63,919 nucleotides of DNA, filler included, from Octopus bimaculoides (GCF_001194135.2; 6 parts of 5 records of this genome joined end to end with filler, not necessarily neighbours in it), one strand, 5' to 3'. Counted from the whole stretch's first letter, positions 1 to 63,919 are shown. Made by a program: numbers and translations. Notes: generated by a model not told the origin, from the letters alone.

Positions 1-444
1 ACAACAGAGGTTGAAACGAGCAAAATCCAACTTTACTTTAGGTTTTTTTTAACGAGTTTACCTTCTCCATACAGGCGATTATACTGGTGCTCAAAGTTTG
101 AAATACACTGCTGAAATAGTATTTACTGTTGAAAAAGGACTCAATTAGCAATCCATTCTTAAGATGACCAATTTCAGTCTTAAGTCTTTCTCTGTTCGTC
201 GTCGCTTTTGTTTCTTTCAATGAAAAAAGCCATCGATTAGCAGGAAATTTGGCAGAGATAAAACTAATTAAAAACTAACTAGTTTCCCTCCAACATTAAT
301 GGCTGATTCTTAGAATGATCGTCACCGAATAAATCACACGAGTGTAGAGAATACGGAATATGTGTATGGCGTGACAGGGTGCAGACACGTATCTAGATAG
401 CTGCGGTAAGGACAACATAAATAAACAGACAAGCAAACATATAG

Positions 445-559
445 ATGGACACGCACATGCGCGCGCGCACGTACACACAAATGCACACACAGAGACATAC
501 ACACACTCACGCACACGCACACACATGCACACGCAGACACACACATACACAAACACAAG

Positions 560-594
<35 letters not shown>

Positions 595-732
595 ATCCAA
601 ATAACTAAGAACCAAGAAAGACTAGAAAAAATATTTACTTACATATGTACATATGTATGTGTACATACATATATACATATTTATGTGTGTGTGTGCGCGT
701 GTGTGTGTGTGTGTGTGTGGGTGTGTGTGTGT
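445..732. repeat. Compound (CA)n/(TA)n/(GT)n microsatellite; typical of dozens of similar tracts across the window
   Basis: Dinucleotide runs seen directly; they generate the spurious HTHT/CVCV/YIYI ORFs. Confidence 0.95.
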
Positions 733-789
733 AGCAATAATAAATCTCTGAGCAAGATGTAAACATTAGCAGCACGACATCGTGAAGTA

Positions 790-1089
790 TATTTGCCACC
801 TAAATGTTGCTGACCCATATGGGACGATGCTACTATAGTTAATAGCCCCAGGAAGATATCTCCCCCAGTTGGCTAACGACACACTGTCTGTGCCCGATTA
901 GTATTTGCGAAGGGAAATCATCGTTCCCTTCTCTAGCCTGACGTGATACACACTGAATCCCTCTGAGGACTGCGTTAAGGGTACATGGGTCTGTGGAGTG
1001 CTCAGCCACTTGCACGTTAATTCTACGAGTGAGCTGTTCCGTTGATCACATCAGCTGGGACCCTCGTTGTCGTAACCGACGGAGTGCTA
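790..1089 (+). mobile_element. Probable SINE-like interspersed repeat
   Basis: About 300 bp of balanced composition ending in CGTAACCGACGGAGTGCTA followed by a (CA/TA) tail; family identity not confirmed. Confidence 0.35.
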
Positions 1090-1116
1090 CATATATATAT
1101 GTNNNNNNNNNNNNNN

Positions 1117-1150
<34 letters not shown>

Positions 1151-1393
1151 TGCTTTGAAGAAACATACCAACACAATCTTATGTGTTTATGTATATGTGT
1201 ATGTGTATGTGTGCGTGTATGTGTGACGGTGTGTTTGCGCGCGCGTGTGTACAGTCACTCAAGCATAAACACATGTGTTTCCTTTGCAAAAGAAAGTAAA
1301 ACTGGTGGCACTACCCTATATTAAATTATTCAAACTGAGAATCGTGAACTCAGTCTAATAGGGTGGGCTTCCTTCCAACATGACCTTCTAGAT

Positions 1394-1719
1394 CAGAGGT
1401 TCTCAACAGGGGTCCATATAAGACTTTTGGTGGTCCAGGCAGGCAAAATAGTAAACTGGGGAATCACAGTCGTACATTAAGTGTCCATGAAGAAAAACAT
1501 TGATTTAGATGTATTAATTGCAAGAAACAAGTAGGTTTCTTTCTCGAACGTTTTTACATTGCGTTAACAAGTTAAATGTGTTAAAAAACAAATTAGTAAT
1601 TTTCAGAGAAGTATTTATAAAACTCATTTTTAAACATCGAACCGCTATGGGAGTCCACTAAAGTAAAATAGTAATCAAAAGGGTTCACAAGTTTTTTAAA
1701 AAATGGTTGAGAACCACTG
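1394..1719. mobile_element. hAT (Charlie-like) MITE
   Basis: TIRs CAGAGGTTCTCAAC / GTTGAGAACCACTG (13/14). The 8-bp flanks TTCTAGAT and ATCTAGGG resemble the NTCTAGAN Charlie target consensus. Confidence 0.7.
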
Positions 1720-1952
1720 ATCTAGGGAGTACAGCAACCCTTGATAATGGTCGGGTGATTCATGATTAAGCTCTAGGAGGCGGCTTTTGTAACCTGTGTT
1801 TGTAATATACATTCATCTATCGCCCTTGCCGCAAAACAAAAAGGTTCCCAAGTTTCGTGTCACATTATTCTTTTTAATATCGTATTTGTTTTCTTGGAAG
1901 TTTCTTGGGTACATGCATATTTCCTTTCAATAATAATAATAATAATAATAAC

Positions 1953-2005
<53 letters not shown>

Positions 2006-2020
2006 TAATAATAATAATAA

Positions 2021-2490
2021 TGTCCTGATGCAGTACCAGACGGTGGCTTCTATGGCTTCTCATCGTAACTGATTGGAAGTGTTATCNNNNNNNNNNTTCT
2101 ATGGCTTCTCATCGTAACCGATTGGAAGTGTTATCATATACATTGTTTTGTCTTGGTATAAAAGATGTGGGCTACAGCAAATATTCTGCTCAATACCACA
2201 GATTTGCTTGTCAGTTGTTTGACCTTAACCAGTTGAGCATGTACCTTAGTGGCTGAGAATATGTGCATTTCTGATCACGAGAAGTAGTGGAGGAGTATCA
2301 CTGGCATGTGTTGAGAGGAATTCTTTGGGGTTTGGATAATTCACCTTTCGAAACATAGGCGTGTCCTTAAACAACCCGTTTTCAGGGATGTTTCGAGTGG
2401 GATGAGCTTCTCAACCTGAAAAAAATTCTGACTGGGTCCCACCTGCAAGATCATGCGCTGTTAATCTTGATATGAGATCACCATGTCACG
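2021..2490 (-). mobile_element. 3' portion of a retroposon with a (TTA)n tail
   Basis: Non-simple segment running into the (TAA)n tract at 1929-2020; recognised as an octopus-type repeat but not classified. Confidence 0.4.
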
Positions 2491-2558
2491 GACATNNNNN
2501 NNNNNNNNNNNNNNNNNNNNNNNNNNNNNNNNNNNNNNNNNNNNNNNNNNNNNNNNNN

Positions 2559-2638
<80 letters not shown>

Positions 2639-3224
2639 TCAAATTACGATGAACGCAAACAAACAAACGAAGTTTGCTTTTAGAAGCGTTGAGATGTCTT
2701 AGAAAGTTAAAGAAGTGATTTTAAATTCTCAAACGCAGGATAATGCCAATAATATACCCTGAACAGGATAAACTACCCTTATTTTGCAGAAAAAAGTGTA
2801 GGCGGCCAGCTAACAATAATAGTGGTGGCGATGGTAATAATGATAAAAATAAAAATAATGATAATATGCTGTAACTGCTAATACTACAACTAATACAATT
2901 CTGAAAGCACAGGAATCTGAGGCCTAATTACCACTACCTCCACTCCTACTACAATTACTGCTGCTGCTGCCAACACTGCTGCTACTACACATAGATACAA
3001 CAATTACAACAATAAAGACGAAAGAAGATTGAAGAAGATCCTGTTCACCGAAGATTACAAATGAAAGTCGTTCAGCATGGCAGAACGTCGCTGAGGAAGA
3101 CCAGATCAAATAGTATAATTTTCTACGCGGCTGTCCAATGATTTTATTGTGACACCATCACTACATGTATCATTAATCAGGGCGTGGGAAGGCTGCACCT
3201 GATTCCTTTCATTATTTTTATTAA

Positions 3225-3257
<33 letters not shown>

Positions 3258-3309
3258 CACTGATATCACTGATATTATTGTTTTTATTTTTTTTACCATT
3301 TGTGATTGT

Positions 3310-3660
3310 TATATTAACAGACTCAGAGGTTACACTGGCCTATGCATGGCAGGGGTGGCACCAATTTCCAGCGACACAGACAGACTGTATGTACCAAGAA
3401 AAAGAGGGGGAAGAGGACTGATCGGATGCGAATACAGTACTAGAGCAGAAGAAAACAACATAGCATTGTATGTAAAAAAGAAAACCGCTATTATTAGGAG
3501 TAAGAAGGCCAGAGCCTGTGGAGGATGAAATATTATAAAGATAAAGCACTGTACAAGCAATTGAAAGCGAATGAAGCTGAAAATAGGTGGGTAAAGAAAA
3601 GAATGCATGGACACTTTCATAGGAATGTTGAAGATAAGACAGACAGAGAAAAAAGAGCAA
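3310..3660 (+). mobile_element. R4/Dong-clade non-LTR retrotransposon fragment (post-RT region), degenerate
   Basis: Translation SDTDRLYVPRKRGGRGLIGCEYSTRAEENNIALYVK matches the DRLYxPRKxGGRGL motif downstream of the RT in R4/Dong elements. Confidence 0.7.
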
Positions 3661-4799
3661 GCACTAAGAACAAACTCCATAAAATACAGAATAGATGAAC
3701 ATTTTTAAACAACGTGACATCTTGAAAATGACAACCTCGTCTTCATCTAAATTTTTTTTTCTTCGAGTTTTAATCATGTAATGAGTGCAGAAAGAAAGAA
3801 AGAAAGAAAGAAGCAGAAAAGAAGACACGTGTGTGTGTGTGTATATATATATATATGCATACATACACATNNNNNNNNNNNNNNNNNNNNNNNNNNNNNN
3901 NNNNNNNNNNNNNNNNNNNNNNNNNNNNNNNNNNNNNNNNNNNNNNNNNNNNNNNNNNNNNNNNNNNNNNNNNNNNNNNNNNNNNNNNNNNNNNNNNNNN
4001 NNNNNNNNNNNNNNNNNNNNNNNNNNNNNNNNNNNNNNNNNNNNNNNNNNNNNNNNNNNNNNNNNNNNNNNNNNNNNNNNNNNNNNNNNNNNNNNNNNNN
4101 NNNNNNNNNNNNNNNNNNNNNNNNNNNNNNNNNNNNNNNNNNNNNNNNNNNNNNNNNNNNNNNNNNNNNNNNNNNNNNNNNNNNNNNNNNNNNNNNNNNN
4201 NNNNNNNNNNNNNNNNNNNNNNNNNNNNNNNNNNNNNNNNNNNNNNNNNNNNNNNNNNNNNNNNNNNNNNNNNNNNNNNNNNNNNNNNNNNNNNNNNNNN
4301 NNNNNNNNNNNNNNNNNNNNNNNNNNNNNNNNNNNNNNNNNNNNNNNNNNNNNNNNNNNNNNNNNNNNNNNNNNNNNNNNNNNNNNNNNNNNNNNNNNNN
4401 NNNNNNNNNNNNNNNNNNNNNNNNNNNNNNNNNNNNNNNNNNNNNNNNNNNNNNNNNNNNNNNNNNNNNNNNNNNNNNNNNNNNNNNNNNNNNNNNNNNN
4501 NNNNNNNNNNNNNNNNNNNNNNNNNNNNNNNNNNNNNNNNNNNNNNNNNNNNNNNNNNNNNNNNNNNNNNNNNNNNNNNNNNNNNNNNNNNNNNNNNNNN
4601 NNNNNNNNNNNNNNNNNNNNNNNNNNNNNNNNNNNNNNNNNNNNNNNNNNNNNNNNNNNNNNNNNNNNNNNNNNNNNNNNNNNNNNNNNNNNNNNNNNNN
4701 NNNNNNNNNNNNNNNNNNNNNNNNNNNNNNNNNNNNNNNNNNNNNNNNNNNNNNNNNNNNNNNNNNNNNNNNNNNNNNNNNNNNNNNNNNNNNNNNNNN

Positions 4800-4838
<39 letters not shown>

Positions 4839-5255
4839 CTAGATAGATAGATAGATAGATAGACCAATTGCTTCATTGCTTGATTAATTGCTTGCTTGCT
4901 TGCTTGATTGATTGATTGATTGATTGATTGATCGATCGATTGATTAATTGATTGATTGATTGAGAGGGAGAGACAGACAGGCATATAAAAGAAGATGGCT
5001 TAAAGCATATAATACAAAATACGAGAGCATTCAACAGGTGGAGTTGTATTAAATAACTGTAAGACACCATCGCTAGTTGACATCTCGTGGCGCTACAGTC
5101 TGTTCCATGAACCTAAGCAATAATTGCATAATACACTCATTCAGACTTCCTACTTTGACGTATTCTATCCTATATACTCCCAGCAAGCCTCAGTAAGTGC
5201 ATTATACCACACTACTATTCTATAATTAGATGGAACAGGCTATAGCCACACCAGA

Positions 5256-5289
<34 letters not shown>

Positions 5290-5299
5290 CATTATTATT

Positions 5300-5738
5300 C
5301 AGTAATTTTATTTTTATAACGTGCTTTCACTTCACTACCGAGCGCAGCTCTGTGTGCCTTGGGTATGTGCTGTGGTTTGCTGTGATGCTCTTATGGATAC
5401 TGTATTGAAAGTGTTTTGCGTAGGACGTGTGCAGTGCCCAGTAGTGCAATATTCTGTATGTTACATATATTTGTAAGTCCTGGTGTTTTTGTTATGTATT
5501 TGTCTGAATATTTTTTTTATTATACTTAAGGCACCTACTATGATAGGAATTGTTTCTGTTTTTAGATTCCACATTCGAGTTACCTTTATTTCCAGGTCTT
5601 TGTATTTGAATGTTTCTCCATTTCTTTTAGAGAAACGTTGTCATCTGCTGGTATTGATACATCTATTAGAAAGCATGTTTTCCTTCATGATCTTTGACAA
5701 TTATATCTGGTCTATTGGTCTTAATTTCTTTATCTATC
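5300..5738 (-). mobile_element. R4/Dong-clade element 3' end (restriction-like endonuclease C-terminus plus 3' UTR), 5'-truncated
   Basis: Frameshifted RPDIIVKD...LIDVSIPADDNV...KYKDLE...NIQNIALLGTAHVLRKTLS, then a UTR running into (TAA)n; (TAA)n on both sides. Confidence 0.8.
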
Positions 5739-5830
5739 TATTATTAATATTATTGTTGTTGTTGTTATTATTATTATTATTGTTGTTGTTGTTATTATTA
5801 TTATTATTGTTGTTGTTGTTGTTGTTGTTG

Positions 5831-5901
<71 letters not shown>

Positions 5902-7215
5902 TTCCTTGTTGTTGCTGCTTTGTTTTATACCAGCTGTTCCAAGTCTCAATCAGGGACCTGAAGTAAGGATTAGCAATCAATGAGATATTTTAAGCAACGA
6001 AGACCAGATTCTGTGAATTAAGATTCTGTGAAAAGTTTGTTGAAATATTTACGGTCTTCAAAGAGATTAAAAGAATCAGACATTCTCAGACTGACAATAT
6101 CTTTCTTAGGATGTGGACGGTAACCATAAGAACAATTTTTTGTAGTTCTGATACTGTTAAGTTCTCTGATATTTGACCATTCTATTTAAGAGCTCCATTT
6201 GGTATTATCCCCAAACCTCCGATGATCACAAGTTCAGTTGTTTTCCTTACATCCACGTTTTTGAGATCCCTGTCACAAGGTCCTTGTATTTACTTCACGT
6301 TTCAAGCATTTTCATTGAAGCGTTGCAATCTGCTAGTATTGAGATATCTATGAGCACATGTGTTTTGCCAATGTAATTTTTCACTACAATATCTGATCTG
6401 TTTATTTGAATAGCTCGATCAGTTTGAATATTAAAGTCCAAAAAAATCTGTGATATCTTTATTTTCTACTAATTTGACAGGCTAATGCTCCCACCAGTAC
6501 TTTTTATATGAGAGTCCAGAATTACGGTATATGATCCAGTGCAAATACTAGCCAAGTCTATTTATCATGGCGATTAATATATTCATTTGAGGCTAACATA
6601 GAGCATACAGAGATAAGGTGGTCAACTGCTTCTCTGGTTCTACCAAAGAGCAGCAGGTAGAATCATTACCATTTGTAAGAAATATGCGTATTTTTGTCTC
6701 AGTTTTACACTCCTTTCTGATGGACCATTTTATTATGGTATAGCTTAGGCACTGATTACAGGATCTAATTCATTGATATTGGTAGGCTTGTTTCGATGTA
6801 CATCGTTTATTTCCAGGAGTTTTTCCCTTAAAGAGTGTGACTTTAGGACATTTATCACTGCCGAAATTCATTTCAGTACCCTCCACTGAATTATTTTACC
6901 GCAGATAAAAGTTGTTCCAGCTGTTGATCATATTTCGTGAAAAGCTTCAGATCATCCATGTAAAGAGGATTGATTTGTCTATTGTGTATTATGTGCCCAT
7001 ATTTTGTGTCATTCGACTGCTTACTTGGGGAAAGTAGATCAACACTAAAGAGTAGTGGTGATAAAGAATCGCCTTGAAAAATACCGAAGTTTATGTCGAT
7101 GTCGCCAGCATTCATAATACCTGTCTCTGATTTCAGTTTAAGAGTTGCTTTCCCTGCCCTCATACTATTCAATAGAAAATTACCAATAACTGAAGAGATT
7201 TTATATATTTCCAAG
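5902..7215 (-). mobile_element. Second, divergent R4/Dong-clade element: RT core plus REL endonuclease, internally deleted and degenerate
   Basis: GIFQGDSLSPLLF and YMDDLKLF RT motifs (ORF 6891-7214); C-terminal LIDISILAD...KYKDL...ELQKIVLMVTVHILRKILS; 3' end abuts (TAA)n. Confidence 0.85.
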
Positions 7216-7325
7216 TATTTCTCAACCCAACTATGGGGAAATCTGTCAAATGTTTTTTAATAATCAATTTATGCAATAGGAAGATTTTTGCGTCGTTTCT
7301 GGCGGACCTATTATTATTATTATTA

Positions 7326-7393
<68 letters not shown>

Positions 7394-7560
7394 GTCTGAA
7401 ATAGGTAGGATACTCGTATATTTGGAGGTAGGAGTGAAGTCGATTTAATCGATCCTAATATTACCTGGTACTGATTGACTCCGACGGGATTTCAGCTCAG
7501 AATTTAAAGGGAAGTAATTAAAATACCGCAAATAATTTTCTCCGTCATTCGCCCACCTTA

Positions 7561-7628
<68 letters not shown>

Positions 7629-8318
7629 TTTCTTACATCATCATCATCATTATTCTTCTGGTCGTGAGAACGACGACTATAATGACGAGAAGAAAATAAA
7701 ATCAAAAAAGCATAATAATGAAGATAATATATATTTTATTTCCTTGATTTTTTGTTATTTGTTTAATAAAACTGAAAACTTGAACATTAATGGCACAATC
7801 TAACAACGCACTAAAAGTAATTACTACGAAAGAAAGGGAAATAAATAGAAACGATATAAATAAGCTAATTTCCGCCATATTTCAAGTAATAAGTGAAGAT
7901 TTCGGTGTTGAAATTAATGAAGGCAGAAGTGAAAAACAAAACACAAACGATATAAAGTAACAGCAGAGCCAGTGTCGAAACACACACAAGCACATACGCA
8001 CACGCACGAACACACACACACATACACATACACACACATCATAGAAAAATGTCTATACACACGCGCACACACACACACACGCACACACACACACACACGC
8101 ACACACGAACATCTTTGCATATATATATATGTTTACATACACCTATATATATATATATGTACATATATATATATATATGTATATGTATATATATNNNNNN
8201 NNNNNNNNNNNNNNNNNNNNNNNNNNNNNNNNNNNNNNNNNNNNNNNNNNNNNNNNNNNNNNNNNNNNNNNNNATATATATATATATATATATATATACA
8301 TTCATATATATATACATT

Positions 8319-8361
<43 letters not shown>

Positions 8362-10451
8362 AAATTCATATAAATTCAAGTGTGTGTATTTATGTACATG
8401 TATGTATATGTATGTGCGCATATTTGTGTGTATGGTGGGGTATACAGAACTCTGTTATGGTATATAACAATAATATTTGGAAATTGCAAACATAAAGAAC
8501 TTCAGTAGTGAAGAGTATGTATAATGATAAAAGTATATAATACTTATTCACGTAAGGTTTTATATGAAGGAAGTGTATAGCAAGTTATAGAAAAATGGCT
8601 TCAACAAAGGGACGGAAAATGTGGAGGACAAAATAGATTTGAGAGGCGTTTTAAACAATTTCAGTTGTCAGAAATGTTCCATAGATGTTGCAGAGAATTC
8701 CACAAAAAAACATTTTAATGAATGAGGGAGAATATGAGAATGAGGGAATAGAGCGGAAAACCCAAGAAAATGGAATGAATATGCATTTTCCCCGTTGTCA
8801 CAGGATTTGAAGTTGGGTCTTGGATGGTGTGATGTCCTGACTTGCACGTGACATAGATTTAAGTGAGAGAGCGTTGCGCAATGTCATCTGCCTCACTCTC
8901 TTGTCTCTTCCTATTTGATTCTAGCAACAGGACGAAGTCAAGACGACTAGAAATAGGTCGGTATAAAGTAAGTGGTCACAATATCCTTTGTGTCTCATTG
9001 CTGGTCCGCCTTCCTGCCCGTTGAACCAATTTCGTGGGTTCCTCCGCACAGACCGCTGGGTTCAGTTTTCACGTTCAAAAGTAGAAAAGCCTTAGCTCAC
9101 CGAAGGTTAAGGCTGTTGGTAACCCTAAGCATGGTTTAGCCAGCCTATAGAAGCCGTTGCCAGGGGTGTGGTTATTATTGTATCCACATCTGTGAATATA
9201 TATCTAATGGAATACAATGAAGATTTGTGGATATGACTAGAATTGTTATTTGACATTGAAAGGGTGCAGGACAACTGGATAACATAGTTGTGTGTCTTGA
9301 TTATAAACACGCACATACACACGAACACACGCTCACTCACCCATTTACTCATTCACTCACTTACTCACTCCCTCACTCACTCACTCACACACTCATTCAC
9401 TCAGTCAATCACACTGGCATATATATACCTTAAAATAAATACATATATTTATACAAACGTGGAGCGGCATATGTAGTAGAATTACGTCGTAGAAATTCAT
9501 TTCATAAGAGGCTTGCGTGTTAACAACATAAAGCTTCGCTCAAAATGTTAGTGGCTCACCAGATACAGGTTTTCAATCTGATTTGGGCTCTTCAGTGACG
9601 AGTACGCTGGGCGTCCTAAACTAAACTGAAAATACTTATCCTGATATAGAAATCTGTAAACAAATCATTGACTGATTTGTGCAAAATCAGTAAATGATTG
9701 ATTAGATTAGAATCAAATGGATATATGCAAATGAAACAGGCTTAAATTAAAATGTCTGCGTGTATAACAACATCTGTAATGTATATACAAACGTGGAACG
9801 GCACTTGTAATAGTTTGTCTCATATTGAAACATATCATAAATGTTATGTAATATGCATGAGTGTATGTATGGTACGTATGTATATATGCTTGTATGTATG
9901 TGTATGTATGCATATATATTTGTGTGTTCGTGTATGTATGCATATATGCATGCATGTAAGTCTATATGACTACATGTATCTATCTACGTTTGCATATATA
10001 TGTGTATGTATGCATCTATGTATGGAAGTATGTATGTGTGTATGTATGTGGGTATATATATGTATGAGTGTGTAGTGATTATTGTTGTTATTTAATAGTG
10101 TTAACTATGTAATATCTTAATAGCAGTAATTAAAGACTTTTTGTTTTTACTTTTTTTTTGTTCTCTTATTGTTGATATTGACGTCGCCGTTATTGTTGTT
10201 CTTATTGCAGTTAGTTGACATTTTCCCCGCCTCCATTTCTTCCTATTCTTTCATATTTTATATATATATATTTTTCTTGTTGCTACCCTCGTTACTGTCG
10301 CTGCTGCTGTTGTAGTTCTTGTTGCTTCTACAATTGCTCTGGTTTCTCTTAATTTTAGTCCTATGTTATCATTTTCTATTTCCTTTTGCACTTCTGCAGC
10401 AGCAGCAGCAGAAGCAGTAGCAGCAGCAGCAGCAGCAGCAGTAGCAGTAGC

Positions 10452-10499
<48 letters not shown>

Positions 10500-10701
10500 T
10501 TGTTGTTGTTGTTGCTGCTGCTGCTGTTGCTTTCTGTCTCCTGTTTCCGAAGAAGAGCTATGTTCGAAACGTAAAACATCCACTCTTTCTTTCCTTCTCT
10601 GAGCGTCTCATTAATACTTTACATGTACTACGTCTTCACGTTGTTCTTTTTTTTTTTCGTGTTGTCTTTTTTCTCCGTTTTTTAAATTATTTATATACAT
10701 T

Positions 10702-11163
10702 GGCGCAGATGTGGCTCTGTGGTAAGAATCTTGCTTCCCAACGACATGGTTCAGGATTCAATTCCACTGTGTACCACCTTGTGCAAGTGTCTTCTACTAT
10801 AGCTTCGGTAGATGGAAACTGAAAGCCAATTGTATGTATGTATATATGTATTTGAGTGTGTGTGTGTGTGTGTGTATGTGTGTGTGTGTGTGTGTGTATG
10901 TGTGTGTGCGTGCGTGTGCGTGTGCGTGGGTATCTCTGAGTGTGTGTATGTGTGTGTAAGTGTGTGTCAGTGTTTGTAAACCCACCATTCTTGACAACCG
11001 GTGTTGGTGGGCTTACGTACCCGTAACTTAGCGGTTTGGTGTAAGACAACCGATAGAGTAAGTACTAGCCTTAAAAAAACATAAGATACATTCGACTAAA
11101 ATTTCAAGGCAGTGCCCCAGCATGGCCGCATTTTATTGGCTGAAACAAGTAAAAGACAAAAGA
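10702..11163 (+). mobile_element. tRNA-derived SINE family 1 (head GGCGCAGGAGTGGCTGTGTGGTAAG), near full length
   Basis: Colinear with the copy at 55556-55942: A/B-box-like head, central domain, internal (GT)n, CCAGCATGGCCGCA tail. Confidence 0.85.
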
Positions 11164-11357
11164 TATATATATTTAAATTATATGTATTTATTTTATCCTA
11201 ATTAATAATAATTCGGATAGAATAAATGGGTTAATAGAAACCAGGGTACCAAAGATCACAAAATAACTGTGGTGTAATTCCTGTTTTTGAGGCAGAAACT
11301 CCTTGATATTTTGGGTATTTGAGTATATATAAATTTAAGGAATGGAGTGAACGCATG

Positions 11358-11502
11358 TTATAACTGCATACTTTATTCCGACATATGTTTCGAAGAATTA
11401 CAATTTATGCGATGTTAAAAATGTAAACTTCTCCTCAGGGAAATGGATCGCATAAATTGTAATTCTTCGAAACATATGTCGGAATAAAGTATGCAGTTAT
11501 AA
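11358..11502. repeat. Perfect 56-bp inverted repeat with a 33-bp spacer
   Basis: 11358-11413 is the exact reverse complement of 11447-11502. Confidence 0.95.
11376..11442 (-). ncRNA. Type I hammerhead ribozyme motif (Penelope-type)
   Basis: ttcc-CTGAGGA-gaag...cttc-GAAA-C-ATAT-G-TC-ggaa. Helix I ttcc/ggaa, extended helix II, minimal palindromic helix III, GUC site. Confidence 0.75.
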
Positions 11503-11602
11503 NNNNNNNNNNNNNNNNNNNNNNNNNNNNNNNNNNNNNNNNNNNNTTAATTAATTAANNNNNNNNNNNNNNNNNNNNNNNNNNNNNNNNNNNNNNNNNN
11601 NN
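11503..11602. other. Artificial assembly joiner, 44N-TTAATTAATTAA-44N
   Basis: The same 100-bp spacer recurs five times; TTAATTAATTAA places stop codons in all six frames. Confidence 0.95.
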
Positions 11603-11789
11603 ATATATATATATATACCGAGAGAGAGAAAGGTGGGAAGGTAGAACAAGCCCTACCCTCTGCCGGTTCCTCTCATTCATTAAATTTTACTTCCTTCCAA
11701 TAATCATGAATGCTGCTACGTTCTAATACTGTCCTATGTTATCTGGAATTTGATGTATTGCACTTGAAAACCAAGCGATAAGAGTGGCC

Positions 11790-12140
11790 AACCAACACAC
11801 TGGTTGGATGATAGCGCCATCGTCGTGGTTGTCGTGGTCGTCGGCGTTGACTTCGTTGCTATCGTCATCACCACCATTACCGCCGCCACCGCCGCCGCAA
11901 CCGCCACCACCACCACCATCATCATCATTATCATCATCATCAACAACAATAACAACAATAACAACAATACCTACATTATCATCATCAGCATCAACAACAA
12001 CTACTTCATCATCGTTATGAAGATCACTGTTCTTATCAGCATCACGATCATTGCCTGCATTATCATCATCATCATCATCATCATCATCATCGCCATCGTC
12101 GTTGTCCTGATCGTTTTCGCCACCATCATCATGAACACCC

Positions 12141-12172
<32 letters not shown>

Positions 12173-12231
12173 GCCATCGTCGTTGTCCTGATCGTTTTCG
12201 CCACCATCGTCATCATGAACACCCTCATCAT

Positions 12232-12262
<31 letters not shown>

Positions 12263-12419
12263 AGCAACACCACCACCACCACCACCATCACCACCACCAT
12301 TATTTTCATCATTACCAGCGCCAACAACTACCACACGAAGACCAAAATAAAACATCCGCATCATCATCATCATCATCATCATCCTAATGAACAACAACAA
12401 CAACAACAACAACAACAGC

Positions 12420-12463
<44 letters not shown>

Positions 12464-12603
12464 CGGCAAGGGCAAACAATGCCGGTTCTCTTCTAGAGAT
12501 AAATCGCAGAAACAAAGAGGACTTCTCTTGTGTTTTTAGGGTTTCTTATTAATTCTAACAACAAAGGACTGAAATACTTCACTATTCCTCTTCCGAATAT
12601 AAC

Positions 12604-12657
<54 letters not shown>

Positions 12658-12743
12658 CGTCGTCGTCGTCGTCATCGTTGTTGTTGTTATTGTTGCAGTA
12701 GTAGTAACAGTGTAGTAGTAGCAGTAGTAGTAGTAGCAGTAGC

Positions 12744-12781
<38 letters not shown>

Positions 12782-13095
12782 CAGCAGCAGCACCAGCAGC
12801 AGTATTAGTATTAGTAGTAGTAGTAGTAGTAGTAGTAGCGGTTGCGGCGGCGGCGGTGGTGTTGGTGTTGGTGGTGTTGGTGGTGGTGGNNNNNNNNNNN
12901 NNNNNNNNNNNNNNNNNNNNNNNNNNNNNNNNNNNGATTTGATGGTATTGTAGTGGTAGTGGTGGTGGTGGTGGTGGTGGTGGTTGTCGATGTTGTTGTT
13001 GTTGTTGCTGTTGCTGTTTTGCTTTTTGGTGTTAGTGTTTTTAATGATAATGTTTCCACACTATTCACAACAATAACAACAACAACAACAACAAC
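11790..13095. repeat. Large compound trinucleotide repeat block (CAT, CAA, GTT, GTA, GGT) with an internal ~75-bp tandem duplication near 12080-12240
   Basis: Seen directly; source of the poly-D/poly-I/poly-Q pseudo-ORFs. Confidence 0.9.
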
Positions 13096-13522
13096 AGGAA
13101 CACTACACTACAGGAACCAGAAATCTAAGAACACCAACGACACCACTCAATTCACGCAATTTATACTTATGCACGCACGCACACACACACACAAGCGATA
13201 TACATATATACTAGCAGTAATACCCGTCGTTGATCGGGTAGTTACTTTTACTGTTTCTCAGACCGAGAAACTAGAAAAATGGGTATATCACATAGAAGAA
13301 CAGCTCTACGGAATCTAGTTGACAGCGATGGCACTGAAAAGACTGCGGGTCAAGTGGAACATCCATTTGTTACTGTTCCTTTTGACGGTTGTATAGGCGG
13401 TATGCCAAAGGAGAAATGAAAGATTCAGTCTGAACGGGAATGAAACTAGAAGAATAGCTATATCATATAGAAGAATAGCTTTATGGAATCCAAGTGACTG
13501 TGCGATGGCACTGAGAGGTCTT

Positions 13523-13625
13523 TTCGGGGTCGATGAATTAAGTACCAGTTGCGTACTGTGGTCGATCTAATCGACTGAGCCCAGCCCCTAAAATTTCGGG
13601 CCTTGTGTAGAAAAATTAAGAATAT
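13523..13625 (+). mobile_element. SINE family 2, 3' fragment
   Basis: TTTCGGGGTCGATGAATTAAGTACCAG...GGGCCTTGTG matches the minus-strand copy at 21883-22070. Confidence 0.65.
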
Positions 13626-14573
13626 ATATGAGTGTGTATGTATGTACGTATGTATTTATGTATGTAACATATATATAACATGTATATATTATGTATATAA
13701 CATATATGCAAATAGAACAGATTAGCATACTGCTGTCTGTCAAGCACTCACACACAACGCGCGCGCACACAGACACAGACATACATGTGACATCTGTTTG
13801 AAGCGATTTGCAAAGCAGTTACATGGTCATAACGATGTTGTTTGCATATATTTTTCAAGCGTACGATGCAATTGTCCTTAGTATAAATAACAATGTATAT
13901 ATGTATACATATACATACGCGTAAAGGAGGGGCAGTTCGCGAGTAAGTTTAACTGTGTGCATGTGTGAGTGCGAACGTGTGTGTGTATGTGTGTGTGCGT
14001 GTTATTTATAACTAACAGAAGTTAGTGTACTTAATACATGGCGCGGAGTATTTCTGCTAGTACATAGTTGCTCGGTCTCAAATGTTATGCATAATATATG
14101 CATGTGTGTTGTGTGCGTGTGTGTTTGTGTGTTTGTGTGTATGTGTGTGTGCGCGCATGTCTGTGAGTATGTGGTCCATGTCTCATCTTTTCCTTTTCAC
14201 GACCGGCTTGCCTACTGAATAATAGCATTTTTCTTCTCTCCTGCTCTATCCACACTCCGCTGTCTCTATGTTAAAATCCTTCAAACCCTCCCAGCCTTGA
14301 CTACTTTCGTCCCCTGTCCTTATTTTGTTCGTTTATTTATATCCATTCATTTGTATACCCACAGTCCTGTTTATTTCTTTCTCTGTGCCTCGTACACACA
14401 CTAATTGACTTGTTTTAGATTACATTTTTTCTACCTTTGTATGTCAACTGTCAGCATCGCATTCTTGTCTGTTTGTAGATTTTCTGTCTTGTTTCTTGCC
14501 TTTTGGCTCACCGGTCCCCGGCGGCCTGTGTCGTTGGCATCACCAGTTGGGATGCAATATTATCGGTTAAGGT

Positions 14574-14640
14574 GACGAGCTGGCAGAATTTAGGGCGGTG
14601 AGCTGGCAGAAACGTTAGCATGCCGGGCGAAATGCTTAAT
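14574..14640 (+). mobile_element. SINE family 2 head (GGCGGTGAGCTGGCAGAAACGTTAGC) with a partial 5' duplication
   Basis: tRNA-like A-box head shared with the copies at 26388, 22998 and 47872. Confidence 0.7.
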
Positions 14641-15213
14641 GATGTTGGACACATCATAAGTGATTATAGGCAGAGAATCGTGAGTGATCTTCAAAACATG
14701 TTTATAATCTCCCAAGATATTTTATATACACAAACAATACCCGTTGAAATTCCACTGCCCATTTTATGATAAAGCGTTAGCCGTAAACATCTCCCTCTCC
14801 ATAGTAATATCCTATCATTTTCGTTATAATCTTTTGATTAATTTCTTGGGTATCTTCTCTATTCTCTTTGCTCATATTTTCTCTTCTAGCTCAAGAATAT
14901 TTTTTACAACTGAGTTTTTTACTCCTTCTCAGTTGTAAAATATATTCTTGCCTCTCATCGTTCATCGTTTACCTTCTTTCTTGATTAACAATTCTCATCC
15001 TTTCCTTATTAGTTTCTTCGTCATACAACTCTTTCTTTTTCTCTTCCTCTCTTTCTCTCTATCGCAAACACTTATCTTCTATCCGCAGCGTAACATATTT
15101 TTACACAACAGGAATCCCTCGTCTACACTTCAGTATAATAAATATGCTTATGTTCAGTATGCTTTCCTGACTGTGTCTGCTTGTCTGTATATCTATGAGT
15201 GTCAATGTGTGTG

Positions 15214-15258
<45 letters not shown>

Positions 15259-16023
15259 NNNNNNNNNNNNNNNNNNNNNNNNNNNNNNNNNNNNNNNNNN
15301 NNNNNNNNNNNNNNNNNNNNNNNNNNNNNNNNNNNNNNNNNNNNNNNNNNNNNNNNNNNNNNNNNNNNNNNNNNNNNNNNNNNNNNNNNNNNNNNNNNNN
15401 NNNNNNNNNNNNNNNNNNNNNNNNNNNNNNNNNNNNNNNNNNNNNNNNNNNNNNNNNNNNNNNNNNNNNNNNNNNNNNNNNNNNNNNNNNNNNNNNNNNN
15501 NNNNNNNNNNNNNNNNNNNNNNNNNNNNNNNNNNNNNNNNNNNNNNNNNNNNNNNNNNNNNNNNNNNNNNNNNNNNNNNNNNNNNNNNNNNNNNNNNNNN
15601 NNNNNNNNNNNNNNNNNNNNNNNNNNNNNNNNNNNNNNNNNNNNNNNNNNNNNNNNNNNNNNNNNNNNNNNNNNNNNNNNNNNNNNNNNNNNNNNNNNNN
15701 NNNNNNNNNNNNNNNNNNNNNNNNNNNNNNNNNNNNNNNNNNNNNNNNNNNNNNNNNNNNNNNNNNNNNNNNNNNNNNNNNNNNNNNNNNNNNNNNNNNN
15801 NNNNNNNNNNNNNNNNNNNNNNNNNNNNNNNNNNNNNNNNNNNNNNNNNNNNNNNNNNNNNNNNNNNNNNNNNNNNNNNNNNNNNNNNNNNNNNNNNNNN
15901 NNNNNNNNNNNNNNNNNNNNNNNNNNNNNNNNNNNNNNNNNNNNNNNNNNNNNNNNNNNNNNNNNNNNNNNNNNNNNNNNNNNNNNNNNNNNNNNNNNNN
16001 NNNNNNNNNNNNNNNNNNNNNNN

Positions 16024-16860
16024 TCTAGGATTCCTCATGGTATTGTGTATGGAATCCTATCATCTATCAGCTGCCATACATGGCTGGCTAATGACATGAC
16101 AAATCTACTTTCTGGTATCGTGACGGAGGATTTTTGGTTGGAAAGGCGTTGTTTGAACGATTTCACGGAACAGCCAATGTATCTCCGTGGTCGGGTATTG
16201 GCGGTGGTGTGTCTGTTGGTGTTGGCGTTGCTGACACCACTGTTGCTGGAACTGGCGCTGTTGGTGTCGGCGCTACTGGTGTCGGCATCACTGGAGGTGG
16301 CGATGATGTTGGTGCTACCACTGCCGGTGTTGGTAAAGGTGTTATTGTTGTTATTATGGCCATCACCATTGATGGGGAAGCGCGCCTATAATTTTGTGTG
16401 ATTATAACAACCTATCATAATTATAGTAGCCTATCATAATAAAGGATGTCTATCCTATGTAGGTTTTTAGTCTTATCGGAGTAGATTAGGGACCTATCTG
16501 AGTTTTTTTTTAGCAATCTAATGTCGGCACGGAGCCTGCGTTGGAAGGAGCAAGAGGACCTACGGAATTTTAGCTTGGGAATGATGCCCACAAGGTCCGC
16601 TTCAAAAGGCTCGGAGTCTTTGATTTTGGGTGAGTATTTCCTAGATTTGATTCCATGGGTATTGTTCTCCGGGGGTGGCGTGGCTAGGTCGTGATAGAAG
16701 GTTTCCACCTCGTTCGACTTATTATATTCTTTATTTTTTGCGATCGATAACCAAAGGGATACAATCCCCTCTGTTGACATCGGCGATTGATAACCATTTG
16801 TCATTGAGTAATAGGGTCCTTTCTTGTCATTGAGTAATAGGGTCCTTTCCTCCTCCATAT
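16024..16860 (-). mobile_element. Penelope-like element lacking RT: N-terminal domain joined to the GIY-YIG endonuclease
   Basis: ORF 16421-16858 has HGIKS...PFEADL...KLKFRR...FQRRLRADI...SDKTKNLHRI (PLE N-terminal region). Downstream YIGCSVKSFKQRLSNQKSS...SLASHVWQL aligns with the GIY-YIG at 62.8 kb. Confidence 0.75.
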
Positions 16861-17206
16861 TCTAGAGAAGCCACTCGCTAGAGAGGCCTTTAGCTAACAG
16901 GTTTTGGGATTTGATGATACACCATATCTGTATGTGTATGTATATCTCTGATACGCCATCTCTGTATCTATGTGTGCGTGCGCGCGCGCGTGTGTATACG
17001 TATGTATGCATATGTATAGATACATGCTGACTATTAATGGTTCTTGCGTGACGGTCGGTTGCATATGAAACTTGAGAAGCGAGAAAATATTCAGTTTACA
17101 TCTTTCTCTATGCATGTGTGTGTGTGTGTGTGTGTTTCTGTATGTATGTGTGTATGTCTGTATACATACGCATACGCACACGCATTTACGTATACACGCA
17201 CACACA

Positions 17207-17250
<44 letters not shown>

Positions 17251-17721
17251 CAAGCAAATAAAAATGCACGCAAACTTTTCCATACCTATAAAACGACGTA
17301 TGTAATTTGAACGCATCCTGTAATGAAATAAAAATAAATAAATAAATAAATAAATAAAACAAAAAACATGATGCTTTATTAATTAAACAAAAATAATGAA
17401 AAATGTCCAACCAACTCAAGTAACATGATCGCTGTAAAAGTAAAACTGACTTCGAGTTTATTCGTATTAGCATTCTTTATCACATTGTATGGACCGTTGC
17501 ATGAGAGATGTAATCTTTTAAGCGCAACATCTGCGGCTTCTCTCGCTCAGCTTTTCTATCCAAACAACTGTATTCATAACCATTTGATCCATGTATTATA
17601 CATACACGTGCACATACCACACACGCTCGTGCGCGCGCTTTCAAGTAGTTCTGTATGAAAAATATATATATATAAATGACTAGCACCCTCTGTCATTTTA
17701 GTGATACTATACTTGTGCATA

Positions 17722-18310
17722 TACAGGGTGCGATGGGTGAATTGCTGCCATTTTATATTTTTAATTTCGTGCATTCGCATTGTTTGTTTTTGATTTTGTT
17801 GACTACACCGTTTGTGAGAAAAACAGCACTATGAATTAATTCACTCTGCCAGAAACTTGGAAACGACATGCTGTACTACTTGGCATTCGCACCGGAAGCT
17901 TCAATACGAACATTTCAGAGTGGATGGGTGGCACTCTGAGGACATGTACCGAGAGTAATAAAAATCAAACATCCAGTCAACATCATGGTGTTTGGAATAA
18001 TCACTTGTGATGGTGACGTTATTCCTCCATTCATTTTCCCACGCGGCCTCAGACTCAGCACGGAAGCCTACATCAAGTGCCTGGAGGAGGTAGTGTTGCC
18101 CTGGATCAAGAGGGTAGCTGCTGGAAGACCCTATGTCCGGCAACAGGACTCTGCACCATACCACACAAGCAAGAGAACCCAGTCATGACTGTCAGACAAT
18201 TTCTGCGACCACATTACCCCTAACATCTGACCATCTAATTCCCCAGACTGCAACCTTCTTGATTATTATGTGCGGGGCGCAGTTGAGCGAGAGAACAACA
18301 AAACTCCTTG
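17722..18310 (+). mobile_element. Tc1/mariner-superfamily transposon: left TIR plus transposase C-terminal half, internally deleted
   Basis: TA then TACAGGGTG terminus; KHPVNIMVFGII...YIKCLEEVVLPW...QQDSAPYHTS...NSPDCNLLDYYV. Confidence 0.85.
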
Positions 18311-18991
18311 AAGTACGTGTCAGATGAAGAGAGGAGAAGAGAAGAGTCAGATGAAGAGAGAAGGGAAGTTGAGACCATATANNNNNNNNNNNNNNNNNNN
18401 NNNNNNNNNNNNNNNNNNNNNNNNNNNNNNNNNNNNNNNNNNNNNNNNNNNNNNNNNNNNNNNNNNNNNNNNNNNNNNNNNNNNNNNNNNNNNNNNNNNN
18501 NNNNNNNNNNNNNNNNNNNNNNNNNNNNNNNNNNNNNNNNNNNNNNNNNNNNNNNNNNNNNNNNNNNNNNNNNNNNNNNNNNNNNNNNNNNNNNNNNNNN
18601 NNNNNNNNNNNNNNNNNNNNNNNNNNNNNNNNNNNNNNNNNNNNNNNNNNNNNNNNNNNNNNNNNNNNNNNNNNNNNNNNNNNNNNNNNNNNNNNNNNNN
18701 NNNNNNNNNNNNNNNNNNNNNNNNNNNNNNNNNNNNNNNNNNNNNNNNNNNNNNNNNNNNNNNNNNNNNNNNNNNNNNNNNNNNNNNNNNNNNNNNNNNN
18801 NNNNNNNNNNNNNNNNNNNNNNNNNNNNNNNNNNNNNNNNNNNNNNNNNNNNNNNNNNNNNNNNNNNNNNNNNNNNNNNNNNNNNNNNNNNNNNNNNNNN
18901 NNNNNNNNNNNNNNNNNNNNNNNNNNNNNNNNNNNNNNNNNNNNNNNNNNNNNNNNNNNNNNNNNNNNNNNNNNNNNNNNNNNNNNNNNNN

Positions 18992-19308
18992 ACGGGGAGA
19001 GAGAGAGCAGAGGCACGGTCCACGGAACGTGCCCTAGTAAGGGCTGTGTGGATAGTGGTGAGGGGATATCCACGAAGGATAAAGTGTCGGTCCATGAGTT
19101 GAGACTGAGTCTCAAAATTATGGTTGTCACTACAGAGCCTGCGCAGAAGGAGGAATTGGGAGCAGGGGATGGAGAGCTTGGTGCAGGTAGGATGGGAGGA
19201 AGAGAAATGAAGGTAGGAGTCGGTGTGTTTATAGTGGATGGTGGTAGTGAGAGCGGAGTGGTGTATACTGACAGAAATGTCGAGAAATGCGACAGAAGTG
19301 TTGGAAAT
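18992..19308 (-). mobile_element. Penelope-like RT C-terminal/thumb fragment
   Basis: VAFLDISV...TTIHYKHTDSYLHFSSSHP...SIPCSQFLLLRRLCSD...RGYP, a typical PLE RT thumb; continues into the gap. Confidence 0.85.
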
Positions 19309-20800
19309 ATATATATAGAAAAAGATACATACATATACACACATACATGCATACGCATGCACCGCCTGCAGCCACAAGCAAACACAAACACATACATTGT
19401 CTCTGGTAACTCAAAATATAAAATAATAAAAACAGTAAAATATGTGGTGCGAGCGAAGCAGCGGCGTTCGCCAGATAGCCATCTATCCGGTTATCCAGAA
19501 AGTAAACATAGAAACAAAACAAAAAAAAGAGAAAAGAAAGAAAGAAAATTGCCAGCGGTCAATGGACAGATTGCAACGGTTTGGCGTAAAAGTGCATGAG
19601 TGGAAGTAATAGGAAAGAAACAACGTTCTTCTCCAGAACTCATTTGGAAATATATCATCTGATATTCTGATATATATTNNNNNNNNNNNNNNNNNNNNNN
19701 NNNNNNNNNNNNNNNNNNNNNNNNNNNNNNNNNNNNNNNNNNNNNNNNNNNNNNNNNNNNNNNNNNNNNNNNNNNNNNNNNNNNNNNNNNNNNNNNNNNN
19801 NNNNNNNNNNNNNNNNNNNNNNNNNNNNNNNNNNNNNNNNNNNNNNNNNNNNNNNNNNNNNNNNNNNNNNNNNNNNNNNNNNNNNNNNNNNNNNNNNNNN
19901 NNNNNNNNNNNNNNNNNNNNNNNNNNNNNNNNNNNNNNNNNNNNNNNNNNNNNNNNNNNNNNNNNNNNNNNNNNNNNNNNNNNNNNNNNNNNNNNNNNNN
20001 NNNNNNNNNNNNNNNNNNNNNNNNNNNNNNNNNNNNNNNNNNNNNNNNNNNNNNNNNNNNNNNNNNNNNNNNNNNNNNNNNNNNNNNNNNNNNNNNNNNN
20101 NNNNNNNNNNNNNNNNNNNNNNNNNNNNNNNNNNNNNNNNNNNNNNNNNNNNNNNNNNNNNNNNNNNNNNNNNNNNNNNNNNNNNNNNNNNNNNNNNNNN
20201 NNNNNNNNNNNNNNNNNNNNNNNNNNNNNNNNNNNNNNNNNNNNNNNNNNNNNNNNNNNNNNNNNNNNNNNNNNNNNNNNNNNNNNNNNNNNNNNNNNNN
20301 NNNNNNNNNNNNNNNNNNNNNNNNNNNNNNNNNNNNNNNNNNNNNNNNNNNNNNNNNNNNNNNNNNNNNNNNNNNNNNNNNNNNNNNNNNNNNNNNNNNN
20401 NNNNNNNNNNNNNNNNNNNNNNNNNNNNNNNNNNNNNNNNNNNNNNNNNNNNNNNNNNNNNNNNNNNNNNNNNNNNNNNNNNNNNNNNNNNNNNNNNNNN
20501 NNNNNNNNNNNNNNNNNNNNNNNNNNNNNNNNNNNNNNNNNNNNNNNNNNNNNNNTGCTAAAATAATATTCGAAATGGTTTATATGATCGGAAATATAAT
20601 TTTGAAATGTTCAAATATAATTTTGAAGAGTTCAAATGTAATTTCGAAGGATCTGATCAAATACTTTGCAATTCAAGTAAAAAAAAATGTAGGAGAGAAC
20701 TTTTCAAGTATAAATAATGTGGAATTATACAAAACTAAACATTATTTTTTACTATTAGTTTTGTTTCATTTTGAAATTTATGTTATGGTTTATTATTGTA

Positions 20801-20927
20801 CAGGGTGTCCACAAAGTCTGGGCGCATGGGGATTAACACATACTTTAAGAAATTATTATTTCTTATATTTAATTGTTTATGTTATGATTTTATTTACTCC
20901 ACGTAGCCAGACTTTGTGGACACCCTG
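20801..20927. mobile_element. 127-bp Tc1/mariner MITE
   Basis: Perfect 21-bp TIRs CAGGGTGTCCACAAAGTCTGG / CCAGACTTTGTGGACACCCTG flanked by TA on both sides. Confidence 0.92.
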
Positions 20928-21291
20928 TAGTTAGTCATGGCCTGGCCGATGATGGCTGAAACTAAGCTATCTAAGTCATGGGAGAACTAAAATCTTTAAG
21001 TTCTTAGGGACTCCATGGATCTTAATCTGGCTCTGAGTCTAATGCCACCTTAAGGTGTGTGCACACTGAACAGTCTCCCAGGAGTCTCACGGGTCTACGG
21101 GGCTCAATTCTGTTGTAGTTTGCTGTCAATAAGTAGATATAACAAGGCCCAGCGTATCGCCAAGCTGTCTATAAACAGTTAAGACGGTTTTGCCAAGATC
21201 AGGCTCACCAATGATCAAAAGTGTCTAATCGTGAATATCTCTTCCTCCCCTTAGCAACATAATAATAATGATGATAATAATAATAATAATG

Positions 21292-21360
<69 letters not shown>

Positions 21361-21364
<4 letters not shown>

Positions 21365-21719
21365 GAGCACTCAGAGAGCGCAAACCTCCGCCAAGACAAC
21401 ACCAAAGTCTTCTTAACGATTAACCAGAGATGATTTTTTTTAATGAGATTATCTGAAATGAATTCGACTGCTCTCACAATCGAGAATATTAAAAATGAAC
21501 CCGACCGCTCTCCATAATTAAGTAAAAAAAAAACAGGAAAAATAATCCATAATCCTTGTCCGGTACCAGATCGATCCCAAAATCTAATTAGTTTGTACCA
21601 GCCACGAGGCCAAACATTCCTGAAAGTTTCATCCGAATCCATCCAGCAGTTCTTGGGATATCTTGTCCACGGACAAACAACAAACAACAAACACGACTGA
21701 AACAGTACCTCTGCCTTTG
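21361..21719 (+). mobile_element. Probable Helentron-associated (HINE/DINE-1-like) non-autonomous element
   Basis: Starts ACAAGAGCACTCAGAGAGCGCAAACCTCCGCCAAG; has (CAAA)-type repeats near the 3' end and a degenerate ACCTCTGCC..TG subterminal copy; sits between (TAA)n tracts. Confidence 0.4.
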
Positions 21720-21882
21720 TAGTAGTAGTAGTAGTAATAATAATAATAATAATAATACTAGGCATAACACCTACATGAACTTCTAACTTGTTGTCTCTTG
21801 AGGTCTCTGGGTGAGACTTGGATCCAACTTGTACAAATGCAAAACAAAAGTCAAACATAAAAAATAATAATAATAATAATAA

Positions 21883-22070
21883 TCCTCTCTATTATAGGCA
21901 CAAGGCCTGATGTTTTGGGGGAGGGGACTAGTCTATTATATAGACCCCAGTATTTGACTCTGATACTTAATTTATCAACCCCGAAGAATGAAAGGCAAAG
22001 TTGACCTCGGCGGAATTTGAACTCAGAACGTAAAGACGGACGAAATGCCGCTAAGCATTTCGTCTGTGTG
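21883..22070 (-). mobile_element. SINE family 2, near full length
   Basis: Reverse complement carries the GTTCTGAGTTCAAATTCCGCCGAGGTC B-box and a GGCCTTGTGCCTATAATAGAGAGGATTATT tail. Confidence 0.85.
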
Positions 22071-22435
22071 CTTGCGTGTGCATGTCTCCATGTCTGCATG
22101 TCTCCATGTCTGCATGCATGCATGCATATCTGTCTGTCTGTCTGTCTGTCTGTATGTATGTATGTATGTATGTGTGTGTGTGTCTGTATGTCTGTATGTA
22201 TGTATATATGTACGTATGTATGTTTGTATGTGACCCAAAGAGCGGAAGTTATATCATTTTTTTTGTTTTGTTTTTTACGTAGCTCACGCTATTCTTCTCA
22301 TGATTAATGTCATCCCATGCGCAAGACAGACCGGAAGTAAACAGAATGACATATCAGTTATTTTGAAATCAATGAAGACGGTAGCTAGCATCTTACAGAC
22401 TCATTTGAATGTTGTTCTTATTGGTACTACTGTTT

Positions 22436-22495
<60 letters not shown>

Positions 22496-22498
22496 GAT

Positions 22499-22998
22499 GT
22501 CGTCAGGGTATCGGTCAAAATACCCTGCAGTATTTCTTCCGGCTCTTTACGTTCTGGGTTCAATTCCTGCCGATGTCAACNNNNNNNNNNNNNNNNNNNN
22601 NNNNNNNNNNNNNNNNNNNNNNNNNNNNNNNNNNNNNNNNNNNNNNNNNNNNNNNNNNNNNNNNNNNNNNNNNNNNNNNNNNNNNNNNNNNNNNNNNNNN
22701 NNNNNNNNNNNNNNNNNNNNNNNNNNNNNNNNNNNNNNNNNNNNNNNNNNNNNNNNNNNNNNNNNNNNNNNNNNNNNNNNNNNNNNNNNNNNNNNNNNNN
22801 NNNNNNNNNNNNNNNNNNNNNNNNNNNNNNNNNNNNNNNNNNNNNNNNNNNNNNNNNNNNNNNNNNNNNNNNNNNNNNNNNNNNNNNNNNNNNNNNNNNN
22901 NNNNNNNNNNNGAGATTTGAATTCAGAAGGTAAAATGTCGGAAGAAATACCGCTTAGTATTTTTTCCGATTCTAACGATTCTACCAGCACACCACCTT
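22499..22998. mobile_element. Two SINE family 2 heads in opposite orientation (22499-22580 +, 22912-22998 -) flanking a gap
   Basis: B-box GTTCTGGGTTCAATTCC on + and ACCTTCTGAATTCAAATC on -. Confidence 0.55.
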
Positions 22999-23109
22999 AA
23001 ATTTGCGAAATATTAGATGAAAATATTAACTTCTTAGTTGGACGGCCTCATATATGTGGAGTGTGATAACAGTTGATTGAATCGTCCTAAGTATATAACT
23101 GGTACTTAT

Positions 23110-23545
23110 ATGCAAAAGTAGAGTAGAGAAGGATGATGGTGTGGGCATCTCTAGACCGGAAAGTTCCCAGAAGCACATCTTGCGGCCCAAGTCAACTTTG
23201 CTGTTTACGTGGGAACTCTAGCTTAGATTGTTATCAACAATTACTCCAAGATCTCTGATGTTGTTGGAAGACACTAGGGAGTCGCCTGAGGGAAGAGCAT
23301 ATGGTAATTTCAGAATTTCCTCTTTCCCAAAGTGAACACCAAATCAAACTTATCTTCATTTAAAAGCATATTGTCTTTTTCCGCCCATTGGACAATAGCA
23401 AACAAATCTGACTGAAGGCATGTTCGGTCTCTCATACCGTTTATGGCTTTCTGGAGTTTGGAATCATCTGCAAAGACTTTCAATGTAGAATGTTTGATGA
23501 CATCTACTATGTCGTTGATGTAAATAATGAAGAAGAGTGTTTAAT
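23110..23545 (-). mobile_element. L2/CR1-type LINE RT fragment
   Basis: IIYINDIVDVIKHSTLKVFADDSKL...LQSDL...WAEKDNMLLNEDKF...NNIRDLGVIVDNNLS. Confidence 0.9.
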
Positions 23546-24136
23546 CTTTATTAATGTAGGTACGAATTAGAGCACTTCTAAAGCAGAGTATGTTTAATCT
23601 TTATCAAAACACTTAAAACATTTAAGAACAAAACTATTTTTTGACCAGCTTCAAAAACAGGGTCTGTTTGCTCAATACAGGGAACAGTATATTGCCTAAT
23701 ATTGCACAATATTCCTGGATTTCTGGCAATTCCGGATTTATCCAAGCCAGATAAACAGTCCGGTACTGCAAGATAAACAGTCCGGTACAGCATAACGAAT
23801 GTCTGCTACATCTGTAAGTTGTTTGATAGGCTTTAATGGCTGAACACAAGATTGCACTGGGTATAATATTTCGGAAACTTCTGAACAAATAGACGACGTG
23901 GGGGGGGGGGCACTAAACCACTTTGATATTATTGGCAGAGATACACAGAATGAAACTGAGCTCTTAGCAAATCTATAGGAATAAAGATTTCTGGTGCTAT
24001 GTTATATAATCTTCAAAGTTTGTTTTTAAAATTCAATTTAAAATGACACACACTTTTAGTGTTAGAGGCTGTGCACACATTGCGTAATATCAGAGGAAGT
24101 ATAATAAAAGCGTGACAAATTGTGACGCTGGTTACA

Positions 24137-24170
<34 letters not shown>

Positions 24171-24299
24171 NNNNNNNNNNNNNNNNNNNNNNNNNNNNNN
24201 NNNNNNNNNNNNNNNNNNNNNNNNNNNNNNNNNNNNNNNNNNNNNNNNNNNNNNNNNNNNNNNNNNNNNNNNNNNNNNNNNNNNNNNNNNNTATATATA

Positions 24300-24335
<36 letters not shown>

Positions 24336-24381
24336 TGTATATATATTATATGCGTGACAAATTATACTGCTTGTTATATAG

Positions 24382-24412
<31 letters not shown>

Positions 24413-25099
24413 TGTTATTGTTGTTGTTGTTGTTGTTCAGGCTGTATTTTTGGTGCTGAAGTAAATGGGTAAAAAAGAAATACATTAAAGCGAGATAGGG
24501 TAGGAGAAAAATGACAGAAGAACGATTAAGAATAGGAAGTTTACGGGGTAAGCGCTGAGAAATCTTAAGTGATTAAGAACCACCCAAATATACAAATCAA
24601 TATGATGGGGGAAATATCTCATTAACAAGCCTGAGTGTTCAACTTCAAGGTATCATCTGACGACCTCGTTTTCGTTTTCTTCATTCGAAGACGATACTAC
24701 TTGGCGAGTGAAGATTATTATGAAATATGCCGTTAAAGAATTGATTTTCATACTTCGAGAATGCTAAAATAAGTTATTTTTATATCTTGTATCGACCTAA
24801 GCAACTAGTTGAGTCACGGGAAAATGATTAAGAAAGTAGTACGGAAGTAGCTAGGATAGGAAATTTTCGATAAAGTTAGAAACTCTTGAAAATTCGCGAC
24901 ATGAAATGACAATTAAAAGTGATTGAAAAGGATAAGATTGTTTCGTTTTACTGATTAAATATCCATACTGCCTCGCATGCATAAATGTATATATGTCACT
25001 ACGTGTGTACATGCGTATGTATGCGCGTACGCATGTCTTCTTGTTTTCGCTTAAATGTAGACAAACCTATGTAAATGATATTCACTACACACACACATA

Positions 25100-25141
<42 letters not shown>

Positions 25142-25171
25142 CATCATCATTATTATTATTATTATTATTAC

Positions 25172-25202
<31 letters not shown>

Positions 25203-25671
25203 ATTATTATTGTTATTATTATTATTACTATTTTCATTATTATCTTTTAGTTCTGTTTCCATTTCTTGCCGAGTGTCTTCCTGACACCTAGAGCAGAGAA
25301 ACAGAGGAACAGAGAAAAGGGGGGAAGAAGGACAGAGAGAGAAAGAAAAAAAAAATCAAAAAGAAAATAAAGGGGAAAGGGGAAAGAGAATTCACAGCGA
25401 CGATGCTCTTCCCAGTGTGTATACACACCACACGCTCACACGTACACAAAATTATATGTGTGCGCATGTGCGAGTAAATACGCTTGCTTCAGAAAGTGCT
25501 TTGCGTTATTCTTACCCCCGTCTTAAACCCCCACCTCAACCACTACTACCTTCTCTACCAACCACCACAACAAAATTTAAAAATAAAACAATATATTAAT
25601 ATATTGATATATGAATAAATAAATAAATAAATAAATAAATAACTATTTGAATAAATAAATAAATATATGAA

Positions 25672-25702
<31 letters not shown>

Positions 25703-26211
25703 CTCAAATCGCACGCATTTCCGTCGTTGCTTGGTAACAGGATCAATGATATTATTGGCTGAATGGAAGATGTCATCTTTTCTTTTGAATTATGGTTACA
25801 CTGTTAAGTCATTGGTTAAAATTTTAGCTATAAGGATCGATTTGCTTCCTTCTCCGAGGATTAGCTGTATAAACTTGCTTAATAGTACATTCCTAGTCAT
25901 GCAGCGGAATGGTAAGATTGGTAATGGATAATAGCAAAGTTGGCCTCTGTGTGTATGTGTGCAGTTGAGTATGTGCGTGTCTATTTGTGCTTTTGCGTAT
26001 CTTCCTATGCTACAATGCATCATGTGTAGAAGCTTCAATACATAGTTTTTCAGATGGATGAATATTAAAGTGTCGCATGATGAGGAAATGTGACACAAAT
26101 ATATAGAGATGTGTGACAAAGCATGTTCATTTACATATGTTCAAACGATCCTTTCTATTATAGACACAAGGTCTGAAGTTTTGGGAGGATGTGTTCTAGT
26201 CAACAACTTCA

Positions 26212-26388
26212 AGAGAGGGGGAAGTCAATTTACATCGACCCCCAGCGCTCAACTCGTACTTATTTCCACAGGATGAAATGCAAAGTCCATCTCCTGCGGA
26301 GTTAGAACTCAGAACATAAAGACAAACGAAATACTGCTAAGCATTTCTTTTTTCCAGCGTACTAATGATTCTACCAGCTGACTGCCTT
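26212..26388 (-). mobile_element. SINE family 2 copy
   Basis: Reverse complement begins AAGGCAGTCAGCTGGTAGAATCATTAG and has the GTTCTGAGTTCTAACTCC B-box. Confidence 0.75.
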
Positions 26389-26394
26389 CATATA

Positions 26395-26711
26395 TTCATT
26401 CTACGCCATCGTCTCCGCTGGTTGGGTCACGTCCAGTGTATGGAGCCCTCTCGTCTCCCAAGGATCATGCTCTACGGAGAACTTGCAATCGGAACAAGAC
26501 CCAGAGGAGGTCCGAAATTCCGTTTTAAAGACCAGCTCAAACGGACCTTGGCTCAAGATAACATCCAGCCATCCTCATGGGAACAGACTGCCATGGATAG
26601 GTCAGCCTGAAGGACTGCTATTCGCTATGGAGCCAGCTCCTTCAAGCAGAACAGACAAAAGAATAAGGAGGTAAAACGCAGGAGAAGAAAGGAACGTCTT
26701 CAACATTGTCG
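26395..26711 (+). mobile_element. RTE (BovB-like) LINE C-terminal fragment
   Basis: RLRWLGHVQCMEPSRLPRIMLYGEL...RPRGGPKFRFKDQLK...WEQTAMDRSA. Confidence 0.9.
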
Positions 26712-27539
26712 NNNNNNNNNNNNNNNNNNNNNNNNNNNNNNNNNNNNNNNNNNNNNNNNNNNNNNNNNNNNNNNNNNNNNNNNNNNNNNNNNNNNNNNNN
26801 NNNNNNNNNNNNNNNNNNNNNNNNNNNNNNNNNNNNNNNNNNNNNNNNNNNNNNNNNNNNNNNNNNNNNNNNNNNNNNNNNNNNNNNNNNNNNNNNNNNN
26901 NNNNNNNNNNNNNNNNNNNNNNNNNNNNNNNNNNNNNNNNNNNNNNNNNNNNNNNNNNNNNNNNNNNNNNNNNNNNNNNNNNNNNNNNNNNNNNNNNNNN
27001 NNNNNNNNNNNNNNNNNNNNNNNNNNNNNNNNNNNNNNNNNNNNNNNNNNNNNNNNNNNNNNNNNNNNNNNNNNNNNNNNNNNNNNNNNNNNNNNNNNNN
27101 NNNNNNNNNNNNNNNNNNNNNNNNNNNNTCTTATATTGGGGACAGAAATATGTGTAACGTGACTGTTTTTCGTAGAACGTTGACAAAGGAAGTGGAGTGG
27201 GCGGATGGAATATCTGTCACAATGGTGAAAGCTACTTCCATCAACCCCCATGTAAAAAATGAAAAGAGGAATTCAGTGCAATTCAAATGCATAAATAAAC
27301 GTTTCTAATTTCGGCACAAAACAAGCCATTTTGTAGGTTCAAATTCCTCTTTGGGATTTGAGTCCAGAATATAAGAGACCCGAAAAAATCCTGTAAGATA
27401 TTTTTTCCCCCAATGCTCTAATGGTTCTGCTAATTTACCGCCCTAAGAAAAAATAGTAAAAACGGTTTCCAATTTTTGGCACAGAGCTAGCAATTTCGGT
27501 GGAGGGGTTAAATGGCACATCTTTTATCAATCCCTTTCA

Positions 27540-27576
<37 letters not shown>

Positions 27577-27953
27577 TGTTGTTGCTGTTGTTGTTGTTGT
27601 TGTAATATATCAGACGCAAGATCCATTCTTCGTACATTTCGTGTATTAAATTCACAGAACGAATTCCGTTCTTAGTCTTGGATTGAATGATTTTATTTTT
27701 GAATATTTTTTTCTAACGTTGGTCGTATTTTTGTGTAAAGACGTTGAATTGGTACAGTGTTGATATGACTCGCGAGTTCTGTTAATATATTTCCATGTGG
27801 ATCCAATTGCCGATGAGGGTGGCCATTGGAAATCCGTTGATTGTACAAAGTAATGATCAATAAAATTTCACAAGTATTACTTCTACATTTATCCTTCTCT
27901 CTCTCCCTCTCTCTCTCTCTCTCTTTCTCTCTCTCCCTCTCTCTCTCTCTCTA

Positions 27954-27993
<40 letters not shown>

Positions 27994-28407
27994 NNNNNNN
28001 NNNACGCTTGTATCAGTTGTGTACCTTCTCTCTCTCGCTTTTCTTCTCTCCCTCTATATCTTTAATATGTGTATATTTCTGCATGCGTATGTGTGTGTGC
28101 GTGCGTGCGTGTGTGAGTGTGTGTGTATGCGTGTGTGCGTGCGTGCGTATGTCTGTGTATTTGTCTCCAGCGCCTAGATCTCTACTGTTGGTAAGACAAG
28201 CTGAATGCTCAGTCAGCCGTGCTAAATCATCAGCGTCCAAACAGCTGCGCCCAATCTTCTAACCCTGCTTTCCGGAGGATTCAGTTAGTGGCTCACAGCA
28301 TTCAATGTCTCCAATGTTTTTTTTTTTTAACGCTATCTTTTGTTTCTTTATCGTTAAAGAAAAACCGGTGTTCTTTTGTTAAATGCCGGCCCCATCCTCT
28401 TGATGTT

Positions 28408-28505
28408 ATCTCGTTAAATGTCCCTTGGAATCAACTCGTTAAATACACCCTGGAATCATCTCATAAAATGCCCCCCTGGTACTATCTCGTTAAATATTCC
28501 CAGTT
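28408..28505. repeat. Degenerate 25-26-bp minisatellite, about 4 units (ATCTCGTTAAATGYCCCTGGAATC-like)
   Basis: Units start at 28408, 28433, 28458 and 28484. Confidence 0.7.
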
Positions 28506-29067
28506 GTTTTGTCACTTAACGCGTTCAGGTGTTCTCTAGTTAAACACATTTTTCTAATAATTACTTTCTTTGTAATGTGCCCTGTCACCTTTGCAGCAAT
28601 AAAATAATTGATCATTATTTTATTACGACGTCATATACCTGTGGGGTAGGTAAGCTAAAATAAAATAGTTAATTACCAAGGTCGATACCTTCACTACAAA
28701 ATATGTGATAAAAATCCTTATTAGAACTAAATAATCCTGAATTAGCCTTAACATATACTAATTGGAAATTTTTCTTCCCTTACAGTTGGAGGTTATATTT
28801 TTACAGCAAAAATATATGTATTTTTTAAACATATTGTATATATGTAAATGATGTGTGTGTGTGTGTGTGTGTGTGTNNNNNNNNNNNNNNNNNNNNNNNN
28901 NNNNNNNNNNNNNNNNNNNNNNNNNNNNNNNNNNNNNNNNNNNNNNNNNNNNNNNNNNNNNNNNNNNNNNNNNNNNNNNNNNNNNNNNNNNNNNNNNNNN
29001 NNNNNNNNNNNNNNNNNNNNNNNNNNNNNNNNNNNNNNNNNNNNNNNNNNNNGTGCGTGTGTGTGTG

Positions 29068-29811
29068 TGTTGTATATTAAAACTGTATACCCCCGCCCGG
29101 TGAAAAGTGGTAGGATACATCCATTATAAATAAACCAGTAGTCGGTCGTCAAGAGAGGGTCGAGAATCGAAGAGTTGAGAGTCGACAGTTCTAGTCGGTG
29201 TCTTGTGGAGCTATCAGCAATAGTAAGACAAGAAGTTAGTTTAGTACTATTCCGGTACGAAGAGGTACAACGGTATCTGATGACTAGTAACTATTGTGGC
29301 TACTAGCGTAAAACAGCAACTACAGTACAAGGGCAGTCACTCATCACACCAGTGGGAGGAACCCATTTTACAACAAATTTACGCGAAGTGAAAAAAAAAC
29401 ATTCACACGGAGTGTTTAAACTAATTCACGTGGAAAATTAAATACCTCGACAAAAAAGAAACAAAAATTTTGTTGTGCAAACTTACTCACAACCCAGCAC
29501 AGCACAAGGACTTGGTCTTGCGGTGATATAAGATATAAAATTGTTGTGGTGAGAGTCACAATATTCCCTGCGAGAACAGACTTGACCGAAAGACTATAAC
29601 TAGTAGCGGTCTGAGTAAGAGACGGAGAGATTAGGCGTTAATCGCAGGAAATCGTAAGGTGTCGTTTTGGTAATTTGTCGGAATATCGTTTGTTGGTTCG
29701 TGTAGTTCGCAGAGAGTTTGTTGGATTGTTACGTTGCTGTTACCCTGCATCGTTATATGTTTTATTGTTATTACACGGTTATAGTGCAAAAAAAAATATA
29801 TCGTCATAACA
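29068..29811 (+). mobile_element. Possible LTR with a PBS remnant
   Basis: TGTT...AACA termini, TATAAATA followed by a purine-rich R-like segment, ATTGGCG immediately after the 3' CA; no internal ORF and no TSD confirmed. Confidence 0.3.
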
Positions 29812-29909
29812 ATTGGCGATACAACAAAGATATATTTAGGTATAAAGCCAGCAGTTTTAAGAGGAGGGAGCAGTTTAGTCGATGCCGTTGACATCTGCAT
29901 TTGATTACG

Positions 29910-30020
29910 GCTTTATTTAATCGATCCCAAAAGGATAAAAGACAAAGTTAACCTCGGCGGGGATTTTAAACTTTGAACGTAAAGAGTGGAAACAAATACG
30001 ACAAGGCTCTAATGATTCAA
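29910..30020 (-). mobile_element. SINE family 2 fragment
   Basis: AAAGTTAACCTCGGCGG...GAACGTAAAGA matches 22000-22040. Confidence 0.6.
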
Positions 30021-30984
30021 TTTGAAACAGCAACAACGCCCCTAACCTTTCTAAAATACACCCAACTAACTTAAAATAAAGCATAGAATATTTTGATTAT
30101 GTAGTCCTACAGACACTAAACCACACCCTATTATCTTAAGAAAAGTCTACTACGACACTTGATTCGTGTAGTTCTAGATAAACGGTGACTGAATAATAGA
30201 AAGACAATGTGGCGGGATTTATGATTACTGTAAAAGAAACCCGTTGATCCATAGATCTTGATAAAGACTTGTGCTTGATAAAGTCTTGTGCTTAAACACT
30301 TACAATGATTTATAATGCTTCAATATATTACATAGTGTTTTCTGTTTTTGCTTGGTCAAAAGACGAATATATCATTTCCTTGTTTCTCTCTCTCCCTCTC
30401 CCTCTTTCACTCCCACCTTCTCCCCTTTTATCTCCCTCTCTCTCTTGCCTTCTTTGTTTCCCACCTTCATTTTGTTTTGGATTTACTTTCAAAAATGTGT
30501 TTGCGACAGAAACAACTACATAAATAACATGAGATCTGTTATCCTTTAATGAAAGGGTGGAGCAAATTTTGGTATTATCGTGACACAGTTCTGTATGTCT
30601 CAGTCTCTCCTTCTCTGCCTCGTTGTCACACACACACACACACACACACTACACACACACACATATAAATATATATGCGTGTGTGAGTGTGTGTGTGTGT
30701 GTACATATATATATTCCTATATACATTTATGTGTATATGTACATATACATACGTATTTCATTCGTATGCATGTGTATTTGTGTATATATGTATACAAACA
30801 CACACACTCACACATACATACAATGATATGTGTGTGTGTGTGTGTGTGCATGTGTGTGTATGTATCTGTGCTCTGTGTGTGGGTGCGGTTTTTTTGTGTG
30901 TGTGCGTGTTCTTCTAGTAAATCTAATTGCTTTTGGACATACATTTTTAATATGCATCAGTAATGACTTTCTCATTAATAATGC

Positions 30985-31631
30985 CTTCCCCGTATATTGT
31001 ACAAATGTAAAAATGTTAAGTGCCGAAGACAGTTTGTAGGGAAAGGAGAAACACCGGCACCCCAAACCAAAGAAGGTCTTCACCTACGTAAGATGTTACC
31101 TGTTTGGTGAGATATGAAAGGTTTAGTTCGCTTTGAACTTTTAAACCCAAAACAAATGATAACAAAGGAGATCTACTGCCAGCAGCTTGAGTGGCTTAAG
31201 TCAGCGCTTGAAGAAAAACCACCATCTTTGGTTTCAAAACGAAAGGTGTTCTTCCATCAGGATAATGCTCGCCCACATACAGCGAGGATGACATTCCAAA
31301 GGCTGGTGCAGTTCGAATGGGAAACGATGCCCCACCCACCATATTCGCCGGACATTGTCCCATCTGATTATCATTTATTCCGCCATCTTCAAAATCATTT
31401 GGACTGAAAAAATACGAATTCTGTAGACGAGATCACAACAGCAGTGGAGGAGTATTTTTCGTCACGGACAAGTGAATTTTGGAAAAGGGGCCTTGCAAGT
31501 CTACCAGATAGATCGAAGCGCATTGTAGAAGATGAAGGAGAGTATATTTTAGATTTAAAAAGAACTCTGATTATCTTAATTTTGAAAACTAAAGGTATAA
31601 AGAACCGCATTATTTATGGAATGACGCAATA
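30985..31631 (+). mobile_element. mariner (DD34D) transposase C-terminal half with right TIR, pseudogenised
   Basis: KVFFHQDNARPHTA...HPPYSPDIVPSDYHLF...FWKRGLASLPDR; ends in the TIR-like CGCATTATTTATGGAATGACGCAATA. Confidence 0.92.
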
Positions 31632-31789
31632 TGTATATGATTTTTTTTTCCTTTGAATTTTATTTAAGTTCTCAAGAGAGTTCAAGCCGGTCACTAACAA
31701 AGCAGCAAGATATTTTGACTTGAGCTCCCGATGCATGTATGTATGTATGTATGATTGTTTATGTAGCATGTGTCGTGTATATATTTGTG

Positions 31790-31841
<52 letters not shown>

Positions 31842-31941
31842 NNNNNNNNNNNNNNNNNNNNNNNNNNNNNNNNNNNNNNNNNNNNTTAATTAATTAANNN
31901 NNNNNNNNNNNNNNNNNNNNNNNNNNNNNNNNNNNNNNNNN
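31842..31941. other. Artificial assembly joiner, 44N-TTAATTAATTAA-44N
   Basis: Same spacer as at 11503. Confidence 0.95.
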
Positions 31942-32085
31942 AATAACAAACAAGCAAAAAAAACAACAAAGTGAGGACGTGATATGGATAGTATTATTGG
32001 ACGCTCAGGAAAGGAAAGAGATGCATATGTGTGTGTGTGTGTGTGTGTAAGTACATGGGCATGTATCGATATCTATAAATAGTTT

Positions 32086-32134
<49 letters not shown>

Positions 32135-35100
32135 GGAGAGATGTGTGTGCATCGGAGAATTTTTCAGTTTGCCAAAGGTCTCCAACTGATGAAAAACCAG
32201 TTCTTTTGTCTTCGCTTTAATATAGGAAAGCGACACTATTTTGAAGGTGATGCCGAGTTTGTGAGCTGCAGCTGATGATAAATCTATAATCACGAGTATA
32301 TTTTATTTTATTGGTGGCACATAGTTGATAAATAAATTTATAAATTGGTAAACAAATTCAATGATAGGTGCGGGAAATTGAGTAGATGAAGTAATATAAG
32401 AAATTACCATATTAAAGATTCATAGGTACACACAGAGACACAAACACACGCTCGCGCGCTTACATACACACACACTCACGTACATATGATTGCATAAAAG
32501 TTAGTAAATTTAAGTGAGAATAAAAATGACGTTAGTAAATAAATCACAAAGAACACTACAAATCGATTAAAAAATATTTAAGTAAATGAATGAAAAAGAT
32601 GAGTGCTTGATTGACACTTATGTACACACGTGTGTGCAAATGAGACTAGTTTTCATTTATATCAGTATTTAAACTTCATTAATTATACGCTATATAATTG
32701 ATTGCAAATATACTTTTAAATGAAGCCAATTTTTTTGTGAAATTGAAATTACTATTAATTAGTCTTTTAATACGGCGTATATTTGTAAACATCTCACATG
32801 CTCACATACGAACGTATATNNNNNNNNNNTTTTCAATGGTTACAAATAACACGAAAAAATAAATAACTAGTTACCAAGGTAACAAATCATCTCTTCACAT
32901 AATAATAAGCTGTTAAATACAAACCCATTTAGTGAAAAGAGTAACATTGGTATTATTAACACTAACCATTCTTTGAATAATAATAGCCACAATATTAATA
33001 TTCTGATATAAATTGTAATCACATTCGTTTCCTTAGCAGTTATCCTAAGACTAGAAGCTCTGTTTATCAATGTAAAATTACTTCCGGTTCTGACGTCTTT
33101 TTTCATATAGGTAGTTCTTCATCTTAGTCGTCCAAAAGGAAATCTAATGATTACTCTACATTTATACATATCAATAAACGTAACTATACTGGGTTTAGTA
33201 AATTAATTTGGTCTCTAAAGGTACATAATAAACAATCTGATTTCGAATGAAATATTCTATCTAAATAATTTCCGTATGATAAGAGTAAATCTTTTTGCTC
33301 ACTCTATAACGATGAACTGTATTTCATCCTGTTCTCAGAAAATCCTCTTGTAAACACGTTTAAAGAATGCGCTTTTCGTTGCAAAAATTGGCAAAAACAT
33401 ACCTTTAGTTGCTATAAGTGATTTCTACTTTAACTGTCTTCTTACATTTCACTTCCACTAAATATATCTGTATCAACGCCTTTGATTTTTATTCCTTTTT
33501 ACATATCACACAATATTACTCCACTTTTAATTTTCTGCTAGTTTCTTTCTTCCTCCTCCNNNNNNNNNNNNNNNNNNNNNNNNNNNNNNNNNNNNNNNNN
33601 NNNNNNNNNNNNNNNNNNNNNNNNNNNNNNNNNNNNNNNNNNNNNNNNNNNNNNNNNNNGTGTGTGTGTAGGCATCAAAATATATTGCAGTAACACTCCC
33701 GCTCATTTTAAGCATATGAATATATCAAATACTTTTTACCCAATGCTTTAGTGTAACTAGTTCATTTAGCTAATAGATGTATGGTCTCAGGTGATTTTTA
33801 CACTTGATTGGTTAATGACTTGGATTCATTTATGTATGCAGTTGGTAATATGTACTATATATTAGTGAGATATTATTTCTCTATTGTATAGCAGCGCAGG
33901 CTCATGTAAAGTTTGTTGTTCAATTTATATCTTATTCTAATGGCATACATTAGTTTAATCATCCCCAAAGCTACGCACTTCATTCTACCTTTCTCAGTCA
34001 TACATACACGCCAAATATCTACAATCTGTGTTTTCCCGAAAGCAACAAATCTTACTACTTGGTCTCTACCCTTTCGCCCGCTTTCTTATATTGCACTTTC
34101 CTAGTAGTTCCCTGCGAAGCAGTCACTCTTGCTACACATTTGGAGATGCAAATTAATCTATATATTATCTTCTCTCATTATGACAGAATGTCGCAACCGA
34201 CTTGATTAAATGGCCTAGCACACTGAAGTAGCGTGACAGCTATTGAATTATTGTGCACAGGAGAAGAGTAAGACGTTGCCACATAGAAAGATAAAAAAAA
34301 GAAAAGATAATTTTTTGTATAAAGTATTAGCCACCAAAATAATCTATACATAAGGGGGTATATAATGTTGGTGGACATAATATTAATTTCCGCAACGAAA
34401 TCCAAGCCAAATCTTTGGCCACAATGCCACAATATCAACACAATAGGTCACAACTTTACCTACATCACCTTGTTCTTTTTCCCATCATCCACAAATTCTA
34501 ATGAATACGTTTTCCCATGTCCTCAGTACATCTATATCTACAAACCTCTGTTATTTGCTATTTTATTAATCATACCCGCTTCTGAATGTACTTGCGGTTT
34601 CAAGGATACGGATGTATTTTTGCATATGTATGAATTGTATGAATATTTCTATGTATACATGCAATACATTAAATGATATTGAACGAGTGAATGCTTATAA
34701 CTTGAAAGGTTTTTATAGAATTTCTAACGACAAATTCAACACCATTAAATGCCTTCATGATACTTATGCAATAAAACATTTTTCTAATTTGACATCCATT
34801 TCCTTTTTCCTCTTTCATATGTAATATGTTTTAATATCTTCAATACATTGATATAAGACATAAGGTTATAAAACAGGAAAATATGTTGGTGAAAGTATAG
34901 TCCAGATGTTAAATGTATTGCATTCTATTTCATTTTACATTTAATTAATTCACATATTATGGATCTCCATTGAATTTACGTTTACGTCATTGATAATAAA
35001 ACATTAAAATAAACACATAATATTTATTACTTCTGTGTAAATATATGTTGCAGCATAAATGGAAAGATGTGTACATAGAATATCGATGTGTAAATCAATC

Positions 35101-35631
35101 TTAAATGTTATATAGGTCTTAATATACATCTGCCTTTGAATCGGATGTGGTTGTTGGTATCTATTCTATTTCAATGAAGTTCAAATAGCTACAAAAATAC
35201 TTTCTATATAAAATGAAATAAAACACTTTTATAAACAAGCAAAGAAGCACGCACACATGTTTACACATATGTGCATACATATGCATAAATACACACACAC
35301 TCTCTCTCTCACACACACACACATATATGGTATTTCCTGTGTGTGAAGTTAGATATACGACTAATATTGGTGGCTTAGCGTTCCATATAGAGTAACAAAA
35401 TCCAATCAACTTCCTGTAAAGTGGAGTTTTTGCTATTGTACTTAGCAGCATTACCGGTCCTCTTCTACAGAACATCTGTAGAAAAAGGTATGATAAGCAC
35501 AAGACGCAATTTGTAATTTATTTCCGACCTACTGTTTTGATGGAATCTGAACACACCTGTGAAACGATAAATGAACTGTTCCGAAATGCAAAAATACGCA
35601 TGTGTACTGGAGATATCACAAGAGTGGCGTA

Positions 35632-37716
35632 GCTCTCCTCTCGTTGGTGTAAGTGTTAATTGTTCAGTTTAATAACTGTTGACCTGTTGTTTTTGTGTTT
35701 AAAAACACCTTGTTTTGCCGTCTTTCGGCAGTGTTGTTGACATCCCCCCCCTTGTTTGAAGAGGGAAGCGCTGTATTTTTTGTGCCTTCATAATGGAATA
35801 CAAAAATTTGAGTTCTTCAAACTTAACGTCGTCGAAAGCAGAGTTGCTAAGAGCAATAGACGCCTTTGAAAGGATAATGGAAAAAGAAAGACAAAAGATT
35901 TTCTGGCTATGACTAGAGGCAACAGTGACAAAATAAGCGTTGAGAGGAGGGACCTGGAGAAGTTCAAGGAAATGTTACAAAGGGAGGGGCAAGAGGTTAA
36001 GGTGACACCTCTCAACAAATTACAAAGACAACCAAAGAAAAAACAATAATTTACAGAACATATTATATAAAATTGATGAAGATAGAAATAGCAACAAAGG
36101 ATCAAGTAGAGTTAGCCCTAAAATCCACCTTGCAGGATATTACTTACCTTGTCAGAGGGAAGAGGTTTGCCACTGTGGAGATGCGGTTTCCGACCGAAGC
36201 AATAGCCAGGCAGCACTCAGTAGCTTCCCTGAAGATTGGTGTGGTGGTTCTTCTGTCCATTTACCTTGGAAGGCGTGCTTCCGGGATTAGGGTGGAAGAA
36301 ATCCCTCCAGAGTTGGATGTGGCCTGGCAGGTGGCAGCAATACCGCTAGGACTAGAACAAAAGATTGTGATCCTCCGAACAACAAGAACAGATCAAAGTA
36401 ATTGGCAAGGGCAAGGCCAAGAGATTGTCATCCGGACTACCCCGGTGGACCTGGAGACGATAGTCAACGAGGTGAGACTTAGGATCCCGGAGAAGGTACG
36501 GATGATTATGCAGCCGCGACACGAAGAAGGGAGAAACGGTTCTGCATCACGCCGGAGACAGGCAAGAAGTTCTGGTCATTTTTTCAGCGGGAGAGAGACA
36601 ACAGGAGGTTATCTCCCCCCACCCAGGAGGTGATGGAAGGAATTAAGAGAAGAACAATTGTTTATAGGACGCTATCTTTGAAGACCAGAAAAATAGAGAG
36701 AGTGTCAATAGAGGAAATTGAAAAAGCATTGAAGCTGGTGTATGCGAAGCGCGGAAGAAAGTATGGAACGGTGGAGTCGCAGTTTGTGGCTTAGAGCGAT
36801 GCCAAAACTAACTCGGCGACTACCCTGCAGACAAGTGAATTGGCTCTTTTGACGTCATATCTAAGCAAAAGATGGACGAAAATAAAGATAAATGGGTTTG
36901 ATCCTAAAATCAAACCAATATAAAAAAAAGAGGTGACACTCATAGAGTTGGAAGAAAAATGTACCCAGAACTAGTGTGGCAGGGGTGTAAGAGCAAAAAT
37001 CCAGGCTACACCAGCAGATATGGATAGCTCACCAGACTTCGTCATCCTTCCGGATGATACAAGAGTGAAGGTCACCGTTCAAGGCAGAGTACCAAAGTGC
37101 TTGGGGTATGAGCAAAAAGGGCACAAAGAAAAACGTGCCCCATGGCCTACAACTTGAAGCACAGGTAGAAAGCCAGATGAAAGCCAGTATACAGCAGGAA
37201 GAGGGGATGGGGAAGACAGAGAAAGACACACTGTTTACTTCAACGACTACAGAGCGGAGGGAGAAGCAGGAGGAAGAGATGGTGGAAGGAAAAAGGAAGT
37301 AGCACAATTGACAACTTCTACAGAGGTACGTAACGGTGAATGGCAGAAAAAAGAAAATTACTCATTCTCTCCCTCCCACAAACAAAAAATCCAAAACTTA
37401 AAAGACTTTTCAAACAAGAACACACATGAACATTAACAACAGAAATAAATGAAAAAGTCAAAAATAAAGAAAACACAACAAAAAGAAACTGAGATGATTC
37501 CACCAAGCAAAGTGAAAAAGAAAGTTTATGTTAGTTTTAAAAAGTGTTCAATGATGTTGCCTGGATCGTGGAGCACGAGTGACCATAATTTCATCCTTTT
37601 CATTTATTAAACATACATTTTCTCATTCGATTTTTTTTTCTTTTTTCTTCGGCCCCACTTGTAATGTCCTGTATCGTCCCATCTCTGTGTAGTCCCTTGT
37701 GGATAATAAAAAGTCA
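35632..37716 (+). mobile_element. Element A: L1/Tx1-related ORF1-only retroelement containing two degenerate ORF1 modules (~35793-36515 and ~36520-37300)
   Basis: KTIIYRTY...RGKRFATVEMRF...YLGRR...IRVEEIPPELD, then RTIVYRTL...RGRKYGTVE...VKVTVQGRVPKC..(Y)EQKGH; AATAAA at 37705; flanked by AAGAGTGKCG. Confidence 0.75.
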
Positions 37717-37726
37717 AAGAGTGTCG

Positions 37727-39571
37727 ATGCCCCATTTTTTAGCTGGACGGCGTTTTTATTGTAAGTTAAACTGTCTTATTAATTGTTAAATTGCTGCTAA
37801 ATTGCTGTTAATCTATTGTTTCATGTTTAACAAGGCTTTGTTTTGTTGCCTTGCGGCAGTGTTGAGAACGTTTTCCCCCTTGTTTAAAGGGGAAGCGCTG
37901 AATGATGGATTACGAGGGCTTGAGCTCTGATGAGGTGACATCCTCAGAAGAGGAACTGTTGAGGGGTATCAACAATATCGATAAACAAATGAAAGAAAGG
38001 AAGGATTTAGCGGTTGTGGCTGGAGGTTTGAATAGCATGGATGGCGAGAAAAAGAGTTTTGCAACAGTGACTATTGCGAAGAGGGATGAAGTGAAAAATG
38101 AAGCATTAAAACTCGAACAATACGGATGAATACTGCATAGGGAAGGCCACGAAGTCCGTGTAACGCCACCCTGTGAAGTGGCTCAAGAGACAGCGAGAAA
38201 GACAGTCAAATTCATAAGTTTCAGCAAAGAAGAGAGAAGAATTAATGTCGCAAATAAAGGGGAAATAGGGAAGTGTTTGGCTCCCATCTGGGCGGACATA
38301 ACATACGAGACAAGAGGAGCCAAATACGCAACGATGGAAGTGAGATTTGCCCCGGAGACGAAGGCCAGGCAACACGCCATGGTCATGTTATCTACAGCGA
38401 AAATAGTACTCCTTCCGACATACCGTAGGAAGGAGGTGAATGTAACGTGGATAATTGCAGCTATAAGTACTGAGCCAAGAGAAAAAGATAATAGTCCTCC
38501 AGGCCTCGAAAACTCCAGGGAGCAACTGAATAGGGCAGTGCCTGGAAATGCTTATCCAAGCCGCCCCTGATGCCCTGGACAACATTGTCGGTGAGTGAAA
38601 GGAGGTAAAGGGTGATGGTAGCGGGCAGGAGGCCGAGGTGTTTCCAGAGCGGAAAGCTTGGACACACGGGAGCGAATTGCTCCCTACCCCAGTCCTGTGG
38701 AAGTAACCAAGGAAGTGCCGATCGAGACTGCAACTCTTCCTATCATGGCGTCCAAAGTAGTGAGTGAGTGCAACGAGAAACAAGGAAATAAGTAAGAAGC
38801 AACTAGAGAGTGGATAAAGGTAGGTAAAAGAAAAAAAATAGAAAGAGAAGGAAGAGGAAACAAACAAGTGAAGATGACCCCCAGCTGCACTCGCCATCCC
38901 CCCATCCCACCCTAACCCACCTTCCACTACAGGCACCAACCTTCGTCCTGCCCTACCAAACACTGTCCCTGACCCTGCCCTAACAACAAAACAAGTAATC
39001 AAATATCAAAATCTTCCCAGCACCCTCACCGTGAAAAGAGCTACGTAGTAATATTCAACTATTCATCTAGTAAGCTGGTGAAGGAGTTGGAGAAAACGAA
39101 TAAAGGAGTGAAAGTATGCGACATTGAGGAGTATTTTGAAGGAGACATAAAAGGAGTAGTCATAGGCGAAGGTAGCCTGAACGTTTTGAAAAGGAAATAT
39201 GAACTGGTTGTAGAAAAGTCATCGATTGAAATCGACTGCGCTCAAGGACAAAAGGCTCGTGAGTGTGCACGATTACGATTTGTGAGAATTTAAAAAAAAA
39301 ATGTCTGGCATGTCATAATTCGAAAAATCTTCCTGAAACTTTTAAATGTGTGTAAATATTGTGACATGAGTATAATTGTTGGAAAATTTTGTAATTGTTT
39401 ATCAAAAGTTAAAACGAGGTCACTCAGAGTGTGAGGTTCGAGTGGCTTTCATTCCATCCATTCATTATTTCATAGCATCTTTCTCATTCGTTTACTTTTT
39501 CCCCACTTATGTGTTTACCTGTCCTAATGTTTTCACCTCTGTGTCAGGCCTTAATGGCGGAAATAAAATTA
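37727..39571 (+). mobile_element. Element B: L1/Tx1-related ORF1-only retroelement, degenerate
   Basis: MMDYEGLSSDEVTSSEEELL...RGAKYATMEVRF...LLPTYRRK...RRPRCFQSGKLGHTGANC knuckle at 38639-38680; AATAAA at 39562; 5' and 3' UTRs similar to element A. Confidence 0.75.
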
Positions 39572-41351
39572 AAGAGTGTCGTATGCGCTGCCATATATTA
39601 TACAGAGAGGTTTAGAAGCTATTAAGAAGAGATATCGTTAGAATACGTGTTTGTGGTTTGAACAGTTGGTGAACAAATATACAATAAGTTTGCAAATACA
39701 TTAAAACGTCATAACACCTACGCTTCTCCATTTTGGTTGCTTGCATTCCTGCAGTTGGTGCTCTGTGTGCAATGGGATGCTGAAGCACAGAAGTTATCAG
39801 ACTAAATATGTTATGGAATTATTGTTACACAAATTAAATGATGTAAACTTCATCTTATTGTTATCATATATCTGTGCGTGTGTGTGTGTGCGTGCGAACG
39901 TGTGTGTATGCACGCTCACGCACAAACTAGTATCAATATACAGATTTTTATTTTTGTGAATATGTAGCTTGGAAATACATTTCTACGTGCCCAATGTTAT
40001 GCAGGCTGTACCAAGAACAGTGTCGCACACACTGAGCAAAATTTAATTTGAACGTCCAATTTTACATACTAATTAGCTATAGATATGTCACCTCTACAAA
40101 TAACTCTATTCTAATCAGCTGCACGATACAATCTTTCTCTGTTGTGAATTACCCTCATTAATGTTTCACTCTCGCGGACTGTTTAAATTATAAAGCAATA
40201 ATGTCAAGTTGACATTCTTAGATTAAAGTATATTTTTTACATTGTAAGCCCATATGAAATTCAGAGTTGTGTAAATTGTTAGGTATGATATAAAGTTGAT
40301 ATGTTGTGTTACAGTATACATAAAGATTTTTTTCAGATGTCTTTGGGAAAAGGCAAACTAAGTAATAAAAAGTATCCGTCACTCTAAAGCTTGAAATATT
40401 TGTAAATAAATTTCTTGAAATTTTAACATACTATGTGCTGTTTTTCATCATGAATGGTATAGTTTAAATATATAGAAAGCAAGAACCATAAGAATTTTAT
40501 GGGAAATCTCAAAGCATATATAACACCTATAATGTGATCTCACAATTTTCAACTTTTTTCTATTTCATCATCTGACACTCCTGGCACTAACGCTAAATTA
40601 ATTTAACAATAAGATATATAAATTGAATGCAAACGCGTATATTTGATAATGAAACGAATGTTTTCCGATAACGTTTCCTGAAATCATATTGAGGGTAATA
40701 TTATGGAATTTAGTAGTCCATACTGCAATTTATCATTTTTGAAATTATCGCAATGTTTGTTTCACCTTAATAGAGAAAGTAAAGGATAAAACACATAAAC
40801 ATAGATTTAAAAAATGAACAGCTAAACGGTCATACAGAATATACATTTACATAATCATATCGACATGTATTTAGCTGTGCATTTGGCAAATGCGTATCTA
40901 AATAGAAGACATACTTATGTATTTGTTGCTTATATTCATTTTATTTTATGTTTGTATCACGGAAAATTGTAATGACATCCCGGATTCAGAAATATGTATC
41001 TCTACAGCTATTGAAATTTTAAAGTATTATTTACTTTAATTGATTCTCAGTTAATTCATTAAAGTTCAATAAAATAAATATCAAATAATTTTAATGAAAT
41101 AACCAGCTCCGAGAAATGTAGTACACGTGTTTTAATAACATCAATTTTTATGTTACATGGGGGAAAATAAACATTTATCAGCATGAAGAACTATAGGCAT
41201 AAAAATTGATTATAACATTTGGAAGTTATATAAAGATACCCACAAAATCATTATTTTTTAAAGAAAGATTACATTCGCATGTGTTTTTATTCTATATTAT
41301 TTGGTTTTCATTAAATTCTAAATGTTTGGAAAACAGGAGAAAAACATAACC

Positions 41352-41387
41352 GGGCGCAGGGGTTGCTGTGTGGTAAGAAGCTCGCTT
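41352..41387 (+). mobile_element. SINE family 1 head, split by element C
   Basis: GGGCGCAGGGGTTGCTGTGTGGTAAGAAGCTCGCTT; the remainder resumes at 42967. Confidence 0.8.
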
Positions 41388-42966
41388 TCGGTTTATGGTT
41401 GTTCAATTGCATTGTTGGATTTGTGTGAGATACACGTGTTATTTGGCTGTACTGGTTTTTTTGGCTGTTCGACGTTTTTCCTCTTGTGTGATGGAGGGAT
41501 GTTGAACGAGAGGTTGTGAAGGTTTCAGTTGTTCTGCTTTAAGCATTGAAGGCTACACTTCCTCGGCCTATATGACGTCAGAGGAGGAGATGGTGGAGTG
41601 CCTGGCGAAGATAGACAAGGCTTTGGAAGAAAGAAGCCATGTTGCGGCGACGGAGGAGAGGTGCGAAGAAATAAGGTTGGAGGATGTAAACAAGTATAAG
41701 GGAATGCTGAAAAGGGTGAGGAATGAAGTGAAGGTGTTCCCCCACGAAGAAGTCTTAAAGAAAACAGCGGAAAGAACGATAGTTTATAGGACGTACTCGA
41801 TGGCATCTGCAAAAATAGAAAACATGTCTACGGTACAGATAGAAAAGCGGAAAGACCAGTCTGGCAAGGGATCTCACACCTTGCCAGAGGTAAAAGAGTT
41901 GGAACGATTGAGGTGCAGTTCTACCCGTATACCTTGGGAGATATAGTTCCAGGGTTAGGGTGGTGGAAACACCCCCAGAGGTGGATGTAGCCAGGCCAGT
42001 GGATGTAACCAGGCCGGAGGCTGCTATATTACTTGGAATGGAGAAGAAGGTGGTGGTCCAACAAGCAACCAGAACACCTCATAGCAACTGGAAGTAAAAA
42101 CCCGTAACATGGTGATGCAAATCGCGGAGGAGAGCATCGAAATCTGGTCGAAAGTATCACAGTGGAGAGTCGACTTTAAAGTTAGAGTGGAAGGGAAGTT
42201 TCCGCGTTGTTATAAATGTGGCCTCAAAGGCCACATTAGAGCGGAGTGTCCTCCACTACTAGAAAAGGACAAGAAAAGACAGAAGGAAAATGTGGTTGGT
42301 GCTACACTGCCTGTGGAGGAAGTAGTAAGTGAGGTGGAACCACAGAAGAATACAGACACGTGGAGTGTCTGGAATAATCGGGATTGATAGCTTTTGTTGT
42401 CAACGATGGGAAGAGTTCAGCTATCGGCTGAGTCTATTATCAAGGTTGTGCCACCTCGTCTCCTTAACAAGGAAAAGAAGGCTTGTTTTTTCTGCGTAGT
42501 AGCCATACTGAAATAAACAGTATGGAAGACGCATGTAAGAAGTATAGTGACAAGCAACTTTGTCTCTGCCCAGGGGTTGGTTAACTTCTTTAGTTACCAC
42601 CTCGATAACAAGATCAACCTGGAGAAGAGATACCTGTCACAGAATATGTTCGTGAAAAGATAGAAGCAAGTAGTGAACAAGATGCGAATGACTGGAACCA
42701 GGCAAGTGGGGCCAGAGGGAAAAGTAAAAGTTGGAACTTAGCGATTGGATGCCTTTCCTTCAGTCACACATTGCAAAATTTGCAATAATCATCAAGTTTA
42801 ATCGAAATTTATTTAAAAAATGATATAATTTTTAAAAGCATGACATTTATATTTTATCATTCGAAACATTCTCATTCGTAATAAGCAGCTCCTTCACCCT
42901 CTATGTTTGTCTGCCCATGTCTTTCCCATCTATGTACGGTTTCCTGAGTCAATTTATGAAATAAAC
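41388..42966 (+). mobile_element. Element C: L1/Tx1-related element, ORF1 joined to the last ~70 codons of ORF2, EN and RT absent
   Basis: MTSEEEMVECL...RTIVYRTYS...LPVYLGR...; intact knuckle CYKCGLKGHIRAEC at 42208-42249; then GRVQLSAESIIKVVPP...VVAILK.TVWK...QGLVNFFSYHL; AATAAA at 42960; TSD AAGCTYGCTT. Confidence 0.8.
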
Positions 42967-43345
42967 AAGCTTGCTTCCCAACCACATGGTTCCGGGTTCA
43001 GTCACACTGCGTAGCACGTTGGGCAAATGTCTTCCATTATAGCCTCAGGTCGACCAAAGTCTTATGAATGGATTTGGAAGACGGAAACTGCAAGAAGCCC
43101 GTCGTATACATATGTATATATGCGTGTGTGTGTGTGTGTACGTATTTGTGTATCGGTGTTGTCCCCACTAACCATCACTTGATGTTTGTGTGTTTACGCC
43201 CCCGTAACATAGCGTTTCGGCAAAGAGACCGATAGAGTAAGGCTTACCAATATTAAGTCTTGGGGTCAATTTGTTCGACTAAAACATGCATTGCACCAGC
43301 ATGGCCGCAGTCAAATGACTAAAACAAGGAAAAGAATAGCAGAAA
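42967..43345 (+). mobile_element. SINE family 1 body and tail (continuation of 41352-41387)
   Basis: AAGCTTGCTTCCCAACCACATGGTTCCGGGTTCAGT... through CCAGCATGGCCGCAGTCAAATGACT. Confidence 0.9.
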
Positions 43346-44389
43346 AGAAAATGCATATCATTAGCAAAGCGTTTTCCAGTGCTCTAATATTGTGATGTTA
43401 CCAGCATTAATAAGTCTAAGAATTGCGGTCTCCACTCATTGAATGCTATTAACAATCTTTACCTTTATCTCGTAAAATGTTTGAAAATATTACCATATAA
43501 TTTCATATGCAATTGCTTGATTAACGTTGCTGTTTTACATCTTCTTTATAACCGTTATAGTTCTTTTATAAAGCTCACACGCGCATACACGCATACACAT
43601 ACACACACCCTCACACACACATACAAATACACACACAGATGCACATATACAAAAATATGTGAGCGGTTGCACTAGCATACACATATTGGCGTTCGTGGGA
43701 ACATGGCTAATTCAATGCCAATAAAGAATTCAAAGTGCAAGGCATAAGTGAAAATAAACAGAGAGAAAGGAAGATAACAAGTGTGAAAGGCAGAAGGTGG
43801 TAGGTCGGGTTACCACAACGCTATTGGTGAAGGTGGGTGATAGAATGCGTGATAGTGGAATTAACTCTAATGGTGGTGGAGCTAGCGGTAAAGCCTGAGG
43901 GGGCTGTGGGTTTGGCGGATTTTGTAGTGGCGTGGGCGTACTAATGGAAATGATAGTGATGAAAATAAAGACTATGACGATGGTAATTCTAGTATCAGTA
44001 TTCATAATAAGTGACGTTGGCGATGATTAGCGGGCAGAAATTGGGATGGCGATGTTCATGATGGTGTTAGATGATGCTGATGGTGATGAACGTTGAGGAG
44101 GTTGGGGTCATGTTAGGGATAATTATATTGAAGATAACGACGACAAGGACAAGGTGGGGGACGATGAGGGTGAAAGTAACCATGAAGAAGATGCTGCTGA
44201 TGGTGATTTTATGACAGAAGTAACACTGGTTCTGGCGGATGTATCGGGGGCTAGGTGTTTATTTAACTTTCAAGTGTGGAAATGGTGATACTTGTGATGT
44301 ACGTGAGGATGGCTGACAGCGGAGAGGGATGAATTAAATACTGTGGTTATGTGCAACACTAAAAATAGGATCGCAGCACCACAAAGACA

Positions 44390-45620
44390 CCCACAAAAAA
44401 TTCGTTCAATGCTCATCGTTCTCACTCATCAGTCAGGATATTGCGAGAAAGAAGCACTTCCTATTCCACCGTCATTTTCATTTCCGATGGAAACATGAAA
44501 AAGTTCCTGAAGGCTTGGTCAAAGCAGAGGGTGTCTGTCTTTAGCTCTTCCAATATCATCCCTTGCACAACCTCTTTCGCCAAACCCACCAAACAGATAG
44601 AAGCTGACTGCTGCTACTGATCAAAAGTAGGCAGAGGAATGGTATAGGTAATGCTCAATCATGAGATGCATGCGTGCAAAACGGGTCCATCATTGCACGC
44701 ACAGTGAGCAGAACCTGCTCGCTGATAGCTCTGCTTCGCCAGAGATTTCCGAAACTTACCCAGATCTCAGACCAAAAGTACTCTAGTTCTGAACAACCAG
44801 TTGATTATCATGAACGTTCAGAGTTTCTCTGAGAATACGGTTGCCTTTTCCCGACACTAGTTAGCTACAGGACCACCAATGTGGACTTTTCACAGATCCC
44901 AATGCCTAACTGAACGAAGGCTGCTGGTGCTTGATTGCATTTTACATGCCAAGCACCAAATCTCGGCCTCTGATTGACTTAGCACCGCAATTGTGTCAAA
45001 GAGACACGAAACTGATAAAATTACCACACATTTTCACTGTTAAAATGTATCGCCTGGTAATATTACAACAGCGCCTCATTAACCATTGTATGCCCAGCAT
45101 CCAATTAGCGGGTGTTTGCTGCAGAGGAATAGTCTGATTAACAGAACGTATCCATTTTACAAAAGCCGAAATATCAAGCACTCCAGTCTGACCAGTCGTA
45201 ACCTGAGACAAGGCTAGGCAGTCAGGCAATATATGAGTTCCTTACTTCTCCTTGACATATAACGAATGGTTCCCTCACAATGGTTTTCGGGGAGAGCGGC
45301 CAACCTTCTCGTCACCTCGTTTCAGTTTTTGTTCACTTAAAGATTTCGACCAAACCAAATCTTAAGGAATTTAGCTGGTGTGTCTGTCCAGCACCCGAAA
45401 ATGTTACTGGACAGCTTGGGTCTACTTCTCCAGATGCCCACATGCAAGCACATCGACTTTACCTGATAAATATCGGCTCTTGTCACTCGTGTCACTGCTT
45501 CGTTGCAACGTACAGCCATGCTTATCACCTCAATGCCTACCCGAAAGAACACAAAGAATCTACTGCGTGACACTTATCGATTTGGAGATGTGTACACACC
45601 ATAGTAGTCAACGTAGCGTA
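44390..45620 (-). mobile_element. L1/Tx1 ORF2 3' half (end of RT to C-terminus), heavily decayed
   Basis: KSMCLHVGIWRS...WTDTPAKFLKIWFG...NEVTRRLAAL; W...QQTPANWMLGIQWLMRR; HCACNDGPVLHAC; ICLVGLAKEVVQGM...QAFRNFFMF. Confidence 0.75.
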
Positions 45621-46255
45621 TACCGTTGTTGGTCAAGTTAATATAGTTTCCGATAAAAAGACAGGAACTGGCTGTAACCAAGCCGGTTTCCAAGTACAGA
45701 TGGTCTAATCTATCAAAGTTGTTCCATTGACCCAAAAAGGAAAACACTTAAAAAGTCGGTAAGGAAAATTTCTGTGTGAGTAATTTACTTATCTACGCTT
45801 TCTCCAACGCAGCGTAGGAAAACGAGATATTCTCAACATCTCTCACCTAATTAGCTACATAGCACGGTGGAAAGGGTCGTGGGGTGGGACGGACAGTCAA
45901 AGACTCTATATGCCCAGAAATAATAAAAGTCTAAGTAAGAAGCGGACAACGTAGAATACTTGATATCGTGCTGAAATAGTTCAAGTACACCTTGATGTGT
46001 TATGTTATGCCAAGGACCTGTTATATTTCCCGGTCTACTGTTAGATATATTTTTATCAATTTGTATTTACAATATACTAGTTCCATATACAAATAAAAAT
46101 TTTAAAACTCGTAACCGATCAATATTTATGCAGTAAGTATATACATACATATGTATGTGGGGATGTTTGCATGTAAATATGTATGTATGTGTATCATATA
46201 TCTTTATATACATACACACATATATACACACAAATACACATACATACACACACTC

Positions 46256-46296
<41 letters not shown>

Positions 46297-47871
46297 TTGA
46301 AGTAACAGACAAAATTCTTTCAAGTACACAGACTAAATTAAGATGTGTGATATACAGTACACGCCTTCCTCTACACCACTTACTTGTATACATCGCTATA
46401 AGATATTTTCAAATGTAAGTAAAATTATAACTGGTTTTAAGTTCCAGTTACTATGCAGGAAAGATGGTCATATTTTCCCCAAAAGCAATTTTCAACAAAT
46501 TTGTTTGCTATTAATTGAAAATTGCTTATAATAACGCCGCGGGAAATATATCAAACACTTAATTGCATTTCAGTCCATTAACCAACATATAGCTTGAAAT
46601 GCAGTGTTCAAAATGGAAATTTAAAATGTTTACTGGAGAATTCCCCGTGTGTATCGTACCTTAAAACACTATCTACAACTCTAATTTCTAAAACTACATT
46701 CTTCTGATTTAAAATTCGATAATCTAAATGACCTGTGAAATTATTCAGCAATTGTATGCAACTTTTCGAATATTCGAAGTTTCGTATTTGCTAAAAGAAG
46801 TTCAAACGGATTACTAAAGCAGCGTTGATCTTGTAGATGTGATCTTGTCGCAATGTTCGGAAGTTCATTGGTGTATCCCTGGTGTTTCATGTTTGGGTGT
46901 AATGTATCCTGCCTCAGTTTCAATAGGTTTGACATTTTTTGTTTATGTTCAGAGATCGATTTTGTCCTACTTATCCATTATATTTCGTGGATTTGGTTTG
47001 AAATTTCTACTTTTTACCTTCATCAATATAAATTTTACCTCCGACATGAATTCCATGTTAACTGTACAAATAAAACTGTACAGCGACGTTAGTGCAAGAA
47101 CGTTAGGAGCATGTTATGCGCATACATTTTCTTTTATGAGGTGTCACATTAGCATTCCTTTTAAGGCAATATCCTCTGAGGATGTTAATCGTATTAATAG
47201 TTGTTCTCATTTTTCCAACTCAAGTGATTGATAGAAACGCGTGCATTTTTATTCTTAATTTGCTCTTAACTTAATGTTAATCGTTTTAACTCGTATTTAG
47301 TGTTTGTTTTCAGTTGCCAGCCGTACTTTTCTTCACATTTTTTTTTATTTTGTGTAAATTACTCCATAGTGTCTTAGAAATGAGCCACAAATTTGCGTGT
47401 GATGTGAGATAAAAATCAAAGAAATATTTAAATACAATTTATCGTTAATGTATTGAGTTTATTTACTTTTACTCCCAAGAATATTGTGCATCATATGTTG
47501 GTCATCGATAATTTCAAATGAAAATTATTGTCTATGGACAGGAAATGCGTCCATTGACAACTTCTACGATTTGTTATTTATTTGAACAGGCTGAATAAGT
47601 TTCGTAATTTATAAACAAATACCTTATGTTAATCATTTTGATTGGATGGTCACCCTTAATTTTTCCGTCTAAATAAGAAACTTGCCGTTATACGCTTTAA
47701 CAACAGATACAATTTCAATGCTTTTATTATAGGAATTGATCACTAGCATTGTACAGATAGCTGCGTCATAGCCAACATACTCAATGTACTATATTAACAA
47801 GTTGAAGAAGATGCCTTACATTTAATACATTTCCTTAGCATTACACCATCTTGTCATTATTTTATGACGTT

Positions 47872-48040
47872 CAGGTGGTGAGGTGGCAGAATCATTGGCA
47901 CACCACTTTCTCAGTTCAAATTCCTCCGAAAATGACTTTGCTTTTCATCCTTTCGGTGTCTGTAAAATAAATACGAATTGAATACTGGAGTCAATGTCAT
48001 CAGCTTGCTGGCCTTGTGTCAGCATTTGAAACCATTATTT
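47872..48040 (+). mobile_element. SINE family 2, degenerate
   Basis: GGTGGTGAGGTGGCAGAATC head, CTTTGCTTTTCATCCTTTCGG, GGCCTTGTG tail. Confidence 0.65.
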
Positions 48041-48654
48041 ACTCAAGAACTATACGTCACAAAAGAAATTGGTACAATAACACTATAAAATTTAATGTTT
48101 TCAAAAACCCATTACTTGTATACACAATGAATAGCAGATAAAATATATTTTGATATCAGTGAGACATTTAACAATTTAAGACCCTGCATTTGAATCCACT
48201 TTCATCCTTGCAGAAACATTTTTTAACCAAATAATTTTTTTTCTATCCACTCTTATGTAATTCGGAATTACGAGCAGTGACTGAATATATTCGAATGAAC
48301 TAATCTCATTAATCACGTTTAGATATTAATAAATTACTTTGATAGCCTATTATTTTCACTTCAGTTAATATTACTCATATTTTCTGGAATGAAGATGTAA
48401 CGCATATCCCACTGAGTATACTGCCAGCACAAATGCCTAAATTTAGAAGATTATCAAACAGGTGTAACGTTGCTTAGTACATAAACTCGTATTATATGAA
48501 TGGAAAATTAACGTATTGGGCTCCATATATTACCCCAGCTAAATTTGTAAATCAGTGCTTAATTAACTGAAATTACATGAAAGACACAGAGATGCAAGCA
48601 CGTGCATTTAAGCAATTTCACCAAAAATGTTGATAACTACAACGGCAATTTAAG

Positions 48655-48875
48655 TTATATTCTTTTATATTTTCACTTGTTTCAGCCATTTTGACTGCGA
48701 CCGTGCTGCTCCACCGCCTTTAGTCAAACAACTCGATCGCAGGACTTATTTTTGTAAGCCTAGTACATATCCTATCGGTCTGTTTTGCCGAACTGCTAAG
48801 TTACGGGGACGTAAACACACCAACATCGGTTGTCAAGTGAGGTGGTGAGACAAACATAGATACACAAATGCATAC
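48655..48875 (-). mobile_element. SINE family 1 3' half (probable continuation of the head at 50526-50558 across the gap)
   Basis: Reverse complement TTGACAACCGATGTTGGTGTGTTTACGTCCCCGTAACTTAGC...GCAGTCAAAATGGCTGAAACAAG. Confidence 0.85.
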
Positions 48876-49100
48876 AAGTATGTGTGTGTGTGTGTATAAA
48901 TATATATATATANNNNNNNNNNNNNNNNNNNNNNNNNNNNNNNNNNNNNNNNNNNNNNNNNNNNNNNNNNNNNNNNNNNNNNNNNNNNNNNNNNNNNNNN
49001 NNNNNNNNNNNNNNNNNNNNNNNNNNNNNNNNNNNNNNNNNNNNNNNNNNNNNNNNNNNNNNNNNNNNNNNNNNNNNNNNNNNNNNNNNNNNNNNNNNNN

Positions 49101-50525
49101 TTTATTTCATAAAATTCACCACTGGGGCGTAACACAGAAGCAATACAGACTGGATTAATACATTAATGGGATGAAAAATGAAAAATACAAATGTTGTAAA
49201 TGGGAGGGGTATTCGGCGCCCGCCGACCGAAAACCCCTCGAAATCACAGTTCTTTACAATTCAATTTACAATTTAAATTACAATTCAATTTAAATTACCT
49301 CAAAATTAAATCAAATAAGGCACTGAAGCCTCTTAATTATCTTCCCCGAGTAATTTTTTTGCCGACGTAGGTCAGCCTGCTGCGACAAGTCGGGGCCCAT
49401 AGAAAGGAATTCAAAAGTCTTCCTTTCTGAAGGAGGCCATTATCTCAAACAGTTCTCCGTTACTCAAAACCTCCGCATACTCCTGCAGAGGACACTCTGG
49501 ATAGTCCAAACGTTCGCGGTCCAATGTACTATCCATATAACACTTCACAACCCCTCCCCTATTGTAGAATATAATGCAATCACTATCCCACTCACCGGGG
49601 CGGGGTCATTAATCTCTTTCATCGGTGGCACCATTCCGACCGATGAAGCATCAGGACATGCCGTGGTGCACTATCATCCGTCGGCCGTGTCCCGATTCTC
49701 CTCCTTCTGTTCTTTGAGTTTGAGAGAGTAGGGGCCTCTGTTGGTTTAACCGGAAGGTCCACCTATCCCGCAACCTGCGGATCCTTCGGTGAGCAACCAT
49801 TGTTGCTCACCTTCTTCCGCTTTCTCTTTTACGTGGAGGCAGTCACCTCCACGACTTCCTCCGTCTCTCTCTCCAATGGGGGAGCTGAGGATACCTTTTC
49901 TGTTTCCCGCTCCAGGGCCTTACCTCGTCATCGGGGGAAGTTCTTCCTGATATGGCCAGGCTCCAGGAACAGATGACACTTGTGGGGCGCACTCGAGTAT
50001 CACCGGATACCTGGAACCGACAATCTTCAAAAAATCGGGAAAAATAAGGTCGCCGACTGACTGGGTCCATAGAGTCAAAACTGCTTTTGATCCCGCCCAG
50101 TCAGTCGAGGCCTCGATTTTTACATTGAGGAGCTTGTTTCCGCTTCTGCCCAGACCCCGGTGAACGGTTTCTTCATTCCATTATGGTCGGACTCCAGGCG
50201 GCAAACCGCAGACCCAAGCGCTCGTTACTTTCTTCCCACAATATGTGGGGAGGAACAATATCTTTTCCCCCCAGGTGCTACCTTGCGCAATTGCAAGCTT
50301 CCTCAAGAGTGTCAAATAGCAACCACACCGTTGCATATTTCACACCTCTGGATATAAAGTAATTCTTTGTTGGCAAACATTTTGCCAGCTCTATAATAAT
50401 CTCTTCATTGTCGAAGAGGGCGATGGCGTCAAGCGACCTAGAATAGGTCCTCAACACCACCCTCCTCTTCTCAAGGTCCTCAAGCCACTACTTGGGTGGG
50501 ACAATCTCCCACTCCAAGACAGGTG
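49101..50525 (-). mobile_element. Element D: 5'-truncated L1/Tx1-related ORF1-only element
   Basis: RRVVLRTYS...RGVKYATVWLLF...LPTYCGKKV...WVCGLPPG; degenerate knuckle KCHLFLEPGHIRK; 3' end GAATTTTATGAAATAAA, like element C. Confidence 0.75.
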
Positions 50526-50558
50526 AAGCAAGCTTCTTACCACATAGACACTCCCTCA
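50526..50558 (-). mobile_element. SINE family 1 head, split by element D
   Basis: Reverse complement GAGGGAGTGTCTATGTGGTAAGAAGCTTGCTT. Confidence 0.75.
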
Positions 50559-52104
50559 CATAATTTATATATAAACTACTTTTATTTACTATTCTGACAC
50601 TTATTGCTTTCGGATTCTTCATCATTTACTGAAGAGCACTAGAGGTTTTGACCTGAGGATAGTAATTTCGAAAATATATTCAACGTAACATTATATTGTA
50701 TATACGTAGCTAAATACTAGATAACAGCTGGAAATTTGACAGACATTTTAAAGTCTATAGCAAGCAATGAACTGCTACTCAAAAGTAGTACGTGTAGTCA
50801 CTGTTAAGAAGAACTATACATGAGATTTGGTTTAAAATGATAATTCGTGTGCAGGAGTGGTAATCATTACTAACAAATATTTTACAAGGCTACATTCCAC
50901 AATAATGCATCGAATGTGTAATTTTACAAATTAGGAAATTGATTAAAATATTTAAAGTTATTTGAAATTGAGAATCTGAATTGAAAGGGCCATCAACCAC
51001 GTGATTCAAATATGACAGTATTTGGTCTAATTTAAAATACCATGCTGACAACCCTAAAACTTCTTTAAAATTTGCATATTTTATAACTATGCAATTTTTA
51101 ATTTGTTGTCATTTATTGTTCCAGATTTTATGCCTGCTTCCGATTTTGCAGTAAATGCAAACTGTGTTTATATCCATAGAGAACATTTCGTTTTTATAGT
51201 GAATATTCAGTTTTAATGTGATAATTTATTACATCTTAGCATTCATTTTTCTTTTTTTTTGCAAAAGCAAGTTAGTAATCGATAATATAACTGACGTAAA
51301 TTTCAAATGCTAAATATTTAATAAGTTGAGATATTCAAAAGTGCTGACATTAATTTTCCCAATGTTTCCACATCACCTGATTGCGTATCGATGCAATTTC
51401 TTTCAAATCTATGTATATCTATGCGTGTCTCATTCGTGTCTTTTTAGGCATAACCATTGGTGCGCGCGCGTGTGTCTATATATGCATTTGAATTCACAGC
51501 AGGGCTTCTCATGTTACACTTTCCGCGTATTGCTTTTTATGACGTTCTATCACCCCTCGAGTATTACTATTCATTTTCTTTATTATTGGGACAATATTTC
51601 ATTAACAAGAACGGTTCAGACATTAGGTTCTTCCTCACCTCATTTATTCTTAGTTGTATTACGCTCTTAACCACTTGACGACATATATTTACAATTATTC
51701 TTTTGCTCTCCATTTTCTTTTTGCATTACATTTGCGTTCAGATATATGGGCTTACGCTTCGTTATCTGAGTCTATCAACTTGACATATTACACTGTCTTC
51801 TTTCCTTCTTCCATTTATTTCATTGTCGGCTCTTATTTCCACTGACACTTTTTATATACTGTCTATCATACATACCTGGTTTCGCAAGCTGTTCCTTATA
51901 TTACTTTTAGTTTTATTCCATTATATTGAACTCTGTCATTTCACTTTATTTGATGTTTTCTTAATTACATTTTTTGTATACTAGCATTTCAACATTTCAC
52001 TATATTTTGCATTTCATGGTTTTTCGTCAAGATATTTTGTTTTCGTCACTGTTAAGTAAATCTTCTCTATCAAATATATGTACCGTTATTCTGTAAATAA
52101 ATTG

Positions 52105-52260
52105 TAGTCGAATTGTTGAGACGTTCTCTTAGCAACCACAAAATCTGGGTTCAAACCCGCAAGCGTTCTTAGGTAAATGATGTTTCATATAACCTCGGAT
52201 CAAACTATGCATTTTTAATGAAGCTGGGTAGACGGAAACTATACAGAAGTCTATCAGGCA
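52105..52260 (+). mobile_element. Old, degenerate SINE family 1 fragment
   Basis: GCAACCACAAAATCTGGGTTCAAACCC and GGTAGACGGAAACT. Confidence 0.5.
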
Positions 52261-52630
52261 TATTGCAGCTGTAATTCAAAAGTTTCTGACATGTCGCACA
52301 CGGTGTCACGTTAAATCTGCTCGAGAATTACGTTATGGACATGTATACTTGTAGAATACTTAGTGACATACACTTAATTCAGGAGCAGAGTATTGAATTG
52401 ATCAAACAACTGAAAAATCACTGATAGACAGAATTCCTTCACCACATCGATGTTGCTCGCTCACTCATATACTCGCCACTTCTGTACTGATCATTTGAAA
52501 TCCCATCTCAAAATGTTACTTTCTTCTCAGAGAGTTGTGTATAATCAGGTATATTCACAAACATATGCTGTTCTTTCCTTTTTCTACTTGATCTCTCTCC
52601 CTCTCCATCTCCCTTCTTCTCTCTCTCTCA

Positions 52631-52690
<60 letters not shown>

Positions 52691-53273
52691 TCAAATTATA
52701 TACGTTCAGCAACCAACAGCCCCAGTTAAGCCATGTATAATATCAGCTGCTGTTCAAGACTGGAATAACTTTTATCCACAAAGTTCTAGTCTTAGTTATG
52801 CTGTCGTAGTATATGCTATGGAGGTACTTTACACGACTGTGAAGGAATTAGCAGAGAGTCGATCACGATTGGCTAGTGTGCAGTGCGGTGGTGTTGCGTT
52901 TATTGCTGTTAATAGATGGCCAGTTCGCTGTCGAATTCCCTCACCGTCTCGAGTGAGCTCCATCAAAGCATGCTTCAAAAATCTAATAGGACATTACCGA
53001 TTCAAGGGTTGAAAGAAGAGGGAAGATCGTTGAGTGGACGTTTGGAAAGAACATTTGCAAGGTAATCGGATCGAAGAATTTGTTAACGTTAAACGAACGT
53101 CTATATGGTGAGAAATTATTATTGAGTGAAATAAAGGAAAGAAAAAATAAGCAGGGTGTAATAACTTGACGCTCGGAAGTCTTTAACATTTCGTGGCAAC
53201 GCTCTTCTATAGAGAGGAATAAGGAGAATAACAAAACAGATAAATTCATAATTACACAGGTTAACATATTGAC

Positions 53274-53349
<76 letters not shown>

Positions 53350-53579
53350 NNNNNNNNNNNNNNNTGTGTGTGTATGTATATGTATATATATAACATATTG
53401 ACATATTGACATATTGACATATATATATATATAATAATATAGATTTAATCAAAAGATTAAACGTTGGTACTTAAAATGTTTGAGGCACCAGAATTTGGTA
53501 GGATAAAAACCAAAAACAAAATCAAGAGATTTGGTGAATAAAGTTTGAGGTCAAGCAACAAAAATTCAATAGGTTATAG

Positions 53580-53663
53580 CAGTACGTACGTTTCGTACAA
53601 GATCCATTTATTCATGTAGTGAGAACACCACAGAAAATACAATGAAAATGTACTCCTCAGCTG
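53580..53663 (-). ncRNA. Type I hammerhead ribozyme motif with a long loop II
   Basis: cag-CTGAGGA-gtaca...tgtac-GAAA-C-GTAC-G-TA-ctg; GUA site. Confidence 0.65.
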
Positions 53664-53727
53664 TCTGTGAAACAGCAGCATAGTCGAGATGTGTTTTCTA
53701 CTCTTACTCTTGTTTTTTGCAAACATC

Positions 53728-53827
53728 NNNNNNNNNNNNNNNNNNNNNNNNNNNNNNNNNNNNNNNNNNNNTTAATTAATTAANNNNNNNNNNNNNNNNN
53801 NNNNNNNNNNNNNNNNNNNNNNNNNNN
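53728..53827. other. Artificial assembly joiner, 44N-TTAATTAATTAA-44N
   Basis: Same spacer as at 11503. Confidence 0.95.
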
Positions 53828-53864
<37 letters not shown>

Positions 53865-54474
53865 TTCTTGGCTCGACTACCAGGCACGAAGCATCTCTTA
53901 TTTCTGACTCTGGATTTTCATCTCTGATGTTCGTCTATGTTCCTGCCTCAAGGCTTTCACTCCACACATGCCAGCTCAATTTGATTTGTCTCTATTAGTC
54001 AAAAGACACCTGTTGTTATTTTCTTGTTGTTTGTTTTTGTAACTGAGTAACATTTTCTCCGTTTTTTTGTTTTGTTTTTTGTCTTTGTTGTCGTATACAT
54101 TCACTTGCTTTCTCCCAAAATATGTAATGCTCTTAGCTTAGATTTTGGGGGCCTGCCAGATTTGAACAATCTCAAGTGTAACCAGCTGAAACTGCAAGGA
54201 TAATCTGGAAACTTGACTGAGGAGAGAAGGCCATAAATGACCCATCCTTGTTTTGTCCCATCTGTCTTTTTATTATTTTTCCTATCCATCTTCATATTGT
54301 CTATCTGTCCAGATGTTTTATTGTTGTCTGTTGCATTCTTGTTCCATTTTTGGGATTTATATATACATATAGTGGCATACATACACTTTTTCTCACAGAG
54401 TAACTGCTGCATTTGTTGAGTATATAAGCAGTTTAGCTACTTGTTTCTCTGGAAATTGTCAAAATGATGTGGAC

Positions 54475-54516
54475 ACCTCTGATGAGAACCAATAAGGTTC
54501 GAAAATCATTTAAGGT
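54475..54516 (+). ncRNA. Minimal type I hammerhead ribozyme motif
   Basis: acct-CTGATGA-gaacc-aataa-ggttc-GAAA-a-tcat-t-TA-aggt; all three helices pair; UUA site. Confidence 0.8.
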
Positions 54517-54562
54517 TGCTCATCATTTTTTTAGTCTGCAGAGAAATAACTAAAATTTGCCC

Positions 54563-54597
<35 letters not shown>

Positions 54598-54800
54598 GTT
54601 TAACGTCTGCTTTCAATGCTAGCATGGGTTGGACCATTTGACTGAGGACTGGTGGACCAGGTGGCTACACCAGACTCCAATCTGATTTAGCAGAGTTTCT
54701 ACAGCTGGATGCCCTTCCTAACACCAACCACTCTGAGAGTGTAGTGGGTGCTTTTATGTGCCACCGGCACAAAGGCCAGTCAGGCAGTACTGGCAATGCC
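54563..54800 (-). mobile_element. Retroposon with an RTE-type 3' tail ending in (GAT)n
   Basis: Reverse complement GGTTGGTGTTAGGAAGGGCATCCAGCTGTAGAAAC...AACCCATGCTAGCATTGAAAGCAGACGTTAAACGATGATG; homologous to 57335-57543. Confidence 0.75.
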
Positions 54801-55555
54801 CTGCTTATAATTATACCATATATTATGTATATATATATTAATCGAAGCGTACAGTATTATATATTCATTATGGCTGATCTTACCAATCAGTTTCACATTA
54901 GGGGTTCGATGAAGTTTTAGGTAACAATCCGATTATGGTAATATATGTGTATGTATGTATGTATGTGTTTTCTAGAATACAAATCGAATTCTTCAGACCA
55001 AAATTTACAAGCAAAAAGGATAGGTCAACTTATACACCAAAATGGCTTTAGAGGACCAATAGGATTAGTGAATACAATAGGATTTGCAAACATAGAGATG
55101 ATGTTTGAATATTTACTCTGACATGTTTATACTATATACTATGGTGACTTAGGTGCCAGAAAACATGGTTATGTATATATACACACAGATACACGCATTT
55201 ACTCATAAACGCATATATTTGGATATAATTACTGAGAGATGCTATCCAAGTGAAAGAAAAAATTATTTGTCATTTGTCAAAGTCTAATACTGTTTTTACC
55301 TCAATGTATATTTATTTCTGGTGAGCGTTTTAATTTGCAATCATGAAGATATACATACATGCATGCATACATACATACATACATACAGACAGACAGACAG
55401 ACGGACAGATAGATAGACAGAGAGACATATATATATATGTGTGTATTCTTTCATTCTTTTACTTGTTAGTCATTTAGTTGCATCCATGCTGAAACACCAC
55501 CTTATGTATACACACACACATATATATATATAATGTTTGTATAGGAGTGGCTATA

Positions 55556-55942
55556 GGCGCAGGAGTGGCTGTGTGGTAAGTAGCTTCCTTACCAACCACA
55601 TAGTCCCGGGTTCAGTCCCACTGCGTGTCATCTTGGGCAAGTGTCTTCAACTATAGCCTCGGGCCGACCAAAGCCTTGTGAGTGGATTTGGTAGACAGAA
55701 ACTGAAAGAAGCCCATCGTATATATGTATATATGTGTGTTTGTGTTTGTCCCCCTAGCATTGCTTGACAACCGATGCTGATGTGTTTATGTCCCCGTCAC
55801 TTAGCGGTTCGGCAAAAGAGGTCAATAGAATAAGTACTAGGCTTACAAAGAATAAGTCCCAGGGTCGATTTGCTCGACTAAAGGTGGTGCTCCAGCATGG
55901 CCGCAGTCAAATGACTGAAACAAGTAAAAGAGAGTAAAAGAG
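55556..55942 (+). mobile_element. SINE family 1, full-length reference copy with an uninterrupted target site
   Basis: tRNA-like head with GGTTCAGTCCC B-box, central AAAGCCTTGTGAGTGGATTTGGTAGAC domain, L2-like tail. Confidence 0.92.
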
Positions 55943-56026
55943 AATATATACAAATACATACACACACTCATATATATATATACATTCACACACAAATATA
56001 CATACATTTACATAGTATATATACTT

Positions 56027-56064
<38 letters not shown>

Positions 56065-56372
56065 NNNNNNNNNNNNNNNNNNNNNNNNNNNNNNNNNNNN
56101 NNNNNNNNNNNNNNNNNNNNNNNNNNNNNNNNNNNNNNNNNNNNNNNNNNNNNNNNNNNNNNNNNNNNNNNNNNNNNNNNNNNNNNNNNNNNNNNNNNNN
56201 NNNNNNNNNNNNNNNNNNNNNNNNNNNNNNNNNNNNNNNNNNNNNNNNNNNNNNNCCCATTTATTCATGTTTGTAACTAGTTATCTCTTTCCTTATCAGT
56301 CTGTGTATTTACACATGCTATTTCATAAGCATTGCTTGGTGAGACTTCAAAGTCACGGTCAAATTTTAGTTA

Positions 56373-56411
<39 letters not shown>

Positions 56412-56903
56412 GTACTTATGCATGTATGTATGTATGTACGTATGGACGCATACATATATGTGTGCATATATCTGTTTGTATGTATTCATGTATCATATAT
56501 ATATATACATATGTGTGTGTGAGTGTGCATGTGTACCTATGTATCAATCTCCCTATACAGATATATAATATCTCAGAGTAATTCTTCACACAAAACAAGA
56601 ATTTACAAACAGCAGAGTCTCTTATCATTTTACATCTCATGGGAAATTTTCAATAACCAACAAATAGTGTACAGCAATGACATTTATTCAGATATGCTTT
56701 CAAAGACATAAATCTTTTAGATATATCATACATCTGAAAATAAAGTCAACAATAATTAAATTCTATCTGAGTAGTGGTAGCCCTTATAGTTAAATGATAT
56801 GGAGATTCTTCAGAACAGTTGGTCATACTATTATTATATAATGCATAGACAACTTCTCCGAACACCAGAAATAAGTAATCATTTTTATAGACCAACAACA
56901 TTA

Positions 56904-56960
<57 letters not shown>

Positions 56961-57063
56961 GGTAGTAGTACTAGTGTGCTATTAAAGAATGATAATTCTG
57001 ATGATAACTTTCTTCCCTGTGTGGTTTTAATTAAATACTAGGAAGGTTACTGCTCTAGAATGC

Positions 57064-57118
<55 letters not shown>

Positions 57119-57334
57119 ATCTCAGCCTGTCTCTCTTTCTATCATTTTTATACATGCATATATATGAATAGATATGTGTGTGTACAAACACACGCACATG
57201 CACACATACAGGCACAGACACACATGCACACATGAATATATTTGTGTGTATATATATACATATACATGTAACAGACCTTTGGTGATTTACTGTGCTTGAG
57301 AAGACACGTTCACACCAAAGGAAATTGTAGTCAT

Positions 57335-57542
57335 GGATGGTGCCAGTAACACATAAAAGGCACTCGTAAAGGGCACCCATATCGGTGACATATAAAAGAC
57401 ACTTATGACACTCTTAGAGTGGTTGACATTAGGAAGGGCATCCAGACATAGAAACCATGCCAAACCAGACTGGAACCTGGTGCAGTTATGCTCAAACTGT
57501 CGAACCCATGCCAGCAAGGAAAGCCAACCCTAAAGGATAATG

Positions 57543-57543
<1 letters not shown>
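57335..57543 (+). mobile_element. Retroposon with an RTE-type 3' tail
   Basis: GAGTGGTTGACATTAGGAAGGGCATCCAG...AACCCATGCCAGCAAGGAAAG. Confidence 0.7.
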
Positions 57544-57582
<39 letters not shown>

Positions 57583-57699
57583 GAAGAGAGAGAGAGAGAG
57601 ATACATATATAAACCACTAATTTACGAGGATGTAAACACACCAACATCGGTTGTGAGGTGATGGTGGGGGGACAAAAAAAGACATACAAACACACACGC

Positions 57700-57799
57700 N
57701 NNNNNNNNNNNNNNNNNNNNNNNNNNNNNNNNNNNNNNNNNNNTTAATTAATTAANNNNNNNNNNNNNNNNNNNNNNNNNNNNNNNNNNNNNNNNNNNN
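57700..57799. other. Artificial assembly joiner, 44N-TTAATTAATTAA-44N
   Basis: Same spacer as at 11503. Confidence 0.95.
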
Positions 57800-57850
<51 letters not shown>

Positions 57851-58101
57851 TCTCTCTCTATATATATATATGTATATTTATATGCATATGTATATTTATA
57901 TGCATGTATATATTTATATACATGTACATTTATATGCATATATATTTATACAGATATATATATATGTATGTATGTATGTATATGTATATATATATATAAT
58001 ATGTATGTATGTATGTATGTATATGTATATATATATATAATATATATGTATATATATATCTATGTATGTATATATACATATATATATATATATGTATGTA
58101 T

Positions 58102-58136
<35 letters not shown>

Positions 58137-58679
58137 TACATATATANNNNNNNNNNNNNNNNNNNNNNNNNNNNNNNNNNNNNNNNNNNNNNNNNNNNNN
58201 NNNNNNNNNNNNNNNNNNNNNNNNNNNNNNNNNNNNNNNNNNNNNNNNNNNNNNNNNNNNNNNNNNNNNNNNNNNNNNNNNNNNNNNNNNNNNNNNNNNN
58301 NNNNNNNNNNNNNNNNNNNNNNNNNNNNNNNNNNNNNNNNNNNNNNNNNNNNNNNNNNNNNNNNNNNNNNNNNNNNNNNNNNNNNNNNNNNNNNNNNNNN
58401 NNNNNNNNNNNNNNNNNNNNNNNNNNNNNNNNNNNNNNNNNNNNNNNNNNNNNNNNNNNNNNNNNNNNNNNNNNNNNNNNNNNNNAAAAAATAATGATCA
58501 GGTACTGAGATGTCTGGATGGTTGTATATTTACAGATTTCTATTCATATGTCACATGTTTTATAAATTAGCGCTCTCACCTAGTCTTGTAGGCTTATCAA
58601 ATTTTGATTACATCTTGAGAGAATGTTTCTTTTTATAGTATTATTGAATGTGGAGGGGTGGAGATACGAAGGCCTTCTT

Positions 58680-58820
58680 TCAATTTCCGTCTACCAAATC
58701 CACTCACAGGGCTTTGGTCGACCCGAGGCTGTAGTAAAGACAAGGTGCCATGCAAAGGGAGTGAACCCGGAACCACGGTGTTTGGGAAGTAAACTTCTTA
58801 CCACACAACCACGCCTGTAC
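58680..58820 (-). mobile_element. SINE family 1, 5' half
   Basis: Reverse complement GTACAGGCGTGGTTGTGTGGTAAGAAGTTTACTTCCCAAAC...TGAGTGGATTTGGTAGACGGAAA. Confidence 0.85.
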
Positions 58821-59352
58821 ATTTGTATATATTCATATATAAATACCCGTATACCTATACGTCTATTCATATGGTTATTCATATTACATATGTATACCTA
58901 TCTGTCTGTCTGTCTGTGTATAGGTATGTTTTACTTTTCCTTGAGCTTTATTTTTGAGTTAAGAGATTTGATTGACGAGATTTCCCGGTGTTATTAAATA
59001 TGTGGCTGAGGTGATGTGTTGATTGAGCTGTCGATGCATTCACCTGAGTTTGTGCATCTATTCACATAAGAATCTCAGATGCAGAATTTTTGGAATGTCT
59101 TACAGATCTTCACTGTGCCACTGATAGATTGGATTTGGAGAATCCATGTCAGTTTCTTTTGCTCTTTCCTCGAAAAATTTAGTATTTCTCGGTTTTGGAG
59201 TAAATTGTAGACACAATCAAATGTACGTATGATATTAGGTACAAATAAAAATTTATTCTTAGGGTACAAAACATGTATGTATGTATGTATGTACGTGCGT
59301 ACGTACATACATGAGGAAGTGGACAAACGAAGGAAAGTAGGCATTACATACA

Positions 59353-59762
59353 CTAATATTTTGCTTCTCCTAGCCAGTCACTGTGGCCATACTGGGGCGC
59401 CACTATAATGTGAATACTGCTAGTTTATTTCATCTCACTCCCATCTCTGGTTTTAAGTTCTGGTAAATCGGCAAGTTGGACAAACAAAACTAGTCCTCTT
59501 TGCTTTCCTTGCTGTGATGTCGGTTCATCTGGGTATGTCTTTGAAGACATCCACGACTACGCCTTGTTGAACTCTGAGGACGTCTGGTTAGGTATTAAAA
59601 AGCTGTGATTCCTTGAACCCTTAACTCTTGCAGTGTTTGGTCCTCACTCTAGATTTGAAAGAGTGAGACCTTGGGTAACAAGCAATGACGTTTCCTGTTC
59701 GGTGGCTGATATAGTTTTTAATCCCAATGTTAGGCGCCAGAGTCTCTAGGATCTTCCATATG
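59353..59762 (-). mobile_element. L2/CR1-type LINE 3' end (copy a)
   Basis: IWKILETLAPNIGIKNY...; tail GGCGCCCCAGTATGGCCACAG. Confidence 0.75.
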
Positions 59763-59847
59763 AGTTTGTATACATGTATATATATACGTGTGATTGTGCG
59801 TGTGTATGTGTGTGCGTGTGTATAATCAGAGTGTATCCATATCGGCT

Positions 59848-59930
59848 ACCTCTGATGAGCGTAGGGTTGTATAATCGGATTGTTACCTAACACTTCGTTG
59901 TACCCTTAGCGCGAAACCGAGTGGTAAGAT
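59848..59930 (+). ncRNA. Type I hammerhead ribozyme motif with a branched or extended helix II
   Basis: acct-CTGATGA-gcg(tagggt...acccttag)cgc-GAAA-CC-GAGT-GG-TA-agat; GUA site; one mismatch in helix I. Confidence 0.72.
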
Positions 59931-59995
59931 CAGCTGTTCTTGATATATAATTCTATATACTTCGGATAATATATATCTATATGTATATATATCCA

Positions 59996-60385
59996 TATTC
60001 TTTCATTCGTTTCACCCATGCAGCTGCGGTCATGCTGGAGCACCACCGTGGTGTTTCACATCACCACTCTTGTATGTGCCTCTGTCCTAGCTGTTGGCCC
60101 ATTTGGTGTATGAGGGAATTTAATTTCGCTGCCCTCGTCTGTACCTCATGCTGGGCCGTTCATCCGGTTTTGTGGACAGGAAGATATCTATTTCCTTTTT
60201 GACGACATCTATGTCCACATGTAGATTTCTTTATTTTTGAGTAGGGCATTGAAGAGCTGTGGTGCCTTTGAACCTCAGGCTTTTGCACTCCCTGGTCCTG
60301 AATTACAAAGGTACAATACAATGGCATACAGTTCTGGTATTTGTATAAGATCCAATTGGGTGCTAGCCCTCCTGGAGTATTTATA
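59996..60385 (-). mobile_element. L2/CR1-type LINE 3' end (copy b)
   Basis: RNLHVDIDVVKKEIDIFLSTKPDE...TRAAKLNSLIHQ; tail GGTGGTGCTCCAGCATGACCGCAG. Confidence 0.8.
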
Positions 60386-60736
60386 TTTGAGTGTGTATAT
60401 ATATCATATACATATAAATATACATGCACGTAATATATATATNNNNNNNNNNNNNNNNNNNNNNNNNNNNNNNNNNNNNNNNNNNNNNNNNNNNNNNNNN
60501 NNNNNNNNNNNNNNNNNNNNNNNNNNNNNNNNNNNNNNNNNNNNNNNNNNNNNNNNNNNNNNNNNNNNNNNNNNNNNNNNNNNNNNNNNNNNNNNNNNNN
60601 NNNNNNNNNNNNNNNNNNNNNNNNNNNNNNNNNNNNNNNNNNNNNNNNNNNNNNNNNNNNNNNNNNNNNNNNNNNNNNNNNNNNNNNNNNNNNNNNNNNN
60701 NNNNNNNNNNNNNNNNNNNNNNNNNNNNNNNNNNNN

Positions 60737-60770
<34 letters not shown>

Positions 60771-60870
60771 GAAGGCGCGTGGTTTAGTGATTAGTGTATT
60801 CGACTCGCAGTTGTAGAGTCGCGAGTTCGATTCCCGGCAGCGCGTTGTATCCTTCAGCAAGACACTTTAG
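60771..60870 (+). mobile_element. tRNA-derived SINE head (third family or tRNA pseudogene)
   Basis: GGCGCGTGGTTTAGTGATTAG A-box, GAGTTCGATTCCC B-box, then CCTTCAGCAAGACACTT. Confidence 0.65.
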
Positions 60871-60946
60871 CTGGTACAAATGAGTAGTGCCTATATATAT
60901 ATATATACGCACGTATGTATGTATACATGTATGTATGTATGTATGT

Positions 60947-61420
60947 ATTTGTGCTTCAGCCGAGCGACCACGCTCATGCTGTAGCACCAACGTAATTTCG
61001 TAACGTTCCCACAGTCCTTTTCTGTCGTTGATATCTTGCATTCAATGGTATTTAATATCATCACCCCTGCTCGTGCTTCTACCCTGGGTATTTTTCTCAT
61101 TTCGTGCAGGAGGGAGTTTCGCATTACCGCCCTCATCCATACCTCATGCCCGCGACATTCGTTCTTTTCGTATCGTGGATCACAGAAAATCAAATTCGAT
61201 TTGGTAGACATCTGTACCTGGATTATGAGGATTTCTTAATAATTTTGGCAGAGCATTGAAGAGCTGTGAGCCTTTGAATCCCAAATTACGTATATGGTCC
61301 TCACTTTTGATGGAATATACGTTATCTTTGGTACTAAGCAAGTGCGCCAATACCGGCATTTGTATAGGAGTTGATAGCAAATTTAGGATATGATAGCTCT
61401 TCCTATTATAGCTCATCCTG
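60947..61420 (-). mobile_element. L2/CR1-type LINE 3' end (copy c)
   Basis: NLGFKGSQLFNALPKLLRN...DVYQIEFDFL...; tail GGTGCTACAGCATG followed by (TACA)n. Confidence 0.8.
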
Positions 61421-61526
61421 AATTTTCTACGCGTAAATTATTACATATCTCATGTGTCATATATGTATGTGTATGTGTGGGTGTATATAAATATGGATAT
61501 GTATATATATATATATATATATATAT

Positions 61527-61626
61527 NNNNNNNNNNNNNNNNNNNNNNNNNNNNNNNNNNNNNNNNNNNNTTAATTAATTAANNNNNNNNNNNNNNNNNN
61601 NNNNNNNNNNNNNNNNNNNNNNNNNN
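61527..61626. other. Artificial assembly joiner, 44N-TTAATTAATTAA-44N
   Basis: Same spacer as at 11503. Confidence 0.95.
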
Positions 61627-62014
61627 AACCGATCACTGACGTCCATTCAGCCGATATACATTAAGTGCCGACTACATAAACAAACGATTCTGAAACAATT
61701 AACCCTAACCCTAACCCTAAAGCAAATTTAAAATGAAAAAAGCAAATAAAACGAAGGTATGGAGATTAAATACGCTTTACATCGCTTAATCAGCCAAAGG
61801 AGTAAATCTAAACAACTGAATACTTGTCAGTGATTGGTTGAAATTATCGAAATAAGACAATTTTTTTACATGAAATAAATTCGAATACAAAAATATTTTT
61901 CTGTTCTATAACACAAAATAGATAAGTATACGAAGTTTGAAAGTCTTTCGGTACCAAAAACACTACGTAAAACATTAATGAAAAATGTGGCCCCCGTTTT
62001 AAAAAAGATCCGTA
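61627..62014 (+). mobile_element. Tc1/mariner-type MITE, right part, with internal (CCCTAA)3
   Basis: Ends TTAATGAAAAATGTGGCCCCCGTTTTAAAAAAGATCCGTA then TA, the reverse complement of the TIR at 63674. Confidence 0.75.
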
Positions 62015-62562
62015 TATGCTTATATTTTTTTATACATACATGCATCTATATTATTATATATGCGTATGTGCGATTAGGTTCACACTCACATATACTTGTA
62101 TGTGTACATAAGGTTATCATCGTAAGTATTTGCGTACATATCAACATATGTATCTATATACGTGATGCTATATACAATATTGTGTACGCATATATGCGCA
62201 ATCTAAATTCTATGCACGTTTACTATATGTTCTTGCTTATTTTCTCTCTCTACTTCTTCCTTCCTATTACCAGCCTTTCTCTCTCTTTTCTTCCTTTGCT
62301 ATCTTTCTTTTTTTCCATTTCTTTCTTTATTCTCTTTCTTTCTTCTTTTCATTTTTTATGACAACTGCATTCCCCCACCACCCCCTTTCCCATATTCAAC
62401 GTTATTATAGATACGTTATTATTTACCCCTCCACTCCATAGCTTAAGATACAATTTTCATTACCAGCGGCATAGATTTTTCACGCGCAAACTTAAATGCG
62501 TTTGTGTGTATATGTGTGTAGATTTGTACTTATGTATATATCTGTGCCTTGTNNNNNNNNNN

Positions 62563-63210
62563 AAGTTTTATAGAATATTTAATAGAAGAACGCTTAAGAT
62601 TAGCTATTCTTGCTGCAAGAAGTTCGCCGCTTTAATCAGCCAGCACAACAATAAAATAATTACCAAAAACAATAATGCAGACCAGCTTACAAAGGCCTGT
62701 AATTTCAAAGACCTAACCTCCTGTCCGTTGGAAGGAAGATGTCTAGAAAAAGGCATCGTATATAAGGCCAAAGTCCAGATAGAAGGCTCGCATGATTATA
62801 GAACATATACAGGGGCTACAGAAAATTCTTTCAAAACCAGACTGTATTCGCATAAAAATTCATTTANNNNNNNNNNTACAGAAAATTCTTTCAAAACCAG
62901 ACTGTATTCGCATAAAAATTCATTTAGGTACCCTGAAAATAGGACAAAGACGAGCCTGGCAAAATACGTCTGGCATTTAAAGGAGAATGAATCCCAACCT
63001 TTCAACGTGACATGGAGGATTTTAGGCAAAGCATCGCCTTACAGACACGGTGCCCATAAAAGACCATTGAAATGTGATCTTTGTTTATTGGAAAAAATGA
63101 ATATCTTGTTCCAGGATAAGAAGGCGCTAAACCAAAGACGTGAACTTTTAAACGCATGTAGGCATGCGTCCAAATTTAAAATATCTGCATATAATATTCC
63201 ATATGGGTAA
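62563..63210 (+). mobile_element. Penelope-like element C-terminus: linker plus GIY-YIG endonuclease
   Basis: FNRRTLKISYSC...CPLEGRCL...IVYKA...YTGATENSFKTRLYSHKNSF...TSLAKYVWHLK...CDLCLLEK...LNQRRELLNACRH. Confidence 0.92.
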
Positions 63211-63673
63211 TTTTTTTACTATGATCGACTCCTTATAACCATTGTGCAATCTGGCTATTGCATTGGTACCGAATTATAAATGATTTATTTAGTGGTGTAA
63301 CAATTGTGTAAAGACCCCTGCGTCATTTTAAGAAAACCTTCGTCTGTTATATACATAATTTTTCTTCTCCCTTGTTTTTACTTTTTACTTCATTCTATTC
63401 TATTTATTTTTAAAAAAACGCTTTGTATTCTTTTATACATGTATTTTCGCCTGGTTTTAACTTTTATACACCCAGCGGTTTATTTAAAAAGTTGGCTGCA
63501 TATATACACTGAGATCTAATAGTTTTTTAATGTAGATGTCTGTATAGTTACAGCACTTACGTATTCATATGCATGTACCTGCGCTAACATATAGGGCCTG
63601 GGTTTGCACTTGTGCATATGCTGTTATGATTTCGTGCGTGTACGTTTTTTTGTGTATACATGGTAAGAGTATA

Positions 63674-63919
63674 TGCGGATCTTTTTTAAAACGGGGGCCA
63701 CATTTTTCATTAACGAAACACTTTGAAACTTGGAACACTGGTAGAATGTGTCATATAAAACATCTTTTTCTCTTAGTCTTCTTAAAAAAAAAGAAATCCA
63801 TAAATTATTCCATGTTAAAGTTGTCGTATTTCTGTAATTTCAACCGATCACTGACGTCCATTCAGCCGATATACATTAAGTGCCGACTACATAAACAAAC
63901 GATTCTGAAACAATTAACC
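63674..63919 (+). mobile_element. Same MITE, left part, cut by the window end
   Basis: TA then TGCGGATCTTTTTTAAAACGGGGGCCACATTTTTCATTAA; 63842-63919 is identical to 61627-61704. Confidence 0.75.

What the first reader, a model, noticed from the sequence alone, without database searches (positions are those of the whole stretch)
41352..50558. Two independent ORF1-only L1/Tx1 elements inserted at the same base of a tRNA-SINE head: a retrotransposon that targets SINEs
Seen: element C (41388-42966, +) starts right after GGTAAGAAGCTCGCTT of a SINE-1 head and ends AATAAA-C-AAGCTTGCTT, after which the SINE resumes (10-bp TSD at 41378-41387 and 42967-42976, 9/10 identical). Element D (50525-49101, -) starts right after GGTAAGAAGCTTGCTT of another SINE-1 head and ends GAATTTTATGAAATAAA. 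The SINE 3' half lies beyond a 188-N gap at 48655-48875, which is large enough to hold the missing SINE middle. C and D are highly divergent and oppositely oriented, so this is not a segmental duplication. Known: Tx1-clade elements often target multicopy RNA genes and repeats (U2, 5S, tRNA spacers, microsatellites). Inference: a Tx1 lineage recognises this site between the A and B boxes of the SINE or its parent tRNA, gaining a huge supply of safe landing sites while disabling the SINE Pol III promoter.
Basis: partly seen in the sequence, partly recalled or inferred. Interest (0 to 1): 0.88.

Follow-up and report, generated by a model that had tools for sequence, protein, structure and literature searches.

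The report
Octopus LINE that targets a SINE
Two decayed, unrelated-looking copies of an octopus L1/Tx1-like jumping gene sit at exactly the same base inside two copies of a short repeat (SINE), and three more copies from other octopus genomes share that junction, so this lineage homes to a fixed site in the SINE: a new target for a behaviour already known in Tx1-type elements.

Summary
Element C (41388-42966, +) splits a SINE after ...GGTAAGAAGCTCGCTT. It ends ...TTTATGAAATAAA-C and is followed by AAGCTTGCTT (a 10-bp target-site duplication, 9/10 identical) and the rest of the SINE. Element D (50525-49101, -) starts after the same SINE base and ends with the same 13-nt terminus at the edge of the N gap. 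The SINE 3' half lies beyond the gap in the right orientation.

C and D share no alignable DNA inside, but both encode decayed members of one octopod-specific ORF1 family with two RRM-like domains and a CCHC knuckle. C also keeps the last 102 codons of ORF2, so it is an internally deleted LINE. Full-length relatives have an APE-RT ORF2 closest to human L1 ORF2p.

Three further copies have the identical 5' junction: two in Octopus sinensis and one in a public read assembly. A tandem pair carries a TSD-like 11-mer between its two copies. Sister families sit in (ATT)n, in (TA)n, or at another 11-bp site.

Verdict: site-specific insertion into a SINE is supported. It is a new target within a known kind, because Tx1-clade LINEs already target other transposons, small RNA genes and microsatellites.

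Open points:
- D's second TSD is hidden in the gap.
- Two O. sinensis copies lack the downstream SINE part.
- Tx1 placement and tRNA origin of the SINE head are untested.

The parts
41352..41387 (+). SINE copy A, 5' head (ends ...GTGTGGTAAGAAGCTCGCTT). Its last 10 nt (41378-41387) are the left copy of the target-site duplication.
   Evidence: aligned with five intact SINE copies from O. sinensis loci.
41388..42966 (+). Element C: an internally deleted, decayed LINE. It comprises a 5'UTR, an ORF1 remnant, an ORF2 C-terminal remnant and a 3'UTR. It ends ...TTTATGAAATAAA plus one extra C.
41572..42387 (+). C ORF1 remnant, spread over three frames with stops. The CCHC zinc knuckle CYKCGLKGHIRAEC lies at 42208-42249.
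   Evidence: Pfam zf-CCHC, E 1.4e-4. It is 46% identical to P0017 and 37% to P0004 of the octopod ORF1 family.
42394..42699 (+). C remnant of the last 102 codons of ORF2.
   Evidence: tblastn with the ORF2 of the full-length LINE in L003: 48% identity, E 1e-23.
42953..42965 (+). Terminal 13-mer TTTATGAAATAAA shared with D.
   Evidence: only two matches in the window.
42967..42976 (+). Right copy of the 10-bp target-site duplication, AAGCTTGCTT.
42977..43335 (+). SINE copy A, remainder. It holds the B-box-like GGTTCCGGGTTCAGTC at 42988-43003, an internal (TA)n(TG)n stretch and the 3' half.
50526..50560 (-). SINE copy B, 5' head (ends ...ATGTGGTAAGAAGCTTGCTT).
49101..50525 (-). Element D: a 5'-truncated, decayed, ORF1-only LINE derivative. 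The ORF1 remnant lies at about 50544-49694, with a mutated knuckle at 49981-49934. It has a 3'UTR with AATTGTAAA repeats and ends GAATTTTATGAAATAAA at the gap edge.
   Evidence: 63% identity to O. sinensis P0001; 72.7% DNA identity to L001 over 770 nt.
48913..49100 (.). Assembly gap of estimated length. It should hold D's second TSD plus about 130 nt of SINE middle, but this is unverified.
   Evidence: size argument from copy C.
48655..48912 (-). SINE copy B: internal microsatellite and 3' half, in the same orientation as the head at 50526-50560.

Best explanation
C and D are dead, non-autonomous derivatives of an octopod L1/Tx1-like LINE lineage. D retains ORF1 only. C retains ORF1 plus a stub of ORF2. 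The apurinic-type endonuclease of this lineage cuts one defined site in the 5' head of an abundant octopus SINE.

Inferred mechanism:
- The endonuclease of an autonomous partner nicks the bottom strand opposite GGTAAG^AAGCTTGCTT.
- That 3' end primes reverse transcription of an RNA ending ...AATTT(T/C)AT(G/A)AAATAAA.
- The top strand is cut 10 bp downstream (AAGCTTGCTT^CCCAACC).
- The insert therefore always lies in the SINE's orientation, directly after ...GCTTGCTT, and is flanked by a 10-bp duplication.
- The duplication recreates the core site, so a second insertion can give head-to-tail pairs separated by one copy of it.

Shown:
- The identical junction in five copies from three ORF1 families and at least two genomes.
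- The TSD and resumed SINE at C.
- 5' truncation at D.
- The shared 3' terminus.
- LINE ancestry: the ORF2 remnant, and full-length relatives with APE-RT.

Inferred:
- The nick positions.
- That specificity lies in the endonuclease of a partner not yet found.
- That the split between A-box and B-box regions silences the SINE copy.
For: - Junctions: five heads are interrupted at the same alignment column, namely C, D, L001 4487|4488, L013 11738|11739 and L002 200|201. Their upstream flanks are unrelated.
- TSD and resumed SINE at C.
- D lacks the 513-700-nt 5'UTR and the first codons present in L001 and L013, yet has the same junction.
- C and D interiors are unalignable, but they share the 13-nt terminus.
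- Tandem C-like pair in L014...AAAATAAA-GAAACTTGCCT-CCGGTATAACG....
- Same ORF1 family. The AlphaFold model of P0001 (pLDDT 80) matches tandem-RRM proteins. Pfam finds a CCHC knuckle.
- ORF2 remnant in C.
- Full-length relatives L003 and L004 have Exo_endo_phos, RVT_1 and zf-RVT domains. Their best solved relative is human L1 ORF2p at 4e-62. Their EN matches L1-EN at 1e-11, and no R1Bm or TRAS1 EN appears at E<=1.
- Sister families show their own fixed targets: L004 lies in (ATT)n on both sides, L005 lies in (TA)n on both sides, and window elements E and F share an 11-bp TSD at three junctions.
- Literature: Tx1-clade LINEs target DNA transposons, LTR elements, snRNA and 5S genes and microsatellites (PMC4494074, PMC4640811). 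L1-Tx1 families are annotated as recently active in O. vulgaris (PMC13282606).
Against: - Only one complete 3' junction with the SINE resuming (C) was seen. D's is hidden in the gap.
- L001 and L013 have the head but no downstream SINE remainder or second AAGCTTGCTT. Their 3' parts end in microsatellite.
- The first copy in L014 is flanked by (AG)n, not by a head.
- L016, a family with a similar tail, abuts a reverse-oriented SINE instead.
- No autonomous copy with this tail and target was found.
- The sample is small and was ascertained through ORF1 homology.
- Tx1 placement rests on elimination, not on a tree.
Confidence: 0.8

Rival explanations
1. The SINE head is carried by the element's RNA, either by read-through from a master copy lying in a SINE (5' transduction) or by template switching of the reverse transcriptase onto SINE RNA. 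In that case head plus element is the mobile unit and the SINE is not a target.
For: L001 and L013 have the head plus a full-length 5'UTR but no downstream SINE part. The head always begins at the SINE's own 5' end. Tx1 families with U1- or U2-derived heads are known (PMC4494074).
Against: C has the 10-bp TSD and the SINE resumes after it. D is 5'-truncated by more than 500 nt yet still abuts the head, and a SINE tail lies beyond the gap. Three families with unrelated 5' ends share the same breakpoint. No TSD bracketing head plus element was found in L001 or L013. This mechanism may still explain some copies as off-target insertions of read-through RNA, alongside true targeting.
Confidence: 0.12
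2. One ancestral SINE-plus-insert composite was copied, by segmental duplication or as a retrocopy, and C, D and the others all descend from it.
For: Same junction in all copies. SINE parts are 73-90% alike.
Against: The interiors of C and D are not alignable at all, while the flanking SINE parts are. ORF1 identity between the families is below about 30%. The upstream flanks are unrelated. D is truncated, whereas L001 and L013 are full-length.
Confidence: 0.02
3. Chance, or a generally fragile spot: the SINE is very abundant, and the palindromic AAGCTT site attracts any insertion.
For: SINEs make up about 11.6% of the O. vulgaris genome (PMC13282606). Only this LINE clade was examined, so insertions of other elements at the site were not looked for.
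Against: Five hits at the same nucleotide and orientation cannot arise from random insertion into a repeat of about 400 bp. All inserts belong to one ORF1 clade, and where the 3' end is readable they share one 3' tail. Five intact SINE copies in the same loci carry no other insert there.
Confidence: 0.03

Closest known systems
Tx1L of Xenopus laevis and the crocodilian Tx1-Mar families (Tx1 clade of L1-like LINEs)
   Same: These are APE-type LINEs with an RRM/CCHC-type ORF1. They insert at fixed places inside another transposon family: Tx1D piggyBac, Mariner-N4_AMi, Harbinger and LTR elements. Sister lineages target microsatellites or small RNA genes. Non-autonomous passengers share the target (PMC4494074).
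   Different: Here the target is the head of a SINE, in a cephalopod. The literature searched describes no SINE target and no target-specific LINE in octopus.
Keno, Dewa, Mutsu, Kibi and Koshi (Tx1-clade families targeting U2, tRNA arrays, 5S, (TC)n and (TTC)n)
   Same: Sequence-specific insertion into multicopy sequences. Microsatellite-targeting relatives exist in the same clade; here L004 lies in (ATT)n and L005 in (TA)n.
   Different: Those targets are host genes or simple repeats, not a retroposon. True tRNA genes were not examined here.
HAL1 (half-L1), the ORF1-only L1 derivatives of mammals
   Same: A non-autonomous LINE derivative that keeps ORF1 and the 3' end and has lost ORF2. D, L005, L006 and E/F are of this kind, and C is an evident deletion derivative. 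This comparison rests on my own knowledge, not on a tool result.
   Different: The ORF1 is Type I (RRM+CCHC), not Transposase_22. There are many independent ORF1-only families, and they are target-specific.
U6/L1 and other small-RNA-LINE chimeras; SINEU heads
   Same: A small-RNA-like head lies directly upstream of LINE sequence. Heads can be acquired when a target-specific Tx1 is co-transcribed with its target (PMC4494074).
   Different: At C the SINE continues after the insert with a TSD, so the head is target DNA rather than a chimeric addition. The L001 and L013 copies might be of this kind.

Membership tests
Non-LTR retrotransposon (LINE) and its non-autonomous derivatives | Descent from an element encoding reverse transcriptase and endonuclease | tested here: met
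   C keeps the last 102 codons of an ORF2. Full-length relatives L003 and L004, which share the ORF1 family, carry Exo_endo_phos, RVT_1 and zf-RVT domains.
Non-LTR retrotransposon (LINE) and its non-autonomous derivatives | Target-site duplication, variable 5' truncation and a constant 3' end | tested here: met
   C has a 10-bp TSD. D is 5'-truncated compared with L001 and L013. C and D share the 3' 13-mer.
L1/Tx1 group | ORF2 (EN+RT) closest to L1-type rather than R1/TRAS-type or RLE-type elements | tested here: met
   Human L1 ORF2p scores 4e-62 over 730 aa, against 1e-24 for R2 over the RT only. The EN matches L1-EN at 1e-11, and no R1Bm or TRAS1 EN appears at E<=1. This was tested on relatives, not on the unknown partner of C and D.
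L1/Tx1 group | Type I ORF1p: RRM domain(s) followed by a CCHC knuckle (PMC5203782) | tested here: met
   zf-CCHC is found in C and in relatives. The AlphaFold model of P0001 shows two beta-alpha-beta-beta-alpha-beta modules, and Foldseek matches tandem-RRM proteins SFPQ/NONO and UP1 with probability 1.0.
Tx1 clade proper | RT domain groups with Tx1 references in a phylogeny | not testable with these tools
   No Tx1 reference sequences were reachable. The supporting facts are indirect: L1-Tx1 is the L1-like class annotated in O. vulgaris (PMC13282606), and the target-specific behaviour fits.
Tx1 clade proper | Target-sequence preference (a sequence seen in more than 20% of flanks, the criterion of PMC4494074) | tested here: met
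   Five of about 14 assessable 5' junctions in the ORF1 clade are the SINE head at one base. Within the C, D and P0035 families the count is 5 of 5 for non-tandem 5' junctions. The sample is small and biased.
ORF1-only LINE derivative (HAL1-like) | ORF1 and 3' end retained, ORF2 absent | tested here: met
   D has no ORF2 similarity. C retains only a 102-codon stub. L005 and E/F are alike in this respect.
tRNA-derived SINE (the target) | Head recognisable as tRNA-like, with A and B boxes | tested here: inconclusive
   ARAGORN found nothing in three copies. Rfam gave no tRNA match at E<=10 in two intact copies. A B-box-like GGTTCnGGGTTCAGTCC motif and a GTGGTAAGAAGC A-box-like motif are visible. 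The repeat itself is real, with five intact copies in the O. sinensis loci.
Small-RNA/LINE template-switch chimera | Head joined to the LINE with one TSD around the whole and no target remainder downstream | tested here: not met
   At C the SINE resumes after its own 10-bp TSD. This stays unresolved for L001 and L013.

The most novel reading that the evidence does not exclude
The head-bearing copies without a downstream SINE (L001, L013) may be retrotransposed read-through RNAs that start in the SINE head. If so, this lineage both homes to the SINE and exports 'SINE head + LINE body/tail' chimeras. That would be a live view of how promoter-bearing heads are joined to LINE tails to found new SINEs, as proposed for SINEU and Tx1-Mar. 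It would occur in a genome whose second major SINE already carries this LINE clade's 3' tail.
Probability: 0.2. Interest if true: 0.65.

Novelty: new member of a known kind. Interest (0 to 1): 0.45.

Why it matters
- It adds a SINE to the list of targets used by sequence-specific APE-type LINEs, and it adds cephalopods to the hosts of such elements.
- One octopod LINE clade appears to have diversified into lineages with different fixed targets: the SINE head, (ATT)n, (TA)n and another 11-bp site. Each lineage has many ORF1-only passengers. This is a natural series for studying how an L1-like endonuclease changes specificity, which bears on targeted-integration tools.
- For annotation, head-plus-LINE junctions recurring genome-wide can mislead automatic repeat libraries into chimeric consensus sequences. 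Intact ORF1 copies are currently annotated as host genes (for example LOC115225585).

Tried and rejected
- Three word-indexed protein searches returned almost nothing beyond P0001. Only the exhaustive representative search found the family.
- P0017, the closest relative of C, has no gene on record.
- ARAGORN and Rfam did not recognise the SINE head as tRNA.
- A search for a TSD bracketing head plus element in L001 and L013 found none.
- A sensitive blastn search for D's 3'UTR in L001 and L013 gave only weak hits up to the small post-ORF1 segment.
- Segmental duplication was rejected, because the interiors are unalignable.
- The 13-nt similarity between the flanks of L002 and L013 was judged to be chance or the SINE's own 5' edge (E 0.69).
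- L015 and L016 were fetched in the hope of more junctions. L015 has no head. L016 abuts a reverse-oriented SINE.
- The source species of the window was not determined.
Full report
**What is in the window.** The piece is octopus-like DNA. The decayed ORF of element D is 63% identical to Octopus sinensis protein LOC115225585 (P0001), and all relatives found are octopod. The motif TGGTAAGAAGCT[C/T]GCTT occurs only twice in the piece (41371-41387 +, 50542-50526 -), where shuffles expect 0.11. Each copy ends exactly where a foreign element begins.

Element C (41388-42966, +) ends ...CAATTTATGAAATAAA-C. It is followed by AAGCTTGCTT (42967-42976), which is 9/10 identical to AAGCTCGCTT at 41378-41387. 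The SINE then continues with CCCAACCACATGGTTCCGGGTTCAGTC.... Element D (50525-49101, -) ends GAATTTTATGAAATAAA at the first readable base after the gap. The 13-mer TTTATGAAATAAA occurs only at these two ends in the window.

**The gap.** The right edge of the gap is D's terminus. The left edge (48912) is the (TA)n/(CA)n stretch that lies inside the SINE. It is followed by the SINE 3' half (48876-48676, 73% to copy A) in the orientation of the head at 50526-50560. In copy A the distance from the TSD to that microsatellite is about 140 nt, which fits in the estimated 188 N. Continuity is therefore plausible but unproven, and no reading frame crosses the gap. Contigs that break exactly at a repeat boundary are what a short-read assembly would give if the missing part is high-copy SINE. 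That last point is inference.

**C and D are independent.** blastn finds nothing between their interiors. It finds only the SINE head, the SINE tail and the 13-nt terminus. tblastx finds only the knuckle region, weakly. The two elements lie in opposite orientations, and D is 5'-truncated.

**What the elements are.** An exhaustive HMMER search with P0001 found 47 representatives, all octopod or from read assemblies. C's ORF pieces match this family (46% to P0017, 37% to P0004), and D matches P0001. C has a Pfam zinc knuckle, and D's knuckle has Cys-to-Phe changes. An AlphaFold model of P0001 (pLDDT 80) shows two beta-alpha-beta-beta-alpha-beta modules before the knuckle. Foldseek matches tandem-RRM proteins with probability 1.0. 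This is the 'Type I' ORF1p layout that the literature ties to plant L1 and to Tx1-like elements of non-mammalian animals (PMC5203782).

Loci fetched through family members show the autonomous form. L003 (O. vulgaris) and L004 (O. sinensis) carry ORF1 followed by an ORF2 of about 1,150 aa, with Exo_endo_phos, RVT_1 and zf-RVT domains. The best solved relative is human L1 ORF2p (4e-62 across EN and RT). The EN alone matches L1-EN (1e-11) but not R1Bm or TRAS1 EN at E<=1. For that query I joined the two APE reading frames conceptually across the frameshift near L003:7750.

Window 42394-42699 inside C is the last 102 aa of such an ORF2 (48% identity, E 1e-23). C is therefore an internally deleted LINE, not a purpose-built ORF1-only element. 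D has no ORF2 trace. Both ORF1s are broken by frameshifts and stops.

**More copies at the same base.**
- In L001 (O. sinensis CM016886, intact ORF1 = P0001) the head ...GGCTGTGTGGTAAGTAGCTTGCTT ends at 4487, and a 513-nt 5'UTR follows.
- In L013 (CM016865) a second D-type copy has ...GTGTGGTAAGAAGTTTGCTT|CCACTGCGCATG... at 11738|11739.
- In L002 (a read assembly, a third ORF1 family, P0035) the junction is ...GTATGGTAAGCATCTTGCTT|ACTTTGAAC....

In an alignment with five intact SINE copies, all five interrupted heads stop at the same column. Their upstream flanks are unrelated. D lacks the whole 5'UTR yet has the same junction. This is expected if the head is target DNA and the top-strand cut is fixed. 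It is not expected if the head travels as the element's 5' end.

L014 holds two C-like copies head to tail...GGCCAATTTCATAAAATAAA-GAAACTTGCCT-CCGGTATAACG.... The 11-mer is a diverged copy of GAAGCTTGCTT, and the sequence that follows it is homologous to C's 5' end. This is the pattern expected when a second insertion uses the site recreated by the TSD. Tandem insertion is known for other target-specific LINEs (PMC4640811).

**The clade shows other fixed targets.**
- The L004 LINE is flanked by (ATT)n on both sides.
- The ORF1-only element in L005 is flanked by (TA)n on both sides.
- L003 is a head-to-tail array of full-length copies.
- In the window itself, two further ORF1-only members lie head to tail: E at 35630-37713 and F at 37727-39570. 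Each of the three junctions carries one copy of an 11-nt site: CAAGAGTGGCG at 35619-35629, and AAAGAGTGTCG at 37716-37726 and at 39571-39581.

The SINE-associated copies whose 3' end is readable (C, D, L014) share the tail AATTT(T/C)AT(G/A)AAATAAA. The other lineages end ...CCTTGTGG(N)AATAAA.... This fits one partner whose RT recognises that tail and whose EN recognises the SINE site. That is inference.

**What does not fit.**
- L001 and L013 have no SINE remainder and no second AAGCTTGCTT downstream. Their 3' parts run into (CA)n or (TG)n and lack D's 3'UTR, and I found no alternative TSD.
- The first copy in L014 is flanked by (AG)n.
- L016, with a similar tail, abuts a reverse-oriented SINE.

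The L001 and L013 pattern could reflect later deletions. It could also mean that read-through RNAs carrying the head sometimes insert elsewhere. That second possibility is the rival, and also the more novel, reading.

ARAGORN and Rfam did not confirm that the head is tRNA-like, although B-box-like and A-box-like motifs are visible.

**Comparison with the known.** Target-specific APE-type LINEs belong to the Tx1 and R1 clades (PMC4640811). Tx1-clade families insert into the piggyBac element Tx1D, Mariner-N4_AMi, Harbinger and LTR elements, into U2, U5 and 5S genes, and into microsatellites. Their non-autonomous passengers share the target (PMC4494074). L1-Tx1 families are annotated as recently active in O. 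vulgaris (PMC13282606), but that paper does not mention targets. My searches found no report of a SINE-targeting LINE or of target-specific LINEs in octopus.

The finding is therefore a real, well-supported new member of a known kind. It has a new target class (a SINE) and a new host group. It is not a new mechanism.

Noticed in passing
window 35619-39581: Two more ORF1-only members of the same LINE clade lie head to tail: E at 35630-37713 (C-like ORF1) and F at 37727-39570 (P0027-like ORF1). Each of the three junctions carries one copy of an 11-nt site (CAAGAGTGGCG / AAAGAGTGTCG / AAAGAGTGTCG). This is a second, different, apparently specific target in the same 22-kb piece. What that target sequence belongs to is unknown.
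   Followed up: partly
window 45100-45501 (-): Fragment of a LINE ORF2, 31% identical to residues 717-857 of the L003 ORF2. It is a more distant LINE and is not associated with a SINE head.
   Followed up: no
L013 7869 (+) and 36380 (-); L003 5684, 10962: A second octopus SINE ends ...TTTGTCCCCTCTGTGTTTAGCCCCTTGTGGGTAGTAAAGAAATAG. This matches the 3' tail of this LINE clade (L003: ...TTGTCCCCTCTTTGTTGGCCCCTTGTGGGTAAATAAAATAAAA). The clade is probably that SINE's mobilising partner.
   Followed up: partly
L004 5720-5780 and 11340-11380 (O. sinensis CM016872): A full-length LINE of the clade (ORF1 = P0002, ORF2 at 7853-11086) is flanked on both sides by (ATT)n, which suggests a microsatellite-targeting lineage. 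The gene model LOC118765946 is built on it.
   Followed up: partly
L005 5560-5635 and 7720-7750 (O. vulgaris OX597833): An ORF1-only element (P0008) is flanked by (TA)n on both sides. Its 3'UTR has AATTGTAAAG repeats like D's.
   Followed up: partly
L003 450-13026 (O. vulgaris OX597840): Head-to-tail array of at least three nearly identical full-length LINE copies with a period of about 5.2-5.3 kb. The copies are joined directly (...AAATAAAATAAAA-CACTGATA-AGGACGTTAC...). ORF2 has a frameshift in the APE domain near 7750.
   Followed up: partly
L001 5001-5846 (O. sinensis): The D-type ORF1 is intact (281 aa) and is annotated as a host gene (LOC115225585). It lies directly behind a SINE head, which suggests either recent activity of this non-autonomous family or misannotation of a transposon ORF.
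   Followed up: no
SINE heads in L001, L002, L004, L013 and the window: All five interrupted heads read ...TGCTT at the junction, whereas three of five intact O. sinensis copies read ...TGTTT-ACC. This may reflect a subfamily or site preference, but the numbers are too small to test.
   Followed up: no
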